Shown here in pieces: positions 1 through 64,000 of a stretch of DNA of 64,000 nucleotides. The DNA comes from Parcubacteria group bacterium. GTDB lineage: Bacteria > Patescibacteriota > Minisyncoccia > Phycocordibacterales > UBA2135. Below the pieces are notes generated by a model, which did not search any database, had not been told where the DNA came from, and saw only the letters and a program-made list of their open reading frames with translations. The stretch covers positions 75,320 through 139,319 of the forward strand of contig JACPBB010000001.1 in NCBI GenBank assembly GCA_016180525.1, in the 5' to 3' direction. The stretch's first letter is position 1. The number at the start of each line of letters is the position of its first letter. The position numbers and the translations under genes are program-made.

Positions 1-553
1 GTTTATTTCAATGTTAGTAGTCTCCCGCACGGGAAGTACCGCAACAGATGCGGTAGAGGTATGCACTCTGCCTGATTTCTCTGTCGCAGGAACACGCTGT
101 ATCCGATGCACGCCAGTCTCATATCGCAATTTTTTATACACATCGTTTCCTTTTAGTTCAAAAGAACCTTCTTTGAGCCCTCCCAAATCGCTCTCCGAAA
201 CATCAATTTTCCTAAAAGACCATCCTTCTCGTGCGGCATATTTTTCATACATAGAAGCAAGCGTTTCGGCAAAAAGCGCAGCCTCTTCTCCGCCGGCTCC
301 CGCTCGAACCTCAAGAATGACTTCACGAGGAAACACCTGCGCTTCTTTTTCTGTGGCAAGTATTGATTCCATTTGTGTCAAGAGCACTTGTTTTTGTTCT
401 TCGTTTTTTTTCTTTTCCTCTTCAACAAGGTCTTTCATTGTTGGATCTTTTTCCGCCAAACGCAAAAGTTCAGCCTCTTCTTTCAAGAGCCGTTGATATT
501 CTCCAGCAAAATAGGCGGTTTTTTTATTTTTTATATATTTTTCCAAATCCATA
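1..553 (-). CDS. prfA: Peptide chain release factor 1, N-terminal part; ORF runs off the window start
   Basis: Reverse-strand translation from ATG at 553 gives MDLEKYIKNKKTAYFAGEYQRLL...GVHRIQRVPATEKSGRVHTSTASVAVLP, matching the RF1 domain 2/3 region; no stop before position 1. Confidence 0.8.
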
Positions 554-595
554 TCGTGTAGCGTATATCATATAACAGATAACACAAGACGCAAA

Positions 596-632
596 AAGAA
601 AAAAACCGCAACTATGCGGTTTTTTTCTTTTT
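596..632. terminator. Intrinsic terminator hairpin (ACCGCA/TGCGGT) flanked by A- and T-runs, downstream of rpmE
   Basis: aaaaaaaccgcaactatgcggtttttttc seen directly. Confidence 0.6.
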
Positions 633-866
633 AGGCTTCGTTTTTTGTTCTACCTTTTTTTGCTCTGCTTTTGCTCTACGGGCTTTGAATCTTTCTACTC
701 GTCCGGCAGAGTCAAGAATCTTCTCTTCGCCGGTATAGAGCGGATGACACGCGCTGCAAATTTCAACAGAAATTTTCTCCTGTGTTGAGCCAACAGAAAA
801 AACGTTACCGCACGCGCAGGTTACCTTTGCTTCAGGAAAATATGTTGGGTGTATTTTATCTTTCAT
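612..866 (-). CDS. rpmE: 50S ribosomal protein L31
   Basis: 84 aa, MKDKIHPTY...CxC...CSACHP zinc-ribbon pattern typical of L31. Confidence 0.9.
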
Positions 867-948
867 GATCGTTTCTTGTGTCTCGTATAAAGTAACATTT
901 TTTGAATTTTTTATACAAAATACAAGATACGAGATACTATATACTAAA

Positions 949-2352
949 TTAATTTTGTTGCAATATGTCTATCTGTCTTTGATATTTTCCGGCTAAACTG
1001 TTGGGGTCGCCTGCATATCCACCGACAATATCATTACCGTAAAACGCATATGCGGATTTATTCCAATTTCCTCCCGCAAAATAACGAAGCACTGCCCGAC
1101 GCTCTGCCGTATGCGTGAGAGCAGCGGCGCCGCTGTCCTTCAGTAAAAGCGCCGCCGCAATAAATGCATCATGTGGATCCCATGGATTAGGTGGGTTATG
1201 TCCGGTGAGTTTTGCGATTCTTTCTTCAAATAAAACCCACGTTGAAGGTATAAATTGCGCGGGACCCATCGCACCGCCATAGCCATATCTGGGAGGACAC
1301 GACACAACTTGCCCATAGGGGTTAATTCCAAGTTTTTCTGTTATATTAAAAAATATATCAACATCGCGGCTCGCTTTCATAACACCTCTAAACGATCTTC
1401 CGGTGTTTATCCCTTTTCCGTCTCCTTTATTTGGCTGATTTGTGAGTACACACTGGCCGACATTCTCTCCCAGGTTTGACTCTTCCGCAATAACGCCAAG
1501 AATAAGCGCCGGCCGTACTCCCGTTTTCTGAGATGCAATATTCGCAAGTTCAAGGGCACGCTCAAAAGAAATAGCGTCCGTCCCCTGTAAAATAAACAGT
1601 TCTATCCTGATTGCCGCCGCGTCTTTTTGAATAGTGTCAATAATATTTTTATAAACTGCTTCTTGCCCTTTTGATATTTTTAAAATTTCCCTTTTTTGTG
1701 CCTTATCTTCTTCAATCCTCCGCTTTTGTAAATCTTGAATGCGTCGAAGCTCCTCTTCTTCCTTCCGGCGATCCTCAAGGGTTGTTTTTTCCTCTTGTGT
1801 TTTTTCTTTCGTAGCAGTTATTTCTTTGAATGAACTATTGAGCCCTGCCTGAATGGCATTAAACGAGTTAATATCAGAAAAAAATTCAGACAAATTTTTA
1901 TTTGCAAGCACGACCTCGGCAAGTGAGTACGTGTCCATCTCACGCGTTTTACGTAAAAGTTGAGCAAGTGATTGCTTTTCTCTATTAAGTTTCTCAGATA
2001 AATCGTCAATGAGTGTTTCTTTTCCTCCTATTTCAGTTCCGAGTTTTTTAATAGTAAGGTCTCGAGCGCGAATAGAAAGTTCAGCGGATTGAATTCTTGC
2101 ATCTATTATCGCAATATCTCGTTCAAGAGATACTGTTTCCCGCTGCTTCTCCTCTAGAATCGCCTGTTGTGCTTCTATTTGAGATTCAAGCGTAGCGAGA
2201 TCTTCTTCAAGTTGAGCACGACGAGCCCTAACATCATCCCCTGTTGCCTGTGCGTATACGACGCACACACTACCAAAAAATATCCCGAGCGCAACGGAAG
2301 CAAGAAATATGTGCTCAAGAAAAGAAGCGGTCTGTCTTCTACGTATTTGCAT
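949..2352 (-). CDS. Membrane-anchored coiled-coil protein with C-terminal lytic transglycosylase-like (SLT/MltB-type) domain
   Basis: N-terminal hydrophobic segment, long heptad-like region, C-terminal [13 protein letters not shown] motif typical of lytic murein transglycosylases. Confidence 0.6.
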
Positions 2353-2442
2353 TAATCCTTATAGTATATACTTTTTTACGACTTTCTTAAAACAAAATAT
2401 CTACCTTGAGTAGATATTTTGTATCTTATTATATAATAAGAT

Positions 2443-3152
2443 TTATTTGTCTTTCTCTTTTTTGCCACCCTCTGCTTTTGGTTTTGGTGCTCCTCCTGCT
2501 TCCACTTTTGCTTCACCTCCTTCCACCCCCTCTTCGGGAAGCTTGCCTTTCTTTTCTACCTCAATCTTCGTCGGGTCAAATTCTTCGACGGGAGCTTCTT
2601 CTACTTCCGCTTTAGCAACAGAAACGGCCGCAATTATTTCTTCAGGATTTGCCATCAGTGTAATGCCGGTGGGAAGTTTTACATCTTTCGCAAAAATTTG
2701 ATCTTCAATAGTTTGAAGGACAGACAAGTCAACTGTCAGAACTTGCGGCAAATCTTTTGGAAGTCCTTTTATTTTAATTTCATGAAGCACTTTTACCACA
2801 GAAACACCTTCCTGTTTTTGAACTGGCGCCTCTCCGATAAAGGTAATGGGCACCGGTACTTCTACAGCTCGATCAGCCTCAACAACATAAAAATCAACGT
2901 GCGTTGGAGTATCTTTAACCGGGTCAAACGCGACGTCATAAATAAGCACACTCAAATCTTTTCCATCATAGGAAAGATTTACAATACTTGACTCTCCCGC
3001 CTCGCGCCACACCTTTAAAAAATCTCCTTGAGGAATGGCAACAGGCGTGGACTTCGTTTTACGGCCATAAAAAACAGCCGGGATTTTTCCCGTTAATCTC
3101 ACCTGTTGAGCCCTTGTTTTAAGGTCTCTTTTTTCGGCAGTCAATTTTTGCA
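2443..3152 (-). CDS. rplY: 50S ribosomal protein L25 / general stress protein Ctc; six-frame ORF extends to 3210 but the MQKLTAEKR start at 3152 with an AGGA RBS is more likely
   Basis: KLTAEKR...GKIPAVFYG...HVDFY motifs of L25/Ctc; acidic/lysine-rich C-terminal tail. Confidence 0.85.
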
Positions 3153-3190
3153 TTATTGTCCTATCATATGAATTTCTAATAAAAATGCAA

Positions 3191-3505
3191 CTACGTGTCT
3201 TTCCGCTCAAACCGCTCCTTGTCCCGTCCGTAACATTTATCCATCACCCGTTTAAAGTGTTTGTCTAGATCAATATTCAAAGCATTTGCAAAACACCCAA
3301 CTGTAAAAATGATATCGGCCATTTCATCCCCAATTTCTTTTTGTTTTTCGGTTTCTTTTTTCTTTTTTGGGCCATACTGATGGTTAATTTCACGGGCCAA
3401 CTCCCCCACTTCTTCAGTCAACCGTGCCAACATCTCATGCGGAGTCCAATATCCGATCTTGTACTGCGTTACCCAGTCATCTATGTCTTTTTGTATTTTT
3501 TTCAT
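3191..3505 (-). CDS. MazG-like nucleoside triphosphate pyrophosphohydrolase (small all-alpha NTP-PPase)
   Basis: 104 aa; EExGE(L)...E..D motifs (TEEVGELAREI ... IGDEMADIIF) characteristic of the MazG/HisE family. Confidence 0.7.
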   Translation of the reverse strand: MKKIQKDIDDWVTQYKIGYWTPHEMLARLTEEVGELAREINHQYGPKKKKETEKQKEIGDEMADIIFTVGCFANALNIDLDKHFKRVMDKCYGRDKERFERKDT

Positions 3506-3528
3506 AATACCTCCTAATAATCTAGTGG

Positions 3529-4500
3529 CTAAAACCTGACGGCATTTGGTGCTTCTTTACCGGAAAGCACGGCGATGATATTTTCTGCGGCGACTTCCGC
3601 CATTTTCGCCCGCGTCTCTTCCGTTGCGGATGCCAAATGTGGAGTGAGCACCACATTATCAAGTTCCGTAAGCCCCGGCGCTGTCTTTGGTTCATTTTCA
3701 AACACATCAAGCGCAGCACCTTTTATGCTTCCCTTTTTAAGCGCCTCCACAAGCGCCACCTCATCCACAACAGGCCCACGCGAAGAATTTATGAGGTACG
3801 CCGATGGTTTCATGAGCGCGAGCCGTTCTTTGTTTATAAGATGCCTCGTTGCGGGGAGAAGAGGTACGTGAATACTTACGAAGTCCGCCTCTTTGAGCAC
3901 TTCCTCAACACTTGCTCTATATTCTGCTCCTGTTTCTTTTTCAATGTATTCATTTTGTTTAATATCGTAATAGACAACCTGCATATCAAAACTTTTGACC
4001 GCGTGATACGCAACACGGCTTCCAATACGTCCGGCGCCGAGAAGTCCTAGGGTTTTCCCTGACACATCAGTTCCTAACAACAACAGTGGAGCCCAGCCAA
4101 TATATTTTCCAGCACGAGTAAACCTGTCTCCCTCGGCAATTCTGTGAGCAATTGAAAGCAGAAGGGCAAATGTGTGCTCCGCAACGGTGTTTGTAAGAAC
4201 CTCCGGTGTGTTTGAAATTATAATCCCTCGTTTTTTTGCCTCAGGAATATCTATATTGTCAAAACCAACCGCATAATTGGCAAATATTTTTGCCTTCGGC
4301 GCCGCGTCAAATACTTCTCCGTCAATTTTGTCAGTCAGTAAACAAAGCACCGCGTCATACTCTTTTTCAGAAAGTGCAGCGACAAGCTCTGCCTTCGTGA
4401 GCACGCCGTCTTTTAAGCTTACATCAACCGCGTGTCCTACTTTTTTGAGCATTTCTATTCCCGCATCGGGAATTTTTCTTGTCACATAAACAAGAGCCAT
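3529..4500 (-). CDS. D-isomer-specific 2-hydroxyacid dehydrogenase (glyoxylate/hydroxypyruvate reductase-like)
   Basis: GLLGAGRIGSRVA NAD-binding Rossmann motif, catalytic R/E/H arrangement, 323 aa. Confidence 0.85.
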   Translation of the reverse strand: MALVYVTRKIPDAGIEMLKKVGHAVDVSLKDGVLTKAELVAALSEKEYDAVLCLLTDKIDGEVFDAAPKAKIFANYAVGFDNIDIPEAKKRGIIISNTPEVLTNTVAEHTFALLLSIAHRIAEGDRFTRAGKYIGWAPLLLLGTDVSGKTLGLLGAGRIGSRVAYHAVKSFDMQVVYYDIKQNEYIEKETGAEYRASVEEVLKEADFVSIHVPLLPATRHLINKERLALMKPSAYLINSSRGPVVDEVALVEALKKGSIKGAALDVFENEPKTAPGLTELDNVVLTPHLASATEETRAKMAEVAAENIIAVLSGKEAPNAVRF

Positions 4501-4511
4501 AGTTTTAAAAA

Positions 4512-5387
4512 TTAAAGATTGTTAAATAATTTTAGCCGTTTCTCAACAACTTCCTCAACCGCCCTCACCGCTTCTTTTATAAATTTATACGGAGCGATTT
4601 CGTCAGGATTTTCTTGAATTCCCATTTGTACTCCACTTTTATACGCCACACGAATTTCAGTATTAATATGCACGATTGAAATACCCGCCGCAATCGCATT
4701 TTTAAAATCTTCATCGGATATTCCCGAGCCGCCATGAAGCACGAGCGGCACCCCGCCCGCCACCCGCAATTCTTGTATACGAGAAATATTGAGGTTCGGA
4801 TTTTTACCGGATTTTAGCATTCCGTGTAAATTTCCCACAGCAGGAGCCGCAAGATCAACTCCTGTTTCCTTTATAAATTGTGAGAACTCTTTAGGTTTAG
4901 TGAGCATTTCATCTCTAACTGCCGCTCCTTCAGGAATTGCATCAAGAAGTTTTGAGGATGTACCTATGTAACCAAGCTCTCCCTCTACCAATATATGTTT
5001 ATTAACAGACCGAGCATATTCCACGCATTGTTTTGTAATCTTAATATTTTCAGCAAGCGGCAACTTCGTACCATCAAAAATAACCGCGTCATATCCGGCA
5101 TCCACCGCCTCTTTTACTCTCTCAAAAGAATACGTATGATCGGCATTTAAAAATACGGGGTAGTCAAATTCCTCACGCAGACTTTTTACGAGTGCCACTG
5201 CCTGCCGTACGCCGACAAAATCCCGCTCTCCCTCCGATGTGCCGATAATAACCGGCACATTCAATTTCCGCGCCGCATTAAAAATACCCCACAGAGTTTC
5301 AAGGTTTGAAATATTAAAATGGCCAATTGCCACCTTATTTTTTTCTGCATCAACAATTATCTCTCGAAGAGTTTTCATGTTATGCAT
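4512..5387 (-). CDS. fba: Class II fructose-1,6-bisphosphate aldolase
   Basis: GHFN...NADH...GELG...HG(G)SG motifs of class II FBP/tagatose-bisphosphate aldolases. Confidence 0.85.
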   Translation of the reverse strand: MHNMKTLREIIVDAEKNKVAIGHFNISNLETLWGIFNAARKLNVPVIIGTSEGERDFVGVRQAVALVKSLREEFDYPVFLNADHTYSFERVKEAVDAGYDAVIFDGTKLPLAENIKITKQCVEYARSVNKHILVEGELGYIGTSSKLLDAIPEGAAVRDEMLTKPKEFSQFIKETGVDLAAPAVGNLHGMLKSGKNPNLNISRIQELRVAGGVPLVLHGGSGISDEDFKNAIAAGISIVHINTEIRVAYKSGVQMGIQENPDEIAPYKFIKEAVRAVEEVVEKRLKLFNNL

Positions 5388-5407
5388 TATAGCATTTATA
5401 TTTTATA

Positions 5408-5438
5408 CAAAAACCCCGCCAGAGTGGCGGGGTTAGTG
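5408..5438. terminator. Intrinsic terminator hairpin CCCCGCC-agagt-GGCGGGG, T-run on the minus strand
   Basis: seen directly; lies just 3' of the hypothetical gene 5433-5894. Confidence 0.6.
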
Positions 5439-5894
5439 AGAAAGAATGTCCTTGAGCTCCTGACAAGAGCAAAGCAAATCTTCCTTGTCTTCCATTTTGA
5501 TAAGACACAAAAGCGCGTGATATTCTTTTTCGCTTACAGCAAGCATTTTTACGTCATTTTTCTTAAAGAACCGTGGAATATCGGATTCCTCTATTTCATT
5601 GATCTCGGTTACTGTCCAGTTCACTAATTTTTTTGAGGAACGGACTGATTCTTGTTTGCAAAAAAACAGTACAAACTGCTTCGCGTCATACTCGGTAAAC
5701 GCACGGGTGCCGAATGTTTTAACTATGTGAATCTTTTTTGCGGAATAGGAATAGCGGACAGAAACAAAAAATATTTTTATTTTTTCTCCATAGACCTTTC
5801 GCAGCCATACGGGCCAGAAACTACGGTCTTCATCTTTATCCTGCGCATGTGCAAGAATTGTTTCAACCATTCCGTTTTCTGCCAGTTTCGACAT
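5433..5894 (-). CDS. Hypothetical protein (likely start MSKLAENGM...; the six-frame ORF extends to 6023)
   Basis: ORF followed by its own terminator; no recognisable motif. Confidence 0.4.
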   Translation of the reverse strand: MSKLAENGMVETILAHAQDKDEDRSFWPVWLRKVYGEKIKIFFVSVRYSYSAKKIHIVKTFGTRAFTEYDAKQFVLFFCKQESVRSSKKLVNWTVTEINEIEESDIPRFFKKNDVKMLAVSEKEYHALLCLIKMEDKEDLLCSCQELKDILSH

Positions 5895-5985
5895 TATAAT
5901 CCTCAATTTTCTAAGATCTACTAATAGATAGTATAGCATTTTATTTAGAAAACAAAAATTTTTAAAAAATGATATACTATCACAT

Positions 5986-6978
5986 ATGCAAGAATATGAC
6001 TTTATCGCAATCGGCGATATCACGACGGACGCTTTTATCCGGCTCTCTGGGGATGACGCAGATGTAACCAGAGACGATCACAAAAAAGTAAAGTTGTGTT
6101 TTAATTTCGGTGACAAAATTGAATACGACGACGTGATTGAAGTTCCCGCTGTGGGCAATTCCCCGAATGCCGCTGTTTCCGCTCACCGACTTGAACTAAA
6201 ATCAGCGCTCATAACAAACCTCGGAGATGACTACCACGGGGAAAATTCCCTCAATGCCCTAAAAAAAGAAGGTGTTTCAACAGAGTTTGTAAAAATACAT
6301 AAGGATATCGGAAGTAATTATCATTATGTGCTTTGGTATGAAGAAGAACGAACCATTTTAGTAAAACATCATGAATATCCCTATGAGATGCCTGAAGTCG
6401 GCAAGCCTAAGTGGTTTTATTTAAGCTCTCTCGGAGAACACTCTCTTCAATTTCATAAAGACATTGTGAAATACATGAAGCACAATGAAAATATCAAACT
6501 CGCGTTCCAGCCGGGAACATTTCAGATGCGGCTTGGATATCACGCGCTCAAAGATGTCTACGAGATGACGGAGGTTTTTTTCTGTAATACCGAGGAAGCG
6601 CGAAGAATACTAGAAACAGAAGAGAGTGATATTAAAAAACTTCTATATAATATGCATGAGCTCGGCCCTCGTATTGTTGTCATTACCGATGGGCCTAAGG
6701 GAGCATACGCATACAATGGAGAAGAAACGTGGTTTATGCCTATGTACCCTGACCCAAAACCGCCACTTGATAGAACCGGCGCCGGAGACGCATTTGCTTC
6801 AACATTTACCGCGATCCTTGTATTAGGAAAAACCGTGCCAGAGGCGCTGACATACGCGCCTGTCAATTCAATGTCGGTAGTGCAAAAAGTCGGTGCGCAA
6901 GAAGGACTCCTCACACTTGCCGAAATTGAAGAGTGGCTCAAAAAAGCACCGCCGGATTATAAGGCAAAGAAAATATAA
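5986..6978 (+). CDS. PfkB-family carbohydrate/nucleoside kinase (ribokinase-like)
   Basis: N-terminal GDxxxD and C-terminal DRTGAGDAF motifs of the PfkB ribokinase superfamily. Confidence 0.8.
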   Translation: MQEYDFIAIGDITTDAFIRLSGDDADVTRDDHKKVKLCFNFGDKIEYDDVIEVPAVGNSPNAAVSAHRLELKSALITNLGDDYHGENSLNALKKEGVSTEFVKIHKDIGSNYHYVLWYEEERTILVKHHEYPYEMPEVGKPKWFYLSSLGEHSLQFHKDIVKYMKHNENIKLAFQPGTFQMRLGYHALKDVYEMTEVFFCNTEEARRILETEESDIKKLLYNMHELGPRIVVITDGPKGAYAYNGEETWFMPMYPDPKPPLDRTGAGDAFASTFTAILVLGKTVPEALTYAPVNSMSVVQKVGAQEGLLTLAEIEEWLKKAPPDYKAKKI

Positions 6979-7245
6979 ATCTATTTGACACTTTCTTAAA
7001 AACATTAAAATTCACCACAGTAAACATTAACGGAGCAAAAATCGTGCGGCCGCTTGCAGATCTTTTGAACAATTTTTCTCCAAAACGAAGACGGGGAATT
7101 GAGGAAAAAGCGCGCAGAATAATTACGGAAGTTGATTTCAGAACACGTAATAAACGAGCAATAGTGGTACACACAAATGACAAAGCCAACAAAAAGCCGA
7201 TCTTATAAAAAGACCGGTTTTTATTTAAAAAAAGGCTTTTCGTCG

Positions 7246-8559
7246 TTACCGCGAAAGCCAGGCACTCTCTTGCCGCGCTAAAAACTTTGTATCCGCGAGA
7301 TTTTCAAGAATCCGCTCCACTACCCTCTCCATCCGCATTGACTGCGAACCCTTTACAAGCACAATGTCTCCAGAACGCAAAAAGGTTTTTAGAAATTCCC
7401 CTGCCTCAATTGAATTTTCAAAATGATGCGTGTCGGCTTTTTTCATCTTTTTCTTTAGAGCAGATTCATTGATAAGCTGTGCCCGAATACCAACGGTTAT
7501 TAAAACACCGCAAACATCAGGAATTCGAGCCCCAATTTTTTTATGTTCATCCGCGCTGTACTTTCCAAGCTCAAGCATATCTCCCAAAACGGCTATTTTT
7601 CTTCCTCCCTCTGCAGATTGCTCTTTTGTGGGAACCGTCAGGCTCTCTAGAGCATTGAGTGCCGCATGAAGCGCCGCGGGAGATGAGTTGTATGAATCAT
7701 CTATAATAGTTGAGCCGTTGATACCGTGTAACAGTCGCATCCGCCCGGCAGGAAATTGAAATTGCGCGAGTGCTTCAAGCGCGGAGACAATATTAACGCC
7801 CTTTCCAACGCCAACCGCGAGACTCGCGAGTACGCTTAAAAATATATGTGTTCCCAAAACTCCTTTCAAGTGAAGCGGGAGTTTGTTTTCTTTATATGAA
7901 ACTTTTCCAAACATTCCGACAGGATGTTCCTCTCTGTCATATTCTATTTCCGGATTTAAAATAGAAATATCGGCATTAAGAGTTTCTCCAAAAGTAAGCG
8001 TGTTATGCAAAGAAAATTGTTTAAGCGCTAAAACATCTCTGTCGTCAGCATTGAGTACCAGTAAACCTGCTGGTTTAAGCGCTCGCACGAGATGTGTTTT
8101 TTCTTCAATAAGAGCTTCGCGTGAGGGGAAAAATTCTATATGTACTGGTATTTCGGGAAACGCGGTCACCACGACGACGTCAGGTTTAAGCCATGAGGTA
8201 ATTTTTTGTATGTCACCCGGCCTGTCCGTCCCCACTTCAACGACCAGCATTTTTGGATAATGATTTTTTAAAAAAATAAGACTTAATCCTTCAAAAATAA
8301 TTTTAAGCCATCGTATTACGTTGCCCCACGCACTCTCACATCCTAAAACAGTAAGTGGTATGCCGATTTCGCTGTTAAAACTTTTATCGCCTTTCCACAC
8401 ATACATTTCTCTTGAAAGCACTGTCCATGTCGCATCTTTCGCTCCAGTTTTCCCAACACTTCCTGTTATTGCCACGATTTCAGGCTTATACTTATGCAAA
8501 ACAGCGCGCGCAAGCAGTGTAATAATAAGCACAATTATTTTTTTAAACAGTTGCTTCAT
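7246..8559 (-). CDS. murF: Mur ligase family protein, probable UDP-MurNAc-tripeptide--D-Ala-D-Ala ligase (MurF-like), N-terminal TM helix
   Basis: ITGSVGKTG P-loop of Mur ligases, central and C-terminal Mur domains; sits immediately after ftsI in the dcw cluster. Confidence 0.7.
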   Translation of the reverse strand: MKQLFKKIIVLIITLLARAVLHKYKPEIVAITGSVGKTGAKDATWTVLSREMYVWKGDKSFNSEIGIPLTVLGCESAWGNVIRWLKIIFEGLSLIFLKNHYPKMLVVEVGTDRPGDIQKITSWLKPDVVVVTAFPEIPVHIEFFPSREALIEEKTHLVRALKPAGLLVLNADDRDVLALKQFSLHNTLTFGETLNADISILNPEIEYDREEHPVGMFGKVSYKENKLPLHLKGVLGTHIFLSVLASLAVGVGKGVNIVSALEALAQFQFPAGRMRLLHGINGSTIIDDSYNSSPAALHAALNALESLTVPTKEQSAEGGRKIAVLGDMLELGKYSADEHKKIGARIPDVCGVLITVGIRAQLINESALKKKMKKADTHHFENSIEAGEFLKTFLRSGDIVLVKGSQSMRMERVVERILENLADTKFLARQESAWLSR

Positions 8560-8641
8560 CTTTTATAATTTTTAAATTTTGAATTTATTTAGAAGTTAAG
8601 AATTCCAGATCGCTAAATTATAGACATCAGATTTCCATAGT

Positions 8642-10345
8642 TTAGCGGTCAGGTGGCACATTGTAATAATGTACCAAAAAAGTAACCGTATCAATAAATG
8701 GAATTGTGAGCGTCTCGGAAGCATATCGTACCCCCTTCGGTTCTACAACATAGAGGAAAACAAGAAACTGCGGATCATATGCGGGAAAATATCCAAAAAA
8801 TGAATGAAAAAAACGATCATCATAATAACCGCCCTTCGAGCCTGCGATCTGCGCGGTTCCCGTCTTTGCCGCGATGCTGTAGTGGGGCATTTTTACCGTA
8901 CCTCCTAGGAGTGCTTCGTCAACAACCCGCACGAGCATACGGGTTATTTCTTCACTCGCTTCCGGTGAAATCGCTCGTTTAAACTCTTCATTTGACCGTC
9001 GTACTTTAGCAGTAAGTCCTTCTTCAAATTCAATTGCGTCAACCACGTGCGGGGTCACAAGCACTCCGCCATTTGCGAGCACTGAAAGCGCGCGCACCAT
9101 TGAAATAGGAGTAACCGCAAACCCTTGCCCGAATGAAGCGGTCGCGATTTCAACATTCCGGTTATTTCGTAAATTCTTTACGAGGTTTGTGGCTTCATTC
9201 GGCAAATCAATCCCCGTTTGCTCGCCAAATCCATACGCAAAAAAATATTCCGAAAACAATTCATTTCCGAGTTTTTTCGCCACATGCACAGCTCCGGTAT
9301 TTAAAGATTGATTTAATATTTCTTGTATAGGAACCCGTCCACGAGCCTTCCCGTCAAAATTTTCAATACGTGCGTTATCTATTTCAACAAACCCATCATC
9401 ATAATAGGTGTCAGTTGGTTTTATTACTCCCGCATCAAGCCCCGCTGCAAGCGTAAGCGGCTTTACCGTTGATCCCATTTCAAATACGCTTTCCACAACA
9501 GAATTTGAAAATATGGAATAATCAGTTTCGTCTCTAAAATTATTCGGGTCAAATGTAGGACGTGCCGCAAGCGCATAGAGCGCGCCTGTTTTTGGATTAA
9601 TGATAACCGCGCCACCAGATTTTGCGTTCCATTTTTTCACAATACCAGAAAGAATTCCTTCCAAAAATCCCTGCACCTCGGAATCTATCGTCAATACCAA
9701 ATCCCCGGCACCAGCATATCTGCTGTCATAAAATAAAGAATTTCTAATGTTGGCAAATGCTTGTGCAAAAAGATTTACCTGCTCTCCCTCTTTTCTTAAA
9801 AGTACGTCTTCATAATATCGTTCAAGTCCATACCGACCGGTAAGCTCATCCCCTTCATACCCTACGAACCCTAAGACGTGCGCGGCCAGTTCACCGCCCG
9901 GATATGAACGCCAGCGCTCTTTGTGAACAGAAACACCTGCAATATTAAGTTGCTGTATTTTTTTAGCGTCTGCTTCAGATATTCTCCAGGCAATTTCCTC
10001 GTACGGATCAAGAACTTTTCCTGCTTGAAGAAAAAAAGAGTCGTCGTCTATGTCCGGTACGATACTCTTTAATTTGGGAAGAACTTCGGAGACATTTTTT
10101 AAAATAGACGGATTAATAGCCACTGTGTAACCTGATTTAAGCGTTGCTCCAGAAAAAATTCCACCAGAAAAAAAAATACTCCCGCGGTCAAAAATGTGCG
10201 CTATCGGGGAAATATATTGTTCTGATGCTTTTTCCAAGTAATAATTACCCCGTATAATCTGCAGAAAAAAAAGCTTGCCCGCGAAAATGAGAGCAAACAA
10301 GGCTATTGGTATATAAAAGAATCGTATTCGTGATGTAGGAGACAT
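8642..10345 (-). CDS. ftsI: Penicillin-binding protein (class B transpeptidase), divisome FtsI/PBP3 by context
   Basis: N-terminal TM, STVKP (SxxK), SxN and KTGTA motifs; follows ftsL. Confidence 0.85.
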   Translation of the reverse strand: MSPTSRIRFFYIPIALFALIFAGKLFFLQIIRGNYYLEKASEQYISPIAHIFDRGSIFFSGGIFSGATLKSGYTVAINPSILKNVSEVLPKLKSIVPDIDDDSFFLQAGKVLDPYEEIAWRISEADAKKIQQLNIAGVSVHKERWRSYPGGELAAHVLGFVGYEGDELTGRYGLERYYEDVLLRKEGEQVNLFAQAFANIRNSLFYDSRYAGAGDLVLTIDSEVQGFLEGILSGIVKKWNAKSGGAVIINPKTGALYALAARPTFDPNNFRDETDYSIFSNSVVESVFEMGSTVKPLTLAAGLDAGVIKPTDTYYDDGFVEIDNARIENFDGKARGRVPIQEILNQSLNTGAVHVAKKLGNELFSEYFFAYGFGEQTGIDLPNEATNLVKNLRNNRNVEIATASFGQGFAVTPISMVRALSVLANGGVLVTPHVVDAIEFEEGLTAKVRRSNEEFKRAISPEASEEITRMLVRVVDEALLGGTVKMPHYSIAAKTGTAQIAGSKGGYYDDRFFHSFFGYFPAYDPQFLVFLYVVEPKGVRYASETLTIPFIDTVTFLVHYYNVPPDR

Positions 10346-10372
10346 GCCAAAAATTAAGGAGTGAAGCGACTA

Positions 10373-10442
10373 TAATTTTTGAGCACCCCCTCTTTTTGAG
10401 TTCCTTTTAAATTTATAAGAATCTAAAAAGAGGGGGTTAATA
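10373..10442. repeat. Intergenic palindromic element (CCCCCTCTTTTTGAG ... CTAAAAAGAGGGGG) with a 5' flank TTTGAGCACCC shared with the elements at 18550 and 32412
   Basis: seen directly; near-identical core at 30585-30634. Confidence 0.6.
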
Positions 10443-10470
10443 AAACATACTCGCTTCGTTCATTGTTTTA

Positions 10471-10782
10471 TTAAAACTCATTCTGTACCAGTCTCTGCCT
10501 AAAAGCAAATATTTCTTTCTTCGGTTCCACAAATCCAAGAGTGGCGGCCCTCTCATGATTTATGGCATTATTTAGCCCCGTGTATTCAGACTCCAAATCA
10601 CTGATATTTGAGTATAATGATTGCATATTATTTTGAAGTGCTCGTTGAGCGGAAATATTAAATGTCGCAAGCCCTACAAGCAAGACATATAAAAATACTA
10701 TTCCAAGAAATCCCATAAAAAGCATGATCGTCAGTTGGCGTTCTGCGGCATATGTGTATAGTTTGTGAATTTTAATATACAT
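10471..10782 (-). CDS. ftsL: Cell division protein FtsL-like (small bitopic membrane protein)
   Basis: 103 aa, single TM plus coiled-coil, located between rsmH and ftsI. Confidence 0.55.
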   Translation of the reverse strand: MYIKIHKLYTYAAERQLTIMLFMGFLGIVFLYVLLVGLATFNISAQRALQNNMQSLYSNISDLESEYTGLNNAINHERAATLGFVEPKKEIFAFRQRLVQNEF

Positions 10783-10791
10783 GAAAATATA

Positions 10792-11682
10792 TTATAGTTT
10801 TTGCGCAATTCGAAGCTTTGCGCTCCGTGCTCGCGAATTTTGAGATACTTCTTCCCGTGAAGGAGTAATTGGTTTTTTTGTCAAAATTAAAATATTCCCC
10901 TCTCGTTCTTGTTTTTTAAAAAATTGTTTCGCGATCCGATCCTCAAGGCTATGAAATGAAATTACTCCGATCTTCCCCCCGCTGTTTAAAACTTGAAGTC
11001 CCTTCTCAAGCCCTTCCTTTAAAGCCGAGAGTTCATCATTAACCACAATCCGAATCGCCTGAAATGTCTTTGTCGCAGGATGTGTTTTTTCTCTCCTTCC
11101 TCCAATCGCCTTTTCTATAACTTCCGCAAGCTCATGAGCATATCCAATTCGTTTTATTTCTCTTCTTTTCACAATTGCGTGAGCAATGTCCCTCGCGCGC
11201 CGCTCTTCTCCATACTCTTGTATAATTTTCGCGATTTTCTTTTCATCCCAATAATTAACAATCTCATACGCCGTGAGCGCACCTTCCTTTGGATGAGCGG
11301 CAAAGGTCATGAGAAGTGGGTCTTTCGTGTGGAAGGAAAAACCTCTCCCTGACTCCGTAAGTTGCATGCTACTTAACCCAAGATCAAGTAAGACAATATC
11401 GGTTTTTTCCACCTTGCACACCTGAAGTGCCGTATCAATGTTTCTAAAATTGAGGCGTTGAAGACATAAACGACAAGGGAGTTTTTTTATTTTCTTTTCC
11501 GCCGTTCTTAATGCGTGTTCATCCTCATCAATGCCAATGAGAATTCCGCTTTCCCCTATTTTCTCCCCAAGTGCCTCAGCGTGCCCCCCGCCACCAAGCG
11601 TGCCGTCAACAACAATATCTCCTTCTTTGGGCAAAAGTCCTGCGATTGTTTCTTTTAAAAGAACCGGGGTGTGCTTAGTCAT
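10792..11682 (-). CDS. rsmH: 16S rRNA (cytosine1402-N4)-methyltransferase RsmH/MraW
   Basis: TPVLLKE...VDGTLGGGGH SAM-binding motif, 296 aa. Confidence 0.9.
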   Translation of the reverse strand: MTKHTPVLLKETIAGLLPKEGDIVVDGTLGGGGHAEALGEKIGESGILIGIDEDEHALRTAEKKIKKLPCRLCLQRLNFRNIDTALQVCKVEKTDIVLLDLGLSSMQLTESGRGFSFHTKDPLLMTFAAHPKEGALTAYEIVNYWDEKKIAKIIQEYGEERRARDIAHAIVKRREIKRIGYAHELAEVIEKAIGGRREKTHPATKTFQAIRIVVNDELSALKEGLEKGLQVLNSGGKIGVISFHSLEDRIAKQFFKKQEREGNILILTKKPITPSREEVSQNSRARSAKLRIAQKL

Positions 11683-11784
11683 ACTTATTCAAATCCTAAG
11701 CACTAAACTCTAAACAAATCTGTTTCATTTTGCATTTCTATCATTGAGATTTATTTAGAAATTAGAAATTAGGATTTAGAAATT

Positions 11785-11816
11785 CTCTTTAAAAATTTAT
11801 TTCAATTTTTAAAGAG
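11785..11816. repeat. AT-rich perfect hairpin CTCTTTAAAAAT/ATTTTTAAAGAG immediately 3' of the mraZ stop; related in form to the CTCTTTTTGAG palindromes
   Basis: seen directly. Confidence 0.5.
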
Positions 11817-12243
11817 CCCCTATCTCTCCAAGCTGCTCCGCAAGCATGTCAGCTTCTTTTTCACTCTGAGCGCGATATTCAATCCAGTTCTTTTCATCCC
11901 AAATTTCAACACGATCATTAACTCCGATAAGCACGATAGTATTTTTCAGTTCCGCAAAATCTTTAAGAAAATCTGGAACAAGAATTCGTCCGAGAGAATC
12001 AATCTGTGTATCTATCGCTCCACCAAGCACAAAACGGTTAAATCTCCTGCTTGCCGATTTTCCGACGGAAAGTTCTTTAAGTCGCGTCAAAAAACGTTGG
12101 AAGTTTTTTGGAGAATAAATAAAGAGACATGTATCAAGCCCTTTTGTTATTACAATGTTCTTTCCAAGTTCTTTCCGAAATTTTGAAGGCAATGAAAGTC
12201 GTTTCTTTGCATCAATCGTGTGTTTATATTCTCCGATAAGCAT
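11809..12243 (-). CDS. mraZ: Transcriptional regulator MraZ
   Basis: Duplicated MraZ domain, MLIGEY...DAKKRLSLP motif. Confidence 0.9.
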   Translation of the reverse strand: MLIGEYKHTIDAKKRLSLPSKFRKELGKNIVITKGLDTCLFIYSPKNFQRFLTRLKELSVGKSASRRFNRFVLGGAIDTQIDSLGRILVPDFLKDFAELKNTIVLIGVNDRVEIWDEKNWIEYRAQSEKEADMLAEQLGEIGAL

Positions 12244-12398
12244 GGTAAGTCGCGGAGTACCAAGAGGCGCGGAGAGAAAGAAAGCTTTACAAAACTGTCA
12301 TAAAGTAAAGTATTTCAATCTACGCCTCTTGCTCCACTTAATTCATCAAACTAGCGCAGTTAAGTGAGAATATTTTTACATGGGTTCAGAATGTGTAA

Positions 12399-12450
12399 AT
12401 ACCACTTTATACCACGCAATATAAATTATATACCACTTTATTCCACAACA
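12399..12450 (-). promoter_or_regulatory. Candidate MraZ operator/Pmra: four GTGG(T/A) direct repeats at 10-bp phasing (minus strand) flanking a TATAAT-like box, ~160-200 bp upstream of mraZ
   Basis: minus-strand reading GTGGAATAAAGTGGTATATAATTTATATTGCGTGGTATAAAGTGGTATTT. Confidence 0.5.
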
Positions 12451-12615
12451 ACATGTTGAAAACTTTCAAAATAACTCCATAAAAAGAAGAAACGCTTCAA
12501 AATGTGTTGTTTTTAAAGCATTTTTTAAAAAATACCATCTCTGTGGATAAGTTGTGGGAAAACCAACTTTTTATTAAAAAAACCGCCCTAATTTGTAATT
12601 TAGAGCGATTTGTGA

Positions 12616-12825
12616 TCACCATGTACCAACCTCTCTATTCCCTGGAGGTATTAACGTAATAATCCCCTTTTCTCCCGGATCAATTTCCACAAGAGTATAA
12701 CCATTCGAGAATTCTTTTCCGTGTTCTTCGTCAATTAAACGCCGCGCCTCCATTTCATCTTCCGCCGTAACCAATACCACCTGTGAAACTCCATAAAAAT
12801 TCATCCCGAAATAAAACACATGCAT
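12616..12825 (-). CDS. Small hypothetical protein (69 aa)
   Basis: ORF only; mixed-charge protein-like composition. Confidence 0.3.
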   Translation of the reverse strand: MHVFYFGMNFYGVSQVVLVTAEDEMEARRLIDEEHGKEFSNGYTLVEIDPGEKGIITLIPPGNREVGTW

Positions 12826-12880
12826 ATTTTATCCCCTTCAGATATTTCTCACACTAGCTTAATGAAACACTGCTTTGAAG

Positions 12881-13486
12881 TCAAGGTTTATTTTTATATT
12901 TTTTCCAAAGGGACCTCCAGCCTTTTTTAAACACTGCCATAAGTATTTCATCTTCATATCGTCCGTTTTTATATATCTCCCGAACACAGCATCCCTCAAC
13001 GATAAATCCACATTTATGATAACAAGCCTGTCCGCGTTTATTGTTGCCGAGTACCGACAGTGTGATCTTCCGAAGATTAAGCGCGTTAAACGCGTAATCA
13101 AGAAGAAGCATGATCGCCTCCGTGCCAATTCCTTTATTCCAATATTTTTTCTCTCCAATCGCAATGCCGAGAACTCCGGTTCTGTCTTTCCAGTGTATCC
13201 TGTGAAGTCCCACTGTACCGAGAGAAACACCGCCAATAGTTTCTATTACAAATACAATATCTGTTTCTTTGTTTTTTTGTAAGCTCTCAAGCCACAGCTC
13301 TTCATCTCTTTCATACACAGGAAGATATCGGTTTAGATAACCGTTTATTTCCGGGTCATTAAACCATACCAAAAATTTTGGAATGTCTGCTTTTGTCGGC
13401 GGTCTAAGAATTATATTTTTTCCCGTCCGTATTGCGGGCCGCAACAATTTGGTTTCATTTGGCATGGGAACCTCCTTTTTTGCCAA
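12881..13486 (-). CDS. GNAT-family N-acetyltransferase (RimJ/RimL-like)
   Basis: GNAT motif A region (KGIGTEAI...) and overall acetyltransferase fold signature, 201 aa. Confidence 0.8.
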   Translation of the reverse strand: MAKKEVPMPNETKLLRPAIRTGKNIILRPPTKADIPKFLVWFNDPEINGYLNRYLPVYERDEELWLESLQKNKETDIVFVIETIGGVSLGTVGLHRIHWKDRTGVLGIAIGEKKYWNKGIGTEAIMLLLDYAFNALNLRKITLSVLGNNKRGQACYHKCGFIVEGCCVREIYKNGRYEDEILMAVFKKGWRSLWKKYKNKP

Positions 13487-13726
13487 AGAACAATGCTGAA
13501 TGAAAAACCTCGGCTTTCATTCAGCCGAGGTTTTTCTAAAAAATAGTTCAAAAATTTAAATAGAATTAAAACTACCACGGCTAAATAAAAGAATGTGTAT
13601 TTCTGCAGAAAGCCATACAGAAATACCCCCACGTGTTTGTGCGGTCATAAAATTATTTGTATTGTGGCAGTGTTTTTTATACATAACCCCAGATTACTCT
13701 GAAGAAAATTTTTGTCAATAAATTGA

Positions 13727-13775
13727 AAAACGGGCTCGGGGAATTGCTCCCTCGAGCCCGTATTAGTTTTTTTGT
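13727..13775. terminator. Strong bidirectional intrinsic terminator (CGGGCTCGGGG...CCCTCGAGCCCG) 3' of the helicase gene
   Basis: seen directly, T-runs on both strands. Confidence 0.65.
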
Positions 13776-13779
13776 TAGT

Positions 13780-16311
13780 TTACTTCGTAACTAAAGCTGT
13801 CATGCCACACCCAGAACAAGTAAGTGTGAGCACCTGTCCCAGCCTGCTGTAACCCTGAAATTGCTTTCTGGTCACATGAGCTACCACGCCGCATCCAACG
13901 CACTGAAACTCACGTGCTTTCACTGGAGTAAATACAACATTTTTTTTCTCTGCTGGTTTTTCTTCCTTTGGTTTTTGAGGGTAGACAATCTTCGGAGTTT
14001 CGGATATAGACGATGTTTTCATCTCTCCGCGAAATTCATAAGCAGCAAACGCTTTTCTTTCTTCATCTTCTGCTCCCAAAAATGAAAATAAAGGAAACTG
14101 CGGATCTGCTACCATGTCTCCTCCAAATGAAGAAGTGCGAATTTTACAGTAATATACTTTTCTTACAAGCGGATTTACGGCTGGCAGAGTTTCAAGTTGA
14201 TACCGAACACCATCACACACTGCTTCCATAGAAAAATGTCCGGGCCTAAAGACAAGTGGAACCCAACTATTTTTCTGCGCTTCGGCGATACAGTTCTCCT
14301 GAATCTTTCGTGCCTCTGCAACGGAAACATCTGACTCTCGAATCCCGACTTTTGTTTCCTGCTCTTCTCCTCGGTAATCATTGTAACGATAGAGAATCTC
14401 TTGCTGTACGCTGGCAATAGGATCCCCCTCAAAACATGAGACAATCCGTTGTAAGCCATAGCGGAAACGTGACGGTGCAAGTTCCGGAAGCCATGCGGCT
14501 TCCACGCTTGAAACAGTGCGCGCGAAGCGTTTCGTCGTCTCTACAATCTCGGAAGCAACCATCCATGTTGGACTGCCAAAGCCAAACACGGATGAGCCTG
14601 GGTGAATAAAGATTTCCTGTAAATCTCGCATCACTCCGCTATAAGCATGCCGTGAGCCGTGTCGGAACAAATTGTAAGCGAGACCTGCGGCCACTGATTT
14701 CATGACCACGTTCTTATCTTCTGATTCAGTGATCTCAACGCCACTTCTCTCCAAAATGGAGAGCAATTGCTCACGGATATTTTTCGCCTCCCAAAGTGAC
14801 TTAGAGTGTAGAAAATTTTTGAAACACCAATCTCTGTCAAATTCAGACTCTTCGTACGCCTTCCATGCGTTCAAAAATGTGAGCGCGTCTGATTTAGGAT
14901 TCTTGAATTGCGTATGTGCCCTGTCTGCTTCATACTCCTTATCTTTTGGACGAGGGAACACGGAGCGAACAGAGAAAAACGCCGCAATTGTTGCGATGTT
15001 TTTAACACATCCATGCTTTTTCGCCTCAAGAACCATTCGTGCTATTTTCGGGTCAAGCGGCAAACGGGCCATTTCCCGGCCCATGTCAGTAAGCCCTTTC
15101 TCCCCAGGCTTAATCGCGCCGAGAGCGATTAAAGTCTCATACGCTTCGTGGAATGCTTCGCTGTCAGGCGGATCAATAAAGTCAAAATCCGCTACATTTT
15201 CAATACCGATTGATTCCATCAAAAGCACCACACCCGCAAGACTAATTCGCCGGATTTCCGGCTCAGTAAACAGGGGGCGTCTGTTGAAATTCTTCTCGGT
15301 GTACATCCTGAAACAAAAGCCTGGACCAGTTCTTCCCGCACGCCCCGTCCGCTGATTACATCCCGCCTGAGAGTGATGTACGACATCCAGACTCTCTATG
15401 CCGGATTCAGGATGGAAATGCTTCTGCTTCACGAATCCCGAATCAATAACATAGACGATTCCGTCAATTGTGATAGAAGTCTCCGCGATGTTTGTCGCAA
15501 CTACAACTTTTCGTTTTCCGGGAAAAGAGTGGAATATTTTTTGCTGATCTTCTGGAGAAAGTCCCGCGTGAACGGGTAGGATCATAAGATTTGAGACCAC
15601 AGACTGCTTCAGCAACTCTACCACCTCTCCAATATCCTTCGCCCCGGTCATAAAGACCAGCACATCTCCTTCTGCTTCAGTTCTGTGAATGTTCAAGATC
15701 TTTTCAGAGATCGCGCATGCGATAGTTTCTTCAGAATAATCCCTGTCTGCCCAGACGATATCAACCGGATACATCCTGCCGGATACTTCAATGACTGGAG
15801 CGCCACCAAAGTACTGAGAGAATTTTTCCGCATCAATCGTTGCCGAAGAAACGACAACCGTAAGGTCGTCACGTCGCTTAAGTAGATTTTTCAGAAGCCC
15901 GAGAATGAAGTCAATATTGCAGCTGCGCTCATGCGCTTCGTCCACCATAATGACGGAGTACTTGCGTAAGTCAGGGTCAACCTGAAACTCTCGCAAAAGA
16001 ATTCCATCGGTCATAAACTTGATGGGGGTCTCACCGTCCGTTCGGTCATCAAACCGAACCTGATAGCCGACCACCTTACCAAGTTCCGAACCCATCTCTT
16101 CTGCAACGAAGCGGGCAACCGAAGTTGCCGCAATTCGTCGCGGTTCGGTGATGCCAATGACACCACCCTCGCCGATACCTGATTCGTAGAGAAAACGAGG
16201 AAGCAGAGTTGTTTTGCCTGACCCCGTCTCTCCCACTACAATCACGACACTATTCTCGCGCGCCGCATTCACAATTTCTTCACGGTGAGCAAAAATTGGA
16301 AGTTCTAACAT
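13780..16311 (-). CDS. ATP-dependent DEAH-box RNA helicase, HrpA/HrpB family, with C-terminal Cys4 zinc ribbon
   Basis: GETGSGKTT Walker A, DEAHER, helicase C and HA2-like regions; C-terminal CVGCG...CSGCG. Confidence 0.85.
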   Translation of the reverse strand: MLELPIFAHREEIVNAARENSVVIVVGETGSGKTTLLPRFLYESGIGEGGVIGITEPRRIAATSVARFVAEEMGSELGKVVGYQVRFDDRTDGETPIKFMTDGILLREFQVDPDLRKYSVIMVDEAHERSCNIDFILGLLKNLLKRRDDLTVVVSSATIDAEKFSQYFGGAPVIEVSGRMYPVDIVWADRDYSEETIACAISEKILNIHRTEAEGDVLVFMTGAKDIGEVVELLKQSVVSNLMILPVHAGLSPEDQQKIFHSFPGKRKVVVATNIAETSITIDGIVYVIDSGFVKQKHFHPESGIESLDVVHHSQAGCNQRTGRAGRTGPGFCFRMYTEKNFNRRPLFTEPEIRRISLAGVVLLMESIGIENVADFDFIDPPDSEAFHEAYETLIALGAIKPGEKGLTDMGREMARLPLDPKIARMVLEAKKHGCVKNIATIAAFFSVRSVFPRPKDKEYEADRAHTQFKNPKSDALTFLNAWKAYEESEFDRDWCFKNFLHSKSLWEAKNIREQLLSILERSGVEITESEDKNVVMKSVAAGLAYNLFRHGSRHAYSGVMRDLQEIFIHPGSSVFGFGSPTWMVASEIVETTKRFARTVSSVEAAWLPELAPSRFRYGLQRIVSCFEGDPIASVQQEILYRYNDYRGEEQETKVGIRESDVSVAEARKIQENCIAEAQKNSWVPLVFRPGHFSMEAVCDGVRYQLETLPAVNPLVRKVYYCKIRTSSFGGDMVADPQFPLFSFLGAEDEERKAFAAYEFRGEMKTSSISETPKIVYPQKPKEEKPAEKKNVVFTPVKAREFQCVGCGVVAHVTRKQFQGYSRLGQVLTLTCSGCGMTALVTK

Positions 16312-16566
16312 CTAATCTCTCCCACGAGCGGCGCGACTTCAGCTTTTAAACCGAAGTGCCTTGCCACTCGCGCGCACTACGTGCACTTCCTTTTGATGCA
16401 ATCGCAAGGCATGCGGGCAAGGCTACCCATGGTGAAAGGCGCTTATTCAACTCACTCAAAGAACAATTGCTACAAATTATACATAAAAATATATATTTGT
16501 CAACAATTTGACAGCGGTGAGTATTAATACTATTTTAGATTAAGAACCAGAAAAAAGGCATACACA

Positions 16567-16995
16567 ATGTCCAAAGAATCTGAAAGCATATTGCGTGGAG
16601 TGCGAGAAGCGTTTCTTATTGCCCAAGGGGAAATAACCTCCCCGCACGAAACTCGCATAACTGTGCATGGCGAACGGATGGTAACACGAACAATTGAATA
16701 CGGAGTGGAAACTCGCTGTGAAATAGGCCTTCTGCCGCGGTCGGAATGGAAACCATTCTGTTTTGAAGATAGAGAGGGCGCAAAAACACTAATTCTCTCT
16801 CCCGCAAAATGGGTCGAGATGCGAGATTCCTATCGCAGTTTAAGGAAAGATGGGAGTGTTTCATGGCTACACCTCGCAAGAGCTTGCCCCTTGAGTTTAT
16901 ATGATGACGTTCCTTATTTTGGTTTCAACGCTAACGTGCATTGCGGCTCGCTCACATTTGGCGAATGGGCAGAGCAAAACGGCATTAATCTTTAA
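16567..16995 (+). CDS. Hypothetical protein (142 aa), relatively GC-rich
   Basis: ORF preceded by TTGACA-containing promoter-like sequence and followed by terminator at 17006-17040. Confidence 0.5.
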   Translation: MSKESESILRGVREAFLIAQGEITSPHETRITVHGERMVTRTIEYGVETRCEIGLLPRSEWKPFCFEDREGAKTLILSPAKWVEMRDSYRSLRKDGSVSWLHLARACPLSLYDDVPYFGFNANVHCGSLTFGEWAEQNGINL

Positions 16996-17005
16996 ATATA
17001 AAAAA

Positions 17006-17040
17006 CAAAAGCCACCCAAGCGGGTGGTTTTTTTATTCCT
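17006..17040. terminator. Bidirectional intrinsic terminator CCACCC-aagc-GGGTGG + T7
   Basis: seen directly between the convergent 16567 ORF and lysS. Confidence 0.65.
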
Positions 17041-18502
17041 TCTGCCGCATTGTAGGAAAGAGGATGATGTCTTTGATGTTGTGCGTGTCTGTAAGAAGCA
17101 TCGTAAGCCGATCTAATCCGATGCCAACACCCCCTGCCGGAGGCATGCCATATTCAAGCGCCTCAAGAAAATCTTCGTCAACTTGCTGAGCATCTTTTTC
17201 TCCTTGTATGCGTTTTTCTTCCTGTGCAAGAAGGCGCGTGCGCTGGTCAAGCGGGTCATTCAATTCAGAAAATCCTTTCACAAACTCTATCCCTCCGGCT
17301 ACAAGCTGGAACGCGTCAACCAACTCCGCATCCCCCTCTTTTTTCTTGGCAAGCGGGAGCATGTGCGCAGGATAGTCAACAATAAACGTCGGCTGGATAA
17401 TTTTCGGCCTGCATGCTTTTTTATAAATATTGTCCATAATTTTTTCTCTGCTATCAGATTTGGTGATTGGCACACCGAGCTGTTGTGCCTTTAACGCTAA
17501 TTCTTCTCGCTTCGATGATTCTGGATTTAAAAGAAGCGCGTATTGCTTCAAAATAGAATAGTACGTAACTCGCTTGAATGGTTTACCAAAATCAAGGGTG
17601 TTTTTATTATACGGAAACGTAGCTTTTCCAAGGAGTTTCTTAACAATTTCCTTGAGCATTTTTTCCGTCCGTTTCATTTGGCTCTCCGCCGTTCCGTAAC
17701 TTTCATAAAATTCAATCATTGTGAATTCCGGATAATGCGTTACGTCAATACCTTCGTTTCGAAATGCTTTGTATATTTCATACACCCGCGGAACATTGCC
17801 CACTAAAAGCCGTTTAAGATAGAGCTCGTTTGAAATACGCAAATATAAATCAACATCAAGCGCGTTGTGATGCGTCGTAAATGGCTCCGCGGAAGCTCCG
17901 CCATAGAGCGGCTGAAGTGTTGGGGTTTCAACTTCCAAAAAATCATCTTCGTCAAGAAATCGACGGATTTCTTGAATCATTTTAGAGCGCAACACAAAAC
18001 GGCCTCGGGATTCCTCTGATGAGAGAATATCTAAATATCTCTTTCTGAATTTTTCTTCCACATCTTGAAGCCCGTGCCATTTTTCCGGAAGCGGGCGCAA
18101 TGCTTTGCCAATCATTTTCCAACTTGAAACAGAGAGTGTTTGCTCGCCTTTTTTTGTTTTAAAGAAACTTCCAGAAACTTCTACAAAATCTCCAATATCC
18201 ACAAAATCTACAAAGTTAGAAAATTGTTCCGGCTCCATTTCATCTTTTTTACAAAGCCCCTGAAAAACCCCTGTACCGTCCGTAAAATTAAAAAAAATAA
18301 TTTTTCCCTGCCCGCGGAGCGCGGTTATTCTTCCAACTAAAAAGAGTAATTTTTTCCGCTTTGAAAGTTTTTGAAATTGTTCATGCGCCTCCTCAATCGT
18401 TACGTCGCGCCGAGACAGAACGGGATATGAATTAATACCCTTTTCACTGAGGGCTTGTAATTTTTTTATTCGTTCATTTCGCAGTTCTTCAATAGAGACC
18501 AT
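17033..18502 (-). CDS. lysS: Lysyl-tRNA synthetase (class II)
   Basis: 489 aa, OB-fold N-terminus, class II motifs (FRNEG, GGxGxGxDR). Confidence 0.9.
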   Translation of the reverse strand: MVSIEELRNERIKKLQALSEKGINSYPVLSRRDVTIEEAHEQFQKLSKRKKLLFLVGRITALRGQGKIIFFNFTDGTGVFQGLCKKDEMEPEQFSNFVDFVDIGDFVEVSGSFFKTKKGEQTLSVSSWKMIGKALRPLPEKWHGLQDVEEKFRKRYLDILSSEESRGRFVLRSKMIQEIRRFLDEDDFLEVETPTLQPLYGGASAEPFTTHHNALDVDLYLRISNELYLKRLLVGNVPRVYEIYKAFRNEGIDVTHYPEFTMIEFYESYGTAESQMKRTEKMLKEIVKKLLGKATFPYNKNTLDFGKPFKRVTYYSILKQYALLLNPESSKREELALKAQQLGVPITKSDSREKIMDNIYKKACRPKIIQPTFIVDYPAHMLPLAKKKEGDAELVDAFQLVAGGIEFVKGFSELNDPLDQRTRLLAQEEKRIQGEKDAQQVDEDFLEALEYGMPPAGGVGIGLDRLTMLLTDTHNIKDIILFPTMRQKE

Positions 18503-18549
18503 GCCAAATTTTTAAAAATTTTAGAATGATAATGAATAAAATTTTCTTA

Positions 18550-18625
18550 AAATTTGAGCACCCTATTAAATAAAATTTGTTTTACAAATTTTAAATTTTC
18601 TTTAAAAATTTATTTAACAGGGTTG
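18550..18625. repeat. Intergenic palindromic element (ACCCTATTAAATAAA...TTTATTTAACAGGGT) with TTTGAGCACCC flank, upstream of lysS
   Basis: seen directly; paralogous to 32412-32485. Confidence 0.55.
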
Positions 18626-18654
18626 AATAAATCATAGTCGCTCTGCTCCTTGAT

Positions 18655-19125
18655 TTATTCAACACTCACAATCACATACGGCACTTCCCCATTTGGAGTT
18701 TTAACAAAAGCGCGATCACCTTTCTTTTTTCCAATAAGCGCAGCCCCTAAAGGAGAACGATTTGAAATCTTTCCTTGAGCCATATTTGACTCCTCAGAAC
18801 CAACAATGCGATATGTTTTTTTCATCTGGTCCCCTTCTTTTTCTACCGTTACCGTTGAGCCAATATTAATAACCCCACCCTTGTAATCAGAAACAATAAT
18901 TGCGGAGCGAAGAAGTGCCTCAATGACTGAGATACGGTCTTCAACTTCAGTTTGAAGCCTTCCTGCTTCCTGGTATTCAGCATTTTCAGACAAATCACCC
19001 AAAGAACGGGCATATTCTAAACTCTCCGCCACCTCTTTGCGTTTTTCTGTTTTAAGATACTCAAGCTCTTTTTTTAAGTCTTCAAGCTTCTCTTTGCTTA
19101 AATATGTTTTTTCTTCATTTGCCAT
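18655..19125 (-). CDS. greA: Transcription elongation factor GreA
   Basis: N-terminal coiled-coil with conserved acidic tip region, C-terminal FKBP-like domain, 156 aa. Confidence 0.9.
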   Translation of the reverse strand: MANEEKTYLSKEKLEDLKKELEYLKTEKRKEVAESLEYARSLGDLSENAEYQEAGRLQTEVEDRISVIEALLRSAIIVSDYKGGVINIGSTVTVEKEGDQMKKTYRIVGSEESNMAQGKISNRSPLGAALIGKKKGDRAFVKTPNGEVPYVIVSVE

Positions 19126-19257
19126 TCATTTAAGATTTAGGTGTTTAGGATTTAGTTGCGTCTAAACGCTGTACGCTAGCCGCTAAACACTTCGGTGTTT
19201 TGATAGTTTCCTAATTGTATAGCCTCCCACGTTAACAGTCAATATAAGCAAACGTAT

Positions 19258-20952
19258 TTAGCGCATATATTGAGGAGTGTTTATAGACATCCACTCAAGC
19301 ATCTGTCGCATTACGTATGGAGCGCCAATAAGATTTTTGGGATTACCGCGCTCCATAACAATTGCAAACGCATAGCGAGGTTTTTCATACGGGAAAAATC
19401 CGATAACCCATGAATTTACAAATTTTTTAAGTGTTCCAACTTCAGCAGTTCCGGTCTTTGCGGCAACAGAAATTAGAGGAATATTTAGCGCGCTTGCGGT
19501 ACCGGAACGTACTGATTCTTGAAGTCCTTCTTGCACAACAGTAAAATATTCAGCCGGTATTTTAATACGACTATCTTTCCCTGCTGTTAATTTTATATAT
19601 TCATTTTCGGCGACAATGTGCGGAGTAAGCAACATTCCCTTATTGGCAATCGCCGCAATAGCTCGAACCGCCTGAATCGGTGTTACCTGAAAGCCATATT
19701 GGCCAATTGCCGTGTTATATGTGTCTCCGATTCTCCACTCATCGTTAAATACTGTTTCCTTCCACTCAGGAGATGGGATAGTGCCCGCTTCTTCTCCGTA
19801 TATGTCTATGCCGGTTTCTTGTCCAAATCCAAACAGACGCATATATTGCTCAATCCTGCCAATGCCGAGACCTTTCTGGTCTTCAAATCCACCGCCCACT
19901 TCATAAAAATAAACATTAGAAGAATGCGCAAGTGCAGAGCGAACATCAACCCATCCGTGCGCCTTCCAATCTTTAAACACAGACTCTTGATTTAGAAGAT
20001 ATGGATGTGGCACAGAAATAGAACCTGTGCTTAAGATTTTCTCAGTCTCGCCAATCACTTTCTCATTAAGGGCGGCGATCGCGATAAATGGCTTTACAAT
20101 TGAGCCGGGAGTATAGACACCGGAGACTACTCTGTTTAAAAACGGCTTGCGGCTGTCAGTAACAAACTCTTTTATTTTTTCCGCATTCTTTCCTTGTGTT
20201 AAAATATTTGATTTGTATTCCGGAAAACTGACAAGGGCGAGTATTTCTCCATTTTCCACATCCATGATAACTCCGGCACCGCCGACGAACTCAACATTCT
20301 CCGCGAGATTTTTAATAAAATTAAACAATGCCTCAGATACTGCGATATCGATTGAAAGAGTAATGCTCTCCCCGTCTTGTGGGGGTCGAGTTGCGCTTTC
20401 GGATTCTGTTTCCCCAATGGCATTCGTCTCTATGATTTTAACCCCATAAGAACCCGCGAGCGTCTCTCCGTAAAAACGCTCTACTCCGTCTTTACCTTCA
20501 ATTTCTTTTTGATAAAAATATCCGTCCGTATCTTTTGCCGGATAACTCACATACCCAAGAACATGCGCGAGGCCGCTTGTACTATTATATGCACGCAATG
20601 AAAATTCCCCCGGAGAATCATTGGGTACATTATCCGCGAGTTTTATGCCGTTTCTGTCAAAGATAATTCCGCGCTCACTCCAGAGAATAGTGTGTCGAAG
20701 CGTGTTGCTCAGAGAAGCATTTTTATAATAGTCGGCACGCAAAATTTGCAAATCCACGGCTTTAGAGCCAAACACAAGCGCGACGAGCAAGAAAAAGAGA
20801 CCCACGCCTAAAAACGGCGCCTTACTAAGTGGCCGTTCGATTCTCCCTTCAAATTGATGGCGGTCAAACTCCGGAGAATTATGAGAATCCAAAAAAATCT
20901 CATCCGGGTCAATCTCATGCCCATATTTTTTTTTATTTTTTCTAAAAATCAT
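19258..20952 (-). CDS. mrdA: Penicillin-binding protein 2 (elongasome class B transpeptidase)
   Basis: SIVKP (SxxK), SSN, KTGTAE motifs; last gene of the mreBCD-containing operon. Confidence 0.85.
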   Translation of the reverse strand: MIFRKNKKKYGHEIDPDEIFLDSHNSPEFDRHQFEGRIERPLSKAPFLGVGLFFLLVALVFGSKAVDLQILRADYYKNASLSNTLRHTILWSERGIIFDRNGIKLADNVPNDSPGEFSLRAYNSTSGLAHVLGYVSYPAKDTDGYFYQKEIEGKDGVERFYGETLAGSYGVKIIETNAIGETESESATRPPQDGESITLSIDIAVSEALFNFIKNLAENVEFVGGAGVIMDVENGEILALVSFPEYKSNILTQGKNAEKIKEFVTDSRKPFLNRVVSGVYTPGSIVKPFIAIAALNEKVIGETEKILSTGSISVPHPYLLNQESVFKDWKAHGWVDVRSALAHSSNVYFYEVGGGFEDQKGLGIGRIEQYMRLFGFGQETGIDIYGEEAGTIPSPEWKETVFNDEWRIGDTYNTAIGQYGFQVTPIQAVRAIAAIANKGMLLTPHIVAENEYIKLTAGKDSRIKIPAEYFTVVQEGLQESVRSGTASALNIPLISVAAKTGTAEVGTLKKFVNSWVIGFFPYEKPRYAFAIVMERGNPKNLIGAPYVMRQMLEWMSINTPQYMR

Positions 20953-20956
20953 ACGC

Positions 20957-23900
20957 TTATTTGTTCTTTTTTAAAATCCTTACTACCCCCTCATTCGCAT
21001 CCACCTCCACGAGGTCGCCGTCTCTAAGAATTTTAGTGGCAACCCTGGTCCCTATGATACACGGGGTATCTAGTTCACGAGCAGAAATCGCCGCGTGAGA
21101 AAGCATTCCTCCAACATCGGTCACAATAGCCCCCGCCTTTTTTAGGCCGTCCATGAAGTCAGGATCTGTGGTTGCAGAAACAAGAATATCTCCTCTTTGC
21201 ATTTTGTCTATAGCGTTCTTTAGGACTTGAGGGTTGCTAAAGTCCCTACTAATAATTCTCACAATCCCTCTAATTTTTCTTCCAAGACCGTGCGCAATGG
21301 TTCCTTTTAAAATTCCTTCTTCTTTTTTTGTGTCGGGTGCAAATGTATCCCAGAGTTTAAGAGCCACCTCACCCGTATAGAGAAAGCGCCTACAATCTTT
21401 ATCAACATAAAATGCGTATGCTTTTTTTCGCTCTTCAATCTCAAATTCTGTTACCTTTTTATTCTCAAAAAGACAAAGCACTTCACTCTCTGTATACCAG
21501 CTGAACATTTCAGTTGAAATCTTAAACTGCTTACTTAATTTTTTAATAAGAGTCATGAGCCATCCATTGGAGTCTATAAAAGGCATATTGAGTCTTTCAC
21601 GAATTTCATTTTTGTAGTTTTCAATAAGTTTTACATTTTTTTTCGCTTGAGAATTTTTGCTAATTGATGCCCACATGCCGTCAGAATAATGAATGTCAAA
21701 ATATCTATATTCTCTGCAAATATCGGCTAGTTTTTTAAACATATATATGGCATCCTCTTTTGAAAAAATTTTCTTTCCCTGATAAACAGAGAGCTCTTGC
21801 TCCATGTCGTCAACTGTCTTTTTAATTGAATTGGTGCTTTTTTGTAGAGCTTTTGCGGTAAACGAGGAACCAATTTTATTAAGTTTTGCAACTGAATCTT
21901 TGTGCGCAAAAACACGAAGGATATAATTCTTCCATAAAACTAAAACCTCCCAGTTGCTATAATAAGACAATATAAGATCTTCAAATAAAAAAATTGACCC
22001 TTGCGATTCAAAAGAAAAAATAAAATCTTTCTTATCAAAGGCTGGGGCTTGCGAATCTTGTCTTTTTAAAACCCTCACCACCCCCTCATTCGCATCCACT
22101 TCCACAAGGTCGCCATCTTTTAAAACTTGCGTGGCGATTTTTGTGCCGATAACGCAGGGTTTTTTAAGTTCGCGTGATACAATGGCGGCGTGGGAAGTAA
22201 TACCACCTTCATCGGTAACAAAAGCAATTGCTTTTTTGAGAGCTGGCATAAATTCAGGAGTTGTCATTGCCGTTACCAAAACTTCTCCGTCGCGAACCGC
22301 CCCTATCTTACTTTTTGATATGATAACTCTCACTTTCCCCTTCGCATATCCTGCATACGCAGTAACGCCTTTTATAATATTAGTATCTTTGTTTTCAGCT
22401 CCTTTAATGCTGAGGCCTTCAAGCACTGCGTATTGAGCAACAGACATAAACTGAATCCCCCTAGCACCATAGACAAACCCTTTCATGCGTTTTTGTATTT
22501 CTTTTTCATTGGGCACTATCCCTTTTATTAAAAAATTATATGCTTCACCAAGAGAAATAAATTTGGCGTACGCTTCCTTTTTAAACATTCTTTTGCTAAT
22601 TTCTTGAGCAAGTTGTCTGGCAACCCTGTCCCCCTCAGGGCCAACTTTTTCAGTTTCAGCACGTGTTTTTGCCGCAACAGAAATCTCTTTTTCCCACCTC
22701 TTGTTTTCTGAATGATTTTCCATTTGAATCGGAAACCAGAAGTTTATTACAAACGTGGGCTCTAATTTTGTATGAGCATCAATAAAGTTTTTGAGCAATT
22801 TTGCTAATTCTTTATCAGAAAGACGAGATAATATACTTTTATCAACGGTATCAACTGTTCCCAGAAAGTTTTTATAGTGTTTAAATAATTCTTTTGAGTA
22901 TTTGCTTATAAAATTTTGATTTTTATCTAGTTCTGCTAGAATAAACGCCCTCATTTTTTCAATGTGCTCAATCGGCGCTCTATAAATATCAAGATGGTCT
23001 ACGTAAATATCAAACAACACTTCTGCGTAAGACCAATTAAATTGCTTGTTAAATTCTTTAGTAAATCCTTCATGCAGCATTTCTACTATAAATAACGGCC
23101 AATCGCGGGTAATGCTTTTTTCAAATATTAATTTACTAACCTTCTCTATTTTTACATTTGAAAGAGTGGTAATCGGCCGACTTTGAACAATATAAAATTT
23201 CCCTTTCTCATACGCCCACTCAATGTCAACCGGGAATTCGTAATGCTTTTCAATCTTAAGAACTAATTCGGAGAGTTGTAAAATTTGTTCATCAGTCAAA
23301 ACTTGCTTCTCGCCTTTTTCTTTTGGCACCGCAACCCACTCATTCCCTATTTCACCATTCGCGCGAATTAGAGATTTGTTTTGTGTAACAATGTTTTTAT
23401 CAACAATTCGTCTCGGCTCTTTTTCTACCACATACGAGTCAGGCGTAATTTGACCCGACACAATTGCCTCGCCAAGCCCGAGCGCCGCTTCAATAATGAG
23501 CTGATTATAGTCTTGCGTTACTGGATGAACTGAAAACGCAATACCCGACACCTCGCTCTCCACCATTTTCTGTACTACAACCGCGACAGAAATTTTCTGC
23601 GTATGAAGTCCTTTTTCAAAGCGGTAGAAAATAGCGCGCGGCGTAAAAAGTGAGGCCCAGCATTTCTGCACATTTTCAAGTAGTTTTTCTTCCGTGGTGT
23701 TTAAAAAACTGTCTAACTGCCCCGCCCATGCGGCAGTCGCGGAGTCCTCTGCTGTGGCAGATGAACGCACTGCAACATATTTTGCGCCAAGTTTTTTAAA
23801 AGATTTCCCAATATCTTTCGCAATATCTTTTGGCATCTTTGCTTCAAGAATAAGTGCCTGAATTTTCTCCGAAGCGTTTTCAACCGTATGCATTTGTTCG

Positions 23901-24100
23901 TGTTTTACCGTGTGAAGAATGGAATCAATCTCAATATTCAAGTCAGTCTCCGTAAGAAATTGTTCAAATGCATCAGCAAGTACGACAAATCCTGGGGGCA
24001 CTGGAATCCCCGCCCGTGTCATCTCTCCTAAAGAAGCCCCCTTGCCTCCGGCGGCAGAAACATCTGATTTTGATATATCTTTGAAAAATTTTAAAAACAT
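20957..24100 (-). CDS. PEP synthase / pyruvate-phosphate dikinase-like protein: N-terminal ATP-grasp (PPDK_N-like) domain plus two PEP-utilising phosphohistidine mobile domains; no C-terminal PEP/pyruvate TIM barrel
   Basis: N-term MFLKFF...GGKGASLGEM...PVPPGFVV; mobile-domain motifs GGITSHAAIVSRELKKPCVIG (middle) and GGMLSHAAISARELDTPCIIG (C-term). Confidence 0.75.
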   Translation of the reverse strand: MFLKFFKDISKSDVSAAGGKGASLGEMTRAGIPVPPGFVVLADAFEQFLTETDLNIEIDSILHTVKHEQMHTVENASEKIQALILEAKMPKDIAKDIGKSFKKLGAKYVAVRSSATAEDSATAAWAGQLDSFLNTTEEKLLENVQKCWASLFTPRAIFYRFEKGLHTQKISVAVVVQKMVESEVSGIAFSVHPVTQDYNQLIIEAALGLGEAIVSGQITPDSYVVEKEPRRIVDKNIVTQNKSLIRANGEIGNEWVAVPKEKGEKQVLTDEQILQLSELVLKIEKHYEFPVDIEWAYEKGKFYIVQSRPITTLSNVKIEKVSKLIFEKSITRDWPLFIVEMLHEGFTKEFNKQFNWSYAEVLFDIYVDHLDIYRAPIEHIEKMRAFILAELDKNQNFISKYSKELFKHYKNFLGTVDTVDKSILSRLSDKELAKLLKNFIDAHTKLEPTFVINFWFPIQMENHSENKRWEKEISVAAKTRAETEKVGPEGDRVARQLAQEISKRMFKKEAYAKFISLGEAYNFLIKGIVPNEKEIQKRMKGFVYGARGIQFMSVAQYAVLEGLSIKGAENKDTNIIKGVTAYAGYAKGKVRVIISKSKIGAVRDGEVLVTAMTTPEFMPALKKAIAFVTDEGGITSHAAIVSRELKKPCVIGTKIATQVLKDGDLVEVDANEGVVRVLKRQDSQAPAFDKKDFIFSFESQGSIFLFEDLILSYYSNWEVLVLWKNYILRVFAHKDSVAKLNKIGSSFTAKALQKSTNSIKKTVDDMEQELSVYQGKKIFSKEDAIYMFKKLADICREYRYFDIHYSDGMWASISKNSQAKKNVKLIENYKNEIRERLNMPFIDSNGWLMTLIKKLSKQFKISTEMFSWYTESEVLCLFENKKVTEFEIEERKKAYAFYVDKDCRRFLYTGEVALKLWDTFAPDTKKEEGILKGTIAHGLGRKIRGIVRIISRDFSNPQVLKNAIDKMQRGDILVSATTDPDFMDGLKKAGAIVTDVGGMLSHAAISARELDTPCIIGTRVATKILRDGDLVEVDANEGVVRILKKNK

Positions 24101-24103
24101 AAT

Positions 24104-24367
24104 TTATGAAAATCGTGTTTTGCTTTTTAAAAATTCCGCGGAGTAAAAAAGAATAAGCGCGCCGAGCGTGAAAAAAAATGTAAAGCCCCATATATCTATT
24201 CCCGATACGTTGTAGAGCAAGTCATAAAAAATCGCCCATGCGATAATTTCGTAAAAATTTTTCTGAACAAGCACCAAAGCAATTCCAATAATAATCGTAG
24301 CCCACCACGGAAGAAACAGTATTGAAACCAATAGTATGCTATTTAACCCAAGGCGCTTTAAGGACAT
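24104..24367 (-). CDS. Small polytopic membrane protein, MreD-like by operon position
   Basis: 87 aa, hydrophobic, directly follows mreC. Confidence 0.4.
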   Translation of the reverse strand: MSLKRLGLNSILLVSILFLPWWATIIIGIALVLVQKNFYEIIAWAIFYDLLYNVSGIDIWGFTFFFTLGALILFYSAEFLKSKTRFS

Positions 24368-24414
24368 AATTATTTTTGATTAACAATAGTAAATCTGAAA
24401 TTTGAAATCTGAAA

Positions 24415-25272
24415 TTATTCTTGTTCTTCTATTTTTAATATAAGGTCGTCAGTGACCAAAACAAATTGAGTAGTAAAAATATTAATAGGGGCTCGAAAGA
24501 AAACGGACTGGAATGAGCTCGTAGATTTTGACTCTATTTTAAGAACTGTGCCTAAGAGATAATTATGAATTGAAGGATACATAACAGCATCGCCCGCGGC
24601 TATCTCTATGTCCCGAGGAATTTTAATTTCAAATACTCCACCTCCCTGGCCATACGCGGTAGCGGAAATTTTTTTCTTTGAAATTACCGCGTGGGTTTCA
24701 GTATCAGGAGAAGAGAAGAGCCGTATTTTAGCGCTGTGCGCATAGACCGTATCCACAACCCCCAATAAAACATTACCAGAAATTACAAGAGAGCCTGTTA
24801 TAATATCGCGGTCTTTTCCAATATCAATATAAAAAATGTCATAGGGAGAACGATTTGGTTGGGAGAGAACGCGGCCCAAAATTCCTCGCGATACATCCTC
24901 TCTTCCAAGCAATCGTTTTAATTCTTCATTTTCTTGTATTACTGCTTCATATACAAGCGTCTGCGTTTTTGCGATACGAAGCGCGTTTTGCAGTTCAGTG
25001 TTTTCTTCAACAAGATTTTGTTTATCTTTAAAAAAAATACCAGCAGCAGAAAAACGTTCTGCAATAAAAACGCCAATGTTCCAAAAAATCCCCGATACAG
25101 AAACCGCACCCGCTTCAAGTGGCCGTACTACGAGAGATGCATACCACAAAATAAAAATAAGCACTGCGATTAGTGCTGTTCTTTTCACATATAATTTAGT
25201 TTTTTCTCTATTGCCTTGAAGCATAGTTTCACGAAATCTATTGTATCGGGGGTAACCCCTCATCACTATCAA
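24415..25272 (-). CDS. mreC: Rod shape-determining protein MreC
   Basis: N-terminal TM, coiled-coil (NTELQNALRIAKTQTLVYE...), C-terminal beta domain. Confidence 0.8.
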   Translation of the reverse strand: MIVMRGYPRYNRFRETMLQGNREKTKLYVKRTALIAVLIFILWYASLVVRPLEAGAVSVSGIFWNIGVFIAERFSAAGIFFKDKQNLVEENTELQNALRIAKTQTLVYEAVIQENEELKRLLGREDVSRGILGRVLSQPNRSPYDIFYIDIGKDRDIITGSLVISGNVLLGVVDTVYAHSAKIRLFSSPDTETHAVISKKKISATAYGQGGGVFEIKIPRDIEIAAGDAVMYPSIHNYLLGTVLKIESKSTSSFQSVFFRAPINIFTTQFVLVTDDLILKIEEQE

Positions 25273-26311
25273 TCAATACTTCTTGATGACCCTCTAAATT
25301 CTCAATAATAACTCCAGTACCACGCACAACGGCCGTCATCGGATCCGGAGCAATGTGAATAGGAATACGGACAGACTCTTCCAATAATTCAGAAAACCCA
25401 GAAATGGTAGCTCCTCCACCGACAAGAATAATTCCGCGTGCCATCACATCAGAGAGCACCTCGGGCGGCGTTGTTTCCAGCACTTCTTTTACTGCGTCAA
25501 TAAGAGTAAATATTGAACTTGAAATTGCTTCCCGAATATCGGTGTCTGTAATAATAACCTCCCTCGGTAGTCCTGTAACAAGATCCCGCCCCCGCACCGG
25601 AGCTTCAATCCGCTCACGCCCTTCGAGCACGGAACCAATCGCGATTTTAATACTCTCCGCGGTTCGCTCGCCAATCAAAATTTTAAATTCATTCCTGATA
25701 TAAGAAATAATATCCTCGTTAAAACGATCTCCGGCGATTCGGACATTTTTTGAACGGACAACGCCGCTTAAAGAAATGACGGCAATGTCAGTATTCCCGC
25801 CGCCGATATCAATAATCATACTCCCCACGGGCTCTTTTACAGGTAACTCTATACCGATAGCCGCGGCCATCGGCTCTTCTACTATATATACCTCGCGCGC
25901 GCCCGCATTTTTTGCCGCGTCACGAACCGCGCGGGTTTCAACATTTGTGATATTTGAAGGGACACCAACCACAACAGTTGGACGCGCAAGTTTTGGAGAA
26001 ATTTTATGTACTTTTCTTAAAAAGTAAGCGAGCATTTCTTCGGCAACTTCAAAGTTGGAAATAACTCCATCAACAAGCGGACGAACGGCAGAAATATGTG
26101 CCGGGGTTCTCCCAAGCATTTGTTTTGCTTCAGTGCCCACAGCTACGACTTGCCCTGTTTTTTGATTGACCGCAACGACGGAGGGTTCATTGATTATAAT
26201 TCCCATGTTGCGGACATACACGAGCGTATTGGTAGTGCCCAAATCAATACCGACACTATTTGAAAACAGCGTGTATAATTTATCTTTTGTTTGTTTTATT
26301 TTTTTTCGCAT
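25238..26311 (-). CDS. mreB: Rod shape-determining actin homologue MreB
   Basis: GIDLGTTNT...VVGVPS...DIGGGNTD actin-fold motifs. Confidence 0.9.
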   Translation of the reverse strand: MRKKIKQTKDKLYTLFSNSVGIDLGTTNTLVYVRNMGIIINEPSVVAVNQKTGQVVAVGTEAKQMLGRTPAHISAVRPLVDGVISNFEVAEEMLAYFLRKVHKISPKLARPTVVVGVPSNITNVETRAVRDAAKNAGAREVYIVEEPMAAAIGIELPVKEPVGSMIIDIGGGNTDIAVISLSGVVRSKNVRIAGDRFNEDIISYIRNEFKILIGERTAESIKIAIGSVLEGRERIEAPVRGRDLVTGLPREVIITDTDIREAISSSIFTLIDAVKEVLETTPPEVLSDVMARGIILVGGGATISGFSELLEESVRIPIHIAPDPMTAVVRGTGVIIENLEGHQEVLIDSDEGLPPIQ

Positions 26312-26318
26312 TATGTTG

Positions 26319-27566
26319 TTAATGGTCAGTTATATACTGCGCAACTTTATTTATTTTTACCTCTTTTACCTCTCCGCTTTTTCTGTCTTTAATCTCAACG
26401 GCTTCTTTCTTCACGAGAGCTTCGCTTATAATAATACTCGTAGGAATGCCCATAAGCTCTGCATCAGAAAATTTAATCCCCGCACCCGCCACTCTGTCAT
26501 CATAGAGGGTCTCTATGCCGTTCTCTATAAGTTCTTTATAGAGTGCTTCCGCCTTATTTGCAACGTCTGTGCTCTTGCCAGCAAGCGAGATAAGGTGCAC
26601 CTGAAACGGAGCAACCGACTTCGGCCACACGAGCCCCCTGTCATCCCCGAGAATCTCGGCAATAGCACCCATGACCCGCGACGGCCCCAGTCCGTAACAT
26701 CCCATAACAGTCGGCTGTGATTTTCCTTTCTCATCTTTGAACGAAAGGCCAAGTGCTTCTGAAAAACGAGTCCCGAGTTTAAAAATGTTTCCCACTTCAA
26801 TCGCCTTGTGTTCCGTAAGTGAGTCTTTGTGAAGCCCGAGGTCAGAGAGCACTGCATCCGTGTATACTTCTGCATTAATGCCAATTTCTTTTTCGCGCGA
26901 AACATACACCGTGTCCTCGCCCGCTTCCGAAAGAGCTTGAAACTCATGACTGTATTTTGAAAATGCTCCCCCGCTTGCAAAAGTTAAAACAGTTTGCTCT
27001 CCAATACCAACGCGTTTAAATATTTTTTTATACGCTTCTTGCACCCGTTTGTAAAACATATCCAAGTCTTTTTCATCTGTGTGAAACGAATACAAATCTT
27101 TCATCCTAAACTCTCTGCCTCGCAATATGCCGCTTTTGGCCCGTTCTTCATTTCTAAACTTTGTTTGAATCTGATACGCAGAAAACGGCAAGTCTTTATA
27201 TGACCCCACGTGCTGCGTAAGCGCGTGCACAATCTGCTCTTCTTGTGTCCAGCCAAGCCCGACTTCAGCCCCCTCTTTGAGCTGCGTCTTAAACCACACA
27301 TCCTGCTCCCACCGGTCTGATTTTTTCCAAAGCTCCGGATTCTGAAGAGCAGTCAAAAGCACCTCCTGCGCTCCGAGCGCATTCATTTCTTCACGAACAA
27401 TATTTTCTATCTTTGAAAGCACACGCAGACCAAGCGGCAAATACGCGTAAACTCCGGCCATTTCCTTATGAATAAACCCCGCGCGAATGAGTAAGCGCGC
27501 GTTTTTTGAAACCTCGCCTTTCGGCGCCTCCTTGCGGGTTTTTGTAAAAATTTCTGAGAATAACAT
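26319..27566 (-). CDS. proS: Prolyl-tRNA synthetase, short bacterial form without editing insertion
   Basis: class II aaRS motifs (FRNE, RGREF), C-terminal anticodon-binding domain, 415 aa. Confidence 0.85.
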   Translation of the reverse strand: MLFSEIFTKTRKEAPKGEVSKNARLLIRAGFIHKEMAGVYAYLPLGLRVLSKIENIVREEMNALGAQEVLLTALQNPELWKKSDRWEQDVWFKTQLKEGAEVGLGWTQEEQIVHALTQHVGSYKDLPFSAYQIQTKFRNEERAKSGILRGREFRMKDLYSFHTDEKDLDMFYKRVQEAYKKIFKRVGIGEQTVLTFASGGAFSKYSHEFQALSEAGEDTVYVSREKEIGINAEVYTDAVLSDLGLHKDSLTEHKAIEVGNIFKLGTRFSEALGLSFKDEKGKSQPTVMGCYGLGPSRVMGAIAEILGDDRGLVWPKSVAPFQVHLISLAGKSTDVANKAEALYKELIENGIETLYDDRVAGAGIKFSDAELMGIPTSIIISEALVKKEAVEIKDRKSGEVKEVKINKVAQYITDH

Positions 27567-27665
27567 CTTTCAATAATATCTTAAAGAATGCTCTAATTCA
27601 AACGCATATTACGAATTTGAAAAGACACACTATTGGGTATATACTTTTAGCAGAAACGCAAATGA

Positions 27666-27920
27666 ATGGGTGCAGAGATGACCGAAGGAAAATGCAGAGT
27701 TCTCGGGATGTTCTTGTTTATTCTCGTATGGCTTGCACTTGAACATCTGTGGGACTATTTCTTTATGCCATGGCCATCAGTTGATGTGGCGCTTGCTATC
27801 CTCGTACGAAGTATCTTTGTGCTTACGCTCGTTGCATTATGTGCGGGTGGCATATTTCTCTCATTCGCGCCCGTGCGCTATCTCGGTTTAAGACCGCCCA
27901 CCATTGACGACCCTTGGTAA
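27666..27920 (+). CDS. Small hypothetical membrane protein (84 aa)
   Basis: two predicted TM segments; followed by a clean terminator. Confidence 0.45.
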   Translation: MGAEMTEGKCRVLGMFLFILVWLALEHLWDYFFMPWPSVDVALAILVRSIFVLTLVALCAGGIFLSFAPVRYLGLRPPTIDDPW

Positions 27921-27941
27921 TTACAAAACTTAGAATTTTGA

Positions 27942-27981
27942 AAACCGCTTCAGAAGACACTTGAAGCGGCTTTTCTTTTTT
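27942..27981. terminator. Intrinsic terminator AAACCGCTTCA...TGAAGCGGCTTT + T-run
   Basis: seen directly. Confidence 0.6.
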
Positions 27982-27995
27982 ATACTCGGTGACAG

Positions 27996-29102
27996 TTAGG
28001 AGCCAATCAGCCGTGCGATATCATTGTATGTGACAAGCACCATAAGAAGAACAAGTATTGCAAACCCGGCCGCGTGAATTGTATTTACAATTTTGTAATT
28101 TACCGGAGAACCTTTTATTGCTTCAATTATAAGAAACAGCAAGCGCCCGCCGTCTAACGCCGGTATCGGAAGCAGATTCAAAACTCCCAAGTTAATTGAA
28201 ATAAACGCGACAAAGCTTAATAAATACGCAAACCCTAAATTTGTCGCGTCTCCCACCAAAGAAACAATGCCGACAGGCCCGGTAAGATTCGCAAGGTCGG
28301 CACTGCCTTTAAAAGCATCCGCAATAAGTCCTAAAAACGCAACAACTATCGCGCCGATAAGCGTTACGGTCATCTTCCCTCCCTCAAAAATTGCTTTAAA
28401 AAAAGGCAGCTGCACCAAGCCAATAGAATTCATTGCTATGCCAATGGCTGGCCTGTCACTGACAATACCTGAAACTGGCATGACAACAACACTCCCTTCT
28501 TTTTTTTCTTTCTCACGCTGGTATGTAAGTATGATTTCTTCTTTCTCGTGCCGTGCGATAAACTCTTGAGTTTCAAGCGCCGTCGGAAGAGAAAGTGTGT
28601 TGTTCTTTGCAGAAAGAGAGATAATAGTGTCTCCCGCCATAAGACCCGCGGCTTCCGCGGGAGAGTTCCGCTCTACTGCGGTAATAAGCAGCCGCTCGTC
28701 TTTTATCGTTGCCCCGCTTATATTTTCATCAACGGACATTGGCAGACCGGAAATAAATCCGACAGAAAATAAAATCCACGCGAGCAAAAAATTAAAGCCG
28801 ACTCCGGCAACAATCACTCCCGTCTGTACCCACTTTGGTTTATTTATAAAACTCCGAGCACTATCAGATCCATGCAATGATTCATCGTCTGGATTTTCTC
28901 CAAAAATTTTAACAAAACCCCCAAACGGAATCGCGTTCACTGTATATTCCGTCTCCCCTTTTTTAATGCCGAAAAGTTTGGGCGGAAACCCAAACCCAAA
29001 CTCATCAACTCGTATGCCGGACTTTTTCGCAACAATAAAATGCCCGAACTCGTGCACCAAAATGAGAACGGCAAGTACAATTAAAAAAATAATTATGTTC
29101 AT
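27996..29102 (-). CDS. rseP: RIP zinc metalloprotease RseP (site-2 protease, M50 family)
   Basis: HEFGH zinc motif in TM1, PDZ-like middle region, LDGG motif. Confidence 0.85.
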   Translation of the reverse strand: MNIIIFLIVLAVLILVHEFGHFIVAKKSGIRVDEFGFGFPPKLFGIKKGETEYTVNAIPFGGFVKIFGENPDDESLHGSDSARSFINKPKWVQTGVIVAGVGFNFLLAWILFSVGFISGLPMSVDENISGATIKDERLLITAVERNSPAEAAGLMAGDTIISLSAKNNTLSLPTALETQEFIARHEKEEIILTYQREKEKKEGSVVVMPVSGIVSDRPAIGIAMNSIGLVQLPFFKAIFEGGKMTVTLIGAIVVAFLGLIADAFKGSADLANLTGPVGIVSLVGDATNLGFAYLLSFVAFISINLGVLNLLPIPALDGGRLLFLIIEAIKGSPVNYKIVNTIHAAGFAILVLLMVLVTYNDIARLIGS

Positions 29103-29130
29103 GGGTGCTAGGTGTTAAAAAGCTTAGTGT

Positions 29131-29694
29131 CTAGGCAGAAATTTCTTTTTCTTTTTTCGCCACCATTTCGTTAAAGAGTTTATTCGCGTCATCAATCATT
29201 TTTTGCATTTCGTCTTTAAATCGAAATTTATCGTCTTCCGGAATTTCTCCATCCCGTTCTTTTTTCTGAATATCCTCCCACACGACATCACGCGCCTTGC
29301 GAGTGCGCACCCGCGCTTCTTCATGTTTTGTTTTCACAATTTTTAAAAGCGTTTCCCGTGTTTCAGAGGTAAGCTCCGGAAAAATGACCCGCACTCCGTC
29401 GCCAGATGTCGTCGTTGAAATGCCGAGCCCGGCGTTTATAATCGCCGTTTCAATCGGTTTAATCTGATTTTTATCCCACGGCGCGACGAGAATTGTCTTC
29501 GCATCAGAAACAGTCACGCTCGCCACATGATTTATGGGAACCTGTGAGCCGTATGAATCAACTTTTATACTGTCTAAAATAGAAGGTGTCGCCCGCCCCG
29601 TGCGAATATGTGAGAGTTCTTTTCCGAACCATTCTTTTATTTCTTCAAGTTCTTTTTTAAGCGATGAAAAATTGTACGTCATGTATTGAGGCAA
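29131..29694 (-). CDS. frr: Ribosome recycling factor
   Basis: 187 aa, conserved RRF arm and head domains (GRATPSILD...). Confidence 0.9.
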   Translation of the reverse strand: MPQYMTYNFSSLKKELEEIKEWFGKELSHIRTGRATPSILDSIKVDSYGSQVPINHVASVTVSDAKTILVAPWDKNQIKPIETAIINAGLGISTTTSGDGVRVIFPELTSETRETLLKIVKTKHEEARVRTRKARDVVWEDIQKKERDGEIPEDDKFRFKDEMQKMIDDANKLFNEMVAKKEKEISA

Positions 29695-29778
29695 TTAGTT
29701 GTTGGTAGTCAATTGTTAGTTTCGTGTAATATATACAGGATTGTAGCATAAAAGACCAAAAAATAAGGGCTTTTTAAG

Positions 29779-29807
29779 CTTGACAAACATATATTATTGT
29801 GATAAAA
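29779..29807 (+). promoter_or_regulatory. Near-consensus sigma70-type promoter TTGACA-17 bp-TAAAAT driving the 29900 ORF
   Basis: ttgacaaacatatattattgtgataaaat seen directly; GGGAGG RBS 7 nt before ATG at 29900. Confidence 0.6.
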
Positions 29808-29899
29808 TTAAAACGGTAAATGCTCAACTGCGTGAGCACATATTTTGTAATCATCTGAACAGCTCGCAGTAACTGTTCGTTTTATAGGGAGGTTTCCCC

Positions 29900-30442
29900 A
29901 TGAAGTGCTATACCGTGAAACGCTTCTACCCTCAACCCATGGTTGGTGGAGGAATCGAGATCACCCATGACAACAAATACGGAGACGCGGTGGTAATCGG
30001 CAAGGATTGGAACGATAAGCGAGGGTGGTACTCCGCCACCGCCCTCTGCAAGAAGTTCCCGCCCAAGACGGATGGCGGGGTGCTCTTCACCGCTCATCCG
30101 TTCTTCTGTCACCCCAAGAAGGAGGAGAGCAAACCATTCTGGGTTCTGCGAGACGAAAATGAGAAGCGCAAAGACGACACGCGCGCCCTCGTCGTCGTGG
30201 ACTGCTCGAACATTTCCGCTCACCACCTCAGACCTCACGGAATCTGGTGTACGCTTGAGGGACACATCGTCACCGTCGCCTCCGGTCGTACGATTAACGA
30301 TGACGGAGTCGTGTACGCGGAAGACCTCGTCATCATGTATCCGGGTTCATCCGCGTCCGTCCGATTCGTCGGAAACGAGCAGGAATACCTCCTCCGCTAC
30401 GACGACCCGAGCAAGGGGCCGCAACTCGAAGTGATGCCGTAA
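29900..30442 (+). CDS. Hypothetical protein (180 aa) encoded in a markedly GC-rich cassette
   Basis: strong promoter, RBS and terminator define the + strand ORF; no recognisable domain. Confidence 0.6.
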   Translation: MKCYTVKRFYPQPMVGGGIEITHDNKYGDAVVIGKDWNDKRGWYSATALCKKFPPKTDGGVLFTAHPFFCHPKKEESKPFWVLRDENEKRKDDTRALVVVDCSNISAHHLRPHGIWCTLEGHIVTVASGRTINDDGVVYAEDLVIMYPGSSASVRFVGNEQEYLLRYDDPSKGPQLEVMP

Positions 30443-30470
30443 CCGGCATTAACACGCCACTATCGCCTTC

Positions 30471-30504
30471 AGAGGCGACTCGCAAGAGTCGCCTCTTCTT
30501 TTTT
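30471..30504. terminator. Intrinsic terminator AGAGGCGACTC-gcaa-GAGTCGCCTCT + T-run
   Basis: seen directly. Confidence 0.65.
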
Positions 30505-30584
30505 CCAAAAATTGGGGAGCATAAGCGACCATAATTTTTGCCTGCCCCGTAGCCAGTGCGAAGCACTGTGGTACTGGGGAGAAT

Positions 30585-30634
30585 CCTCTCTTTTTGAGCT
30601 CATTTTAAATTTAGAAGAGTCTAAAAAGAGGGAG
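30585..30634. repeat. Intergenic palindromic element CTCTCTTTTTGAG...CTAAAAAGAGGGAG, paralogue of 10386-10435; immediately 3' of holB
   Basis: seen directly. Confidence 0.6.
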
Positions 30635-31324
30635 TCAAAGCGTAAGCGCCAAATGTTCAAAAATAAGTTTGATTGACGGTGAGTTAATCATGAGATCAGC
30701 TCGGGCACGCGCCATTTTTTTTAATTGAGCAATAGTTTGAATAGTGGCATTTCCAGCATTAAAATGCTCGGCAATATTTTTTTCAAGAGCGTTTAAAAAC
30801 AGAGTCGCCTGTTCTTTATTTTTCTCTTCAACTAAATCAGAAATAATTTTAAGACGCTTTTCGGGAGAAGATGTTAAAAACTGCTTTGCCTTAGTTACAG
30901 TATCAGTGGTATTTTTAGAAACATTGGTTTGTTTTACAATAACCACACGAGAGAGAAGCGTCGGAAATAACCTGGCTGTGGTCGGCGTGATAATAAAAAA
31001 ATGGGTTCCCTCTGTCGGCTCTTCAAATATTTTCAAAAGCGTGTTTTGGGCTTCTTCCGTAATCGTAAAAAACGAAATAATAAAAATTTTCTTTCCGCCA
31101 TCAATGCCTTTCCGCGCCTGCATTTCTTTAAGGGGCCTCGCGTCATCAATGCCAAATGTTTCAAAATCACGATGCCAAAAATCAGGATTTCCCCGCACAG
31201 AAACCTCGTGTTCTGTTTCTAAAAAAGAAAAAAGTTCCGGAATTATTTTTTCCTTACTCCCTTCAAGTATATATGCGTGATGCAAATTTTTAGAATATAG
31301 AGTATTGAGAGTAGAATGTAGCAT
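30635..31324 (-). CDS. holB: DNA polymerase III delta' subunit-like (clamp-loader AAA+ fold, no P-loop)
   Basis: HAYIL..., EEPT..T.FII, TLLSRV (SRC-like) motifs, 229 aa. Confidence 0.55.
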   Translation of the reverse strand: MLHSTLNTLYSKNLHHAYILEGSKEKIIPELFSFLETEHEVSVRGNPDFWHRDFETFGIDDARPLKEMQARKGIDGGKKIFIISFFTITEEAQNTLLKIFEEPTEGTHFFIITPTTARLFPTLLSRVVIVKQTNVSKNTTDTVTKAKQFLTSSPEKRLKIISDLVEEKNKEQATLFLNALEKNIAEHFNAGNATIQTIAQLKKMARARADLMINSPSIKLIFEHLALTL

Positions 31325-31368
31325 ATTCTTTTCGTATATTTCGAATCTTATTTCGTAGTTTCGAGTTA

Positions 31369-32382
31369 TTATCGTTTCGCAATAATGCTCTTTTTGTATA
31401 CATCTAAATGCTCAAGCGCGATGCCGGTGCCCTTCGCGACGCAGTAGAGGGCATCATCCGCAAGAATGGCTTTCACGCCTGTTCTGCGAAATACGAGTTC
31501 CGGAAAATTACGCAACTGCGATGTTCCTCCGGTCATGATAATTCCCTGGTCAATAATGTCCGCAGAGAGTTCCGGAGGAGTTTCTTGTAACACATCTTTT
31601 ATCGCTTTTACCATTTCACGCAGCTCAGGACTAATCGCTTTTACGATTTCATTTGTTCCAATTTCAGCGGTGCGCGGAAGCCCCGCAATAAAATCACGGC
31701 CCTTTATGGTAATTTTCAACTCTTCTTCAACGGGCACTGCTGAGCCAATTTTTATTTTCACGTCTTCCGCGGTTTTGTCGCCAATCGCCAGATTAAATGT
31801 TTTTTTGATATAGTCGGCTATCGCGGTATCAATTCTGTTCCCCGCACATTTTACCGACTTTGAGGCAACAATGCCGCCAAGAGAAATAACGGCAACATCC
31901 GTCGTGCCTCCGCCAATATCAACAATCATATGCCCATGCGCCGCGTGAATGGGAACCCCCGCGCCGATTGCCGCGAGTATCGGCTCTTTGACCACATATG
32001 CGTTTTTCGCACCCGCTTTGATTGCGGCCTCAATAACCGCTCTTCGTTCGGTAGATGAAACGCCGGCCGGCACTGAAATAAGCACATCGGGTTTAAAAAT
32101 ATTCCATTTACCGAGCGCTTTGTTTATGTAATACCGAAGCATCGCTTCCGTTACCCGATAATCGGCAATGACTCCATCTTTCATCGGGCGATATGCGATA
32201 ATCGTGTCGGGGGTTTTCCCAATCATGTCTTTTGCCTCAAGTCCCACAGCCAAAATTCTGTTGTCCTCAAGCGAAACCGCGACAACAGAGGGCTCGTTTA
32301 ACACAACGGCTTTTCCCGGCACGTAGACAAGTGTGTTTGCGGTACCGAGATCAATTCCTAATTTTTTTGAAAAAAAAGACAT
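31369..32382 (-). CDS. Second MreB/Mbl-family actin homologue
   Basis: GIDLGTANT...DIGGGTTD...; 337 aa. Confidence 0.85.
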   Translation of the reverse strand: MSFFSKKLGIDLGTANTLVYVPGKAVVLNEPSVVAVSLEDNRILAVGLEAKDMIGKTPDTIIAYRPMKDGVIADYRVTEAMLRYYINKALGKWNIFKPDVLISVPAGVSSTERRAVIEAAIKAGAKNAYVVKEPILAAIGAGVPIHAAHGHMIVDIGGGTTDVAVISLGGIVASKSVKCAGNRIDTAIADYIKKTFNLAIGDKTAEDVKIKIGSAVPVEEELKITIKGRDFIAGLPRTAEIGTNEIVKAISPELREMVKAIKDVLQETPPELSADIIDQGIIMTGGTSQLRNFPELVFRRTGVKAILADDALYCVAKGTGIALEHLDVYKKSIIAKR

Positions 32383-32411
32383 ACCAAATTTTAACGAATG
32401 TTAATGAGTAT

Positions 32412-32485
32412 AAAATTTGCGCACCCTGTTAAATGCGCCTCCGGCGCCCTTCGCCCTCAGGCGAAGGATTTAACAGGGTAAAGGT
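32412..32485. repeat. Intergenic palindromic element ACCCTGTTAAAT-[GC-rich insert]-ATTTAACAGGGT with TTTGCGCACCC flank, upstream of the second mreB
   Basis: seen directly. Confidence 0.55.
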
Positions 32486-32528
32486 TTGGCAACCATAGTT
32501 TTTGCTCCAATATTCATCGGAACAAAAA

Positions 32529-33824
32529 CTATGGGCCAATTCTCTTTATATCCACCCCTACTCCTCGCAATCGCTCTTCTATCTTCTCATACCCCCTATC
32601 AATATTGTATACATTATGTATAACTGAGTCCCCTTTGGCAACAATTGCAGCAATTACAAACGCAAGACCCGCGCGCAGGTCAGGACTTTCCATTTCCCGC
32701 CCTTTGAGCGCCTTGGGACCTCTGACAATAACCCGATGCGGGTCGAGCGCTTTAATATCGGCACCCATGCGCACCAATTCTTCCACGTATGAAAGCCTGC
32801 CCTCAAAAATAGTTTCAAACACGAGCGACTGTCCGCTTGTTTGCGTTAAAAATACCGTCATTGGCGCTTGTAAGTCAGTGGGAAAGCCCGGATACTCACG
32901 AGTCTCAATATCTACTGATGTAAGAGACGAGGGGTGGGCATTTTTGGAAAGCATAATAGAATTTTTCCCAACGTCTACCGCAACACCAACTTGTCGCAGT
33001 ATTTCTGTAAGCGCCTCAACATGCTTGGGATTACAGTTTTTAATTTCAAAATTAACTCCTGCAAGGGCGCCTAAAATTAAAAAACTTCCTGTTTCAATCC
33101 GATCTGAAGGAGTATGAAACACGTCTCTTACGCCAGAGAGCAACCCACCTCCCTCAATATAAATATTTGCATCACCTGCGCCTCGTATTCGTGCCCCGCA
33201 CGAATTAAGAAAGTCCGCAAGAATTCCAATTTCCGGCTCTCGTGCGGCATTTTTTATAATTGTTTCTCCTTTTGCAAGCGTTGCCGCCATTATTAAAGTT
33301 TCTGTTGCGGTAACACTTGGTTTTTTAAAAAAAATAGAGGTGCCCGAAAGTCTCCCGTCGGGGACAAAGAGCGTGTAACGGTCACTCTCACGAGTAACGC
33401 GAGCGCCCATGGCCTCAAACCCTGAAAGAAAAAGATCAATCGGCCGTTCGCCAATAACACAGCCCCCCGGATGCGGAAACGATACTTTTCCAAAGCGTGA
33501 AAGTATGGGACCCGTGAGCACAATTGACGCGCGCATTTTCTGCGCCAAATCAACGGGCAAATCAGTGGCAAGTGTTCCCGGTACGGAAAGAGCATACTCC
33601 CCCTCTTTCTTGTTTGAAACAACAACACCGAGAGCAGAGAGAATATCATTCATCCGTTTTACGTCTTCAATGTCCGGAACATTATTAAGAGTAATACCAT
33701 CTTCAAATAAAATAGATGACGCAAGCGCCTTTAATGCGGCGTTTTTTGCTCCCTTTACGGCAATACTTCCAGAGAGCGCTTGTGCTCCGCCGAGACCTTT
33801 AATGAGAAAACGTTCTCTAGCCAT
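32529..33824 (-). CDS. murA: UDP-N-acetylglucosamine 1-carboxyvinyltransferase
   Basis: 431 aa; K/R-rich N-terminus, active-site Cys region (HPGGCVIG), EPSP-synthase-like fold motifs. Confidence 0.9.
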   Translation of the reverse strand: MARERFLIKGLGGAQALSGSIAVKGAKNAALKALASSILFEDGITLNNVPDIEDVKRMNDILSALGVVVSNKKEGEYALSVPGTLATDLPVDLAQKMRASIVLTGPILSRFGKVSFPHPGGCVIGERPIDLFLSGFEAMGARVTRESDRYTLFVPDGRLSGTSIFFKKPSVTATETLIMAATLAKGETIIKNAAREPEIGILADFLNSCGARIRGAGDANIYIEGGGLLSGVRDVFHTPSDRIETGSFLILGALAGVNFEIKNCNPKHVEALTEILRQVGVAVDVGKNSIMLSKNAHPSSLTSVDIETREYPGFPTDLQAPMTVFLTQTSGQSLVFETIFEGRLSYVEELVRMGADIKALDPHRVIVRGPKALKGREMESPDLRAGLAFVIAAIVAKGDSVIHNVYNIDRGYEKIEERLRGVGVDIKRIGP

Positions 33825-33867
33825 ATATTATAGTATAGTATGTTTTTTAATCTCTTTCACAACAAAA

Positions 33868-33895
33868 CCCCGCTATGAAGCGGGGTTTAAAACAG
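33868..33895. terminator. Intrinsic terminator CCCCGCT-atgaa-GCGGGG between the membrane protein gene and murA
   Basis: seen directly. Confidence 0.6.
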
Positions 33896-34496
33896 GAGCT
33901 GGCGAAGGTGCTAATTTTTCTTTCATGGATGCAGCCCATTTTTGTAAGCGTGATTTCTCACTACCCGGTGGAAGCGGATCACAGGTCAAGAAATAAAAAA
34001 ACAATAAGCATAAAACCCAGAGAAAAATGAGAGAAAGCCATAATACATTATCTGGAAACCTATCCAAGAATATCCTCGGGACATAGAATAAAGAAATTCC
34101 AATTCCGTAAAACAGGTAGAACATTCTAAACAAAAAATCAGGTTGATTAATCTTTGCAGAATTTGAAGTGCCCTCCCTCAGCGCTGCATATGTTTCTTTC
34201 TTATCTCTATGCACCCGAAAAAGAAAAAAGGGAGTTGTAACTACCGCAAGCCCAGAAGCAAACAACCAATTGTATTCATTTTTAAAAAGATATTCAGTAA
34301 TAGCGGCAGAAATAGTAAGTACCAACATACCAATAATTGAAATTTTTGCCCACCAGAAACAATCCTGCTCGTGTGAAACTGTTTTCTGCCACCAGTGTGA
34401 AAACTTCTCAAATATATTCTCAATGAGCCACGCGTCCATTTGCGTAAACATGAACCACCGTGGATTAATTTCTAAATAAAACAATAAATAAAGCAA
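33873..34496 (-). CDS. Hypothetical integral membrane protein
   Basis: several hydrophobic helices; own terminator. Confidence 0.45.
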   Translation of the reverse strand: MLYLLFYLEINPRWFMFTQMDAWLIENIFEKFSHWWQKTVSHEQDCFWWAKISIIGMLVLTISAAITEYLFKNEYNWLFASGLAVVTTPFFLFRVHRDKKETYAALREGTSNSAKINQPDFLFRMFYLFYGIGISLFYVPRIFLDRFPDNVLWLSLIFLWVLCLLFFYFLTCDPLPPGSEKSRLQKWAASMKEKLAPSPAPVLNPAS

Positions 34497-34515
34497 GAGA
34501 GGAAGTCAACGGTAA

Positions 34516-36483
34516 TTGAAGTCAGGCGCTTTTTTTGAGAAAATATACTTAATGTATATTGTTCACGTCATTCCCCTCTCGCGCAGCATGCAAAAAGAAA
34601 CACTTTCCTACTTTACCGCGCAACCCGTCTCTGCCGGAGACATGGTGCTCATCCCCCTTCGCAAAAAAGAAATTCCCGCAATTGTCACGGATATTCAAGA
34701 TGCCACATCTTTAAAAACAAACATTAAACAATCCTCGTACGGATTGCGAAAAATATCAAAGATACTATTCCCACATTTTTTTCTTCCGGCATTCATATCT
34801 GCGGCAGAAAAATCAGCCCGTTACTTTGCATGCAGCAGCGGAGCAGTTATTGACTCTCTCGTCCCAAAAGCTATTTTAGATTCAATTATAAAAACTGCCG
34901 CTCATATTGAAACAAAAGTACAGGCATCGGTGCAAAATACACCAAACACATTTTTTGAAACACTGGTTTTACAAGCATCATTTAAAGATCGAATTGTGGC
35001 TTACAAAGGAATCATTCGTGAAGAATTTGCTAAAGGTAAGTCAGTACTCCTGCTTATCCCTACCGCGGACGATATCCCTTATATCCTTTCAATATTAGAA
35101 CGAGGCATAGAAGAACACACCTATGTCATCCATGGAGGACTTTCAAAACAAAAGATCATTTCGCTCTGGCACAAAGCACTTGGCGACACTCACCCCATAC
35201 TTATTATAGGAACCGGAATGTCTGTAAGTATCCCCAGAGAAGATCTGCGCACTATTATTGTTGAACGAGAGGGATCTTGGCTATATAAGCAGGAACACAG
35301 GCCATTTATTGACGTAAGAATATATGCGGAATATTTTGCCGAAGCGCTTCACGGTAAATGCGTTCTCGGCGGCACCGTGCTTTCGCTTGAAACATTATAT
35401 CGGAGAGAACAGAGGGGGGTATCCGATTTTGCGCCCCCCCAGTTTAGACTCCTCTCGTCGGCAGAACAATCCACTGTTGATATGCGGGGCACTCATTCCC
35501 CGCTTCAGCTTACTCCGAAAACATTTACCGTAATCAGTGATGAGTTGAAAGATGCCATAGAAGACGTGCGAAAACACAACCAGCACATACTTTTGTATGT
35601 CACACGAAGAGGATTGTTCCCGATTACGCTATGCAGTGATTGCGGAGCAACTGTTCTGTGCAAGCAGTGTGAAGCACCGCTCGTGCTTCATAAAGACACC
35701 GGCGAGAAGCGGGCGGGAGAGAGGGTGTACCTCTGCCATAAATGTAAAGAAGAAAACGTGGTCACCGATCGCTGCAAAAGATGCAACAGCTGGAGACTCG
35801 CCCCGCTTGGTGTTGGCACTGAACGGGTGGAAGAAGAAGCTCGGTGCCTATTTAGGACCATAAAGGTCCTTCGCGTGGATAAAGACAAGACTCCGACTCG
35901 GAAAAAGGCCGAGAAGATGATTTCTGAATTTTTAAATTCTCCCGGAAGTATCCTCGTGGGGACCGAGCTCGCGCTTACCCTGCTCAAGAAAAAAATAGCA
36001 GTGACGGCGGCTGTTTCCATTGACCCCCTTTTTGCGCTTCCCTCATTTCGGACCTATGAGCGAGCATTTAATATTCTGCTGTCACTGCGAGAAAAAGCGA
36101 ATAAAAAATTTATTATACAGACGCGTATCCCCGACCTGCATCTTTTCAAGTATGTACAGAACGGAAATATTACGGATTTTTATAGAGAAGAAAAAAAAAC
36201 ACGAGAGCAATTCGGCTATCCTCCATTTACCACTATTATTAAATTAACAATGAGCGGCACAAAGCAGTACGTTGAAAAAGAAACAGCTTCAATCAAAAAA
36301 CATCTGCACGGATACGATTTGTTTATATTCCCTGCCTTTATTTCAAAAATACGCGGGAAATATGTGGTGCATGTAGTCCTTAAAATGAAACGTGAAGAGT
36401 GGCCAAATGAAAAACTCCGCGAACGTCTTTTGGCGCTCCCTCCCTCGGTTGTGGTTAATGTTAATCCAGAACACCTGTTGTAA
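34516..36483 (+). CDS. priA: Primosomal protein N' (PriA)-like with degenerate Walker A and DEAH motifs but intact Cys-rich zinc-binding region
   Basis: N-terminal 3'-binding-domain-like region, CSDCG...CKQC...CHKC...CKRC zinc module, C-terminal PriA-type region (LVGTELA..., SFRTYERAFNILLSL); expected GxGKT absent. Confidence 0.65.
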   Translation: MKSGAFFEKIYLMYIVHVIPLSRSMQKETLSYFTAQPVSAGDMVLIPLRKKEIPAIVTDIQDATSLKTNIKQSSYGLRKISKILFPHFFLPAFISAAEKSARYFACSSGAVIDSLVPKAILDSIIKTAAHIETKVQASVQNTPNTFFETLVLQASFKDRIVAYKGIIREEFAKGKSVLLLIPTADDIPYILSILERGIEEHTYVIHGGLSKQKIISLWHKALGDTHPILIIGTGMSVSIPREDLRTIIVEREGSWLYKQEHRPFIDVRIYAEYFAEALHGKCVLGGTVLSLETLYRREQRGVSDFAPPQFRLLSSAEQSTVDMRGTHSPLQLTPKTFTVISDELKDAIEDVRKHNQHILLYVTRRGLFPITLCSDCGATVLCKQCEAPLVLHKDTGEKRAGERVYLCHKCKEENVVTDRCKRCNSWRLAPLGVGTERVEEEARCLFRTIKVLRVDKDKTPTRKKAEKMISEFLNSPGSILVGTELALTLLKKKIAVTAAVSIDPLFALPSFRTYERAFNILLSLREKANKKFIIQTRIPDLHLFKYVQNGNITDFYREEKKTREQFGYPPFTTIIKLTMSGTKQYVEKETASIKKHLHGYDLFIFPAFISKIRGKYVVHVVLKMKREEWPNEKLRERLLALPPSVVVNVNPEHLL

Positions 36484-36520
36484 TTTCAGATTTAAGATTT
36501 ATAATTTATGATTTAAGAAT

Positions 36521-37063
36521 ATGGTGAAAATACTTCAAAAAGATGAAGGGGGGCTACGAGAAATTTCTAAGCCCGTGCCCATCGGCAATATTGATACTCC
36601 GCGCATCCAAAAAATAATCGCGGATATGAAAAAGGCAATGCATGGTGAGGATGATGCAGTGGCAATTGCCGCTCCACAAATCGGAGTGTTACTTCGTATA
36701 TTTATAGTATCTGGAAAAGTGTTTCTTTCAAAAGAAGAGATTGCAAAAAAAGAGGAGATAAAAAACCTGCCACCGGACTTGGTTTTTATAAATCCTGAAC
36801 TTTTAAGGTGCTCAAAAAAAGAAAAGTGGACTGAAGAAGGATGTTTGTCGGTGCGATGGCTCTATGGAGAAGTGAGGCGAAGTGAAAAAGCAACTGTTCG
36901 CGCGTATGATGAGAGTGGAAAATTATTTACCAGAGGAGCAAGCGGTATCCTCGCGCAAGTTTTTCAGCACGAGATAGAACACTTAGACGGAAAATTATTT
37001 ACTGACAAGGCGCGTAACATCCAAAACATTCCTCCAGAAAAAAACTTGACAAAAAGAAGGTAA
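36521..37063 (+). CDS. def: Peptide deformylase
   Basis: GIAAPQIG-like (AIAAPQIG), EGCLS, QHEIEHLDG motifs. Confidence 0.9.
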   Translation: MVKILQKDEGGLREISKPVPIGNIDTPRIQKIIADMKKAMHGEDDAVAIAAPQIGVLLRIFIVSGKVFLSKEEIAKKEEIKNLPPDLVFINPELLRCSKKEKWTEEGCLSVRWLYGEVRRSEKATVRAYDESGKLFTRGASGILAQVFQHEIEHLDGKLFTDKARNIQNIPPEKNLTKRR

Positions 37064-37084
37064 TTTGATAATATATCATTTGAG

Positions 37085-37850
37085 CCTAGCCAACTCCGGG
37101 TTAGAAGTGTTCAAGCACGTTCTAACCAGGCTGGATGCCTCGCGTGGGGTCCAAAAAGGGCTCAGGACACGCGAGGCCGCGGCGGGGACCCGGACGCAGA
37201 CGCAAACCTTGTTGACGCAACTGAGGACGCTGAGCGCCCGGGACCCCGCTCCAGCCCTGTTCTTTAACGAATATCAAAGAATGAACCCCGGTGTTGCCTC
37301 GGAGTAAACCGAGCAACTACGCCGGGAGAAGTATTTCCCCCGCGGGAATACTTCCCGCCGAGATGCCTTTTTGTCTCGGTCTTTACTCCCCGCCCCGATG
37401 ACGAAAACGTCGGGGCTTTTCATTTTATATGCATTTAGTATACTAACAATGGCCGGCGTGGGAGATAGTGTTCTTCATGTCCCCCAACATCAACCACCAT
37501 ACACAACAAATGAATAGCACGTGGTGTGCGATGTTGCGCCTCGACTTGATCGAGCGGAGATCCATAGACACCCTTCCGGATACGCCCTTGCCCAACTTCG
37601 GCCGCATGGTTTACCCAGCGGCCTTTTTGTTTTTGAAAAAGTAGTGATACAATAATATATGCAAGCGCAGAGTATGTGAATCTTTCGCGCCTCCCGCACG
37701 CCCCGCCGCTCCCTTCCGTGCCTATGGCACCCGATGCAGGGACAACCTGATGGAGAGAAAAGCCTCCCTAAGGAATGTGCAGGAGCTCATTGGGATTCCT
37801 TCTCTGCGCTCGCACCACCGGAAAAGCTATTCGCTTTCCGGTTTTTTAAC
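37085..37850 (+). ncRNA. GC-rich highly structured non-coding locus with four intrinsic-terminator-like hairpins (T-runs at ~37368, ~37417, ~37624, ~37842); candidate structured RNA gene(s), family unassigned
   Basis: sharp GC increase versus flanks, many perfect 8-10 bp stems (e.g. GCCTCGCGTG/CACGCGAGGC), no convincing ORF. Confidence 0.3.
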
Positions 37851-38248
37851 ACTTCCGCGAAGTTGACTTTTTCCCAATACGAAGATATCTTACCTATAGA
37901 TAATAAAAAAATCATAGTGGGGAATCCGCGCATGAAAATACGTGCATCAAGTCTCCACACGCATGAAGGATTTATACTTGAATCTGAAGACCTAAGAGAA
38001 GCAGAAAAGTTAAAAATATTAGCGAGTTTTTTCAGAAACTACAGAGCAAGCACAGATGCCGGTCCGGATAACAAAAGTTCAGGAATACGAAAAATACTGA
38101 CAGAGGAAGATGGATCAAAAAATAGCAAACCCTCGCTTCATATCATTAAAGTAACTACTCCTAAAAAAACAAAAAACCCCCATCCTTTGGACACCAGATA
38201 GTACAACATACTGGTGTTTTTTATTGTTAAATATACTATTCTTAGTTT

Positions 38249-39121
38249 ATGAATCAAAAAACTAAATCCTTAACCCTAAACGCTAAACGCTTTAATTTCG
38301 TTTTCTTCGGCACCGATGATTTTTCGGTTATTGTTTTGGAAGAATTAAAAAAGGCAGGACTTATTCCCGCCCTCTTAGTCACTGCTCCAGACCGCAAAAA
38401 AGGCCGTGGTATGATTCTCACTCCCCCACCCGCAAAACTCTGGGCACAAGAAAACAACATTCCCCTCCTCCAACCAGAAAAATTAGACAAGGCCCTAGGC
38501 TCTAGGCTTCAGGCTCTAGGGGCAGATTTGTTTATCGTCGCGAGTTACGGAAACATTTTGCCGAAGGAGGTTTTAAAAATTCCAAAACATGGCACGCTCA
38601 ATGTGCACCCATCGCTTTTGCCACTCTTTCGCGGCCCCTCCCCTCTACAGCACCAAATACTTGAGAATGCAGAAGACGTGGGAGTCACCATTATGCTTAT
38701 AGATGAAAAAATTGACCACGGGCCAATCGTCGCGCAGGAAGTGTTGGGATTTAAGATTTCAGATTTAAGATTTAAGGATTTGCGGGATGAACTTGCGCAT
38801 CTAGGCGGGAAATTGCTTGCCAGCACCATTCCCGATTGGGTAGCAGGAAACATTGACCCGCAAGAGCAAGACCACGCCGCCGCTACATACACAAAAATGA
38901 TTACAAAAGAATCGGGGCTTATTGATATGCTACAGGAAAGCCCTGAGATGCTCTACAGAAAATGGAGGGCGTTTACCCCATGGCCCGGAGTGTACTTTTT
39001 CAAAAACAATAGGCGCATAAAAATCACCGACGCGGAATTAAAAAATGGATCATTTGTGATAAAAAAAGTAATTCCGGAGGGAAAAAGAGAAATTGATTAT
39101 TCAGCATATGGACAAAATTAA
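38249..39121 (+). CDS. fmt: Methionyl-tRNA formyltransferase, carrying in-frame heptamer-repeat insertions
   Basis: formyltransferase N-domain (SYGNILPKEVL...HPSLLP..RG) and C-terminal domain; def-fmt operon. Confidence 0.9.
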   Translation: MNQKTKSLTLNAKRFNFVFFGTDDFSVIVLEELKKAGLIPALLVTAPDRKKGRGMILTPPPAKLWAQENNIPLLQPEKLDKALGSRLQALGADLFIVASYGNILPKEVLKIPKHGTLNVHPSLLPLFRGPSPLQHQILENAEDVGVTIMLIDEKIDHGPIVAQEVLGFKISDLRFKDLRDELAHLGGKLLASTIPDWVAGNIDPQEQDHAAATYTKMITKESGLIDMLQESPEMLYRKWRAFTPWPGVYFFKNNRRIKITDAELKNGSFVIKKVIPEGKREIDYSAYGQN

Positions 39122-39123
39122 AA

Positions 39124-39160
39124 CCCGTCGCGTAAGCGACGGGCGTTTTAAATATTTTGG
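39124..39160. terminator. Bidirectional intrinsic terminator CCCGTCGC-gtaa-GCGACGGG
   Basis: seen directly between convergent fmt and the 39163 gene. Confidence 0.65.
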
Positions 39161-39162
39161 TA

Positions 39163-39837
39163 TTAGCCGTCAATGCCAATACTTTTGAGGTCGCGGAAAA
39201 ACTCCGGCTTGAGGTCAAAATATCGCTCTTCTTTTGGCGGCTTTGTGTCCACTGGGCGAATATCTTCCCAGTCGCGCGACTCGCACGGAAATGGAACTTC
39301 AACATCATAAAACATGATCGCCTCAACCGTTGCTCCCATTGCGCGTGTCAGGTAACTTCGATGAATACCGTCAAGAAGTTTTGGTTTTCTGCCGTTTTTA
39401 CGAACCTCAATAATCGTCGGTACATAATGTGCAAGCGCAATGTCGCCTTCTGTAGTCTTTCCAACCACGATCATTGGAGGATAGTTCTTAAAACCACCAG
39501 GCACCGCAAATCCTGAAAAGACTGAAGGAAACTCTTCAAGAAGTTTTTGATATTTTGAACGTTCTACAAATGTTTGTCCAATACGTACCTGGCGCGGATC
39601 AATTTGTACCCGCTTCATCCAACAATTTTGGGTGTATACCTTACAAGAACTATCGCCCACGATGGATACGTTAAAAAGAATTTTCTTCAAATATTCAATC
39701 GGCATAATATGCACCTGAAGGACCGATGCAATGTTTCGTAAAGACACGATTTCTTTAATATTGGGCGTAAACAAAAAATCATTCTTCACAATACCGGTTC
39801 TGTCTTGAAATATTTCAAGCGGAATCGGATCAAACAT
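39163..39837 (-). CDS. Hypothetical protein with ParB/sulfiredoxin-like nuclease motif (LLDGIHRSYLTRAMG)
   Basis: DGxHR-type motif; likely start MFDPIPLE (ORF extends to 39906). Confidence 0.4.
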   Translation of the reverse strand: MFDPIPLEIFQDRTGIVKNDFLFTPNIKEIVSLRNIASVLQVHIMPIEYLKKILFNVSIVGDSSCKVYTQNCWMKRVQIDPRQVRIGQTFVERSKYQKLLEEFPSVFSGFAVPGGFKNYPPMIVVGKTTEGDIALAHYVPTIIEVRKNGRKPKLLDGIHRSYLTRAMGATVEAIMFYDVEVPFPCESRDWEDIRPVDTKPPKEERYFDLKPEFFRDLKSIGIDG

Positions 39838-39907
39838 CGTGTTTCTCCTATACAAAAAACTCTCTATTCTAATAGAGAGTGTAGAAAAATGAACCGCCCG
39901 TGTCACT

Positions 39908-40294
39908 TTACGAGCGACGAAAAATGTTTTTCAATATTCCACCGCCGCGCCTTAAAACATGGAGTGCCTTTCGCTTGCTTCTGCGAAGTTCGCGCGACAT
40001 TTCATCTTTCGCCTCGTCAATTGCCGCGTATAAGTCGTCTTTGACTGCCTCCGAGCGCATGTGCGCACTGTCGGAGTTAAAGTTTATCTCCGCACGATAC
40101 ACATCCCCTTTAAGGTGGTGTTTCGTAGTTTTTCCGATTTCAATTTCAAACAAAAGTTCCCCCGACTCTTCCGCATAATGCTTAAAAAATTTCTGAAGCG
40201 AATCAATTTTTGCCCGCGTGTACTCCTCAATCGCCGGGGTTAAATCAATCCCCGTCGTCTTTATTTTTACAACAATATTTTTATCCCGATCCAT
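39908..40294 (-). CDS. hpf: Ribosome hibernation promoting factor (short HPF/RaiA)
   Basis: 128 aa, beta-alpha-beta-beta-beta-alpha pattern with conserved basic residues (IKTTGIDLTPAIEEY...). Confidence 0.8.
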   Translation of the reverse strand: MDRDKNIVVKIKTTGIDLTPAIEEYTRAKIDSLQKFFKHYAEESGELLFEIEIGKTTKHHLKGDVYRAEINFNSDSAHMRSEAVKDDLYAAIDEAKDEMSRELRRSKRKALHVLRRGGGILKNIFRRS

Positions 40295-40318
40295 GTACTT
40301 ATATTAACTCTTTATTCC

Positions 40319-40540
40319 TCATTCCTCAATATATATAAGTTTGCTCGGGTGATGGTGGCCATTTACAATCCGCACTTTTCCAAGCGAAACACAAAAATGC
40401 CGAGCAACAAGCTCAACAATTCTTTTGTTTGCCGCGTTTTTCTGCGGCCGCTCTTTTACCTTTATTTCAAAAAGAGTGTCGCTTATTTTCTCAACTGACT
40501 CCTTCTTTGCCCCCGGCGTCGCCCTCACTTTAACGTACAT
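40319..40540 (-). CDS. YggU/DUF167 family protein
   Basis: 73 aa, VRATPGAKKESV...IKVKERPQKNAANK...VSLGKVRIVNGH pattern. Confidence 0.65.
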   Translation of the reverse strand: MYVKVRATPGAKKESVEKISDTLFEIKVKERPQKNAANKRIVELVARHFCVSLGKVRIVNGHHHPSKLIYIEE

Positions 40541-40563
40541 AATTGAATACCAGATACAAAATA

Positions 40564-40794
40564 CTAAATACGAGATTCTAGATATTTTACGATATCATCC
40601 GATTCGTACATTGAAACTCCTTTTTCTTCATCAACTAAAAAAGGCACTTGACGTTTGCCTCCTTTTTCCATAAGGTCCGCGAGGTTTTTTTCATCAGCAA
40701 TATTGCGTTCGTCTAAAGTAATGCCGATCTCCGCTGCCGCGCGCAAAACCTTTGCACAAAACGGACACCCTGTTTTTACGTAGAGTATTAACAT
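40564..40794 (-). CDS. Glutaredoxin-like protein
   Basis: CPFC active site, 76 aa thioredoxin fold. Confidence 0.8.
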   Translation of the reverse strand: MLILYVKTGCPFCAKVLRAAAEIGITLDERNIADEKNLADLMEKGGKRQVPFLVDEEKGVSMYESDDIVKYLESRI

Positions 40795-40816
40795 CGTATT
40801 AACTGAAAGTAGAGAG

Positions 40817-41116
40817 TTATTTAGAAACCTCTGCCCGATCTTGCGTGGTAAGCCAGTCCATGACTTTTTTGCGATGTTTTACGACTGACCAGTGTTCTTC
40901 TTTGCCATCCCCTTCTTTAAACAAAGATGGGTGCGTATTTTTAAACTGTTTTAAAAGTGTCGTTGACGCCTGAGGAAACCTCTCCGGAATAGTGCTGTTA
41001 TAGGAGTCTTTGAAATCAGAAAGTTTTACGAGGCCTTCGTTTTCTTTGAGTTTTTCGTCTATTTCGTAGTAGACCATAATGTTCTTAACCTTATCACATA
41101 TGTCCTCAAAAAGCAA
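40817..41116 (-). CDS. Hypothetical protein (99 aa)
   Basis: ORF only. Confidence 0.35.
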   Translation of the reverse strand: MLFEDICDKVKNIMVYYEIDEKLKENEGLVKLSDFKDSYNSTIPERFPQASTTLLKQFKNTHPSLFKEGDGKEEHWSVVKHRKKVMDWLTTQDRAEVSK

Positions 41117-41197
41117 AATCTCTGCGACTACCTAAAAAACATTCCAATATTCTGCAGAATATTGGAATGTTTTTAGTATATTATATTCTGTAATTAT

Positions 41198-41647
41198 TTA
41201 TTCTTTAGATTTTTCTTTTTTCGGAATAAATTGCGAACCGCTTCCTTCATAAACCGGCTTCCCTTTTAAATTCTCGTTCCATTCGGTCATGTGCGCCTTC
41301 ATGTCGCCGCCAAGTTCATTTTCCATTTTCGCCATTCTTCTTGCTATAAATTCATCCTCGTCAACGGGTCGTATCCAGTGCTGCACCTCAATGCGCCCAA
41401 ACCTATTTCTGCCATAGACGCACCAGCGCGGATTCTCCCCTACCTTGCAGTCATACTCGTGCGCCAAACCCTGCAATTCATGCTCGGTTTTATGCGCATG
41501 TTTCTTCGGCTCTTCTTCTCCGTCAATAGTTTTAAATTTTTCAGTAGGCATATGCTTTATACTACACAGAACGCAAAAAAAAGAAAAGGGATATTTGAAT
41601 ATCCCTATATTTCTGCTATGATACTTTTCATATTCCCTAGCGGCCAT
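41198..41647 (-). CDS. Hypothetical protein (likely start MPTEKFK...)
   Basis: ORF only; charged, His-rich. Confidence 0.4.
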   Translation of the reverse strand: MAAREYEKYHSRNIGIFKYPFSFFCVLCSIKHMPTEKFKTIDGEEEPKKHAHKTEHELQGLAHEYDCKVGENPRWCVYGRNRFGRIEVQHWIRPVDEDEFIARRMAKMENELGGDMKAHMTEWNENLKGKPVYEGSGSQFIPKKEKSKE

Positions 41648-41705
41648 GTCCCATACTAAGCTTTGCTCTAGTATCGGAGTCAGCGGCCACGCACCAAATT
41701 TTCCC

Positions 41706-41777
41706 TCCGCGGTAGCTCAGCGGTAGAGCGGCTCCCTGTTAAGGAGATGGTCGCAGGTTCGATCCCTGCCCGCGGAG
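41706..41777 (+). tRNA. tRNA-Asn (anticodon GTT)
   Basis: Cloverleaf read manually: acceptor TCCGCGG/CCGCGGA, D-arm GCTC-AGCGGTA-GAGC, anticodon loop CTGTTAA, T-arm GCAGG-TTCGATC-CCTGC, discriminator G; CCA not encoded. Confidence 0.8.
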
Positions 41778-41835
41778 GAAAGATCTGGTGTGGAGTGTAA
41801 AGAACGTCGTGGCTCCCCGCCTAGAAAGTTTGAAA

Positions 41836-41855
41836 AAATCACACCACAAATTTTA
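41836..41855. repeat. Left copy of perfect 20-bp direct repeat AAATCACACCACAAATTTTA (right copy at 48946-48965)
   Basis: seen directly; flanks a ~7.1 kb accessory block next to tRNA-Asn. Confidence 0.7.
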
Positions 41856-41863
41856 GCGCGTAA

Positions 41864-44638
41864 TTGTACCTGTCCCCATTTTTAAATTTGGCAGAGAAAT
41901 TCGTAAAAATATCATTAAAGGTACAATTAGAGACAAGAGGCAAAATTAGAACCAAAAAATATTGCATGATTTATTGCAACATAGAAGATCTAAGAAACGA
42001 AAGCGACGTAGAGCAAAAGCTCTGCGTTCCTCTTATTACGACTTCTTCAGAAAAAGGTTTAGGCTACTCAAAAAGTGATTATAGTTCAAAAAAGACTCTT
42101 AAAAAAATGGTCATTGGCAAAAGCGGGGACAAAAAATCTTATCGCCCAGATTTCATTACATTTATTCAAGGAACGCCAGTATTGGTAATTGAAGCAAAAA
42201 GCCCAGAGGAAGACCTGACAGAGGGATATAGAGAAGCGAGATTGTATGCGAACGAGTTAAATGCCATATACCCCTCCGGAATAAATCCATGTACGAAGGT
42301 TCTGGTGACAAATGGTAAAGAAATTTGGTACGGCAAAAATGATGAAAGAGAAGTCTTCGGTAAATTAACTTTTAAAGATATCAACATTTCCAACAAGAAA
42401 TTTACTGATCTGTTAGATTTTTGCAGCAAAAGTAAGATTAATAATGAATTAGAGACTGTTATAAAAAAAACGCGCAGTAAAAAAAATTTTAGTAAACCAA
42501 CTGCAATACTTGGAGGAAAAGCGAGTAGGGAGGAGGAACTTGGAAGCAATACTTTTGGTTCTGCTTTAATGTATGAATATCAGAGAATATTCAACCCTGA
42601 AACAAGAGAAGACAGGGTAGAAATTGTCAGAAATGCTTATATACCTTCTACGGGAATTGAAAAACACAAGAGCCCAATTCGAAAGCTAATTCTCGCTACG
42701 CTGCCACCCAGCTTAAAAAACACAACGAAAATCGAAAATACATCAAAACCACGAGAACTTTTGAGCAAGCTCCTGTCCCCCCAAAGGCTATCCAATCAGC
42801 TAATTTTATTAATTGGTAATGTTGGATCAGGAAAAACTACCTTTATTGATTATTTGAGAGAAATCGTATTGCCCACAGAGATAAAAAATAAGACAACGTG
42901 GGTATATATTGATTTAAACTTCGCACCCAACACGAAAGATGAAATTTATCCCTGGGTCCAAGAAAAAATAGTTGCTCAATTGAAAGATACACACCAAGAA
43001 CTTAACCTCGATCACATTGATGAATTGAAAAAGCTATATGCTGGTGATATAGAAGCATTTGAAATTGGTGAAGGAAGTTTACTAAGAGATGACCCAAAAG
43101 AATATAATAAATTGCTTGCCAAACTGATCCAAGAAGCAAAGGCAGACAAAAATAAAACCGCTAAAGCATACACAAGATATTTATGCGGCGATAGAGGAAA
43201 AACATTTATACTCATACTTGATAATGGAGATAAGAGAAACAAAGAAGATCAACTGCTGATGTTCGAAGTGGCCAGATGGGCAAAAGAAGAGTTTCGAGCT
43301 TTAATATTTTTGTCACTACGAGATGTCACATACGATTTACACAAAACGGAGCCTCCTCTTGATACTGTTATCAAGGATATGGCCTTTAGAATTGATCCAC
43401 CAGAATTAAGCCAAGTACTTTACAGAAGAGTCGCATACGCAATTCAGAACTCACCGTCAAGGGGAATCAAAATGACCTTAAATAATATGGTTGTGAATAT
43501 CTCAAAAAAAGAACAAGACATGTATTTAAAATGTATTCTAGAATCGCTTTATAATTCAAGTCCGTTCTCAAGAAAATTGATAAATGGGCTGGCTGGAAGG
43601 GATCTGCGAAGAGGGATAGAGATATTTATAACGTTTTGTAGAAGTGGACATATTTCTAATAAAGAAATATTGAAAATGCGTGTCTCAAATGGTTCCCACC
43701 CCCTTGAAGAACACATCGTCTTGAGGGCTTTGTTAAGGGGTAGTAAGCGATTTTATTCAGGGAGAGACTCTTATATTAAAAACTTATTTGAAAGCTACCC
43801 GGACGAAGAAGTAATCCCCGATCCATTTGTGAGGATGTCAATATTGAAATGGTTTCAAGAAAAAAAAGCGATCCGAGGTCCTAGTGATGCTAAGGGCTTC
43901 CATCCTATCGCTGATCTAGAAACAGATCTCCAATTGATTGGACATAATGAGAAAAGAGTACGAAGTGAAGTAGTAAACTTGCTAAGAGAGCGCTGCCTCA
44001 TAAGTGAAGCGCAAACAGAAGAAATTCTTGCGGAGACAGATCCAAAAGAAATAGAAAAAGGAATTGAGGATAATGATCTGATAAAAATAGCGCCCGCTGG
44101 CACAATTCACTTAGACCTGCTTCTGAATATTGTTTATTTGTCTGCCTGTGCCGAGGATATTTGGTATTGGAGCCATCAGACGGCAACAACTATAAAGGAA
44201 CGACTAACAAGAGAACAGGGGGTTGGACATTATTCGTTATCGACCAACTTAAAAAATTCATCGGACCTAATTGATTATTTAATTGATTATCAAAAAAAAT
44301 ACTACCCCAACAATGAGACTATCATTGACAAAGACATTCCACGCATAGACCTACAAACAATTAAAAAATTTGTCTCTGAGAGAGAACTAAAGGTACAAAA
44401 CAAGAACTCTGACTTGAAGAGGCGTTACCCTTTTAATAAAGAGCTTGTATGTTCTATTGAGAGGATTATCCTCAGGGCTGGAATCAGAGTACTCGTAGAG
44501 CCGGGCGTCTACGGCTTCATCATGAAAAGAGACATAAGGCAAGCAGAAAGTTTCCAGCAAGGTAAAAAAGTCAAAGTGCGAGTCAATGGTCTAGATGAAG
44601 ATCGTAGTACGCTTATTTTAAGTCTAATAGAAAAATGA
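41864..44638 (+). CDS. Large hypothetical protein: N-terminal PD-(D/E)xK nuclease (HsdR-N/Mrr-like) motif fused to a P-loop NTPase
   Basis: YRPDFITFIQGTPVLVIEAK (PD...ExK); LLIGNVGSGKTTFIDYL Walker A; FILILDNGD Walker B; ~500 aa further of unknown function. Confidence 0.6.
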   Translation: MYLSPFLNLAEKFVKISLKVQLETRGKIRTKKYCMIYCNIEDLRNESDVEQKLCVPLITTSSEKGLGYSKSDYSSKKTLKKMVIGKSGDKKSYRPDFITFIQGTPVLVIEAKSPEEDLTEGYREARLYANELNAIYPSGINPCTKVLVTNGKEIWYGKNDEREVFGKLTFKDINISNKKFTDLLDFCSKSKINNELETVIKKTRSKKNFSKPTAILGGKASREEELGSNTFGSALMYEYQRIFNPETREDRVEIVRNAYIPSTGIEKHKSPIRKLILATLPPSLKNTTKIENTSKPRELLSKLLSPQRLSNQLILLIGNVGSGKTTFIDYLREIVLPTEIKNKTTWVYIDLNFAPNTKDEIYPWVQEKIVAQLKDTHQELNLDHIDELKKLYAGDIEAFEIGEGSLLRDDPKEYNKLLAKLIQEAKADKNKTAKAYTRYLCGDRGKTFILILDNGDKRNKEDQLLMFEVARWAKEEFRALIFLSLRDVTYDLHKTEPPLDTVIKDMAFRIDPPELSQVLYRRVAYAIQNSPSRGIKMTLNNMVVNISKKEQDMYLKCILESLYNSSPFSRKLINGLAGRDLRRGIEIFITFCRSGHISNKEILKMRVSNGSHPLEEHIVLRALLRGSKRFYSGRDSYIKNLFESYPDEEVIPDPFVRMSILKWFQEKKAIRGPSDAKGFHPIADLETDLQLIGHNEKRVRSEVVNLLRERCLISEAQTEEILAETDPKEIEKGIEDNDLIKIAPAGTIHLDLLLNIVYLSACAEDIWYWSHQTATTIKERLTREQGVGHYSLSTNLKNSSDLIDYLIDYQKKYYPNNETIIDKDIPRIDLQTIKKFVSERELKVQNKNSDLKRRYPFNKELVCSIERIILRAGIRVLVEPGVYGFIMKRDIRQAESFQQGKKVKVRVNGLDEDRSTLILSLIEK

Positions 44639-44889
44639 GGGGTTTAGAAAGGTTTCATAGGTGACTCCGAATGAACTAAGATTATTAATTGTCTAACTTG
44701 CTCCAGCGACACGCTCGGATAAGAAAACACCCCCTCCCACCTTGTCGTCCGTAGCGTGTCCAGCCACGCGAGTACTTTTTTGAGCCTTGATTTTCAATGC
44801 TCTTTTTTGATACTCCAAGTTGGACATCAGAACTTTTCTTGGTTATATTTCCCATAGAAAGATTTTATTACAAAAAAGGGGTGGTATCA

Positions 44890-45512
44890 TGAACAACCTG
44901 CGACTACAAGGAAAGATTGTCGTTGTCGCTTACTCTGGAGGGCCTGATGCAACAGCACTTACACATCGCTTGAAAATGTCTGGGGCGGTGGTTCATCCGT
45001 TCTACATTAATTACCGCAAACAACACAATCACCCTAAGACTCTTAACGACTTAAGGGCGGCAAATGCATCTGCAGAAATCCTCGGTATCCAGAAAGTCGA
45101 AACAGTTCGAGCCCCACTTGGAGAACGAAGCAAGGGTGAGCGTAATGGGTTCTTCGTTGAAGTTCTCTCACCCATTGCGAGAGAACTTGGAAGTTCCCAC
45201 ATTGGACTTGGCACCATATGGGATGGAACAGACGATGATTTGAGTGTTGAATCCTTGTCTCTTCGTGGCTGTGAGCACAACTGTGAAGTAGTCACGTGGG
45301 ATAGTTTCGGTATACACGAAAAGGCAGATCAGTTTCTGGGGGTAGACACTAAGACGCGCGAAGCGCTGTTTCAGACCACATCATGCCAACGGTGGTGGAT
45401 ATGGAAAACCGAGTGTGGTGGATGCTACAGCTGCAAGGCACGTCACGGAGCTTTTCTCAAGGCCTTTGGGTACGACCCCACGGTTTATTACAAAGCTGTA
45501 TCCTCACTATAA
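44890..45512 (+). CDS. QueC-like PP-loop ATP pyrophosphatase (7-cyano-7-deazaguanine synthase family) paralogue
   Basis: VVVAYSGGPDAT PP-loop (SGGxD), C-terminal CGGCYSCKAR zinc motif as in QueC; AAGGGGTGG RBS before ATG 44890. Confidence 0.55.
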
Positions 45513-45601
45513 TTCTTTTCTCAAAAGTCGCTTCATTATTGAGTGACTTTTTTGTTACGTAAATCCAAGTAATTGTAAATCCCGTTCAACATTTACCCAA
45601 T

Positions 45602-45661
45602 CAAAAGTTCTCCGCCTCGCTCTTACTCGTCGAGACGGGTGAACTCGTCCACAATGGGGAG
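45602..45661. repeat. Copy 1 of ~60-bp direct repeat CAAAAGTTCTCCGCCTCGCTCTTACTCGTC(G/A)AGACGG...CTCGTCCACAATG(G/T)GGAG (copy 2 at 46089-46148)
   Basis: seen directly, ~90% identical. Confidence 0.65.
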
Positions 45662-45733
45662 TAACATTGACAAAGTAATAGTATTGTGCTATTTTTTGTA
45701 CAGTTTTCAAAATAATTAGAGAGGAAAAAATTA

Positions 45734-45937
45734 ATGCACACGCGTGATACATCGAGATTCACGTTCCATTTTAATTCAGATTTCAGTGGCAATATCGTCT
45801 GCATCAATAAGGAAACAGGAGCAGAGATGCAAATTCCCGCAGAGGAAATCTTGCAACTGGTAGCCTACCATTATCTAGCTGCAAAAAAAATTGAAAAACT
45901 CGAACAAGCAAGTATTGAAGAACTTCTACTAGCATGA
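45734..45937 (+). CDS. Small hypothetical protein (67 aa)
   Basis: promoter-like TTGACA and AGAGAGG RBS upstream, two terminator hairpins downstream. Confidence 0.4.
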   Translation: MHTRDTSRFTFHFNSDFSGNIVCINKETGAEMQIPAEEILQLVAYHYLAAKKIEKLEQASIEELLLA

Positions 45938-46088
45938 GTTTGTAATATTTTTATAACCAACCGCCCAAGGAAAACCGTCCTTGCGGCGGTTTTTTACATA
46001 AACCCTGCCTGCCAGTAGGCAGGCAGCCCCCCTATTTCAATTTTAATTTGTTTCCACCCCGCCTTGCCTGATGCAAGTCGAGGCAGGT

Positions 46089-46148
46089 CAAAAGTTCTCC
46101 GCCTCGCTCTTACTCGTCAAGACGGATAAACTCGTCCACAATGTGGAG
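46089..46148. repeat. Copy 2 of the ~60-bp direct repeat, upstream of TspO gene
   Basis: seen directly. Confidence 0.65.
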
Positions 46149-46244
46149 CAAGCAATTTTTCAATTGTGTTTGCAGTAGAGCGCATTTCACATCTGATACA
46201 CTTTTGTTATGTATCTGAAGCGTGCTTTTTGGTAAAATTGGGTT

Positions 46245-46751
46245 ATGAGACTTCCTCCTTCGTTAAAACTTCGGCGGACAAGCAATAATTTTTTCAGATT
46301 GGTTATTGCGATTGCGGTGTCAGAAGCGGCCGGAATTATCGGGTCAGTTTTCACCGTCTCGGCCATTCCGACTTGGTATGCCGGACTTGTGAAGCCGGCG
46401 CTCAATCCTCCGAGCTGGGTTTTCGGGCCTGTTTGGACGATACTCTATGCGCTGATGGGCATTGCGGCGTTTTGGGTGTGGCGTATGGGTTGGGAACGGA
46501 AAGAGATAAAAATGGCGCTTGGAGTGTTTGGCATCCAGCTTTTCTTAAATGCCATCTGGTCAATCATTTTCTTTGGTCTGCATAGCTCCACCTGGGCCCT
46601 CGTGGATATCATTCTGCTGTGGTTTGCAATCGTTTGGACAATGGTTGTTTTCTATAAAATTTCAAAGCCGGCAGCATATTTACTTATTCCATATCTTCTC
46701 TGGGTTAGTTTTGCTTCGTATCTTAATTATTCTATTTGGTTATTAAACTAA
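46245..46751 (+). CDS. tspO: TspO/MBR family tryptophan-rich sensory protein
   Basis: five TM helices, W/Y-rich conserved pattern (PSWVFGPVWTILYALMG...). Confidence 0.8.
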   Translation: MRLPPSLKLRRTSNNFFRLVIAIAVSEAAGIIGSVFTVSAIPTWYAGLVKPALNPPSWVFGPVWTILYALMGIAAFWVWRMGWERKEIKMALGVFGIQLFLNAIWSIIFFGLHSSTWALVDIILLWFAIVWTMVVFYKISKPAAYLLIPYLLWVSFASYLNYSIWLLN

Positions 46752-46755
46752 CTAC

Positions 46756-47268
46756 ATGAGAAAAAAGACAGTAAAAGTAAGTGACAAGATCCAGAAAAAC
46801 TATCAATATGAGCTTACCGAACCGGCTGGCAGGAATTTTCATGCTAGTTTTAAGCCCGAGCTCACTCCCAAACAAATGCTTACCTTGGGCGTTTTCGGCG
46901 GCAAGTACATGACCGACTGCAAAAAAGAATTTCCCAAGGGCTGGTTTACGCGCGCCAAACTTTCGCCCGAGCATCACGACGATACGCTGAATTATTTTCA
47001 TAAACACGCGAGCCAACCGCTTAAGGTGTGGGTTAAAAAGGGATGGATCAATAAAAAGCATGATCCAAGAGGATGGTTTCAGTGGTATTGCCGTTACTAC
47101 ATGGGCCGGCGACTTCCCGGCGAAGACGAACGGCAGATCAAACGCTGGAAAGCCATTCGGCGGCACATTGCGCAGGTCAAAAAGAATTGCAGAAAGAGAG
47201 ATTTAACCTGCCGTCCGACGCAAAGACAGGCGGTACTTCACTGGGCCTACGACAGCCGGAAAATATAA
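46756..47268 (+). CDS. Hypothetical protein (170 aa), basic, W-rich
   Basis: ORF 4 bp after tspO stop; no assignable motif. Confidence 0.5.
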   Translation: MRKKTVKVSDKIQKNYQYELTEPAGRNFHASFKPELTPKQMLTLGVFGGKYMTDCKKEFPKGWFTRAKLSPEHHDDTLNYFHKHASQPLKVWVKKGWINKKHDPRGWFQWYCRYYMGRRLPGEDERQIKRWKAIRRHIAQVKKNCRKRDLTCRPTQRQAVLHWAYDSRKI

Positions 47269-47405
47269 CTCGCACAATTTGCTTAATTAAGCAAACCTGC
47301 CCGCCGGCAGACAAGACTGGATCACAATTGAGGGCCGAGGAGTGAAAGAAGTGCAAGACAGGCGACGAAATCCTTTTTCCCTTCATAGTAACTCGCTGTT
47401 CCCGC

Positions 47406-47438
47406 AAAAAACTCCCATTGTCGGGAGTTTTTTGTTTT
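47406..47438. terminator. Intrinsic terminator AACTCCC-attgtc-GGGAGTT + T-run
   Basis: seen directly. Confidence 0.6.
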
Positions 47439-47506
47439 CTTCTTGAAAAATAAAGACGGGGATGTTACTTTATTTCCAGAGTCATTGGAAATAAGGAGGG
47501 CTCAAT

Positions 47507-48049
47507 ATGCGTAAGGGCAGAGGGCTCGTAGATGTTGATATTTATAATGAATTATTGAAAGTTCCCGGAGCGCGCAAATTGTTACTTGATAACACAACAA
47601 ACCACAGAACAAATCCGAAGACGAATAAGGTGTGCGCTGAAATTCATGAGGACGCTTGGCCAGAAGTGAAAGAAATGGTCGCCAATTGGAAACGCTTCAA
47701 GAAAGGACAGCCGCAGCAAACGCATACAAAAATAGCGCCAAAGAAAGGGACTGCTGTTAAAAAAGAATCGGCTATTGACCCGAAACAGCAAGAGTGTATT
47801 CGGAGACTAAGAAAGCTGAAGCCAGGAGATAAGTTTGCATACAAAAATGTTGGCTATGGCCTCACGAGCTACGAAGATGGCAGTGACGCCATTGAAATCA
47901 AAAAAGGGAAACTATTCACCGAGACCTTCGATAGCATGGGCATGGAATGGACGGGAGCCACTTGGAAGTTTGACGGCGGACTTGGCTTAGTAACCTATAT
48001 CGTTCTTATGGAAGATGTGCCCGAGGGGCAACTCGCGGATCAAGGTTAA
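47507..48049 (+). CDS. Hypothetical protein (180 aa)
   Basis: AAGGAGGG RBS, terminator at 48060-48084. Confidence 0.5.
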   Translation: MRKGRGLVDVDIYNELLKVPGARKLLLDNTTNHRTNPKTNKVCAEIHEDAWPEVKEMVANWKRFKKGQPQQTHTKIAPKKGTAVKKESAIDPKQQECIRRLRKLKPGDKFAYKNVGYGLTSYEDGSDAIEIKKGKLFTETFDSMGMEWTGATWKFDGGLGLVTYIVLMEDVPEGQLADQG

Positions 48050-48385
48050 CACATCACATACCCGGCTCTTGTAGTCGGGTTTTTATCGCACAGATCGCTC
48101 AAGCGGGATTAATCTGGACAAAGCTCTGGCACCTGCGATAAACTCTCGCCACCTCAGTAGTAGAGCGCTACGCGCTCACTACGGGGCAGGCACGAGCATA
48201 CCCGCCTTCACACGAGGTTACGGCAGGTAGGCAGCTCGTAACACGGGGTTACTTCTGGTCAGTGGTGCCAACGAGTTTTGGTTTTATTTTTACCGAAAGT
48301 GTTGCTGCGGGCGAAATACGAACCCAGTGCATTGACCAAGGCAATAGATTACTCTAAGCTAATTTCAGCTTTTAAAGTTCCTTGA

Positions 48386-48805
48386 TTGGGGTGGGATATG
48401 AGAGTTGGCCTGATTGCTTGTTCAAAAACCAAACGAGTTGGCAGGTATAAGGCGAGAGAATTGTATTGTTCTCCTTTATTTCGTTTTGCGTGGCAATACA
48501 CAAGTCAGCATTTTGATAGGGTGTTTATCCTTTCTGCTAAATATGGTCTACTTGACCCAGAAAGACGCGTCTGCGACTACGACACTACGTTGAATACTAT
48601 GACAATTGATGCGCGGAAACGATGGTCTGTACAAGTAGCGAAACAAATTCTGCAAAAAACAAACACAAGTGACGAGCTTCACCTCTTTTGCGGTAAAAAA
48701 TATAGAGAATTTGTTGTGGCATTGCTACGAGGGCAAAAATGTTTTTATCCTCTCCACGGTTTAGGTATCGGGCAGCAGCTGCAATGGTATAAAGAGAGAT
48801 TATAG
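48386..48805 (+). CDS. Hypothetical protein (139 aa; conserved-looking IACSKTK...ILSAKYGLL pattern)
   Basis: ORF only. Confidence 0.45.
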   Translation: MGWDMRVGLIACSKTKRVGRYKARELYCSPLFRFAWQYTSQHFDRVFILSAKYGLLDPERRVCDYDTTLNTMTIDARKRWSVQVAKQILQKTNTSDELHLFCGKKYREFVVALLRGQKCFYPLHGLGIGQQLQWYKERL

Positions 48806-48945
48806 GCCGCCGACATAATTAATCGGCGGTTTTCATTTTACAATCGCAAGCAACGAGTTAGTCTGTTGCAACGAAACGTTAGGGCGCGGAAACATCTCCT
48901 CCCGTTTTATCTTCCATAACATGTCCAAGCCCCACGCGAGCCAAC

Positions 48946-48965
48946 AAATCACACCACAAATTTTA
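48946..48965. repeat. Right copy of the 20-bp direct repeat AAATCACACCACAAATTTTA
   Basis: seen directly. Confidence 0.7.
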
Positions 48966-49047
48966 TTAAAAAAATGTACTTATCCCTATTTCTATTTCCC
49001 GATTCCCCAAGTAAGTAGTTTAAAAAAACCAGCCTTTTCCAAAGTCT

Positions 49048-50583
49048 TTATTGTAATTTATCCAGGCTAAGCAGCATATTCCACGTTTTTCCCTTGTCGC
49101 TTGATTTCCAGATGCGCGCTAGATCTGAATTTATGTAGATGACATTCGGATCAATCGGGTCAAAGACGATGTTTGCAACACGATGGTCATTGGTAATACC
49201 GTTCGGAAGTTTTCCTACGGCATTCCACGTTCTACCGCCGTTGGTACTCTCAAAAATGTCATTTGGCTGGGCATATAGATTGACTCCGATCAGTTTCGTG
49301 CCGGTTTCATCATGCGGATTGTAACGCGCGAAGTTGACCATCATATTATCCGGTTCAAGGAGACTGCCATCGATTGAGTAATAAATTTTATCCATATTAT
49401 CCTTGCTGGCCATAATATAAAAACGGTTTAAATCCACCGCTGAGACATCAAGATGCCTTATGCCAAGGTCAAGCGTAGCACCAAGTTTCGTCCAGCTCTC
49501 TCCGGCATCATTAGTTTCCAAAAACCCCCATTGTTCGTCTGTAGATTTTTTGTCGACATTGGTGCCGCTTGGCAACCCAAACGTGGCCAACCTCAACCTC
49601 TTCGGATCCCGGACATCAATGAAAATTCCAGGCACTCTTAAATCTGGAAACAGTCCGGTCGAAAGCTCTTTCCATGTTTTGCCATTATCCACCGTTTTGT
49701 AGACAATACCTTTCGTTACAAAAGTCTTGCCCTTATCGGGGCCATCCATGCCTTGAGGCAAAGCCGATGTCGTGACATACACTATGTTCGTATCCGTTGG
49801 ATTCATGACCGCACTTTCCGTATAGGCACTCATCTCGCTCGTGAAAAGTTGGTGCCAGGTGGCACCGCCGTCCAAACTTTCAGAAAGCCCCCCAAGTCCT
49901 TCTCCCACTTTTCCTGGAGCACTGCCGCCCGGAGCCAACAGGCGCTGTGGATTTGAAGGATCTATATACAGGTGGAAACGAAGTTCATAACAAGGCTTTG
50001 ATGGATCATCGTTTCGAGGCAAGCCCTTAAGTCCCTTCCCCGAAAAACTCCACGTATTGCCGCCGTCAACACTTTTATATAGACCCTTATACTCTACATT
50101 GATATACATTTCCTTGTTGTTTTTTGGATTAACCACAAACGCCTGTTCAGTTCTGTAGTTATCAAAACCCAACCTTGGATAGCAGTTCACCGGATGTCCT
50201 TGGACAACATCGCTCTCAGCCACTGTTCTTGGTTTACTAGGAAAAGATATTTTCTGAAGCGTTGTTGCCGGCTTAGATTTTCCGAGATCTGTCTCGGATA
50301 CATTTTCTTGGCCGGATTTTGGCATGTCTGCGCGTGGTATTGCCTCTTCAATATTTTGCATACTACGAGCGGAGCTCTGCGGCTCATTTATGATTTCTTC
50401 CGGCCCTTCTCGTTCTGATTGTGTTGAAAAATAAAAATGACTGCCCAGTCCGGCTGCCACGATGACAGCTACAATTCCAATAATGAAAATATGAGTGAAT
50501 CCCCTTTCGGTTTTCATGTTTTTTATTGTATCAAAACTTTTATGACACTCAAAAACTAGGAGAATTCGGAGAGAGTGCTGCAA
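49048..50583 (-). CDS. Exported BNR/Asp-box repeat protein (sialidase/Sortilin-like beta-propeller)
   Basis: N-terminal TM/signal; at least six SxDxGxTW repeats (SVDGGNTW, SLDGGATW, TVDNGKTW, TNDAGESW, STNGGRTW, SSDKGKTW). Confidence 0.7.
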   Translation of the reverse strand: MQHSLRILLVFECHKSFDTIKNMKTERGFTHIFIIGIVAVIVAAGLGSHFYFSTQSEREGPEEIINEPQSSARSMQNIEEAIPRADMPKSGQENVSETDLGKSKPATTLQKISFPSKPRTVAESDVVQGHPVNCYPRLGFDNYRTEQAFVVNPKNNKEMYINVEYKGLYKSVDGGNTWSFSGKGLKGLPRNDDPSKPCYELRFHLYIDPSNPQRLLAPGGSAPGKVGEGLGGLSESLDGGATWHQLFTSEMSAYTESAVMNPTDTNIVYVTTSALPQGMDGPDKGKTFVTKGIVYKTVDNGKTWKELSTGLFPDLRVPGIFIDVRDPKRLRLATFGLPSGTNVDKKSTDEQWGFLETNDAGESWTKLGATLDLGIRHLDVSAVDLNRFYIMASKDNMDKIYYSIDGSLLEPDNMMVNFARYNPHDETGTKLIGVNLYAQPNDIFESTNGGRTWNAVGKLPNGITNDHRVANIVFDPIDPNVIYINSDLARIWKSSDKGKTWNMLLSLDKLQ

Positions 50584-50784
50584 AGGCCAGAGAAAAAAAT
50601 TCGTTCAGCAAAACTTTAACCGGAAACACCTCTTCCTGCCTTGTCATTCATGGCATATCCAGCTACGCACGCTTGATATTAAGGCTAAATTTTTTTCAAC
50701 ATATTGTAAATCTCTTGTCTATACCAAAAAATATTTACCCCCACACCTGTTTTCTTTTTCTCCTCAAATCGTTATTATATCTAG

Positions 50785-51039
50785 ATGTTTTATGTGTATA
50801 TTTTAAAAAGCAAACAGGATCATAGGTTATATGTGGGTTCAACCAATAATTTAAAGCGTAGATTTGCTGAGCATAACAAAAATCTGGTATACTCAACAAA
50901 ATCCCGCGCTCCATTTGAGTTGCGTTATTATGAAGCATATCACTCTGAAAAAGATGCTAGATATCGTGAACGCTCATTAAAGAAAGGCGGCAATGCGCTT
51001 GCGCAACTCAAACGAAGAATTGTAAAAAGTATATTCTAA
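50785..51039 (+). CDS. GIY-YIG nuclease superfamily protein (stand-alone)
   Basis: FYVYILKS...RLYVGST.NL..R..EHN motif, 84 aa. Confidence 0.8.
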   Translation: MFYVYILKSKQDHRLYVGSTNNLKRRFAEHNKNLVYSTKSRAPFELRYYEAYHSEKDARYRERSLKKGGNALAQLKRRIVKSIF

Positions 51040-51100
51040 AGAAAATAGGTGTGGGGGTTTACGTTTAAACATAAATCGTCTACAATACAGAGTTATAAGT

Positions 51101-51601
51101 ATGACAATCGCAAAAGTATATTTAATCGGATCATTAAGAAACCCTGAAGTCCCGCAGATAGCAAATAAAATACGGGAGCTCGGGTTTGAAGTTTTTGATG
51201 ACTGGCACGCCGCCGGACCGGAAGCGGATGATAAGTGGAGAGATTATGAAAAATCAAGAGGCCGCACGTATAAAGAGGCACTTGATGGGTTGGCGGCAAA
51301 CCATGTATATCATTTTGACTTAAAACATCTGGATGAATCCCATATCACCATTTTGCATTTACCCGCGGGAAAATCGGGCCATCTTGAACTTGGGTACGCA
51401 ATCGGAAAAGGCAAGAAGGGCTACATTCTCCTTGATAGCGCCGAGCGATGGGATGTGATGTACAAGTTTGCTCATGGAGTATTCCATAATTTTGATGAAC
51501 TGTTGGAAGAATTAAATCGGATAAAAAGCGAATTTGTACAACCTGAAAAAATAAATAATGAGTCCGGTATTCATCAGGACGATTATTCACTTCAATTTTA
51601 A
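51101..51601 (+). CDS. Nucleoside 2-deoxyribosyltransferase-like protein
   Basis: KVYLIGSL...AGKSGHLELGYAIGKGK pattern typical of the NDT/flavodoxin-like fold. Confidence 0.65.
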   Translation: MTIAKVYLIGSLRNPEVPQIANKIRELGFEVFDDWHAAGPEADDKWRDYEKSRGRTYKEALDGLAANHVYHFDLKHLDESHITILHLPAGKSGHLELGYAIGKGKKGYILLDSAERWDVMYKFAHGVFHNFDELLEELNRIKSEFVQPEKINNESGIHQDDYSLQF

Positions 51602-51690
51602 CTTGTCTCAACTCCCCACTCTGATAAACATCGGAGCGGGGGTTTATTTTATATCTGAAATGCGCAAGGCGCTAATAATTTGAGATTTTT

Positions 51691-53532
51691 TTAGCCAATT
51701 GCAACTCCGTGATATGTTGAAATGCCGGATATTTGCATCATTGCGGGTGTATATCCTCGTTTGGGACGTATGGCAGAACCCGAAAGCGGCACAGAGGTAT
51801 CCGGAACAAATATGGAAGGGTGAGAAAGAGGGTCTGGTGCGAATTCCTGTTTAAATAAGTCACCGCGTTTCGTTGCCTTAATCCAGTGCTCTTCAATTTT
51901 GGTACCAAGCGGCGTTGATGGGTGACCGGTTGTAGTTGCACCTTGTTCACTTGGGGCCACAAAAAAAGGAATATATACGCCTTGTTTTGCCATTTCTCGC
52001 GCAAACTCTTCCGCAAAATCACTTTGATAGCACGCGTTAGAAAGTATGACATCATCTTCCGGTTTTTTAACTCCATCACGATATCGGCTCGCAAAAGCTT
52101 CCGCGAGTTTTTTAGGTGAAAGGTACCTGCTTGTGTTCAATGTTACAACATTGCCTCCACCCAAATCCTGACCCCCATCACGAAAATAAATACCGTCTGG
52201 GGAGCCGTGCGCAAAAATATACAATATCATTTCCGCTGGAGCGTCAATAATCGCTTTTGTGGCAACCGTTTCAGGGTCAGACTCATCACCACTCACATGT
52301 ACAAAGGAACCCCCCTCACGCGCAACACGCTCTTTAATCGCATTGAGTTTTTCGGGAGTTGCAAATAATGGCACCCCCTTCTTTTTTTCGTTGTGTGTAA
52401 GAACTACCGCGTTTTTAGGGATTAGTTTATTCATGTTTTTGCCCCGCTCCTCTTCAATCGCAAAAGATGCTCGTTTGATTCCATTTTCATCCAATGACTC
52501 ATTTCTATTAAAAAGATACTGCATAACGTGTGCGGCTCTGTGCATGAGCTGTATGGGGTTGACCCCGTATTTTATTTGCGTTTCGTGAAGCATTGCAAGG
52601 CTAGCTTCTTGTTTCTTTTTGTTAAATCCTTCAAAAGCTACTCTCATTAATTGTTCTCGCCATTGTGTAAATTCAGTATCACCAAAAAGCGTTGAAGATT
52701 TTTTTAAATATTTAGCAATCAGCATAAGAGTGGGATCATCAATGGTCTCAAAGGCTAGATTAGAGGCTATATTCTCCATTACCTCAAGTTGTTTTATATG
52801 CTGCAAAGACAGCAAAGTAAGAAATAGCTGCCGCGGGCGCGGTGGCAATGCCTCACGAATTTTTTTCTTATCAGGTTCAGAAATAAGTTCAGAAGAAAGA
52901 ATAACATCTATTTCATTGTAATGCGTGCTACCTTGTTTGCGTATATTTTCAAGAAGAATATCGGCCGCTCCTGGCACTTTGTTATATTTTTCATAATAAG
53001 ATACGGCAACGGCATATCGGGATAGTGCCCTTCGCACTAAGTCAGGGGCATTTGGAGTCGCGGAAAAAGAATTTGCGTTTATAATAAAATAAAAAGGAGA
53101 TCTTTCCGCGAGTTTTTTAATAACCTCTTGATCACGGCCCGGAGATTGCCAACTGCTATAATGCTCCAACAGTACCTGCGCTATACGTTCTCCTGTTTTT
53201 GTATTTGGAAATTCTATAGCTATCCGTTTTGCAAACGTAAATTTTTCATCCTTTGCAAGCCCCGTAAAAATTTTTTCAGCTTTTTCAAGAAACGCGGATT
53301 CAGATTTGTAATCATATGTGTCACTGAGTTTTGTAAGTAACAATTCCGTATATGATTTATTGACCGCTTCAGCGGGGACCCTTGTTTCGTAGACTGCACG
53401 AGGATGAGTGGTAGTATCGAGCGCATTTGCTTCCAGTGCTTGAGATGCGGGTGCCGTGGCAAGAAATGCCGCTACCACCTTAGCTGTTTTAGCGGCTTTT
53501 GTCGGTTTAAAATTTCGTTCCCCTTCTTTCAT
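51691..53532 (-). CDS. Secreted hypothetical protein with C-terminal caspase-like (clan CD) His/Cys dyad
   Basis: signal-like N-terminus; ...YIFAHGSPDG... then ~55 aa later ...VILSNACYQS... in hydrophobic-strand contexts typical of caspase/CHAT folds. Confidence 0.45.
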   Translation of the reverse strand: MKEGERNFKPTKAAKTAKVVAAFLATAPASQALEANALDTTTHPRAVYETRVPAEAVNKSYTELLLTKLSDTYDYKSESAFLEKAEKIFTGLAKDEKFTFAKRIAIEFPNTKTGERIAQVLLEHYSSWQSPGRDQEVIKKLAERSPFYFIINANSFSATPNAPDLVRRALSRYAVAVSYYEKYNKVPGAADILLENIRKQGSTHYNEIDVILSSELISEPDKKKIREALPPRPRQLFLTLLSLQHIKQLEVMENIASNLAFETIDDPTLMLIAKYLKKSSTLFGDTEFTQWREQLMRVAFEGFNKKKQEASLAMLHETQIKYGVNPIQLMHRAAHVMQYLFNRNESLDENGIKRASFAIEEERGKNMNKLIPKNAVVLTHNEKKKGVPLFATPEKLNAIKERVAREGGSFVHVSGDESDPETVATKAIIDAPAEMILYIFAHGSPDGIYFRDGGQDLGGGNVVTLNTSRYLSPKKLAEAFASRYRDGVKKPEDDVILSNACYQSDFAEEFAREMAKQGVYIPFFVAPSEQGATTTGHPSTPLGTKIEEHWIKATKRGDLFKQEFAPDPLSHPSIFVPDTSVPLSGSAIRPKRGYTPAMMQISGISTYHGVAIG

Positions 53533-53608
53533 AAGCCTATTTTAACACATCTGAGATAGTTTGACTTATAGCTAAAAATGTATTAATTTTCAAAGAGCGT
53601 TTCCGGTT

Positions 53609-54196
53609 TTGAGGAGGAGACTTTTGACTAAGATTCTTTCCCTTGCTCTGCATAGAGTGATACGCCGCGTCGGAGTCAATATCCTCGTCTGTGTAGTACT
53701 TTTGAATATGGCGCTCGGGTGGGTGCTTGACCGCCTGCACGAAGCAACTCACGCGCTCATACAAGCGCTTGGTCTCAAGCACCTTGAGGATTGGCTCCGC
53801 AGACAACCTTTGTGGTTTCCCGTGATGCTTATGGTGTGTATGGTAGTAGGTTATGTCGCCTTTAACATATACGAGCTCGCTCTCTTGCTTAACAAACAGA
53901 TCATCTTGGCGCTCGTGCTCAGTACAATCTTTAAGGTCGTGTATCTGGGGATCTTTAACTATCTGATGCACATCTATTCGGAACAATTCCTGGGAATCTG
54001 GTGGATCAGAAAATTGTATGAGCGGTATCAGGCGATACGGGCCTTTGTGCTCAATTATATTAAGCAACAGCCGTGGTACACGCGCGCGGTTATCATTAAA
54101 AATATGATTAAAGACCGCGCGAAAGAATTTTTGAAAACTTCGCCGATGTTCGCTCTCGCAAAACGATTATTGCGACGCAAATCAAGTGAGGTATAA
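53609..54196 (+). CDS. Hypothetical membrane protein (TTG start at 53609 or 53624 after GAGGAGGAG RBS)
   Basis: hydrophobic helices, terminator 54202-54232; preferred over the overlapping minus-strand ORF. Confidence 0.45.
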   Translation: MRRRLLTKILSLALHRVIRRVGVNILVCVVLLNMALGWVLDRLHEATHALIQALGLKHLEDWLRRQPLWFPVMLMVCMVVGYVAFNIYELALLLNKQIILALVLSTIFKVVYLGIFNYLMHIYSEQFLGIWWIRKLYERYQAIRAFVLNYIKQQPWYTRAVIIKNMIKDRAKEFLKTSPMFALAKRLLRRKSSEV

Positions 54197-54201
54197 CACA
54201 A

Positions 54202-54232
54202 GAAGCGGCCCTCCAGCCGCTTTTTTATTTTT
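54202..54232. terminator. Intrinsic terminator AAGCGGC-cctcca-GCCGCTT + T-run
   Basis: seen directly. Confidence 0.65.
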
Positions 54233-54298
54233 CTTGACACATGCACTAATATGTGATAATTTTTGCACAGTTTGTCATCGCAAAGAAGCGAGAGGTAA

Positions 54299-54865
54299 AT
54301 GAGTATTGCATCCACAGTTTACAACGCCGTACGTGACGCGATAGCTCTTTTTTTTGAGCCGCTCAGCATTGAAGACACGCCACGCTTGCAGAGAAATACT
54401 CCCAAAGTAAAGTCTCTTGTATCCGGTTTTTTAATTACCATAGAGCGGAAAAAAGGGTGTGTGCTTAAGAGTCGTCCTAAGGACTCTCCTGAGGAAACTC
54501 CTTATACAGATTCCGGAGTAGATGAATATTTTGAGGTTACGGTCACATTTGATCCAAAACAGAATGCCCAGTTTCCAAATGCAAAGGGTCCGTGGAAATT
54601 TTTACTCACCAACAGTATGAATAAAAACAGCGGCTATGGTTTTTCCGGGCGCGTTCACTACCAACCGCGTGGAGACAAATTCAAAATAATCGAAGTTGCG
54701 GAGGCATATGAAGATTACCGTCATGCCGATATCATAGGAGGTGGTAGACCTTCACCCGAGATGGTTGTATGGGTGCGAATCCATGTACAACAAGCAAACG
54801 GTACAACAACATACTCTGGAAACGGAATTGCCTGCCGACCCTGTTCTTCAGAAACTGGTATATAA
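54299..54865 (+). CDS. Hypothetical protein (188 aa)
   Basis: AGAGG RBS; terminator at 54876-54905. Confidence 0.5.
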   Translation: MSIASTVYNAVRDAIALFFEPLSIEDTPRLQRNTPKVKSLVSGFLITIERKKGCVLKSRPKDSPEETPYTDSGVDEYFEVTVTFDPKQNAQFPNAKGPWKFLLTNSMNKNSGYGFSGRVHYQPRGDKFKIIEVAEAYEDYRHADIIGGGRPSPEMVVWVRIHVQQANGTTTYSGNGIACRPCSSETGI

Positions 54866-54936
54866 TAATTTTTCTCGCCATCCCTTGGGGTGGCTTTTTT
54901 GTTTTTATAAAATAAAAAAATGAGTATACTTTTATT

Positions 54937-55281
54937 ATGGAAGAGCAGTGTTCTGTATGCAAAATAATACCAAAAGTTCTCGGCAAAAAATTTTTCTTTC
55001 ATCTTTTTGGGCACGAGTATCCAAAACTTTTCTCCAAAGATGTTGCAAAACATCTTATCGGTCTTAATTTAAAACTCGTCGGCGGACTCTCAACGCGCGG
55101 GTGGACCGTGCATGATGTTGACGTAACTGGAGAGAAAAAGGACGCCGCCGTTTTAGAAGAACGTCTGCGCAAGGACAACATCCCCCATCCTATCCATCTC
55201 TGTAGACAAAAACCAAACCACTCCCACTTTCTCTGCGCGTTAAACGGCATAAAACTCGTCCTCACCGGAAGGGGGTATTAA
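54937..55281 (+). CDS. Minimal nucleotidyltransferase (Pol-beta-like NTase fold) protein with N-terminal CxxC
   Basis: LVGGLSTRGWTVHDVDV fits the hG[GS]x9-13Dh[DE]h NTase signature. Confidence 0.5.
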   Translation: MEEQCSVCKIIPKVLGKKFFFHLFGHEYPKLFSKDVAKHLIGLNLKLVGGLSTRGWTVHDVDVTGEKKDAAVLEERLRKDNIPHPIHLCRQKPNHSHFLCALNGIKLVLTGRGY

Positions 55282-55290
55282 AAATTGACA
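55251..55290. repeat. Copy 1 of ~40-bp module AAAACTC(G/A)TCCTCACCGGAAGGGGGTATTAAAAA(A)TTGAC(A/G) (copy 2 at 57004-57044); contains a -35-like TTGACA
   Basis: seen directly. Confidence 0.6.
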
Positions 55291-55350
55291 ATTTTATTTC
55301 AATACAATAAGATTTATTTCAGTTTGCGGTCAACAAAAAGAGAGGTAGAA

Positions 55351-55923
55351 ATGCTATACGAAGACTATATGGTAGTTGCCTGTGGCATGCGCGAGAGTAA
55401 GGAACGATCAACATATTTTTGCGAACTAGTGGGAAACAGTGGATTTGGAGGCAGGAATCATAAAATTAACTTTAGTTTGATAATCAAAGGATGCGTAGGA
55501 GAGAAAGAATACCGTGCCAAATATGATGCTGTTATGCCGCACATTAAAGTAGGAGATCTGCTACATTGTGAGTTTGTTTGGCAGTGGCACGGTGATTTTC
55601 TCAATTTATGCCTGTCTGGGTTTATTCAGGTAAAACCATGCCGATTAGGATCAATCCAAAATGTTTCCGCTGAAGATTTTCTTAACCCTGATAGGGGCTA
55701 CTGGGTAAGAACAAAAGTCGTCGGAAAATGGGTCCACTTTCCCGGAGTCATTCACTGTGGCGGTAATGCGTTTATTCCCCTAAACTTGAGGAGTGGGTAT
55801 CCTCAGTTAGTAGATTCAGGTTATTCAGAATCAGCACAAGGCGCCCTCGTGTGGAAGCCAAAACCGAAACGACTGGTACGAAACATCGTGAGGGAATTCT
55901 TCAAACCACTCTTTCAAGAATAA
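55351..55923 (+). CDS. Hypothetical protein (Cys/His/Trp-rich; six-frame ORF starts 55285)
   Basis: ORF with terminator 55932-55955. Confidence 0.45.
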   Translation: MLYEDYMVVACGMRESKERSTYFCELVGNSGFGGRNHKINFSLIIKGCVGEKEYRAKYDAVMPHIKVGDLLHCEFVWQWHGDFLNLCLSGFIQVKPCRLGSIQNVSAEDFLNPDRGYWVRTKVVGKWVHFPGVIHCGGNAFIPLNLRSGYPQLVDSGYSESAQGALVWKPKPKRLVRNIVREFFKPLFQE

Positions 55924-56025
55924 TTTGAGTTAGCCGACAGATAGTCGGCTTTTTCTTTTTTAGAAAACTTGACATTTTTATTGTGGTAATGTAATATTTA
56001 TTTCGGACAAAAAGGAGGTTTCCGA

Positions 56026-56493
56026 ATGGCTACAACTAAGTACCCGCCCATTTCTCCCGGAACACTTGTGAAGACAACGCAGCCAAATTTGAATTTAAGA
56101 CATCAGTGGACAGATGAAGGGTGGGCAAGTAAGAAGTCGTGGGTTCAAGGAAAGGTCATCACCCACCACGATTCTCATGGCCTTTGCTATGATGTAGAGC
56201 ACGAGGACGGAACGGTGGGCTGCTATGATCCATCAGAGATTGAAGCGGTTCGAGAGACACCCGATCTCGCAAGAGAGGAGAGGCGGAGAGAAGCAGAGAT
56301 GGTTCTCCATCATGATGATTCTCCCTGTACCGCGCGCTTGAACAAAAATGGATACTGCCCTGAATGTAAATTTGTTCCGGATATGCAGAGTACGTGTTTT
56401 TATTATTACTGTCCCGCATGCAATATTCCATTACCCTCAAAAAGCATGACTTGCACCCAGTGTAACCATACCTTCGCGAAGCCCGGTAAATAG
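56026..56493 (+). CDS. Hypothetical protein with C-terminal double zinc-ribbon
   Basis: AAAGGAGG RBS; CPECK...CPAC...CTQC cysteine pairs; terminator 56482-56510. Confidence 0.5.
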   Translation: MATTKYPPISPGTLVKTTQPNLNLRHQWTDEGWASKKSWVQGKVITHHDSHGLCYDVEHEDGTVGCYDPSEIEAVRETPDLAREERRREAEMVLHHDDSPCTARLNKNGYCPECKFVPDMQSTCFYYYCPACNIPLPSKSMTCTQCNHTFAKPGK

Positions 56494-56588
56494 CCGGGTT
56501 TTTCTTTTTTACATTTACTAGATATTATATTTGAGTTGTGATATGTTGGTAGCAGATAAAATCAGCCTCTGTAAGTGAGAAAGCCGAG

Positions 56589-56951
56589 ATGAAAACACCG
56601 CGCATCAGCTTTAACATTCGGATTGACGATAAAGGCTCCTTTTCCGGAAAGCAAATAATGAATGCCGTACGCAAAGTAGCGGGAGACGCTTACCACGAAG
56701 TTCTTGTAGAGGTCAAAGATGACAGAATGTTTTATGAGATAGGACATAATTCACCAAGTCCGGAAAGCGATTGCGTTGTTTCCGCCGATGGTGGCAATAT
56801 ATGTCCCCAAGAAAGATATAGTGAGGTAATAACAATACAATCTCATAAACATGAGGGAGAAAAGTTTGCGGTTAATGTGCCCCTTGAAACAGCCGTGAAA
56901 AGACTTCGTGATTTAAGCAAACAAGTTGCATCCATTCTGTTAAAAAAGTAA
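56589..56951 (+). CDS. Hypothetical protein (120 aa)
   Basis: ORF with terminator 56958-56982. Confidence 0.45.
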   Translation: MKTPRISFNIRIDDKGSFSGKQIMNAVRKVAGDAYHEVLVEVKDDRMFYEIGHNSPSPESDCVVSADGGNICPQERYSEVITIQSHKHEGEKFAVNVPLETAVKRLRDLSKQVASILLKK

Positions 56952-57003
56952 ATGTGAAATCCGCTTGAAAGCGGATTTTTTATATCTTATTCACAAAAAT
57001 TTA

Positions 57004-57044
57004 AAACTCATCCTCACCGGAAGGGGGTATTAAAAAATTGACGT
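57004..57044. repeat. Copy 2 of the ~40-bp promoter-proximal module
   Basis: seen directly. Confidence 0.6.
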
Positions 57045-57099
57045 TTTTGTCTTCCTGTGTTATTTTTAAAACAGAGGTTCGGTCAATGAGAGGTGCGGC

Positions 57100-57897
57100 G
57101 TGAAAGAACTTTTTGTACTCGGAGCACATGATCCGGAGATGGTCCGCATTATTGCCCTTTTAGAGGGTGCGGGAAAAAATTTTATCTATGCAAAAAAAGA
57201 CGGAGAGCGAGTCCGCTCCGGTACTGCATATGAAGCAAATAATAAAGATGAAATACCCGATACTGTCCGAGTGATTTTTGTTGAGTGTGAAGTGGCCGGC
57301 GTAATGCCATCATTTCGTATTGATCACCACCGCCCCGGAGATCCCGGATATGACAAGCGACCGGAAGAATATTTGCTTGGATCATCTCTCGGACAATTGT
57401 GTGCGTATCTTGAGAGAACACCCACCGAGGAAGATACAGTAATTGCGGCTATGGATCATTGCTTTCACGCCGCAGTAAAAGGCCTGTGCCCCGGAGTTTC
57501 TCCGTCCGCTGTGCTTAAAATGAAAATTGAAAAAATCGCAGAGGGGTACAATTGTTCCACCAAAGAGGTTGAAAAAGAGATAAGGCGATTTCAAGAAATA
57601 ATCAGCACTTCCGAAACCATCCTCATAGGTGATCAATCTGTGCATGATGTCATTGGATCTTTAGGAGTTGGCTACACATTACAATTGCTTACAGCCTTAA
57701 CGGCAGCAACAATAGAGAGAAAGGCGGTATTACTCCATGCCTTTGACACGAAGGGTGGCCCCGAAAAATTAATTTTAGGCGGCGATGTGCATGAGAAAAC
57801 GGTACGTTATTTTATGCAAATATGGGCACCTGCTAATAGTCTTGAAAAAATTTTTGGAACGCCGAGCAGAGGATATGCCGGAGGATATCGAAAATAA
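57100..57897 (+). CDS. Hypothetical protein (265 aa; GTG start; contains IDHHRPGDPGY)
   Basis: ORF with terminator 57904-57927. Confidence 0.45.
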   Translation: MKELFVLGAHDPEMVRIIALLEGAGKNFIYAKKDGERVRSGTAYEANNKDEIPDTVRVIFVECEVAGVMPSFRIDHHRPGDPGYDKRPEEYLLGSSLGQLCAYLERTPTEEDTVIAAMDHCFHAAVKGLCPGVSPSAVLKMKIEKIAEGYNCSTKEVEKEIRRFQEIISTSETILIGDQSVHDVIGSLGVGYTLQLLTALTAATIERKAVLLHAFDTKGGPEKLILGGDVHEKTVRYFMQIWAPANSLEKIFGTPSRGYAGGYRK

Positions 57898-58008
57898 ATG
57901 TAGACTGCTGTAAGGCAGTCTTTTTTAATTAGAAACAAACTCCTTTATGTAGTATGCCCAGTTACATTTGACAAAACGGTATATTATGGGAACCTGTCCG
58001 AAGACAGT

Positions 58009-60675
58009 TTGTTGACACAGAGGACGCACATGCGCCTTGTCTTTGTCCGTTTTTTGCTTTTTATTGTCAGGCTCCTGCTGCCCCTTCATTACAGAATACG
58101 GATAAAAAATATTGAGGCCGTTAAGAATTTCAAGGGCGGGCTTATCATGCCGGACCACGTAGCTCTCATTGACCCCGTCATTTTGATGAGTCATGTGTGG
58201 AGATATACGAAAGCACGCCCTGTTGCATACACGGGACAGTTTGTGCAGCACCAACATGTCATGAAACTGATACGCGCATTGCCTATGGATAGCACGAGCG
58301 ACGGAGCAAGCGCGTGGAAAGTCTGGAAAATTAACAAACAAAAAAAAGCTGTGCAAGAAGCGCTCGCCTCAGGAGAAAATATTCTTATTTACCCGTCTGG
58401 ACAACTACGGGTCGGAGAATTTGAATCACTCGGTGGAAAAACTGCCACATTTGAACTCATGAAACAGAATCCGAATGCGCCAATTCTTTTAGTGCGCATC
58501 AGAGGACTGCGTGAAAGTCTCTTGTCACGGTTTTTCACGGATGGAGTACAAGTTCCCTCTTCAAAACATATGCTCGCGCTCATAAAGAAAAACTGGTGGA
58601 AACTCCTCACGCGTCGCGTGGAAGTTTCCCTAGAGTGCGAGCGGTTTGATACAGCCCCCTCTTTCCGAAATGCGCGAGAATGCAATGAATGGCTTGAGAA
58701 ATGGTATCATCAAACACCTGACCCTCTCATTTCCGGACGCGATACCTGGAATGTCGGCGGGTTTTCGTACAATGCACGCATAAGCGAACATGATAATACC
58801 CCGATTGACCCTTCAATTGATAAGAAAGTGCGCACGCATATTGCAAACGAAGCGAATAAAAAACCGGGAGACATACATCTTGACCAAGAACTTGTGAAGG
58901 ACCTGGGATTTGATTCACTTACGACTGCAACATTTTATTTCTGGATTGAAGAGCAATTTGGCCGCACAGTAGATATGAATGTTCCACTCCACACCGTCCG
59001 CGACGTAGTACTTGCGGCCTCAGGAGTATTCGGAGAAATATCTACTAAAGATGACTCTCCAGTACCTCCCCGCTGGATTGAGCATGGCCGAAAAACGCCT
59101 CTCTATCCAATTGAAGTGGAAAATATTCCGGCTGCATTTTTAAGTACCTTGCGGAGAATGGGACGAGGACGGATTGCGATGGGAGATGAGCGTGCAGGAA
59201 TTCTTACCTACGGACAAACCCTGGAGCGAGCCCTTATGCTCTCCGACATTCTGCGAGAACTTCCGGGTGAGTGCGTTGGCATCATGCTTCCCGCATCAGT
59301 CGCCGCGACCATTACTGGGCTTGCGGTAATGCTTTCGGGAAAAGTGCCTGCATTTCTCAACTGGACAAACGGACAATCTCCGCTTGATGAATCAATCCGC
59401 CTTGCTGAAATAAAAACAATTCTCACCTCTGACGCGTTCCTTGATAAAGCACAAGTGATGCTCTCGAATGAAACCGCACAGATCATCCTGCCACTTGAGG
59501 AGATGCGAAAGCGTATCGGCCTCTCTTCGCTTTTAAAAGCAAAAATACGTTCACGTCTTCCCACTTCTCTATTGTTTAGAATTCTGGGCCTACATCTTTC
59601 AAAAAAAGATGATGCCGTAATTTTATTCACGAGTGGCTCTGAAAAAGCACCAAAAGGCGTGCGCCTCACTCACGGCAACATTCTTTCAAACATTGACGGG
59701 GCGCTTGAAGCAATTGAGAGTACGAAAGACGACGTCATGCTTGGATTTCTGCCCCCGTTTCACTCATTCGGGCTTACCCTCATTGCGATGCTCTGCCTTG
59801 TGGGCGGAGTAAAAACCGCATTTGACGCTGACCCCAAAAAATATCGTCGACTTGCAAGGCAGGCTCGTAAATGGAGAGCAACGCTTATTCCGGGCACGCC
59901 TGATTTTCTAAGCGGAATCATATCCGCCGGAACACCGGATGATTTTAAAACCGTGCGAGCGTTTCTTGCGGGAGCGCAGAAAACACCGCAGTCGCTTCGC
60001 GATCGCGCACAAGAGCTTAGCGGAGTGGTGCTTGAGGGATACGGCATCACCGAAACAGGGCCGCTTGTCGCGGTGAACAGATTAGATGAGCCGGCGGTAG
60101 GAGTTGGCAGGCCGATCAAAAACACACATATATGCATTGTTCATCCGGAAACAAAAACATTTTGTGCGCACGGAACAGAGGGGTTGATTTTGGTGCGAGG
60201 GCCAGGCGTATCCGTCGGATACCTTGGAGAAGTTCCGTTCCCAAAAATTTATGCCGAAAACAGATTGTGGTACAACACGGGCGATCTCGGAATGTTGAGC
60301 TCTCGCGGAGAACTGATAATTACCGGACGATTATCGCTCTTTCTAAAATCAGGCGGCGAAATGATAAGTATTCCTGCAGTTGAAGAAGCACTCATAACTC
60401 GCTGGCCTTCAAATGAAAATGGACCCGTGCTTACAGTGCACGGAGAAGAGCGAGAGGGTGAAACCGCCATTTTGTGCCTATATACGAAAGATGAAACAAT
60501 TACCTGCGATGACGCGAACAAAGTTTTGAAAGAAGCGGGATTTAATCCGCTTTCGTATGTGCGCGTACGATGCGTACTTCCGGAAATTCCCCTTCTTGGA
60601 ACCGGTAAGACAAATCGCCGCGCGCTGCCGAAACCAACGGAAGTCCTCAAACTACAGAAGCAGGAAATTGTGTAG
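58009..60675 (+). CDS. Tri-domain Aas-like enzyme: PlsC-type lysophospholipid acyltransferase + phosphopantetheine-binding carrier domain + acyl-AMP/acyl-ACP synthetase (ANL)
   Basis: H(X)4D box PDHVALIDP; carrier-protein motif LGFDSLT; AMP-binding motifs FTSGSEKAPKGV ... GYGITETG ... YNTGDLG ... GRLS..LKSGGE. Confidence 0.75.
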   Translation: MLTQRTHMRLVFVRFLLFIVRLLLPLHYRIRIKNIEAVKNFKGGLIMPDHVALIDPVILMSHVWRYTKARPVAYTGQFVQHQHVMKLIRALPMDSTSDGASAWKVWKINKQKKAVQEALASGENILIYPSGQLRVGEFESLGGKTATFELMKQNPNAPILLVRIRGLRESLLSRFFTDGVQVPSSKHMLALIKKNWWKLLTRRVEVSLECERFDTAPSFRNARECNEWLEKWYHQTPDPLISGRDTWNVGGFSYNARISEHDNTPIDPSIDKKVRTHIANEANKKPGDIHLDQELVKDLGFDSLTTATFYFWIEEQFGRTVDMNVPLHTVRDVVLAASGVFGEISTKDDSPVPPRWIEHGRKTPLYPIEVENIPAAFLSTLRRMGRGRIAMGDERAGILTYGQTLERALMLSDILRELPGECVGIMLPASVAATITGLAVMLSGKVPAFLNWTNGQSPLDESIRLAEIKTILTSDAFLDKAQVMLSNETAQIILPLEEMRKRIGLSSLLKAKIRSRLPTSLLFRILGLHLSKKDDAVILFTSGSEKAPKGVRLTHGNILSNIDGALEAIESTKDDVMLGFLPPFHSFGLTLIAMLCLVGGVKTAFDADPKKYRRLARQARKWRATLIPGTPDFLSGIISAGTPDDFKTVRAFLAGAQKTPQSLRDRAQELSGVVLEGYGITETGPLVAVNRLDEPAVGVGRPIKNTHICIVHPETKTFCAHGTEGLILVRGPGVSVGYLGEVPFPKIYAENRLWYNTGDLGMLSSRGELIITGRLSLFLKSGGEMISIPAVEEALITRWPSNENGPVLTVHGEEREGETAILCLYTKDETITCDDANKVLKEAGFNPLSYVRVRCVLPEIPLLGTGKTNRRALPKPTEVLKLQKQEIV

Positions 60676-60684
60676 CTTTTGTGC

Positions 60685-60712
60685 AAATCCCGACCAATGG
60701 TCGGGATTTTTT
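60685..60712. terminator. Intrinsic terminator TCCCGACC-aatg-GTCGGGA + T6 (near-identical to the one at 61861-61887)
   Basis: seen directly. Confidence 0.65.
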
Positions 60713-60785
60713 AAACCATTGACAAATCTTTTTTAATTAGTTATTATTTTACACAGAAAAACTAATTGAGAGGCGGGTTTACGCA

Positions 60786-61823
60786 ATGAGTCACGCGCAG
60801 AAAACTATTGATGTGCATTGTCATCTTCATCATTTTGGCGATGAAAAACACGGGTATGTTCATCCGCAGTTTATAAACGGAGTTCGTGCCCGTTATTTTA
60901 TGAGATCCATGGGTCTTATAACCGTTAAAGAAATGCTTGGTATGAAAAAGACAGACAAGGTACGTTTATCATATAAATATGCGCAACAACTAAAAGACAC
61001 GGCAGAAAATTCATCTCTAGACCATGTGGTAATACTTGCGCTCGACGGTGTCTATTCCGGCGGCATATCGTTTGATAAAGAGCAGACAACATTTTATGTT
61101 AGTAATGATCTGGTTTTTGAATTTATTGGTAATTCAAAAAAAATGAAATGTGGAGCTTCAATTAATCCAAGCCGCCCCGACTGGGAAGACGAGCTTGATA
61201 AAAGCGCCGAGCAGGGAGCGGTGCTCATTAAGTGGCTACCCTGTACTATGGGCTTTGACCCCTCTAATCCTCAATATATTCCATTCTATGAAAAACTGCT
61301 TCATTATAAACTGCCGCTTTTATCTCATGTTGGATTTGAATACGCCCTGAATAATATCAACCCACGCTTTTCTGACTTAGACCGATTGCAATTACCGCTC
61401 CAGATGGGAGTTACGATCATTGCCGCTCATTGCTGCGGCGGGCGTCCTTTTGTTGATAGCGAAAAAATGTTTCAGGAGATGAAAAAATATATGGAGCGCT
61501 ATCCAACACTGTATACTGATGTTTCTGCAATGGCTGTCGTAACCAGGAAGCATAGATTTAAAAAGTGCCTTGCTAACCCTATCATTAAGAAGCGGCTGAT
61601 ATACGGATCTGATTATCCTGTGCCCTATCAGTCCTGGGCATTTACTGCTGAGCTCAAGGATGCAAAGCTAGATATTCGCGATGTTCACAATTTTTTTGAC
61701 CGAGACATATTGATTAAAAAAGCATGTGGCCTTTCTCATGAACACCTTGCGGCGGGTACTGCACTTATGAGAATGCCCCCAGGACAACATGAACTATGTT
61801 CTCCAAAAGAAATCGTCCAGTAA
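60786..61823 (+). CDS. Amidohydrolase-2-type metal-dependent TIM-barrel hydrolase
   Basis: IDVHCHLHHF N-terminal metal-ligand motif, later HV/D motifs, GSDYPVP. Confidence 0.65.
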   Translation: MSHAQKTIDVHCHLHHFGDEKHGYVHPQFINGVRARYFMRSMGLITVKEMLGMKKTDKVRLSYKYAQQLKDTAENSSLDHVVILALDGVYSGGISFDKEQTTFYVSNDLVFEFIGNSKKMKCGASINPSRPDWEDELDKSAEQGAVLIKWLPCTMGFDPSNPQYIPFYEKLLHYKLPLLSHVGFEYALNNINPRFSDLDRLQLPLQMGVTIIAAHCCGGRPFVDSEKMFQEMKKYMERYPTLYTDVSAMAVVTRKHRFKKCLANPIIKKRLIYGSDYPVPYQSWAFTAELKDAKLDIRDVHNFFDRDILIKKACGLSHEHLAAGTALMRMPPGQHELCSPKEIVQ

Positions 61824-61974
61824 GGGATATCGTCCGTAGTCGTGAACGGTAGACGCTTTATATCCCGACCTTGTGTCGGGATTTTTTAATCTTCAGTTTT
61901 ACTTGACAAAAGATGGTTTTTATGCTTTTCTAAATCAAGATACCTCAACGACATTCCGAGAAGGAGCAGCATCC

Positions 61975-63492
61975 ATGAACGTGGGTTGTTTCCGCATTTT
62001 CGATCTGATCTTTAAATTTGGCGACTGGTTTTTAGCGCTCGTTGGGCACCATTACGCTGTTTTCCGCTGGTTTGTGAGATGGACACCAGCTCCGCTTATT
62101 CGTTATTCAAGCAGGCTTCGAGCATGGCGTGCGTACAAACACGCATCTCTTTTTGTACCCGCTTATAGAGAATTTTTAAAAGCCCGCGATTACTTACCGT
62201 GTGTAAAGCAATACGAACAGATTCCTGAAACCGATAAAGATAATTACATAAAAAAGTTTTCTACTGATGCGCGCTGTGTCAAGGGTGTGATTCCCTCTAC
62301 TAATATAGTCATAGACGAATCTTCCGGCAGTTCCGGCACGCCATATAATTGGGTGCGCTCGCTTGAAGAGCGGCGTGTAAGTCACTTACTTGTCAGCCAC
62401 TTCGCTCGTTTTTGCTTCGGTACACCATCCCGTCTCATCACCATCAACGCGTTCTCAATGGGCTCTTGGGCAACCGGGCTTAACATGGGACTCGCGCTTC
62501 AGAAGAATGGTCTTGTAAAAAATGTTGGGCCCGACATAGAGAAGATCCTTCACACGCTCCAATTCTTCGGCCCCTCCTATTCGTATCTTATCTGCGGGTA
62601 TCCCCCATTTCTCAAATACCTCATTGATGAAGCAGGCGCACGAAAGTTTCCACTTTCCGAATACGAGCTTTTAGGCCTCGTAGGCGGGGAAGGAATGTCG
62701 GAAGGACTGCGAGATTATCTCCTTGCGCGCTTTAAGAAGGTCTACAGCGGATATGGCGCAACTGACTTAGAAATCGGAATCGCCGGAGAATCGCCGATAT
62801 CGGTCGCTATACGCAGAGAGGCGCGAAACAATACCGCGCTGCGACACGCGCTATTTGGAGAAGATTCTCGCTTGCCGATGCTATTTCACTACAACCCCAT
62901 GATGCACCATATTGAGGTGAATGCAAACAAAGAACTAATTTTTACAATCACGCGCTTGAATGTATTATCTCCTCGTGTGAGATACAACATACATGACGAA
63001 GGCGGAGTTATGGATTTTGGTACCATGGTCTCAAAATGCAGAGACCAGGGGCTCGATCTTGCAGAGAAATTCGGTTCAGAATATGCTGCTATGCCACGCC
63101 TGCCATTCATGTGGATATATGGCCGTAAAGATTCAACCATCAGTGTCATGGGAGCAAACATTTATCCCGAAGACATTGAACAATGTCTCTATGCAGAGCC
63201 TGCGCTTGCGAAAATCACGAGGTCGTTCTGCATTGGACTCCACGAAGAGCAAAATCAGGAAGTGCGCCCATCTTTTTCATTCGAGATAGTGGGCAGCGAT
63301 ATTACAGAAAAACTCAAGGAGGAGTTTCAGCAGAAGATTCTTCGGCATCTCATCGCGCTTAACAAAGATTTCAAGGAGGCGTGGCACGAGCATAAAGCTA
63401 CGCTTATACCAACCATCAATTTGTGGCCCGAGCACGAGGGACCGTTCAAGCAAGACTCTAGCCGTATTAAACAAATTAGAGTGATAAAATAG
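61975..63492 (+). CDS. PaaK/F390-synthetase-like adenylate-forming enzyme (ANL superfamily; ORF extends 5' to 61873)
   Basis: IDESSGSSGTPYNW (SSGTTG-like P-loop of PaaK family), YGATD, C-terminal domain. Confidence 0.6.
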   Translation: MNVGCFRIFDLIFKFGDWFLALVGHHYAVFRWFVRWTPAPLIRYSSRLRAWRAYKHASLFVPAYREFLKARDYLPCVKQYEQIPETDKDNYIKKFSTDARCVKGVIPSTNIVIDESSGSSGTPYNWVRSLEERRVSHLLVSHFARFCFGTPSRLITINAFSMGSWATGLNMGLALQKNGLVKNVGPDIEKILHTLQFFGPSYSYLICGYPPFLKYLIDEAGARKFPLSEYELLGLVGGEGMSEGLRDYLLARFKKVYSGYGATDLEIGIAGESPISVAIRREARNNTALRHALFGEDSRLPMLFHYNPMMHHIEVNANKELIFTITRLNVLSPRVRYNIHDEGGVMDFGTMVSKCRDQGLDLAEKFGSEYAAMPRLPFMWIYGRKDSTISVMGANIYPEDIEQCLYAEPALAKITRSFCIGLHEEQNQEVRPSFSFEIVGSDITEKLKEEFQQKILRHLIALNKDFKEAWHEHKATLIPTINLWPEHEGPFKQDSSRIKQIRVIK

Positions 63493-63499
63493 AAAAAGT

Positions 63500-63528
63500 A
63501 CCCGTCTTAATTGGCGGGTTTTTTATTT
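63500..63528. terminator. Intrinsic terminator ACCCGTC-ttaattg-GCGGGT + T-run
   Basis: seen directly. Confidence 0.65.
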
Positions 63529-63690
63529 CTACCTAATATACAATTAAATTAAGGTACAAAAGCCTGAATTTTATTTACTCACCCCATTAGTATAAAACGC
63601 CTTTTTTGATATAATAAGAATATAGAAAACGTATTGCCAAGCAGACGCGTGAAGGACTGTCTGCTTTTTCAATGCTCTTTTCTTTCTTTT

Positions 63691-64000
63691 ATGGCAGGAG
63701 AAATACAAAACACAAGTAGAATTCCGATAACACTTTCAAGAACCTTGGGGGTCGGGCGCGTGACACTCCTTGGTATTGGAGCGCTTCTCGGCGGAGGAAT
63801 TTTTACATTGATCGGACACGCGGCCGGACTTTCTGGAGGTGGGCTCGTGATCGCAATTCTTTTAGGAGCGCTTATTTCATTTTTAAATTTGAACGCGTAT
63901 GTCTCGCTTGCGACAACGTTTCCGCAAGCTGGCGGGGGTTACACATGGGTAAAAACAGGGCTCGGAAACCTCCAGGGATTTTTAAGCGGATGGTTTTCGT
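63691..64000 (+). CDS. APC-family amino acid permease, N-terminal part (runs off the window end)
   Basis: MAGEIQNT...LGIGALLGGGIFTLIGHAAGLSGGGLV consensus of APC transporters TM1. Confidence 0.6.
   Translation, partial: MAGEIQNTSRIPITLSRTLGVGRVTLLGIGALLGGGIFTLIGHAAGLSGGGLVIAILLGALISFLNLNAYVSLATTFPQAGGGYTWVKTGLGNLQGFLSGWFS

Follow-up and report, generated by a model that had tools for sequence, protein, structure and literature searches.

Why should a gene with the ATP-grasp and phosphohistidine domains of a PEP synthase lie inside an mre/mrdA operon? The question arises from a window of 64,000 nucleotides of a Parcubacteria group bacterium, in which a 1047-aa PEP-utilising protein is encoded amid the genes of the elongasome. 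Our analysis suggests that this protein is probably a fused, two-module small-molecule dikinase of the RPH type, and neither a PEP synthase nor a dedicated elongasome component.

Gene order and junctions

On the minus strand, ORF calls together with Pfam and NCBIfam models give the order mreB, mreC, an 87-aa membrane ORF, the 1047-aa PPDK_N protein and PBP2 (Table 1), as the first-pass annotation of the window had proposed. Two independent Logan assemblies (L096 and L097) contain mreC, the 87-aa ORF, the dikinase gene, PBP2 and greA in the same order, so the arrangement is not a mis-assembly. A database entry from a Parcubacteria MAG (HYT93_00510) is 100% identical to the 1047-aa protein. The likely true start of mreC is the ATG at 25224, which yields 269 aa, and the same 269-aa call is obtained in L096. 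For PBP2, the best NCBIfam model is TIGR03423 pbp2_mrdA, whose score of 406 bits lies below the cut-off of 455.

The junctions in this operon had been described as 4-5 bp long. The two gaps flanking the dikinase gene measure 3 nt after the 87-aa ORF (TAA-ATT-ATG) and 4 nt before PBP2 (TAA-GCGT-ATG). Wider gaps separate mreB from mreC (about 13 nt) and mreC from the 87-aa ORF (47 nt). The 3-4 nt gaps put the dikinase gene into the mre/mrdA transcription unit, and it almost certainly shares a transcript with these genes; a promoter and terminator scan returned nothing decisive within the operon. The GC and GC3 contents of the gene are close to those of its neighbours, so that composition is uninformative on recent transfer. 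The label 'mreD-like' suits the 87-aa ORF by its slot but not by its family, as neither Pfam nor NCBIfam gives a match. Nor is it similar to the 157-aa ORF occupying the same slot in another family locus, L031. In close relatives the 87-aa ORF is kept at 46-61% identity.

Table 1. Features of the mre/mrdA region and domains of the 1047-aa protein
Feature	Position	Strand	Basis or remark
mreB	25238-26311	-	Pfam MreB_Mbl, E 4e-134; NCBIfam above cut-off
mreC	24415-25272	-	Pfam MreC; probable start at 25224
87-aa hydrophobic ORF, mreD slot	24104-24367	-	ORF call; 3 nt upstream of the dikinase gene
1047-aa two-module dikinase-like gene	20957-24100	-	ORF call; PPDK_N and two PEP-utilizers, without PEP-utilizers_C
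ATP-grasp nucleotide-binding domain (PPDK_N), residues 1-323	23132-24100	-	Pfam match at residues 16-323, E 2e-103
Middle domain A, putative acceptor-binding, module 1, residues 324-568	22397-23131	-	remote homologue of domain B
Swivel phosphohistidine domain 1, residues 569-682	22055-22396	-	PEP-utilizers match at 603-673
Middle domain B, putative acceptor-binding, module 2, residues 683-935	21296-22054	-	AlphaFold2 model, pLDDT 93.2
Swivel phosphohistidine domain 2, residues 936-1047 and stop	20957-21295	-	second PEP-utilizers stretch
PBP2 / mrdA-type transpeptidase	19258-20952	-	Pfam Transpeptidase and PBP_dimer; 4 nt downstream of the dikinase gene
greA	18655-19125	-	ORF call

Domains and conserved residues

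Pfam detects two copies of PEP-utilizers in the 1047-aa protein (E 1e-48). The first swivel domain carries the motif GGITSHAAIVSRE, with His637 encoded at 22190-22192, and the second carries GGMLSHAAISARE, with His1002 encoded at 21095-21097. Both histidines are invariant in 23 two-module relatives, as are K20 and R112. Together with S131 and E294, these two residues align with Lys22, Arg117, Thr136 and Glu297 of RPH (K20, R112, S131 and E294, respectively). In RPH, Lys22, Arg117 and Thr136 position the phosphates, and mutagenesis has shown that the ATP-site residues are needed for function (PMC4844700).

The 'two complete His mobile domains' reported earlier are both present, but that account was incomplete: each is paired with its own upstream domain of ~250 aa, and the repeated unit is therefore the whole module. 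The C-terminal ~160 aa of modules 1 and 2 are 43% identical. Middle domains A and B are remote homologues (hhalign 96%, E 5e-9) and share their secondary-structure pattern in the full-length AlphaFold2 model, in which relative domain placement is unreliable (pTM 0.43). Neither middle domain has a match in Pfam or among PDB sequences, and Foldseek found no PDB match below E=1 for the model of domain B. From their position and by analogy, A and B are putative acceptor-binding domains.

Absence of the PEP/pyruvate-binding barrel

The ATP-grasp and swivelling phosphohistidine domains of PEP synthase and PPDK are also present in the 1047-aa protein, for which dikinase chemistry is likewise predicted. 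In these enzymes, however, the His domain directly follows the ATP-grasp domain, whereas here a middle domain lies in between. Furthermore, PEP synthase has a PEP/pyruvate TIM barrel which the 1047-aa protein lacks. Pfam gave no match to PEP-utilizers_C (PF02896) in it at E<=0.01. In the same scan a canonical PEP synthase, L001, gave PF02896 at 1e-73; a barrel would thus have shown if present. In the full-length AlphaFold2 model the middle regions are mainly helical and do not form an (alpha/beta)8 barrel. The control L001, the sole locus from a single-protein contig scan, was itself rejected as a family member, since its protein is a PEP synthase of the canonical, TIM-barrel kind.

By score, the best NCBIfam matches are PEP synthase models, owing to the ATP-grasp and His domains. 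The equivalogs TIGR01418 and NF005057 nevertheless score below their cut-offs (548.6 vs 598 and 526.8 vs 739.75, respectively). Both earlier statements, that the barrel is missing and that the protein is no conventional PEP synthase, hold.

Relation to RPH-type and two-component dikinases

The likeness to phosphotransferases which pass phosphate from ATP via His to another substrate, also noted in the first-pass annotation, is supported by the closest structures, those of the small-molecule dikinases RPH and HpeI. In Foldseek, the best whole-chain PDB match is RPH-Lm 5hv1 (E 8e-35). The ATP-grasp domain resembles the RPH-Lm ATP domain 5hv6 with a TM of 0.90, an rmsd of 2.4-2.7 Å and 36-38% identity, and HpeI (9goj) strongly matches the N domain (E 5e-23). 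The 1047-aa protein has the ATP-grasp residues of the RPH-type superfamily and its order of N, middle and His domains, the middle and His domains occurring twice, each time with the conserved His.

RPH-Lm (PDB 5FBS/5HV1; Stogios et al. 2016, PMC4844700) likewise combines an ATP-grasp domain, a middle domain other than a TIM barrel and a swivelling His domain. However, RPH has one 430-aa RIF-binding domain of three subdomains and one His domain, whereas the 1047-aa protein has two middle domains of ~250 aa, each with a His domain of its own. No similarity was found between the middle domain and the RIF-binding domain, either in Foldseek (E 4, TM 0.21) or as HMM overlap. The rifampin phosphotransferase equivalog NF041857 scores 407.3 against a cut-off of 999, with matches confined to the N and His stretches. 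Members of the RPH superfamily are dikinases, and their intervening domain diverges rapidly with the substrate (PMC4844700).

In the two-component dikinases HpeHI, CreHI and PpsAB, an ATP-grasp subunit charges a separate subunit which harbors the acceptor and swivel domains (PMC12167813). This split organisation is found exactly so in relatives of the 1047-aa protein. In the 1047-aa gene itself the parts are fused rather than placed on separate polypeptides, and two modules of ~360 aa stand in place of one ~70-kDa acceptor subunit per ATP-grasp subunit. The two-component enzymes act on phenolics and belong to catabolic gene clusters, whereas no catabolic context was seen here, nor does the context suggest a substrate. 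Alpha-glucan water dikinase (GWD) and the prodigiosin ligases PigC, RedH and HapC are of the same ATP-grasp and swivel-His superfamily, with acceptors other than pyruvate, but their acceptor domains differ and they have one His domain, compared with two here. The NCBIfam PigC and RedH models match the N and His parts at 370-385 against cut-offs of 1300-1350. Large domain motion is a textbook feature of enzymes that combine an ATP-grasp with a swivelling phosphohistidine domain. In all characterised ones, to our knowledge, a single ATP site serves a single acceptor site.

A modular family

The 1047-aa protein belongs to a large, uncharacterised and modular family in ultra-small bacteria. Among its 120 best matches, 7 proteins have one His domain, 35 have two, 77 have three and 1 has four, always after a single N domain, and the positions of modules A and B vary between proteins. 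Complete one-module proteins share 60% identity with residues 1-682 of the query, and the module of a further one-module protein shares 57% with residues 683-1047. Stand-alone genes for a middle and a His domain lie beside an N-domain gene in 33 of the 88 scanned loci; the largest cluster (L080) has six. An exhaustive profile search of 1.84 billion proteins recovered domain B in 928 cluster representatives, most commonly as a stand-alone protein of ~360 aa composed of B and a His domain. A word-indexed search with the domain B profile was empty, which reflects a limit of the index and not absence.

Some family members (P0011, P0089) are labelled DPANN archaea by their sources, and mobile-element genes recur as neighbours of the family loci. 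Within the window we found no extra stand-alone modules, RHG phosphatase partner or recombinase. PADLOC-DB 2.0 gave no match for the 1047-aa protein, a stand-alone module or an RHG neighbour and hence no support for a known anti-phage defence system. The literature that could be searched contained no description of a multi-swivel or CPR dikinase architecture. We tentatively propose, with a confidence just short of even, that the family represents an undescribed 'hub dikinase' system in CPR bacteria and possibly DPANN archaea. In such a system, one ATP-grasp domain would charge from one to at least six diverged modules, in cis or in trans. Each module would consist of an acceptor domain with a new fold and a swivel His domain, and would be shuffled from gene to gene as a cassette.

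Position of the gene in relatives

The place between mreD and mrdA had been regarded as fixed, and a cell-wall-linked role had been read from it. Neither point is supported by the homologues, which are not syntenic with mre/mrdA: the dikinase gene lies between the mreD-slot ORF and PBP2 in 0 of 87 family loci. The dikinase is absent from the nearest informative PBP2 relatives (L091-L093, 68% identity), and in L091 and L092 the small ORF directly adjoins PBP2 on its upstream side. The mre operon of these two loci holds other insertions, namely genes for a cyclodipeptide synthase (CDPS) and a nucleotidyltransferase-like (NTase-like) protein. In L090, where PBP2 is 72% identical, no more than 390 nt of the contig lie upstream of PBP2, a stretch with only an unrelated 99-aa ORF and no dikinase C-terminus. 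In the collinear locus L031, mreD and PBP2 adjoin and the dikinase gene lies two genes upstream of mreB, between rseP and proS. The place of the dikinase gene in the mre operon is a lineage-private, one-off insertion into an operon which accepts insertions in this clade, and it does not imply functional coupling to mre/mrdA.

A family member lies less than 8 kb from mreB in L019, L031 and L065, within a murA-mreB...mrdA supercluster, but in a different slot each time. Compared with chance, this proximity has a P of 0.01 to 0.7, depending on the null model; the family may therefore be loosely associated with this region in some Paceibacteria.

Proposed mechanism and alternative readings

By homology with RPH, HpeHI and PpsAB, the 1047-aa protein would catalyse a dikinase reaction (ATP + acceptor -> AMP + Pi + phospho-acceptor). 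The N-terminal ATP-grasp domain would bind ATP and transfer its beta-phosphoryl group to His637 or His1002, with release of AMP and Pi. The charged phosphohistidine domain would then swing back to its own upstream domain of ~250 aa, A or B, which would hold the acceptor molecule that takes the phosphoryl group. Both modules would be charged by the one ATP-grasp domain. Given how remotely A and B are related, the modules most likely serve different acceptors, or two steps or sites, while sharing the single ATP site.

Could the missing barrel be encoded elsewhere, as in a split PEP synthase or PPDK? The high rank of the PEP synthase models in NCBIfam would fit. However, their scores are below cut-off, the domains are arranged as in RPH and not as in PpsA, and the His domains come after ~250-aa domains unrelated to PEP synthase. 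Moreover, no PF02896 gene lies beside any of the 88 loci or in the window, which was scanned for family parts only, and we regard such a split as extremely unlikely. A kinase coupled to MreBCD-PBP2, acting on a peptidoglycan- or lipid-carrier-related substrate or on an elongasome protein, could account for the tight packing of the gene, with gaps of 3-4 nt, between the mreD-slot ORF and mrdA, an arrangement which recurs in independent assemblies. It would also be consistent with the three other loci near mreB in the same conserved supercluster and with MurG or SLT genes less than 5 kb away in a few loci. But this role loses its basis because the position of the gene is not fixed: the slot is common to none of the 87 loci and differs among the three nearby ones, the gene is missing from the nearest PBP2 relatives that are informative, and their mre operon holds insertions unrelated to it. 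In addition, most family loci lie among unrelated housekeeping or mobile genes, and some members carry archaeal labels while archaea lack peptidoglycan. This role is very unlikely, and the cell-wall hypothesis can be set aside.

As a multi-drug analogue of RPH, the protein could inactivate xenobiotics or antibiotics, with one module per toxic small molecule. This would amount to resistance of an episymbiont to compounds of its host or neighbours, and it concerns the physiological role, being compatible with the dikinase mechanism. The closest characterised relative is indeed a resistance enzyme, RPH, the intervening domain of its superfamily diverges rapidly with the substrate (PMC4844700), and the family shuffles its modules, varies in copy number and is associated with recombinase, transposase and toxin genes, traits typical of accessory functions. 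On the other hand, the middle domains show no detectable similarity to the RIF-binding domain, the RPH equivalog remains at 407 against 999 and no resistance-gene context was seen; we consider this role plausible but on balance unlikely. An intramolecular relay or regulator would instead pass phosphate from His637 to His1002, or would keep one module as a non-catalytic regulatory or docking unit, with a single acceptor or partner protein. The two His domains in series suggest such a relay, as does a swivel domain common to PTS Enzyme I, which passes phosphate to HPr. Genes of the histidine-phosphatase superfamily with an RHG motif also lie directly downstream of the dikinase gene in L019, L031, L034 and L073. 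However, every His domain is paired with its own middle domain, the window contains no HPr-like or receiver partner and no RHG phosphatase, and modules also exist as autonomous genes of ~360 aa, in any order and in numbers from 1 to 6. Because of this autonomy and freedom of order and number, parallel acceptor modules fit better than an ordered relay, which we find distinctly improbable. In the four loci which have them, the RHG phosphatases could reset the phosphohistidine.

Implications for CPR metabolism and annotation

An ATP site shared by two to six acceptor modules, whether these are fused or split, would broaden the ATP-grasp/swivel-His paradigm. If true, a hub dikinase would allow the combinatorial phosphorylation of several small molecules, salvaged metabolites or toxins, in ultra-small symbionts. 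CPR metabolism is largely inferred from absences, and the multi-module family would point to unexplored phosphorylation reactions in these bacteria. It also brings to attention an acceptor-type domain of ~250 aa that has neither a Pfam model nor a counterpart in any solved structure.

Family genes are now annotated as 'PEP synthase' or 'rifampicin phosphotransferase', labels which should be read with caution. Caution is also due for operon position, a poor guide to function in a clade whose mre operon repeatedly gains unrelated insertions. Two other tags, borne by many relatives, had looked like clues to function but were discarded after a re-scan. In those PF01989-tagged proteins that were re-scanned, the match did not recur at E<=0.1, and the PF02350 (UDP-GlcNAc 2-epimerase) tags proved to be sub-threshold matches which overlap the His domain.

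Domain organisation of the dikinase

The 1047-residue protein carries an N-terminal ATP-grasp domain (PPDK_N, the N domain) and two mobile histidine domains, as the first-pass annotation had read it, and each His domain is preceded by a middle domain, A or B. The PEP/pyruvate-binding TIM barrel (PEP-utilizers_C), also said to be missing, was not found by a Pfam scan. The same scan detected the barrel at 1e-73 in a canonical PEP synthase used as positive control, and its absence is therefore real. Lacking the barrel and scoring below the cut-off for PEP synthases, the protein is indeed not a conventional member of that family. It also falls outside rifampin phosphotransferase (RPH) proper, with a score of 407 against a cut-off of 999, and shows the architecture of the RPH-type small-molecule dikinase superfamily.

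In the full-length AlphaFold2 model, the domains are good (pLDDT 84) and their arrangement is unreliable (pTM 0.43). The PDB structures that match this model best are 5hv1 of rifampin phosphotransferase (E 8e-35), the RPH ATP domain and HpeI. The ATP-grasp domain resembles the RPH ATP domain with a TM of 0.90 and 36-38% identity; K20, R112, S131 and E294 align with Lys22, Arg117, Thr136 and Glu297 of RPH, whose roles were established by mutagenesis (PMC4844700). Both catalytic histidines, H637 and H1002, are invariant across 23 two-module relatives.

Two C-terminal stretches of ~160 residues are 43% identical to each other, and domains A and B are remote homologues by profile-profile comparison (hhalign 96%, E 5e-9). 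The repeat unit is therefore the whole module of middle and His domain. Modelled on its own with AlphaFold2, domain B is predicted with confidence (pLDDT 93) as a small alpha/beta element, then a helical bundle and a beta-hairpin. Foldseek returned no PDB match below E=1 for this model, and no sequence match to domain B was found in Pfam or PDB. In domain B, K148 and R152 form an invariant Lys/Arg pair on a single helix, joined by a second arginine, R209; domain A has aligned arginines. By analogy with R666/K670 of RPH, this patch could plausibly serve as a phosphoryl-binding site.

Features of the window, of the dikinase protein and of related loci (L-numbers)
Feature	Position	Strand	Basis or remark
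murA	32529-33824	minus	adjoins second mreB
second mreB paralog	31369-32382	minus	adjoins murA
holB	30635-31324	minus	after second mreB paralog
frr	29131-29694	minus	after holB
rseP	27996-29102	minus	after frr
proS	26319-27566	minus	after rseP
mreB	25238-26311	minus	ORF; MreB confirmed by Pfam and NCBIfam
mreC	24415-25272 (likely start 25224)	minus	ORF; MreC confirmed by Pfam and NCBIfam
87-aa hydrophobic ORF, mreD slot	24104-24367	minus	ORF
1047-aa dikinase	20957-24100	minus	ORF; PPDK_N (E 2e-103) and two PEP-utilizers domains (Pfam)
PBP2-type transpeptidase	19258-20952	minus	ORF; PBP2 confirmed by Pfam and NCBIfam
greA	18655-19125	minus	ORF
ATP-grasp domain	residues 1-323
middle domain A	residues 324-568
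His domain 1 (H637)	residues 569-682
middle domain B	residues 683-935
His domain 2 (H1002)	residues 936-1047
RHG-motif protein	L031 10430-11305
RHG-motif protein	L034 14006-14899
RHG-motif protein	L073 10682-11566
RHG-motif protein	L019 9872-10710

Module number and shuffling in the family

Thousands of proteins match the dikinase among the 5.8 billion searched. In the best 120 of these thousands, a single N domain is followed by one, two, three or four His domains (7, 35, 77 and 1 proteins, respectively). The lengths of the spacers that separate successive His domains cluster at 200-260 and 350-400 residues, and the position of module types A and B varies from protein to protein. Our protein is itself a mosaic: its residues 1-682 match complete one-module proteins at 60% identity, and its residues 683-1047 match the module of another one-module protein at 57%.

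Modules also occur as separate genes. Stand-alone genes of middle and His domain flank the N-containing gene in 33 of the 88 loci scanned, and an exhaustive search with a domain B profile yielded 928 cluster representatives, the commonest form being a stand-alone protein of ~360 residues with domain B and a His domain. The most extreme split form seen is in L080 (5059-15771), where an ATP-grasp-only gene precedes six consecutive stand-alone modules. In L019, the dikinase gene and its RHG-motif neighbour are each split into two ORFs (7908-9953 and 9872-10710), possibly by pseudogenisation or a sequencing frameshift.

Every characterised RPH-type dikinase differs from our protein, which has more than one module of acceptor and swivel domains per ATP-grasp domain, a much smaller acceptor-type domain unmatched in Pfam and PDB, and modules organised like cassettes. 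We found no description of this multi-module architecture in the searchable literature. Going by source labels, family members come from many Parcubacteria/Patescibacteria lineages and some DPANN archaea; the gene context of one relative labelled as archaeal (P0011) holds no decisive markers for that label. Two precomputed tags on relatives were discarded: on re-scan, the Epimerase_2 matches lay below threshold and overlapped the His domain, and AcnX was not reproduced.

Proposed mechanism

By homology, the dikinase should work like RPH (PMC4844700) and the two-component dikinases HpeHI, CreHI and PpsAB (PMC12167813). [quoted passage not shown] The His domain would then return to its putative acceptor-binding domain and phosphorylate the bound substrate. 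With two modules, phosphate could pass along an ordered relay or each module could be charged in parallel. Autonomous modules adjoin N-domain genes, which argues for independent charging, in cis or in trans, and favours parallel modules over the relay. The gene content of the 64-kb window gives no hint of the substrate.

The mre operon as a probable insertion site

The gene order mreB, mreC, mreD-like ORF, dikinase, PBP2 described from the sequence holds for the ORFs and their Pfam and NCBIfam assignments. The stretch from mreC to greA recurs in two independent assemblies from other sequencing runs, and a protein database search found an identical MAG entry under the label Parcubacteria group bacterium. 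The gaps on either side of the dikinase gene are 3 nt and 4 nt. The 87-residue ORF does occupy the mreD slot, but its identity as MreD was not recovered, no MreD model of Pfam or NCBIfam being matched. It is 46-61% identical to ORFs of 84-85 residues in the mreD slot of close relatives and unrelated to the 157-residue ORF in that slot of the collinear locus L031; MreD may have been truncated or replaced here.

A fixed place between mreD and mrdA, and with it a cell-wall-linked role, had been proposed from this order. Synteny in relatives speaks against both. Across the family loci L002-L009 (look-ups) and L010-L089 (metagenome scan), with the non-member L001 left aside, a family gene never lies between an mreD-slot ORF and PBP2. 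Homologues out of synteny with mre/mrdA in relatives had been named beforehand as what would overturn the proposal, and this is what the loci show. The closest relatives of the window PBP2 (L090-L093, 68-72% identity) were also compared. L091 has the order proS, mreB, mreC, a 221-residue nucleotidyltransferase-like gene, an 84-residue ORF, PBP2, greA, while L092 and L093 have proS, mreB, cyclodipeptide synthase, mreC, an 85-residue ORF, PBP2, greA. The dikinase is absent from these three operons and from the available part of L090 (closest PBP2, 72%), whose contig ends 390 nt upstream of PBP2; this segment holds an unrelated ORF of 99 residues and no dikinase C-terminus. The collinearity of L031 with the window runs through murA, mreB1, holB, frr, rseP, proS, mreB2, mreC, mreD, PBP2 and greA. 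Its dikinase and an RHG-motif phosphatase-like gene sit between rseP and proS, and mreD is 3 nt from PBP2. L019 and L065 each have a family member close to mreB1, again in different slots. Proximity to mreB in these two loci and L031 gives P values from 0.01 to 0.7 against chance, depending on the null model. We conclude that the dikinase gene entered the mre operon as an insertion private to this lineage, in a clade where the operon takes up other genes too. There is no support for the elongasome link, and interest now rests on the family architecture.

The inserted genes differ between relatives: the cyclodipeptide synthase (PF16715) lies at 6035-6763 in L092 and 4160-4888 in L093, both with a PBP2 68% identical to that of the window, and the L091 ORF (6958-7623) has weak nucleotidyltransferase-fold matches. 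Taken with the window dikinase, these cases suggest that the mre operon is a hot spot for insertions. Upstream, murA to rseP (27996-33824, minus strand) form a murA-mreB supercluster; with two mreB copies, it is conserved in these Parcubacteria.

Recurrent neighbours of family genes

Serine recombinases recur beside family genes in seven loci and in L002. The seven are metagenome loci whose large serine recombinases lie no more than 5 kb from dikinase genes (L015, L020, L057, L059, L062, L067, L073). In L094 (6057-7946 and 19047-19385), from a MAG labelled Woesearchaeota, the four-module gene is flanked by genes for a DDE transposase, a Bro-N protein and a ParE toxin. These neighbours suggest that the family often resides in mobile or variable regions. 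The L002 cluster comprises a two-module gene and two stand-alone modules, with a phage-type integrase as well as the recombinase nearby; just upstream (5129-5818) come a gene for a cyclodipeptide synthase and an ORF resembling a truncated class-II tRNA synthetase.

An RHG phosphatase-like gene is found near dikinase genes in 4-5 loci and is absent from the window. In four loci, the gene for this protein (291-298 residues) directly follows the last dikinase gene or overlaps it. Of these copies, only that of L031 matches Pfam His_Phos_1 (E 7e-9); for that of L034, Pfam gives no match and NCBIfam only a weak one to acid phosphatase. The protein may be a partner enzyme that removes phosphate from the product or from the phosphohistidine.

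Lastly, a protein without Pfam match (L037 5310-6527, with relatives in L030, L040, L043 and L070) recurs beside dikinase genes. Single-linkage clustering joins 11 loci, of which the representative's direct BLAST matches cover four others only, over a C-terminal stretch of ~100 residues at 28-39% identity.

What the first reader, a model, noticed from the sequence alone, without database searches (positions are those of the whole stretch)
29779..30504. Stand-alone GC-rich expression cassette (consensus promoter, RBS, 180-aa ORF, terminator) inserted between frr and holB
The segment is visibly much more GC-rich than the flanking AT-rich genes. It carries a near-consensus TTGACA-17-TAAAAT promoter, a GGGAGG RBS, a 180-aa ORF with no recognisable domain (MKCYTVKRFYPQPMVGGGIEITHDNKYG...) and a strong terminator. 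It is the only + strand unit in a long run of minus-strand core genes. This is the pattern expected of a horizontally acquired, highly expressed accessory gene.
Basis: seen in the sequence. Interest (0 to 1): 0.55.

Follow-up and report, generated by a model that had tools for sequence, protein, structure and literature searches.

The report
GC-rich orphan gene cassette in Paceibacteria
A small, strongly promoted and unusually GC-rich gene, wedged between two housekeeping genes of a Parcubacteria genome, encodes a fast-evolving protein of a rare, unannotated family; distant relatives of this protein sit inside CRISPR arrays, which hints at an unknown role in genetic conflict.

Summary
Window 29780-30505 is a self-contained + strand unit: a TTGACA-17-(TG)TAAAAT promoter, an ~85-nt leader, a GGGAGG RBS, a 180-codon ORF (29900-30442) and an 11-bp terminator. 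It is the most GC-rich stretch of the 64-kb window (GC3 0.73; C3 z=6.5).

The ORF is a real gene of a rare family with no Pfam, NCBIfam, PHROGs, PADLOC or PDB match. AlphaFold2 on the family alignment gives a confident all-beta model (pLDDT 92) with no fold match in PDB or BFVD.

It is not a recent import:
- A copy sits in the same holB|frr slot in another Paceibacteria species (42% identity; flanks 62-70%).
- 67 of 75 other relatives have holB abutting frr.
- An AT-rich promoter and two-hairpin leader are conserved in four lineages, all with C3-rich ORFs.

The protein diverges far faster than its neighbours (39% versus 84-91%).

Homologues in Poribacteria (hhalign 98.7%) occupy spacer slots of type III CRISPR arrays, flanked by repeats.

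Best reading: an old, strongly expressed accessory cassette, probably conflict-related. Its biochemical function is unknown.

The parts
29131..29694 (-). frr (ribosome recycling factor); lower boundary of the slot
   Evidence: Pfam RRF, E 1e-51. ORF listed.
29739..29747 (-). Inferred extended -10 (TGCTACAAT on the - strand) of a divergent frr promoter, back-to-back with the cassette promoter
   Evidence: Read from the sequence. Conserved as TGCTATAAT in L002 (alignment A3). Its function is inferred.
29780..29808 (+). Sigma-70-type promoter: TTGACA, 17 nt, TG-n-TAAAAT
   Evidence: 11/12, TG present. One of 4 sites scoring >=11/12 in the window. TTGACAAA...TGATAtAAT is conserved in L002, L086, L089 and L095.
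29815..29899 (+). 5' leader (~85 nt; the start point is inferred from the -10)
   Evidence: Covariance model R1, built from 5 leaders, finds only the cassette leaders in 911 kb (61-92 bits; next best 17 bits, E 0.16).
29821..29838 (+). Leader hairpin P1 (TGCTCA-actgcg-TGAGCA) followed by a U-rich tract and TTGTAATC
   Evidence: The core GCUC/GAGC is invariant. The outer pair is U-A here and G-C in L002; the inner pair is A-U here and G-C in L086/L089/L095.
29857..29878 (+). Leader hairpin P2 (GAACAG-ctcgcagtaa-CTGTTC) just upstream of the RBS
   Evidence: Recovered in the MFE fold of all 5 leaders. The stem is GAACAG/CUGUUC in the window and L002 and GCGGU(U)/(A)ACCGC in L086/L089/L095: five pairs changed on both sides, with the loop motif GCAG kept.
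29828..29832 (+). P1 loop CUGCG, proposed to pair with the P2 loop CGCAG (29865-29869) as a kissing interaction
   Evidence: Read from the sequences. The window has CUGCG:CGCAG; L002, L086, L089 and L095 have (C)UGCC:GGCAG. That is one compensatory G-C to C-G exchange. Inferred, not tested.
29887..29892 (+). Shine-Dalgarno GGGAGG, 7 nt before the ATG
29900..30442 (+). 180-aa ORF: a soluble all-beta protein of a rare unannotated family
   Evidence: - ORF and homologues.
- The N-terminus MKCFT is conserved family-wide.
- GC1/2/3 = 0.58/0.40/0.73.
- AF2 pLDDT 92.4.
- No hydrophobic segment: maximum KD19 0.85.
30471..30505 (+). Intrinsic terminator (11-bp stem, 4-nt loop, T-run)
   Evidence: I6, 100% complementary arms.
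30545..30596 (+). Second GC-rich hairpin followed by a T-run (back-up terminator or insulator facing the convergent holB)
   Evidence: Read from the sequence. A partial site is listed (30576-30588). There is no counterpart in L002.
30635..31324 (-). holB (DNA polymerase III delta'); upper boundary of the slot
   Evidence: Pfam DNA_pol3_delta2, E 2e-16.

Best explanation
The segment is a self-contained accessory gene cassette. It was inserted head-on into the otherwise contiguous holB-frr operon junction in an ancestor of this Parcubacteria/Paceibacteria lineage.

How it is expressed:
- Transcription starts near 29815 from a near-consensus extended -10 promoter (inferred).
- The ~85-nt leader folds into two hairpins whose loops are complementary. 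The comparative support for this is real but thin.
- A strong SD drives translation of a 180-aa soluble, cysteine-containing, all-beta protein.
- Two tandem terminators stop read-through into the convergent holB.

What the protein is:
- It belongs to a rare family with no annotated relative.
- It shows no catalytic-looking invariant residues (only Gly, Pro and Leu columns are invariant; Thr5, Arg95 and Trp116 are nearly so).
- It diverges several-fold faster than its neighbours, with deeply divergent alleles in a conserved slot.
- In Poribacteria its relatives occupy spacer positions of type III CRISPR arrays.

My commitment: it is an abundantly made, non-enzymatic binding protein engaged in a genetic-conflict or defence-related interaction, and the leader sets mRNA stability or translation.

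Shown: the anatomy, that the ORF is coding, family membership, the patchy distribution, the rate contrast and the CRISPR-array context of the homologues.
Inferred: the expression level, the leader's role, and the conflict-related binding function.
For: Anatomy and composition.

It is a real protein:
- Exhaustive phmmer gives 12 hits; profile searches give 9 and 17.
- AF2 with an 18-sequence alignment gives pLDDT 92.4 and pTM 0.90, against 43 for the single sequence.
- dN/dS is 0.42-0.70 in close pairs.
- The ORF RNA has no excess structure (z -0.75).

It is an old insertion in a cargo slot:
- L002 carries a homologue in the same place and orientation, with a conserved promoter, leader and divergent frr -10.
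- 67 of 75 relatives have a holB-frr gap of <=150 nt. The other gaps hold unrelated cargo, including an Eco57I-type R-M methylase.

The cassette behaves as a unit: the same promoter and leader head homologues beside the 23S rRNA gene in other Paceibacteria.

Rate contrast:
- L086 versus L089: ORF 39% identity, against 91% and 84% for neighbours.
- Window versus L002: 42%, against 62-70%.
- The same holds in Poribacteria: 42-44%, against 93-97%.

Conflict link:
- Five Poribacteria loci have the order Cas1 - array - gene(s) - SWIM - Cas2 - Cas6, with type III effector genes beyond in four (Csx19 and RAMP in L099 and L100, Cas10 in L099, RAMP/Cmr5 in L098). L084 ends soon after the family genes.
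- Each gene has a repeat 38 or 113-248 nt upstream. Most have another starting 1-2 nt after the stop; in two cases it starts 22-34 nt after, and none is detected after L099's second gene.
- A CPR-only profile against an array-embedded-only profile gives hhalign 98.7%, E 3e-16.
- L081 lies beside TraC/TraG genes.
Against: - No direct evidence of expression or of any activity.
- The family is absent from IMG/VR, INPHARED phages and PLSDB plasmids and from PADLOC. Nothing ties it to a known defence or anti-defence class.
- The 64-kb window holds no CRISPR array, and I noticed no cas genes, though the window's ORFs were not systematically scanned.
- The CRISPR association comes from one set of related Poribacteria genomes. 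Their HemN proteins are 94% identical, so it is effectively one or two independent observations.
- Leader folds are not more stable than shuffles, except in L002 (z -0.57, -3.06, -0.43, -1.39, +0.05).
- Covariation rests on three independent lineages.
- The persistent C3 excess is not explained by this model.
Confidence: 0.5

Rival explanations
1. One reading: a recently acquired foreign gene from a GC-rich donor, not yet ameliorated and expressed from a captured strong promoter.
For: - GC3 is 0.73 and C3 0.46, far outside the host range.
- The gene is absent from 73 of 75 related loci.
- The family occurs in unrelated phyla: Poribacteria, Paceibacteria and others.
Against: - An orthologous copy sits in the same slot in L002, with a conserved promoter, leader and junction.
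- The promoter and leader are conserved in four lineages at two loci.
- All CPR copies keep a high C3 although dS between them is 1.3-2.4.
- There are no mobility genes, no tRNA and no significant flanking direct repeats.
- The Poribacteria copies are not GC-rich.
Confidence: 0.1
2. An emancipated CRISPR-array cargo. The ancestral unit was repeat - short leader hairpin - SD - gene. The CPR leader element P1 + (A)UUGAAA(U/C) would be a relic solitary CRISPR repeat that is still bound or cleaved by a Cas6-like factor, or now serves only as a 5' stabiliser.
For: - The architecture is the same in both clades: a hairpin, then ATTGAAAC (Poribacteria repeat 3' end), ATTGAAAT (L086/L089/L095), TTTGAAAC (L002) or TTTGTAAT (window); then a second hairpin, an A/U-rich tract, the SD and the ATG 38-47 nt later.
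- Solitary repeat units directly downstream of promoters are a described class (PMC10651486).
Against: - Sequence similarity is limited to 5-7 of 8 nt plus a generic hairpin.
- ATTGAAAY occurs at chance frequency in the window (18 found, 14 expected).
- P1 lies 4-6 nt further from the motif than in the Poribacteria repeat.
- Model R1 does not hit the Poribacteria leaders.
- The P1 16-mer never occurs in arrays in IMG/VR.
- No CRISPR-Cas is known in the host.
Confidence: 0.2
3. A toxin or abortive-infection effector, or an addiction module, whose synthesis is held in check by the leader. In Poribacteria the check would be Cas6 or type III processing, as in a CreTA-like guard.
For: - Placement inside cas loci, flanked by degenerate repeats, recalls CreTA and crRNA-like regulators.
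- Tandem paralogues and hyperdivergent alleles are present.
Against: - In the window the gene has a near-consensus constitutive-looking promoter and a strong SD. There is no adjacent antitoxin ORF and no cas genes.
- There are no membrane segments and no nuclease or HEPN-type motifs.
- CreT toxins are small RNAs (PMC9458426, abstract).
Confidence: 0.12
4. A lineage-specific abundant structural or housekeeping protein of the episymbiont (for example a cytoplasmic scaffold), with no conflict role. Its fast evolution would reflect low constraint.
For: - Strong expression signals, placement among core genes, and no defence-database hit.
- dN/dS is below 1.
Against: - The distribution is extremely patchy (2 of 75 loci at this slot; about 30 clusters among 5.8 billion proteins).
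- Deeply divergent alleles sit in conserved contexts in two phyla.
- Homologues are embedded in CRISPR arrays.
Confidence: 0.12
5. The GC-rich island is a structured non-coding RNA and the ORF is a by-product of GC richness, or the segment is an assembly chimera.
For: - GC-rich islands in AT-rich genomes are often RNA genes.
- Other frames also carry 120-127-aa ORFs.
- A true structured RNA-like island exists 7 kb away.
Against: - The ORF region has z -0.75, against -9.5 for the 37-kb island.
- GC1/2/3 periodicity is present.
- There is protein-level homology across phyla and a confident AF2 model.
- There is no Rfam hit.
- The same slot is filled in an independent assembly, and related cassettes lie on at least 31 contigs carrying P0004 or P0005.
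Confidence: 0.02

Closest known systems
Solitary repeat units (SRUs) / RNA anti-CRISPRs with adjacent acr genes (Camara-Wilpert et al. 2023, PMC10651486)
   Same: A strong promoter is followed immediately by a repeat-like hairpin element and then a small, fast-evolving protein gene with no known domain.
   Different: - The cassette is chromosomal, between core genes, not on a phage or plasmid.
- The family is absent from IMG/VR, INPHARED and PLSDB.
- No cognate CRISPR repeat is known.
- The resemblance to a repeat is only 5-7 of 8 nt plus a hairpin.
- There is no Aca-type regulator.
CreTA and crRNA-like regulatory mini-arrays in CRISPR-cas loci (PMC9458426; bioRxiv 10.1101/2023.03.03.530964)
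   Same: In the Poribacteria relatives, non-spacer cargo is bracketed by partly degenerate CRISPR repeats inside a cas locus.
   Different: - The cargo is a ~190-aa protein gene (about 600-850 nt between repeats), not a short spacer-like guide or a small RNA toxin.
- The system is type III. The Shmakov et al. preprint found no conserved or targeted mini-arrays in type III and judged them degraded repeats.
- The window copy has no cas context at all.
Type III CRISPR accessory genes (CARF/SAVED effectors, Csx families)
   Same: Neighbourhood of Cas1, Cas2, Cas6, Csx19, RAMP and Cas10 genes in Poribacteria.
   Different: - There is no CARF, SAVED, HEPN or other known domain.
- The gene lies within the array rather than in the cas operon.
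- It stands alone in Paceibacteria.
Variable cargo slots (hotspots/islets) between conserved core genes, as in defence islands
   Same: The holB|frr junction carries different cargo in 8 of 75 Paceibacteria loci, including an Eco57I-type R-M methylase.
   Different: The cargo is a single gene with its own conserved promoter and leader. No integrase or att-like repeats are present.
Uncharacterized protein A0A1X9SKG1 of Sulfolobus islandicus rod-shaped virus 11 (BFVD model)
   Same: Best structural match: a 184-aa all-beta protein, Foldseek probability 0.91.
   Different: TM is only 0.42, E 0.088 and identity 8%. It is itself uncharacterized, so this is a lead only.

Membership tests
Any curated protein family (Pfam-A, NCBIfam, PHROGs, PADLOC) or solved structure | Significant profile match of the protein or its relatives | tested here: not met
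   - No hit for the window protein.
- The 13-18 family members scanned individually gave only scattered hits at E >= 0.0025.
- PDB sequence profiles: best E 0.46-1.4.
- Foldseek against PDB: best E 0.32, TM <= 0.23.
Horizontally acquired genomic islet | Atypical composition relative to the host | tested here: met
   GC 0.57 against 0.43; GC3 0.73; C3 z 6.5.
Horizontally acquired genomic islet | Patchy presence among relatives at a conserved junction | tested here: met
   67 of 75 loci have holB abutting frr. Only L002 shares the gene.
Horizontally acquired genomic islet | Signs of recent mobility (integrase, tRNA target, flanking direct repeats, a near-identical copy elsewhere) | tested here: not met
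   - No significant flanking repeats.
- The only tRNA is at 41.7 kb.
- The nearest homologue is 45% identical.
- An orthologous copy is present in L002.
Anti-CRISPR locus (Acr, with or without a Racr/SRU) | Encoded on a phage, prophage or plasmid | tested here: not met
   The flanks are frr, holB, mreB and rseP. There are no homologues in three mobile-element collections.
Anti-CRISPR locus (Acr, with or without a Racr/SRU) | The solitary repeat matches the repeat of a targeted CRISPR-Cas system | tested here: inconclusive
   - The leader carries a hairpin plus 5-7 of 8 nt of the common AUUGAAAC handle.
- The motif occurs at chance frequency.
- No array with the P1 hairpin was found in IMG/VR.
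Anti-CRISPR locus (Acr, with or without a Racr/SRU) | Inhibition of CRISPR interference | not testable with these tools
   Needs an experiment.
CreTA-type CRISPR-regulated toxin-antitoxin | Located within a cas locus, with repeat-like elements flanking a guide that matches the toxin promoter; the toxin is a small RNA | tested here: not met
   The window has no cas genes and no array. In Poribacteria the repeats flank a protein gene, not a short guide.
Type III CRISPR accessory effector | cOA-sensing CARF/SAVED domain, or another recognised Csx/Csm domain | tested here: not met
   No such domain in any member.
Known cis-regulatory RNA (riboswitch, leader or attenuator family in Rfam) | Covariance-model match to the 5' leader | tested here: not met
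   Rfam E-value scan of 29000-31500 returned only rliF (E 0.42) and suhB at the terminator (E 0.08). Gathering-threshold scans of the window and of 9 related loci found nothing in the leaders.
Bacterial sigma-70 promoter / intrinsic terminator | Two hexamers with 16-18-nt spacing; a GC-rich stem followed by a T-run | tested here: met
   11/12 with TG, and an 11-bp stem with a T-run. These are consensus matches only; activity was not measured.

The most novel reading that the evidence does not exclude
The family represents protein-coding cargo of CRISPR arrays.
- In Poribacteria, whole genes (5' leader, SD, ORF, ending within ~1-34 nt of the stop codon) occupy spacer slots between repeats at the trailer end of type III arrays (one locus has an adjacent RT-Cas1).
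- Cas6 processing of the pre-crRNA would therefore release an mRNA carrying a crRNA 5' handle.
- The Paceibacteria cassette in this window would be an emancipated descendant that has gained its own promoter.
- Its conserved leader (hairpin + UUGAAAU/C, a second hairpin, a kissing loop) would be the relic of the repeat-leader unit.
- The hyperdivergent alleles and the maintained C3-rich coding sequence would reflect an ongoing arms race.
Probability: 0.2. Interest if true: 0.85.

Novelty: categorically new. Interest (0 to 1): 0.62.

Why it matters
If the reading is right, this is an entry point to an unstudied protein family with four unusual properties:
- a confidently predicted fold with no match in the libraries that could be searched;
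- maintenance as deeply divergent alleles in conserved genomic slots in two unrelated phyla;
- a private, conserved, structured 5' leader in Paceibacteria;
- relatives embedded as "giant spacers" between CRISPR repeats in Poribacteria, an arrangement I did not find described in the paper library searched.

Possible consequences:
- It could reveal a new way in which CRISPR arrays carry and process protein-coding cargo.
- It could reveal a new conflict-related factor in the ultra-small, host-dependent CPR bacteria, where about half of all genes are unannotated.
- The maintained synonymous C3 excess in an AT-rich host is a clean natural case for testing what keeps single genes compositionally foreign.

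Tried and rejected
1. Known domains. Pfam, NCBIfam, PHROGs and PADLOC on the protein and on 13-18 relatives, and PDB sequence profiles, gave nothing.
3. Phage or plasmid origin. tblastn against INPHARED and PLSDB, and three IMG/VR scans, found no relatives.
4. Structured-RNA explanation of the GC island. Rejected (z -0.75; no Rfam match).
5. Translational selection as the cause of C3 richness. Rejected: L25, frr, L10 and L12 have C3 0.12-0.18.
6. Leader as a regulon-wide motif. Model R1 finds it only in front of this gene family.
7. Leader thermodynamic stability. Not significant except in L002.
8. The MAFFT and CM alignments of the leaders are not structure-consistent for the window and L002. 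Pair counts were therefore made by hand from the sequences, not with the count of structure pairs.
9. Target-site duplication. The 17-nt (82%) and 19-nt (84%) direct repeats around the cassette are at chance level.
10. The P1 hairpin as a CRISPR repeat. The 16-mer occurs only singly in 37 IMG/VR contigs.
11. Domain fusions. The 833-aa relative P0012 has two tandem family domains and a C-terminal region with no Pfam match, on a 3-kb contig.
12. The first attempt at a metagenome scan with the broad alignment failed for lack of conserved stretches. The narrower alignment returned only lineages already seen plus one variant.
Full report
**1. Observation**

The unit is exactly as described.
- Promoter: TTGACA (29780-29785), 17 nt, TAAAAT (29803-29808), with an extended -10 TG. 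It scores 11/12. Only four sites in both strands of the 64-kb window reach 11/12, and this is the only one with the TG.
- RBS: GGGAGG lies 7 nt before the ATG at 29900.
- ORF: it runs to 30442 (180 aa).
- Terminators: an 11-bp, 7-GC stem with a T-run follows at 30471-30505. A second hairpin with a T-run lies at ~30545-30596.
- Composition: the three most GC-rich 500-nt windows of the whole 64 kb all lie here (0.55-0.58, against a mean of 0.426 and sd 0.043). The excess is synonymous. GC1/GC2/GC3 are 0.58/0.40/0.73, against GC3 of 0.29-0.59 for the other long ORFs likely to be genes. Third-position C is 0.46, against 0.18 +/- 0.043 (z 6.5), and T3 is 0.13.
- Flanks: RRF and DNA pol III delta', with MreB and RseP beyond.
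- Strand: it is the only + strand gene between 17.0 and 34.5 kb. An unassigned 142-aa + ORF lies at 16567-16995.

**2. Is the ORF a gene?**

Yes.
- The word-indexed search found only the protein itself: MAG Parcubacteria HYT93_00550, on a 344,533-bp contig.
- The exhaustive phmmer search of 1.84 billion representatives found 12 relatives. Profile searches found 9 and 17.
- The N-terminus M-K/R-C-F/Y-T is conserved across the family. The start at 29900 is therefore right, and the deposited 167-aa annotation (start at M14) is probably short.
- AlphaFold2 gives pLDDT 43 from the single sequence and pLDDT 92.4, pTM 0.90 from the 18-sequence family alignment. The model has 14 beta strands.
- The ORF RNA is no more structured than shuffles (z -0.75). 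A neighbouring non-coding GC island has z -9.5.
- Close allele pairs have dN/dS of 0.42-0.70.
- The protein has no hydrophobic segment (maximum KD19 0.85).

**3. What family?**

None that is annotated.
- Pfam, NCBIfam, PHROGs and PADLOC gave nothing for the protein or for 13-18 relatives.
- PDB sequence profiles gave nothing.
- Foldseek against PDB gave a best E of 0.32 with TM <= 0.23.
- BFVD gave only a weak match to an uncharacterized SIRV11 protein (probability 0.91, TM 0.42).
- Only Gly, Pro and Leu columns are invariant; T5, R95 and W116 are nearly so. This argues for a binding or structural protein rather than an enzyme (inference).

**4. Distribution at this locus**

- Of 80 Paceibacteria loci fetched through Frr, 75 show both holB and frr. 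In 67 the gap is <=150 nt.
- Eight have inserts. Only L002 (Frr ~70% identical) carries a homologue, in the same orientation.
- The others carry unrelated cargo: an Eco57I-type R-M methylase plus a partner in L007, a sortase in L072, a hydrolase-like protein in L003, and unknowns.
- The junction is therefore a recurrent cargo slot.
- The window and L002 also share the cassette promoter, parts of the leader, and an inferred divergent extended -10 for frr (TGCTAyAAT). This points to one old insertion rather than two events.
- No integrase, tRNA or significant flanking repeat is present.

**5. A cassette with a private leader**

- Closer relatives P0004 and P0005 lie in other Paceibacteria, beside the 5' end of the 23S rRNA gene and convergent with a 200-206-aa gene. 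P0004 is seen on 21 contigs and P0005 on 10.
- Although the proteins are only 33-45% identical, the upstream DNA is conserved. The shared elements, in order, are:
  - TTGACAAA, a spacer, then TGATAtAAT;
  - hairpin P1;
  - a U-rich tract with (A)TTGAAA(T/C), which is TTTGTAAT in the window;
  - hairpin P2;
  - an A/U-rich tract, the SD and the ATG.
- P1 keeps a GCUC/GAGC core with different compensated extra pairs.
- The P2 stem is GAACAG/CUGUUC in the window and L002, and GCGGU(U)/(A)ACCGC in the others. Five pairs are changed on both sides, and the loop keeps GCAG.
- The two loops are complementary: CUGCG:CGCAG in the window and CUGCC:GGCAG elsewhere, which is one compensatory exchange. This suggests a kissing interaction.
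- Model R1 finds these leaders and nothing else in 911 kb of related DNA (61-92 bits, against 17 bits for the next best). Rfam has no match.
- Caveats. There are only three independent lineages. MFE z-scores are weak except for L002. The automatic alignments are not structure-consistent, so the pair counts are by hand.

**6. Composition is maintained, not imported**

- All Paceibacteria copies show the same bias: C3 0.39-0.46 and T3 0.09-0.16. Their neighbours, including ribosomal proteins L10 and L12, have C3 of 0.14-0.28.
- L25 and frr in the window have C3 of 0.12-0.15.
- Synonymous sites between the copies are saturated (dS 1.3-2.4). The promoter and leader are AT-rich.
- Recent transfer, translational selection of the host type, and RNA structure therefore all fail as explanations. 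This remains unexplained.
- Candidate causes are U-avoidance in the mRNA, biased gene conversion linked to allele exchange, or repeated re-import by recombination in the conserved flanks.
- The Poribacteria copies have host-like composition.

**7. Hyperdivergence**

| Comparison | Family gene | Neighbours |
|---|---|---|
| L086 vs L089 | 39% | 91%, 84% and 55% |
| Window vs L002 | 42% | 62-70% |
| Poribacteria L082 vs L099/L100 | 42-44% | HemN 94%, Cas2 93-97% |

- Between L086 and L089, blastn aligns the flanks and the leader (72-87%) but not the ORF.
- L096 looks like a mosaic of the L095 and L089 alleles, judged by eye from the translations.
- In Poribacteria, dN/dS is 0.41-0.65.
- Deeply divergent alleles in conserved slots, tandem paralogues and a double-domain fusion (P0012) are typical of genes in genetic conflict (inference).

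**8. CRISPR-array relatives**

- Five Poribacteria loci were examined. The taxon comes from a named member of the neighbouring HemN cluster.
- The loci share the order Cas1 (in one locus RT plus Cas1), CRISPR array, one or two family genes, a SWIM protein, Cas2 and Cas6. Type III effector genes follow in four of them: Csx19 and RAMP in L099 and L100, Cas10 in L099, and RAMP with Cmr5 in L098. L084 ends soon after the family genes.
- Every family gene is preceded by a repeat (GTTTGGATGGAGTTTCCCGTTTGAAGGGAATTGAAAC). The repeat ends 38 nt before the ATG, or 113-248 nt in a long-leader variant.
- Most genes are followed by a partly degenerate repeat starting 1-2 nt after the stop codon. In two cases it starts 22-34 nt after, and none is detected after the second gene of L099.
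- The genes thus sit in spacer positions at the trailer end, co-oriented with array transcription. The repeat 3' end ATTGAAAC is the usual 5' handle; this rests on established knowledge.
- A profile of the five Paceibacteria-subfamily proteins (the window protein plus P0002-P0005) matches a profile of only the array-embedded proteins with hhalign probability 98.7%, E 3e-16, over 163 columns.
- I found no description of such array-borne protein genes in the paper library. A survey of repeat-like elements judged type III mini-arrays to be degraded repeats.
- These loci are related to one another, so the association is effectively one or two independent observations.
- Other relatives lie beside TraC/TraG genes (L081) or an infB operon (L083).

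**9. Interpretation**

- Best-supported: an old, self-contained accessory cassette in a cargo slot. It makes, probably abundantly, a fast-evolving non-enzymatic beta protein with a conflict-related role, and a structured leader tunes stability or translation (confidence 0.5).
The gene is accessory, compositionally foreign and has strong signals.
- Most novel reading not excluded: the cassette descends from CRISPR-array cargo, and its leader is a relic repeat unit (probability 0.2). The shared architecture supports it. The motif being at chance level, the different hairpin spacing, and the absence of a known CRISPR-Cas in the host weaken it.

**10. Verdict**

This is a real feature, not an artefact. 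It has no known family and its function is unknown. It has several unusual and mutually reinforcing properties. Interest is 0.62. The novelty rating "categorically new" is by exclusion, and is provisional until a full fold search and expression data are available.

Noticed in passing
window 37040-37430 (+): A TTGACA-17-(TG)ATAATAT-type promoter is followed by a ~357-nt GC-rich stretch (0.52-0.55). The stretch has no convincing ORF and ends in a hairpin with a T-run. Its MFE is -162.8 kcal/mol against -118 +/- 4.7 for shuffles (z -9.5). It has no Rfam family at the gathering or E-value threshold, and ARAGORN finds no tmRNA. It looks like an unassigned structured ncRNA.
   Followed up: partly
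window 37440-37640 (+): A second short GC-richer unit without an ORF ends in a terminator-like hairpin. That hairpin gives a weak suhB/mmgR-type Rfam hit (27.7 bits, below gathering). Unassigned.
   Followed up: no
L082 5558-7453; L084 4372-7536; L098 7171-8605; L099 7630-8612; L100 2196-4194: In Poribacteria type III CRISPR arrays, whole protein genes (homologues of the window ORF, one or two per array) occupy spacer positions. An intact repeat ends 38 or 113-248 nt upstream of each gene. A degenerate repeat usually starts 1-2 nt after the stop, sometimes 22-34 nt. The 38-nt leader is conserved between loci.
   Followed up: partly
L007 2016-4252; L072 3735-4918; L003 1591-2442; L021, L070, L080 gaps: In other Paceibacteria the same holB|frr junction holds unrelated cargo: an Eco57I-type R-M methylase plus a 225-aa partner, a sortase plus a 160-aa protein, an alpha/beta-hydrolase-like protein, and unknown small ORFs. 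The junction is a recurrent insertion slot.
   Followed up: partly
window 29900-29938: The deposited annotation (HYT93_00550, 167 aa) starts at Met14. The family-wide conserved N-terminus MKCFT shows that the true start is 13 codons upstream, at 29900.
   Followed up: yes
L086 2178-2798 (-) and L089 2196-2798 (-): The 200-206-aa gene convergent with the cassette in the 23S-proximal context is also fast-evolving: 55% identity, against 84-91% for the next genes. It has no Pfam match and may be a functional partner.
   Followed up: no
window 29848-29866 and 30685-30703: A 19-nt segment spans the leader linker and the 5' arm of P2 (TAATCATCTGAACAGCTCG). It recurs at 84% identity inside the 3' end of holB. 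My rough estimate puts it near the chance level (about 0.2 expected), and it was not pursued.
   Followed up: no
L097 413-2914: An 833-aa relative (P0012) has two tandem family domains followed by a ~450-aa region with no Pfam match. It lies on a 3-kb contig, so there is no context.
   Followed up: partly
L001 1-541: The closest relative by Frr (81% identity) has a contig that ends exactly at the frr start. Whether it carries the cassette therefore cannot be seen.
   Followed up: no

Follow-up and report, generated by a model that had tools for sequence, protein, structure and literature searches.

A candidate family of structured non-coding RNAs inserted between def and fmt in Parcubacteria

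A GC-rich block separates def from fmt

What is encoded by the GC-rich, hairpin-dense block that separates def from fmt in a Parcubacteria (CPR) bacterium? In the 64-kb stretch of DNA analyzed here (hereafter, the window), the spacer between the two genes is 1.2 kb long and holds an inserted block at approximately 37.08–38.22 kb, in a neighborhood that includes a MurA-family gene, PriA, Def, Fmt, HPF, and uncharacterized genes. As the original prediction had noted, base composition jumps directly 3' of def, from a GC content of approximately 0.40 within def to 0.60 at 37100-37300, and the 150-nt peak (37065-37352) reaches 0.667, the highest value in a window whose mean is 0.426. Intergenic regions (IGRs) that are long and GC-rich, in AT-rich bacterial genomes, are argued to be enriched for structured non-coding RNAs (ncRNAs), a signature rarely shown by ordinary base-pairing sRNAs (GC-IGR/DIMPL; PMC6429828, PMC8723152, PMC11109978). 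The present locus carries the same signature: a long IGR, GC content far above that of the genome, and conserved structure. The perfect stems with which the region was said to be packed are likewise present, and the three that had been quoted lie at 37096-37106/37120-37130 (I12), 37137-37146/37168-37177 (I14), and 37328-37338/37344-37354 (I16). Besides the window's own assembly, the organism is present in SRR12113385.

Comparison with relatives places the block in context. On contigs L001-L003, L010, L012, L015, and L163, fmt follows def directly with no spacer block; since def abuts fmt in most relatives, the block is a lineage-specific insertion into an otherwise tightly coupled def-fmt pair. 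The cassettes found at this site vary among close relatives: the window has three units (A, B, and C) plus an open reading frame (ORF), L008 a single unit, L011 a pair of modules, and L010 and L163 nothing. L014, whose Def is 86% identical to that of L011, carries an unrelated structured GC-rich cassette (z = -4.2) that holds a 37-aa ORF preceded by a GGGAGA box. Because it is missing in the close relatives L010 and L163 and swapped for an unrelated cassette in L014, the unit A family element is dispensable. The original prediction had named absence or variability in relatives without covariation as grounds for doubt; the element is indeed absent from several close relatives, and where it is present, its helices covary (see below).

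The features of the block, all on the + strand and partly predicted, are as follows.

37046..37074, +: predicted unit A promoter, with TTGACA (37046-51), a 17-nt spacer, a TG-extended -10 element TGATAATAT (37066-74), and an A-tract upstream
37082..37426, +: unit A, a predicted structured ncRNA of ~345 nt, identified by its fold z score, homologs, and the match to covariance model R1
37096..37130, +: P0, a 5' hairpin CCGGGUUAGAAGUG...CGUUCUAACCAGG (inverted repeat I12), in the window copy only
37129..37256, +: 5' domain, in which P1 closes a three-way junction with P2 and P3, supported by compensatory changes
37129-35/37250-56, +: P1, GGCUGGA/UCCAGCC, 7 bp
37137-37177 and 37179-37249, +: P2 and P3, the hairpins inside the three-way junction
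37259..37286, +: junction J, single-stranded, with GUUCUUU (37259-65) and AUG (37281-83), then 3 nt to P4
37287..37326, +: P4, CCCGGUGU (37287-94)/ACGCCGGG (37319-26), 8 bp, with an inner hairpin, assigned by position and anchored alignment
37328..37357, +: window-specific hairpin GAAGUAUUUCC/GGGAAUACUUC (I16)
37358..37379, +: H1, hairpin CCGAGA-UGCCUUUUUG-UCUCGG, a conserved internal hairpin whose pairs are kept in relatives
37386-92, +: second YCCCR box, directly before the unit A terminator
37393..37426, +: predicted unit A terminator (T), CCCCGAUG-ACGAAAAC-GUCGGGG followed by CUUUUCAUUUU, found by a terminator scanner and by homologous terminators in relatives
37445..37634, +: unit B, weakly structured, with a promoter-like site at 37417-37444 (9/12) and a terminator
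37660..37847, + (strand from the terminator only): unit C, structured, ~188 nt, with a closing stem, inverted repeat I8, and a terminator
37932..38222, +: element with an orphan 89-aa ORF (37932-38201), within the inserted block

Unit A has the fold and the signals of an RNA gene

The first unit of the block is strongly structured. Unit A (37080-37430) has a minimum free energy of -162.6 kcal/mol, compared with -119.3 +/- 5.6 kcal/mol for dinucleotide shuffles (z = -7.8). Since the two strands are thermodynamically equal in their folding, folding energy does not tell the strand; we assign the RNA to the + strand because of the promoter and the T-runs and because P1, P4, H1, and T contain G.U pairs. 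The predicted ends are set by the -10 box at the start and by the terminator at the end.

The promoter assigned to unit A is the best promoter match of the region and overlaps the last codons and the stop codon (37061-63) of def. Positions 37046-37074 show 0 mismatches to a conserved box, cTTGACAAA (TTGACAAA)..ATTTGnTAAnAT, which also lies upstream of the RNA in L008, L009, L011, L013, and L162, and the form of the promoter (an A-tract plus TTGACA-17-TGnTAATAT) is kept across members. Such a strong, conserved promoter fits a highly expressed stable RNA. Boxes of the same type occur 5 times in the window, compared with 0.8 expected; a second GC-rich orphan gene with this promoter type lies at 29.9 kb. 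We considered the GC-rich island at that position as a second RNA and rejected it, since it encodes a protein and has a ribosome-binding site.

Four terminators on the + strand had been proposed for the locus, and three of them stand: stems with a trailing T-run at 37393-37415, 37600-37623, and 37818-37841, forming structures that span 37393-37426, 37600-37634, and 37818-37847. The fourth, near 37372, proved to be H1, whose T-run lies within the loop, with none after the stem. A strict terminator scanner listed only the site at 37392-37416 within the locus, because the other two stems contain a bulge or mismatch, and the 5 sites it returned across the region are no excess over chance (2.4 +/- 1.4 expected).

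Homologs at the same site preserve structure while sequence diverges

Five other Parcubacteria contigs (L008, L009, L011, L013, and L162) carry homologs of unit A at the same def-fmt site. The L008 member is complete, L011 has two tandem modules (two P1-P4 modules with one H1/terminator set), and L009, L013, and L162 retain 5' fragments ended by contig edges, which brings the family sample to four complete modules (three genomes) and three fragments. The L007 contig also breaks off within the RNA. All members are oriented towards fmt. They share an architecture in which P1 closes a three-way junction with hairpins that are GC-rich and variable, and is followed by J (GYUCUUU...AUG), P4, a GAAUA-type tail, and two YCCCR-box hairpins, the second of which is the terminator; in L008 and L011, the homologous terminators have the form CCCA-CCGG...CCGG-U6. 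GYUCUUU and AUG are invariant, with exactly 3 nt between AUG and P4, in 4/4 complete modules, and P1 ends 1-3 nt before GYUCUUU, a family feature to which the window copy conforms.

Several elements of the window copy are its own. P0 is missing in L008, L009, L011, and L162, where P1 begins near the predicted start, 3-9 nt into the stretch taken downstream of the -10 box. An inverted repeat that includes GUUAGAAG is present both in P0 of the window copy and beside fmt in L011. Junction J has a 14-nt window-specific insertion between GUUCUUU and AUG. The 3' half of the window-specific hairpin at 37328-37357 (37344-57, GGAAUACUUCCCG) corresponds to the conserved tail and first YCCCR box, for which the Infernal alignment partners are AGAAUAUGCCCCA in L011 and AGAAUGCCCA in L008.

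Sequence similarity of the window unit to its relatives gave z scores of 4.9 against L008, 5.1 against the first L011 module, and 8.3 against the second. A covariance model seeded only from L011 (R1) matched the window at 37244-37402 with 34.7 bits (E = 4e-8), the sole significant match in 64 kb with filters off; on L008 it scored 17.9 bits, below a control locus, L032, that had been picked for carrying the J motif (20.4 bits). Both R1 and a further model, R2, placed a local end across the window's P4, and homology of that helix in the window is accordingly by position only, as Infernal skipped it. Since MAFFT alignments (A1-A3) were inadequate for P1, P4, and H1, we used anchored manual and Infernal alignments instead.

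With these alignments, every member retains pairing in helices P1, P4, H1, and T although the sequences differ. Helix P1 forms in six sequences, as GGCUGGA/UCCAGCC in the window and as GGCUUGG/CCAAGCC, GUGGC/GCCGC, and GUGGC/GCCAU elsewhere, with compensatory variants in L162, L008, and L009; an anchored-helix null gave p = 0.001-0.05 in four lineages (p = 0.0014 for the window copy), and the corresponding values for P4 were 0.03-0.12 per lineage. Between L008 and L009, P2 and P3 differ by compensatory changes, and P1 by changes that preserve wobble pairing. At positions 2-5 of P4, in the anchored alignment, C-G, U-A, A-U, and G-U alternate among the window, L008, and L011, and in H1 both sides of the stem have changed while the pairs persist (CCGGGG/CCUCGG in L008, CCAAGACA/UGUCUUGG in L011). 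In the Infernal alignment, 97.9% of cells are paired, compared with 30-51% in slid registers, and 4/16 pairs changed on both sides. Covariation statistics are thin, because only four complete modules (three genomes) and three fragments are available. The genomes with the unit A family share only 64-79% Def identity; position, promoter, architecture, and pairing are kept while the primary sequence diverges, which argues for selection on RNA structure.

Unit A matches no known RNA class and no protein family

The original prediction had compared the locus by eye with tmRNA, RNase P RNA, and SRP RNA and found no fit, an assessment that database searches bear out. No family of Rfam 15 matched the whole window at the gathering score, leaving no confident match by which a known family would explain the locus. 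At E <= 10 (region and the L008, L011, and L014 loci), there were only sub-threshold chance matches: a suhB/mmgR terminator-like match of 27.7 bits (GA 41) and miRNA-like palindromes. With a cutoff of E <= 10, models for tmRNA, RNase P RNA (bacterial A/B), SRP RNA, and 6S RNA had no match in the window, L008, or L011, and ARAGORN found no tmRNA in the window; a divergent tmRNA, RNase P, or SRP RNA, which had been left as an alternative, was not borne out.

One could still suppose that one of the units is a housekeeping RNA (6S, RNase P, tmRNA, or SRP) so divergent that the models miss it, the reading to which we give the least credence. The units resemble such RNAs in size (190-350 nt), in their very strong promoter, as for a stable RNA, and in the contrast of GC content and structure with the genome. 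The divergence of CPR genomes is in line with this reading, as is unit C, which at ~188 nt, and closed by a long stem, comes close to 6S RNA in size; the window also contains no canonical copies of these RNAs, which are thus unaccounted for here. However, none of their defining features turned up in the Rfam and ARAGORN searches of the window and two homologs, and the element is dispensable: its absence in close relatives, duplication in L011, and replacement in L014 are unlike an essential single-copy RNA. In addition, the predicted folds of units A and C are branched and lack a 6S-like rod with a central bubble.

The original prediction called the ORFs of the region short, but one long ORF of 155 aa (37734-38201) overlaps unit C. 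The units might be small-protein genes or their structured mRNAs (encoding a peptide from the invariant AUG, or the 155-aa ORF), a reading we rate as very improbable. In its favor, the AUG is invariant in all four modules, a gene caller placed the 155-aa ORF on a Logan contig, and the L014 cassette has its 37-aa ORF behind a GGGAGA box. Yet the ORFs that begin at the invariant AUG are 8, 33, 51, and 60 aa long, with neither length nor sequence conserved, so that we rejected this peptide; no Shine-Dalgarno sequence precedes the AUG, because GUUCUUU is pyrimidine-rich; and indels between members are not multiples of three. Pfam matched no frame of the locus, and neither Pfam nor PADLOC assigned a family to the orphan ORF and adjacent ORFs. 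Only the last 89 aa of the 155-aa ORF occur in databases, where the sole match is the identical P0121, [quoted passage not shown], and NCBI annotation covers only this part; the N-terminal 66 residues have no homolog among 5.8 billion proteins. We therefore rejected the 155-aa ORF as a conserved protein. By these comparisons, unit A appears to be neither a housekeeping RNA of a known class nor a protein-coding gene.

Searches aimed at other systems were also negative. The locus has no partner gene or repeat array of the kind expected for omega-RNA (TnpB/IscB), retron msr-msd, CRISPR/tracrRNA, or DRT ncRNA. TIGR-Tas arrays (PMC12045711) were considered and rejected, as they bear no likeness to the 190-345-nt units and no Tas-like gene lies nearby. 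BLAST against phages and plasmids returned nothing, a scan of a genome collection with Def found only 52%-identical relatives without the element, and 135 kb of CPR DNA contained no further copies of unit A. Exact-pattern scans of metagenome and viral collections likewise gave no further family members: the short core pattern CCAGCC-N2-5-GYTCTTTNAYG matched at least 120 viral contigs, all noise (reused as controls), a stricter pattern with CCCRCC gave seven viral matches, all by chance, and the 20 metagenome contigs returned by pattern V all matched by chance within GC-rich coding sequence. Pattern V was specific locally for all three full members, yet missed L011's own contig.

A literature search found no description of the family. 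No published GC-IGR motif, as represented in Rfam 15, matches it, and the papers surveyed (PMC6429828, PMC8723152, PMC11109978) mention no def/fmt-associated or CPR motif; unlike the GC-IGR motifs, the unit A family is confined to a very small clade. As far as these searches reach, the family is absent from RNA databases and appears limited to a few related uncultivated Parcubacteria.

Does unit A control fmt?

The position of unit A invites a further explanation, and the main rival to a stand-alone RNA: unit A could be a cis-acting leader (a riboswitch or attenuator) that gates transcription into fmt via its terminator, with the P1-P4 domain as sensor, H1 and the terminator as expression platform, and possibly a one-carbon/folate compound, a methionine-related metabolite, or initiator tRNA as effector. 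We regard this as a serious though unlikely possibility. The RNA always points to fmt; in L008 (~40 nt) and L011 (~140 nt), it sits directly upstream of the gene. In L011, moreover, def carries its own terminator, and fmt thus sits behind the promoter and terminator of the RNA. In the window, by contrast, approximately 820 nt with two more terminators, the ORF, and the ORF's own terminator separate unit A from fmt. Close relatives that lack the element nevertheless have fmt, and a near-consensus promoter with an A-tract would be unusual for a low-abundance enzyme gene.

Tandem-aptamer riboswitches, such as the glycine riboswitch, combine two aptamers with a single expression platform. The L011 arrangement, with two sensor-like P1-P4 modules and one hairpin/terminator set on the same strand upstream of the metabolic gene fmt, has this layout, whereas the window copy lies three terminators away from fmt. 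H1a and Ta also have a CCCACCGG box in common, and a terminator/antiterminator pairing differs in strength among members: the H1b:Ta duplex reaches -7.9 kcal/mol in the window (p = 0.09) and -9.8 kcal/mol in the second L011 module (p = 0.03), and fails in L008 (-4.9 kcal/mol, p = 0.93), where it is worse than 93% of shuffles. Unlike usual ligand pockets, the three-way junction has no conserved unpaired nucleotides, and no conserved core resembles a pocket. The invariant AUG in the junction, beside genes acting on fMet, would suit a leader, although the link is by inference. Because this AUG adjoins fmt, we searched with the T-box model, which had no match at E <= 10 in three members; THF, THF-II, ZTP, and SAM-class aptamer models were equally unmatched, at the same cutoff, in the window, L008, and L011. 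The architecture does exceed typical base-pairing sRNAs in complexity (PMC6429828), which favors a leader. A more specific proposal, that the family is a new modular class of sensor RNA in which P1-P4 recognizes a metabolite or initiator tRNA and H1/terminator sets the level of fmt (the initiator-tRNA formyltransferase), strikes us as rather doubtful.

Units B and C have no detectable relatives

Unit B (37445-37640) has a fold z score of only -1.7 and ends in a terminator, GGCCGCAUGG-UUUA-CCCAGCGGCC plus U5GU5 (37600-37634). It contains a J-like GUUCUUCAUG (37468-77) followed by 3 nt and a hairpin, a mere hint of kinship. Unit C (37655-37850) is better folded, with z = -4.3 on the + strand and -6.5 on the - strand, a closing stem of 12-13 bp (37660-72/37802-14), a terminator CCGGAAAAGC...GCUUUCCGG plus U6 (37818-37847), and a possible extended -10 element, TGATACAAT, at 37645-53. 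The orphan ORF beyond it has a promoter-like site at 37863-37891 and a terminator-like CACCAG...CUGGUG plus U6 at 38192-38222.

Local alignment of B and C with the unit A family gave z <= 2.6, and R1 matched neither unit; with R2, the best overlap was unit C (6.7 bits, E = 2.5), and B was unmatched. We therefore rejected, at current power, the idea that B and C are diverged paralogs of A. They show no similarity to each other in sequence or by covariance model, and no relatives of either were detected. B and C may be genome-specific promoter-structure-terminator cassettes, whether orphan RNAs or decayed or acquired cassettes. The proposal of a novel structured RNA thus holds for unit A, given its homologs, compensatory changes, promoter, and terminator and the lack of a match in Rfam, ARAGORN, or protein searches; units B and C are at most candidates for the tandem small RNAs that the original prediction had also suggested.

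These properties bear on another explanation, in which GC-rich DNA that is mobile or was gained by horizontal transfer accumulates at a permissive def-fmt spacer, making up B and C in particular and perhaps the entire block: each cassette would bring its own promoter and terminator without serving the host, and the hairpins would stem from composition or from element ends. We consider this improbable. The differing cassette content among close relatives, the isolation of B and C, the GC-rich orphan gene with the same promoter type at 29.9 kb, and the inverted repeat common to P0 and the fmt flank of L011 would all suit such an origin. However, the block has no terminal inverted repeats, target-site duplication, transposase, integrase, or reverse transcriptase (RT) gene, and a repeat finder detected neither an array nor a repeat family inside it; nor were copies found elsewhere in 135 kb of CPR DNA, in phages, or in plasmids. 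Unit A, for its part, keeps its position, promoter, architecture, and pairing across genomes at 64-79% Def identity.

Discussion

Taken as a whole, unit A is probably a genuine gene for an ncRNA of approximately 345 nt that represents a new family, independently transcribed and perhaps trans-acting. The RNA would be transcribed from its own near-consensus promoter and stopped by the intrinsic terminator, and we infer that the cell produces a stable and abundant molecule in its own right that would act in trans; the unpaired junction J and the C-rich boxes could then be contact surfaces for a protein or another RNA. In low-GC bacteria, sRNAs of the RsaE/RoxS type use UCCC boxes to pair with G-rich ribosome-binding sites. 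Unit A resembles them as an independent promoter-to-terminator unit with unpaired YCCCR boxes just 5' of hairpins, but exceeds them three- to fourfold in size, folds into multiple domains, has no Rfam match, and carries CCCA/CCCG boxes rather than UCCC in loops. On a par with the modular-sensor proposal above, unit A may be a new large RNP-forming RNA with amplifiable modules.

CPR bacteria account for much of bacterial diversity, and their ncRNAs beyond the universal ones are almost uncharacterized. The locus yields an RNA family that can be aligned and for which promoter, terminator, and secondary-structure model are defined, and indicates that selection maintains a large structured RNA in at least one Parcubacteria clade, at a constant position between two translation-initiation genes. 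For bacterial RNA genes, it is unusual to see modules duplicated and cassettes turned over at a single site. The narrow distribution of the family limits its significance; even if unit A is merely a clade-restricted orphan RNA, it would be useful for RNA family databases and would prevent spurious ORF calls here. If the RNA were instead a sensor, it would represent an unknown riboswitch or tRNA-sensing leader over translation-initiation chemistry in ultra-small symbiotic bacteria, and should it control fmt or bind a particular protein, regulation in minimal-genome organisms would become a testable question.

An inserted GC-rich block between def and fmt

In the window, def and fmt are flanked by PriA upstream and a hibernation factor downstream, and are separated by 1.2 kb containing three folded units:

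36521-37063, def, peptide deformylase (Pfam PF01327)
37080-37430, unit A, folding z = -7.8 against dinucleotide shuffles (-162.6 kcal/mol)
37445-37640, unit B, folding z = -1.7 only
37655-37850, unit C, folding z = -4.3
38249-39121, fmt, methionyl-tRNA formyltransferase (PF00551/PF02911)

Since def and fmt adjoin within 0-70 nt or overlap in related genomes L001-L003, L010, L012, L015, and L163 (Def 52-71% identical), as against 1.2 kb here, the block is, by sequence comparison, an insertion. GC content jumps directly after def, as the original prediction had stated, going from about 0.40 to 0.60, and its maximum of 0.667 (150-nt scale, 37065-37352) is the highest of the whole window (average 0.426); the perfect stems quoted there were likewise all found. 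Each unit opens with an AT-rich promoter-like box, continues as a GC-rich body, and closes with a hairpin and T-run. Of four terminators claimed, three hold up, with stems at 37393-37415, 37600-37623, and 37818-37841 and a T-run after each of them, but the site near 37372 is a hairpin (37358-37379) with the T-run as its loop, and is a conserved internal helix (H1). Because a simple terminator scanner lists the first site alone, with a count not above chance, the terminators rest on inspection and homology.

The reverse complement of unit A folds as well as the + strand, so thermodynamics gives no strand call; what places unit A on the + strand is the promoter and T-runs together with the G·U pairs present in each of the four helices. 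Unit C folds more strongly on the minus strand (z = -6.5), and what favors its + strand is therefore the terminator alone. Units B and C share no sequence similarity with unit A, with each other, or with the L014 cassette described below (z ≤ 2.6), and covariance models of the unit A family did not detect them (best overlap with unit C, 6.7 bits, E = 2.5). Unit B contains GUUCUUCAUG, 3 nt, and then a 7-bp hairpin, a layout that recalls the family junction but is only a hint. No contig from the relatives extends over either unit. As putative structured RNA units, B and C are plausible.

Also in the block is an 89-aa lysine-rich orphan ORF (37932-38222), served by a promoter-like site and a terminator of its own. 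Its sole database match, and the one exact match among the window proteins, is the identical NCBI protein HYT93_00585 ("hypothetical protein", Parcubacteria group bacterium). By its protein matches, the organism belongs to the Parcubacteria/Paceibacteria group of the Candidate Phyla Radiation (CPR). Gene callers sometimes lengthen this ORF to 155 aa, running across unit C; in a search of 5.8 billion proteins, nothing matched the longer form except its own last 89 residues.

Homologs of unit A between def and fmt

In L008 (Def 71% identical in the database search), def and fmt enclose a single unit of about 250 nt; L011 (66%) carries two modules in tandem at this site, and L009 (72%), L013 (79%), and L162 (75%) each show the promoter and 5′ part before the contig ends. 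All six loci have in common the promoter box cTTGACAAA..ATTTGnTAAnAT, with an A-tract before it in most cases; the copy in the window is perfect and overlaps the end of def. Sequence similarity to unit A is significant for L008 (z = 4.9) and for the first (5.1) and second (8.3) L011 modules. A covariance model, R1, seeded from the two L011 modules only and excluding the window, matched the window at 37244-37402 (34.7 bits, E = 4e-8), the sole significant match in 64 kb with filters off. R1 also matched L008 full-length and in the correct place, but at 17.9 bits, below one control locus (20.4 bits) picked for chance presence of the core motif; this weak score is a limitation of the two-sequence seed.

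We note in passing that contigs end at or inside the RNA locus in L007 (3748), L009 (3505), L013 (861), and L162 (863), two of them exactly at the junction motif GYUCUUU...AUG. The cause may be trivial, two being very-low-coverage short contigs, or could be a repeat, strain variation, or poor sequencing of GC-rich structured DNA.

Architecture and maintained pairing

Anchored alignment, MAFFT, and Infernal together yield the following family architecture:

Helix P1, which closes a three-way junction formed with two GC-rich, variable hairpins
Unpaired GYUCUUU after P1
Invariant AUG, exactly 3 nt 5′ of helix P4
GAAUA-type tail after P4
YCCCR box, then hairpin H1
Second YCCCR box, then the terminator

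Particular to the window copy are a 14-nt insertion 3′ of GUUCUUU, an extra 5′ hairpin (37096-37130), and an additional hairpin (37328-37354). The GUUAGAAG core of a roughly 130-nt long-range inverted repeat in L011 (5087-5221; CCCGUUAGAAGUCGCGGACG ... CCGCGUCCUACUUCUAACGGG, ending 4 nt 5′ of the fmt start codon) also builds this 5′ hairpin, which could reflect a shared small repeat element or coincidence.

P1 reads GGCUGGA/UCCAGCC in the window and L011, GGCUUGG/CCAAGCC in L162, GUGGC/GCCGC in L008, and GUGGC/GCCAU in L009. In our anchored alignment, C-G, U-A, A-U, and G-U interchange at P4 positions 2-5 (unit A, L008, and L011), as do G-C, A-U, and G-U at H1 positions 3-6. In the Infernal alignment, whose pairs RNAalifold reproduces, 97.9% of cells are paired versus 30-51% in shifted registers, and both sides change in 4 of 16 pairs. 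Between the close pair L008 and L009, A-U becomes G-C in P2, G-C becomes U-A in P3, and the P1 changes preserve wobble pairing. Against an anchored-helix null, P1 gives p = 0.001-0.05 (four independent lineages) and P4 p = 0.03-0.12.

A peptide starting at the invariant AUG was considered and rejected: the frames (8, 33, 51, and 60 codons) hold no common peptide. No purine-rich ribosome-binding site lies 5′ of this AUG, and indels among family members are not in multiples of three. We consider a small-protein gene unlikely.

The family is distinct from described RNAs

Rfam 15 at gathering score gave no match in 37085-37850, the only match in the window being the tRNA-Asn at 41706, and at E ≤ 10 nothing credible appeared in the window or the two best homologs. 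This agrees with the earlier failure to fit tmRNA, RNase P, or SRP RNA; ARAGORN likewise found no tmRNA, and a divergent housekeeping RNA is unlikely. Pfam and PADLOC assigned no family to any reading frame of the locus, BLAST against phages and plasmids returned no match, and a literature search found no RNA motif linked to def, fmt, or CPR bacteria. The unit A family is outside every described family, and for unit A the predicted novel structured RNA is borne out by same-site homologs, maintained pairing, and the lack of an Rfam match.

Cassette turnover at the def-fmt site

A Def tree groups the window with L013, L162, L009, and L008 in a single clade and puts L011 outside it, beside L014 (Def 86% identical to L011). 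At the same site (560-985), L014 carries a GC-rich, unrelated cassette that has a promoter (TTGACT..TATAAT) and a terminator of its own, a folding z of -4.2, a possible 37-aa ORF after a GGGAGA box, and no credible Rfam match; L010 and L163 have no cassette. Judged from the family, the unrelated L014 cassette, and these empty sites, the def-fmt spacer of this group thus acts as a locus of cassette gain, loss, duplication, or replacement. No second family copy was found in 135 kb of CPR DNA, and exact-pattern scans of viral and metagenome collections, blunt for so variable a sequence, gave chance matches only. The family looks rare.

A promoter consensus and other features of the window

The box TTGACAAA-N9-ATTTGnTAnnAT (≤3 mismatches) occurs five times on the + strand versus 0.8 expected (29780, 37046, 45667, 54234, and 60719), and appears from its sequence to represent the strong-promoter consensus of the genome, which has a TG-extended -10. 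An orphan 180-aa protein gene (29900-30442) in a region of GC up to 0.61 (29780-30500) has a strong promoter box (29780-29808), a clear ribosome-binding site (AGGGAGG), and a terminator-like hairpin (approximately 30463-30500). Neither Pfam nor PADLOC assigns it to a family, and its composition suggests horizontal acquisition. Elsewhere, a 924-aa protein (41864-44638), adjoining tRNA-Asn(GUU) (41706-41777), has an N-terminus like type I restriction HSDR_N and a C-terminal S1 RNA-binding domain, as well as AAA ATPase domains, which is an unusual combination.

Possible function

Our comparisons show that unit A is conserved, structured, and non-coding, and that it has a strong promoter and a terminator of its own. 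Its product would be a stable, independently transcribed RNA of about 0.3 kb, in which the invariant unpaired GYUCUUU, AUG, GAAUA tail, and YCCCR boxes would form the functional surface contacted by a protein or RNA partner. The main rival, a cis-acting leader for fmt, we consider less likely. The constant orientation of the element and its position next to fmt in L008 and L011, the position of the L011 def terminator upstream of the RNA promoter, and the L011 layout of two modules with one terminator support a leader. The one prediction of a leader open to testing, a conserved alternative pairing of the H1 3′ strand with the terminator 5′ strand, is borne out in the window and L011 and fails in L008. 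We favor action in trans because unit A has the strongest kind of promoter that this genome carries, because about 820 nt, with two further terminators and an ORF, lie between unit A and fmt in the window, and because fmt runs without such an element in close relatives. A selfish or decaying cassette fits units B and C better than A. That this is a new sensor RNA controlling fmt, or a similarly notable RNA, seems quite unlikely; the modest chance we allow it comes from the duplicated modules, the turnover of cassettes at a single site, and the location between the two genes that handle fMet.

The def-fmt RNA has a narrow distribution and is represented by few sequences. Bacterial structured non-coding RNA genes found as GC-rich intergenic islands are a known kind (PMC6429828), and the def-fmt RNA is a new family of this type.
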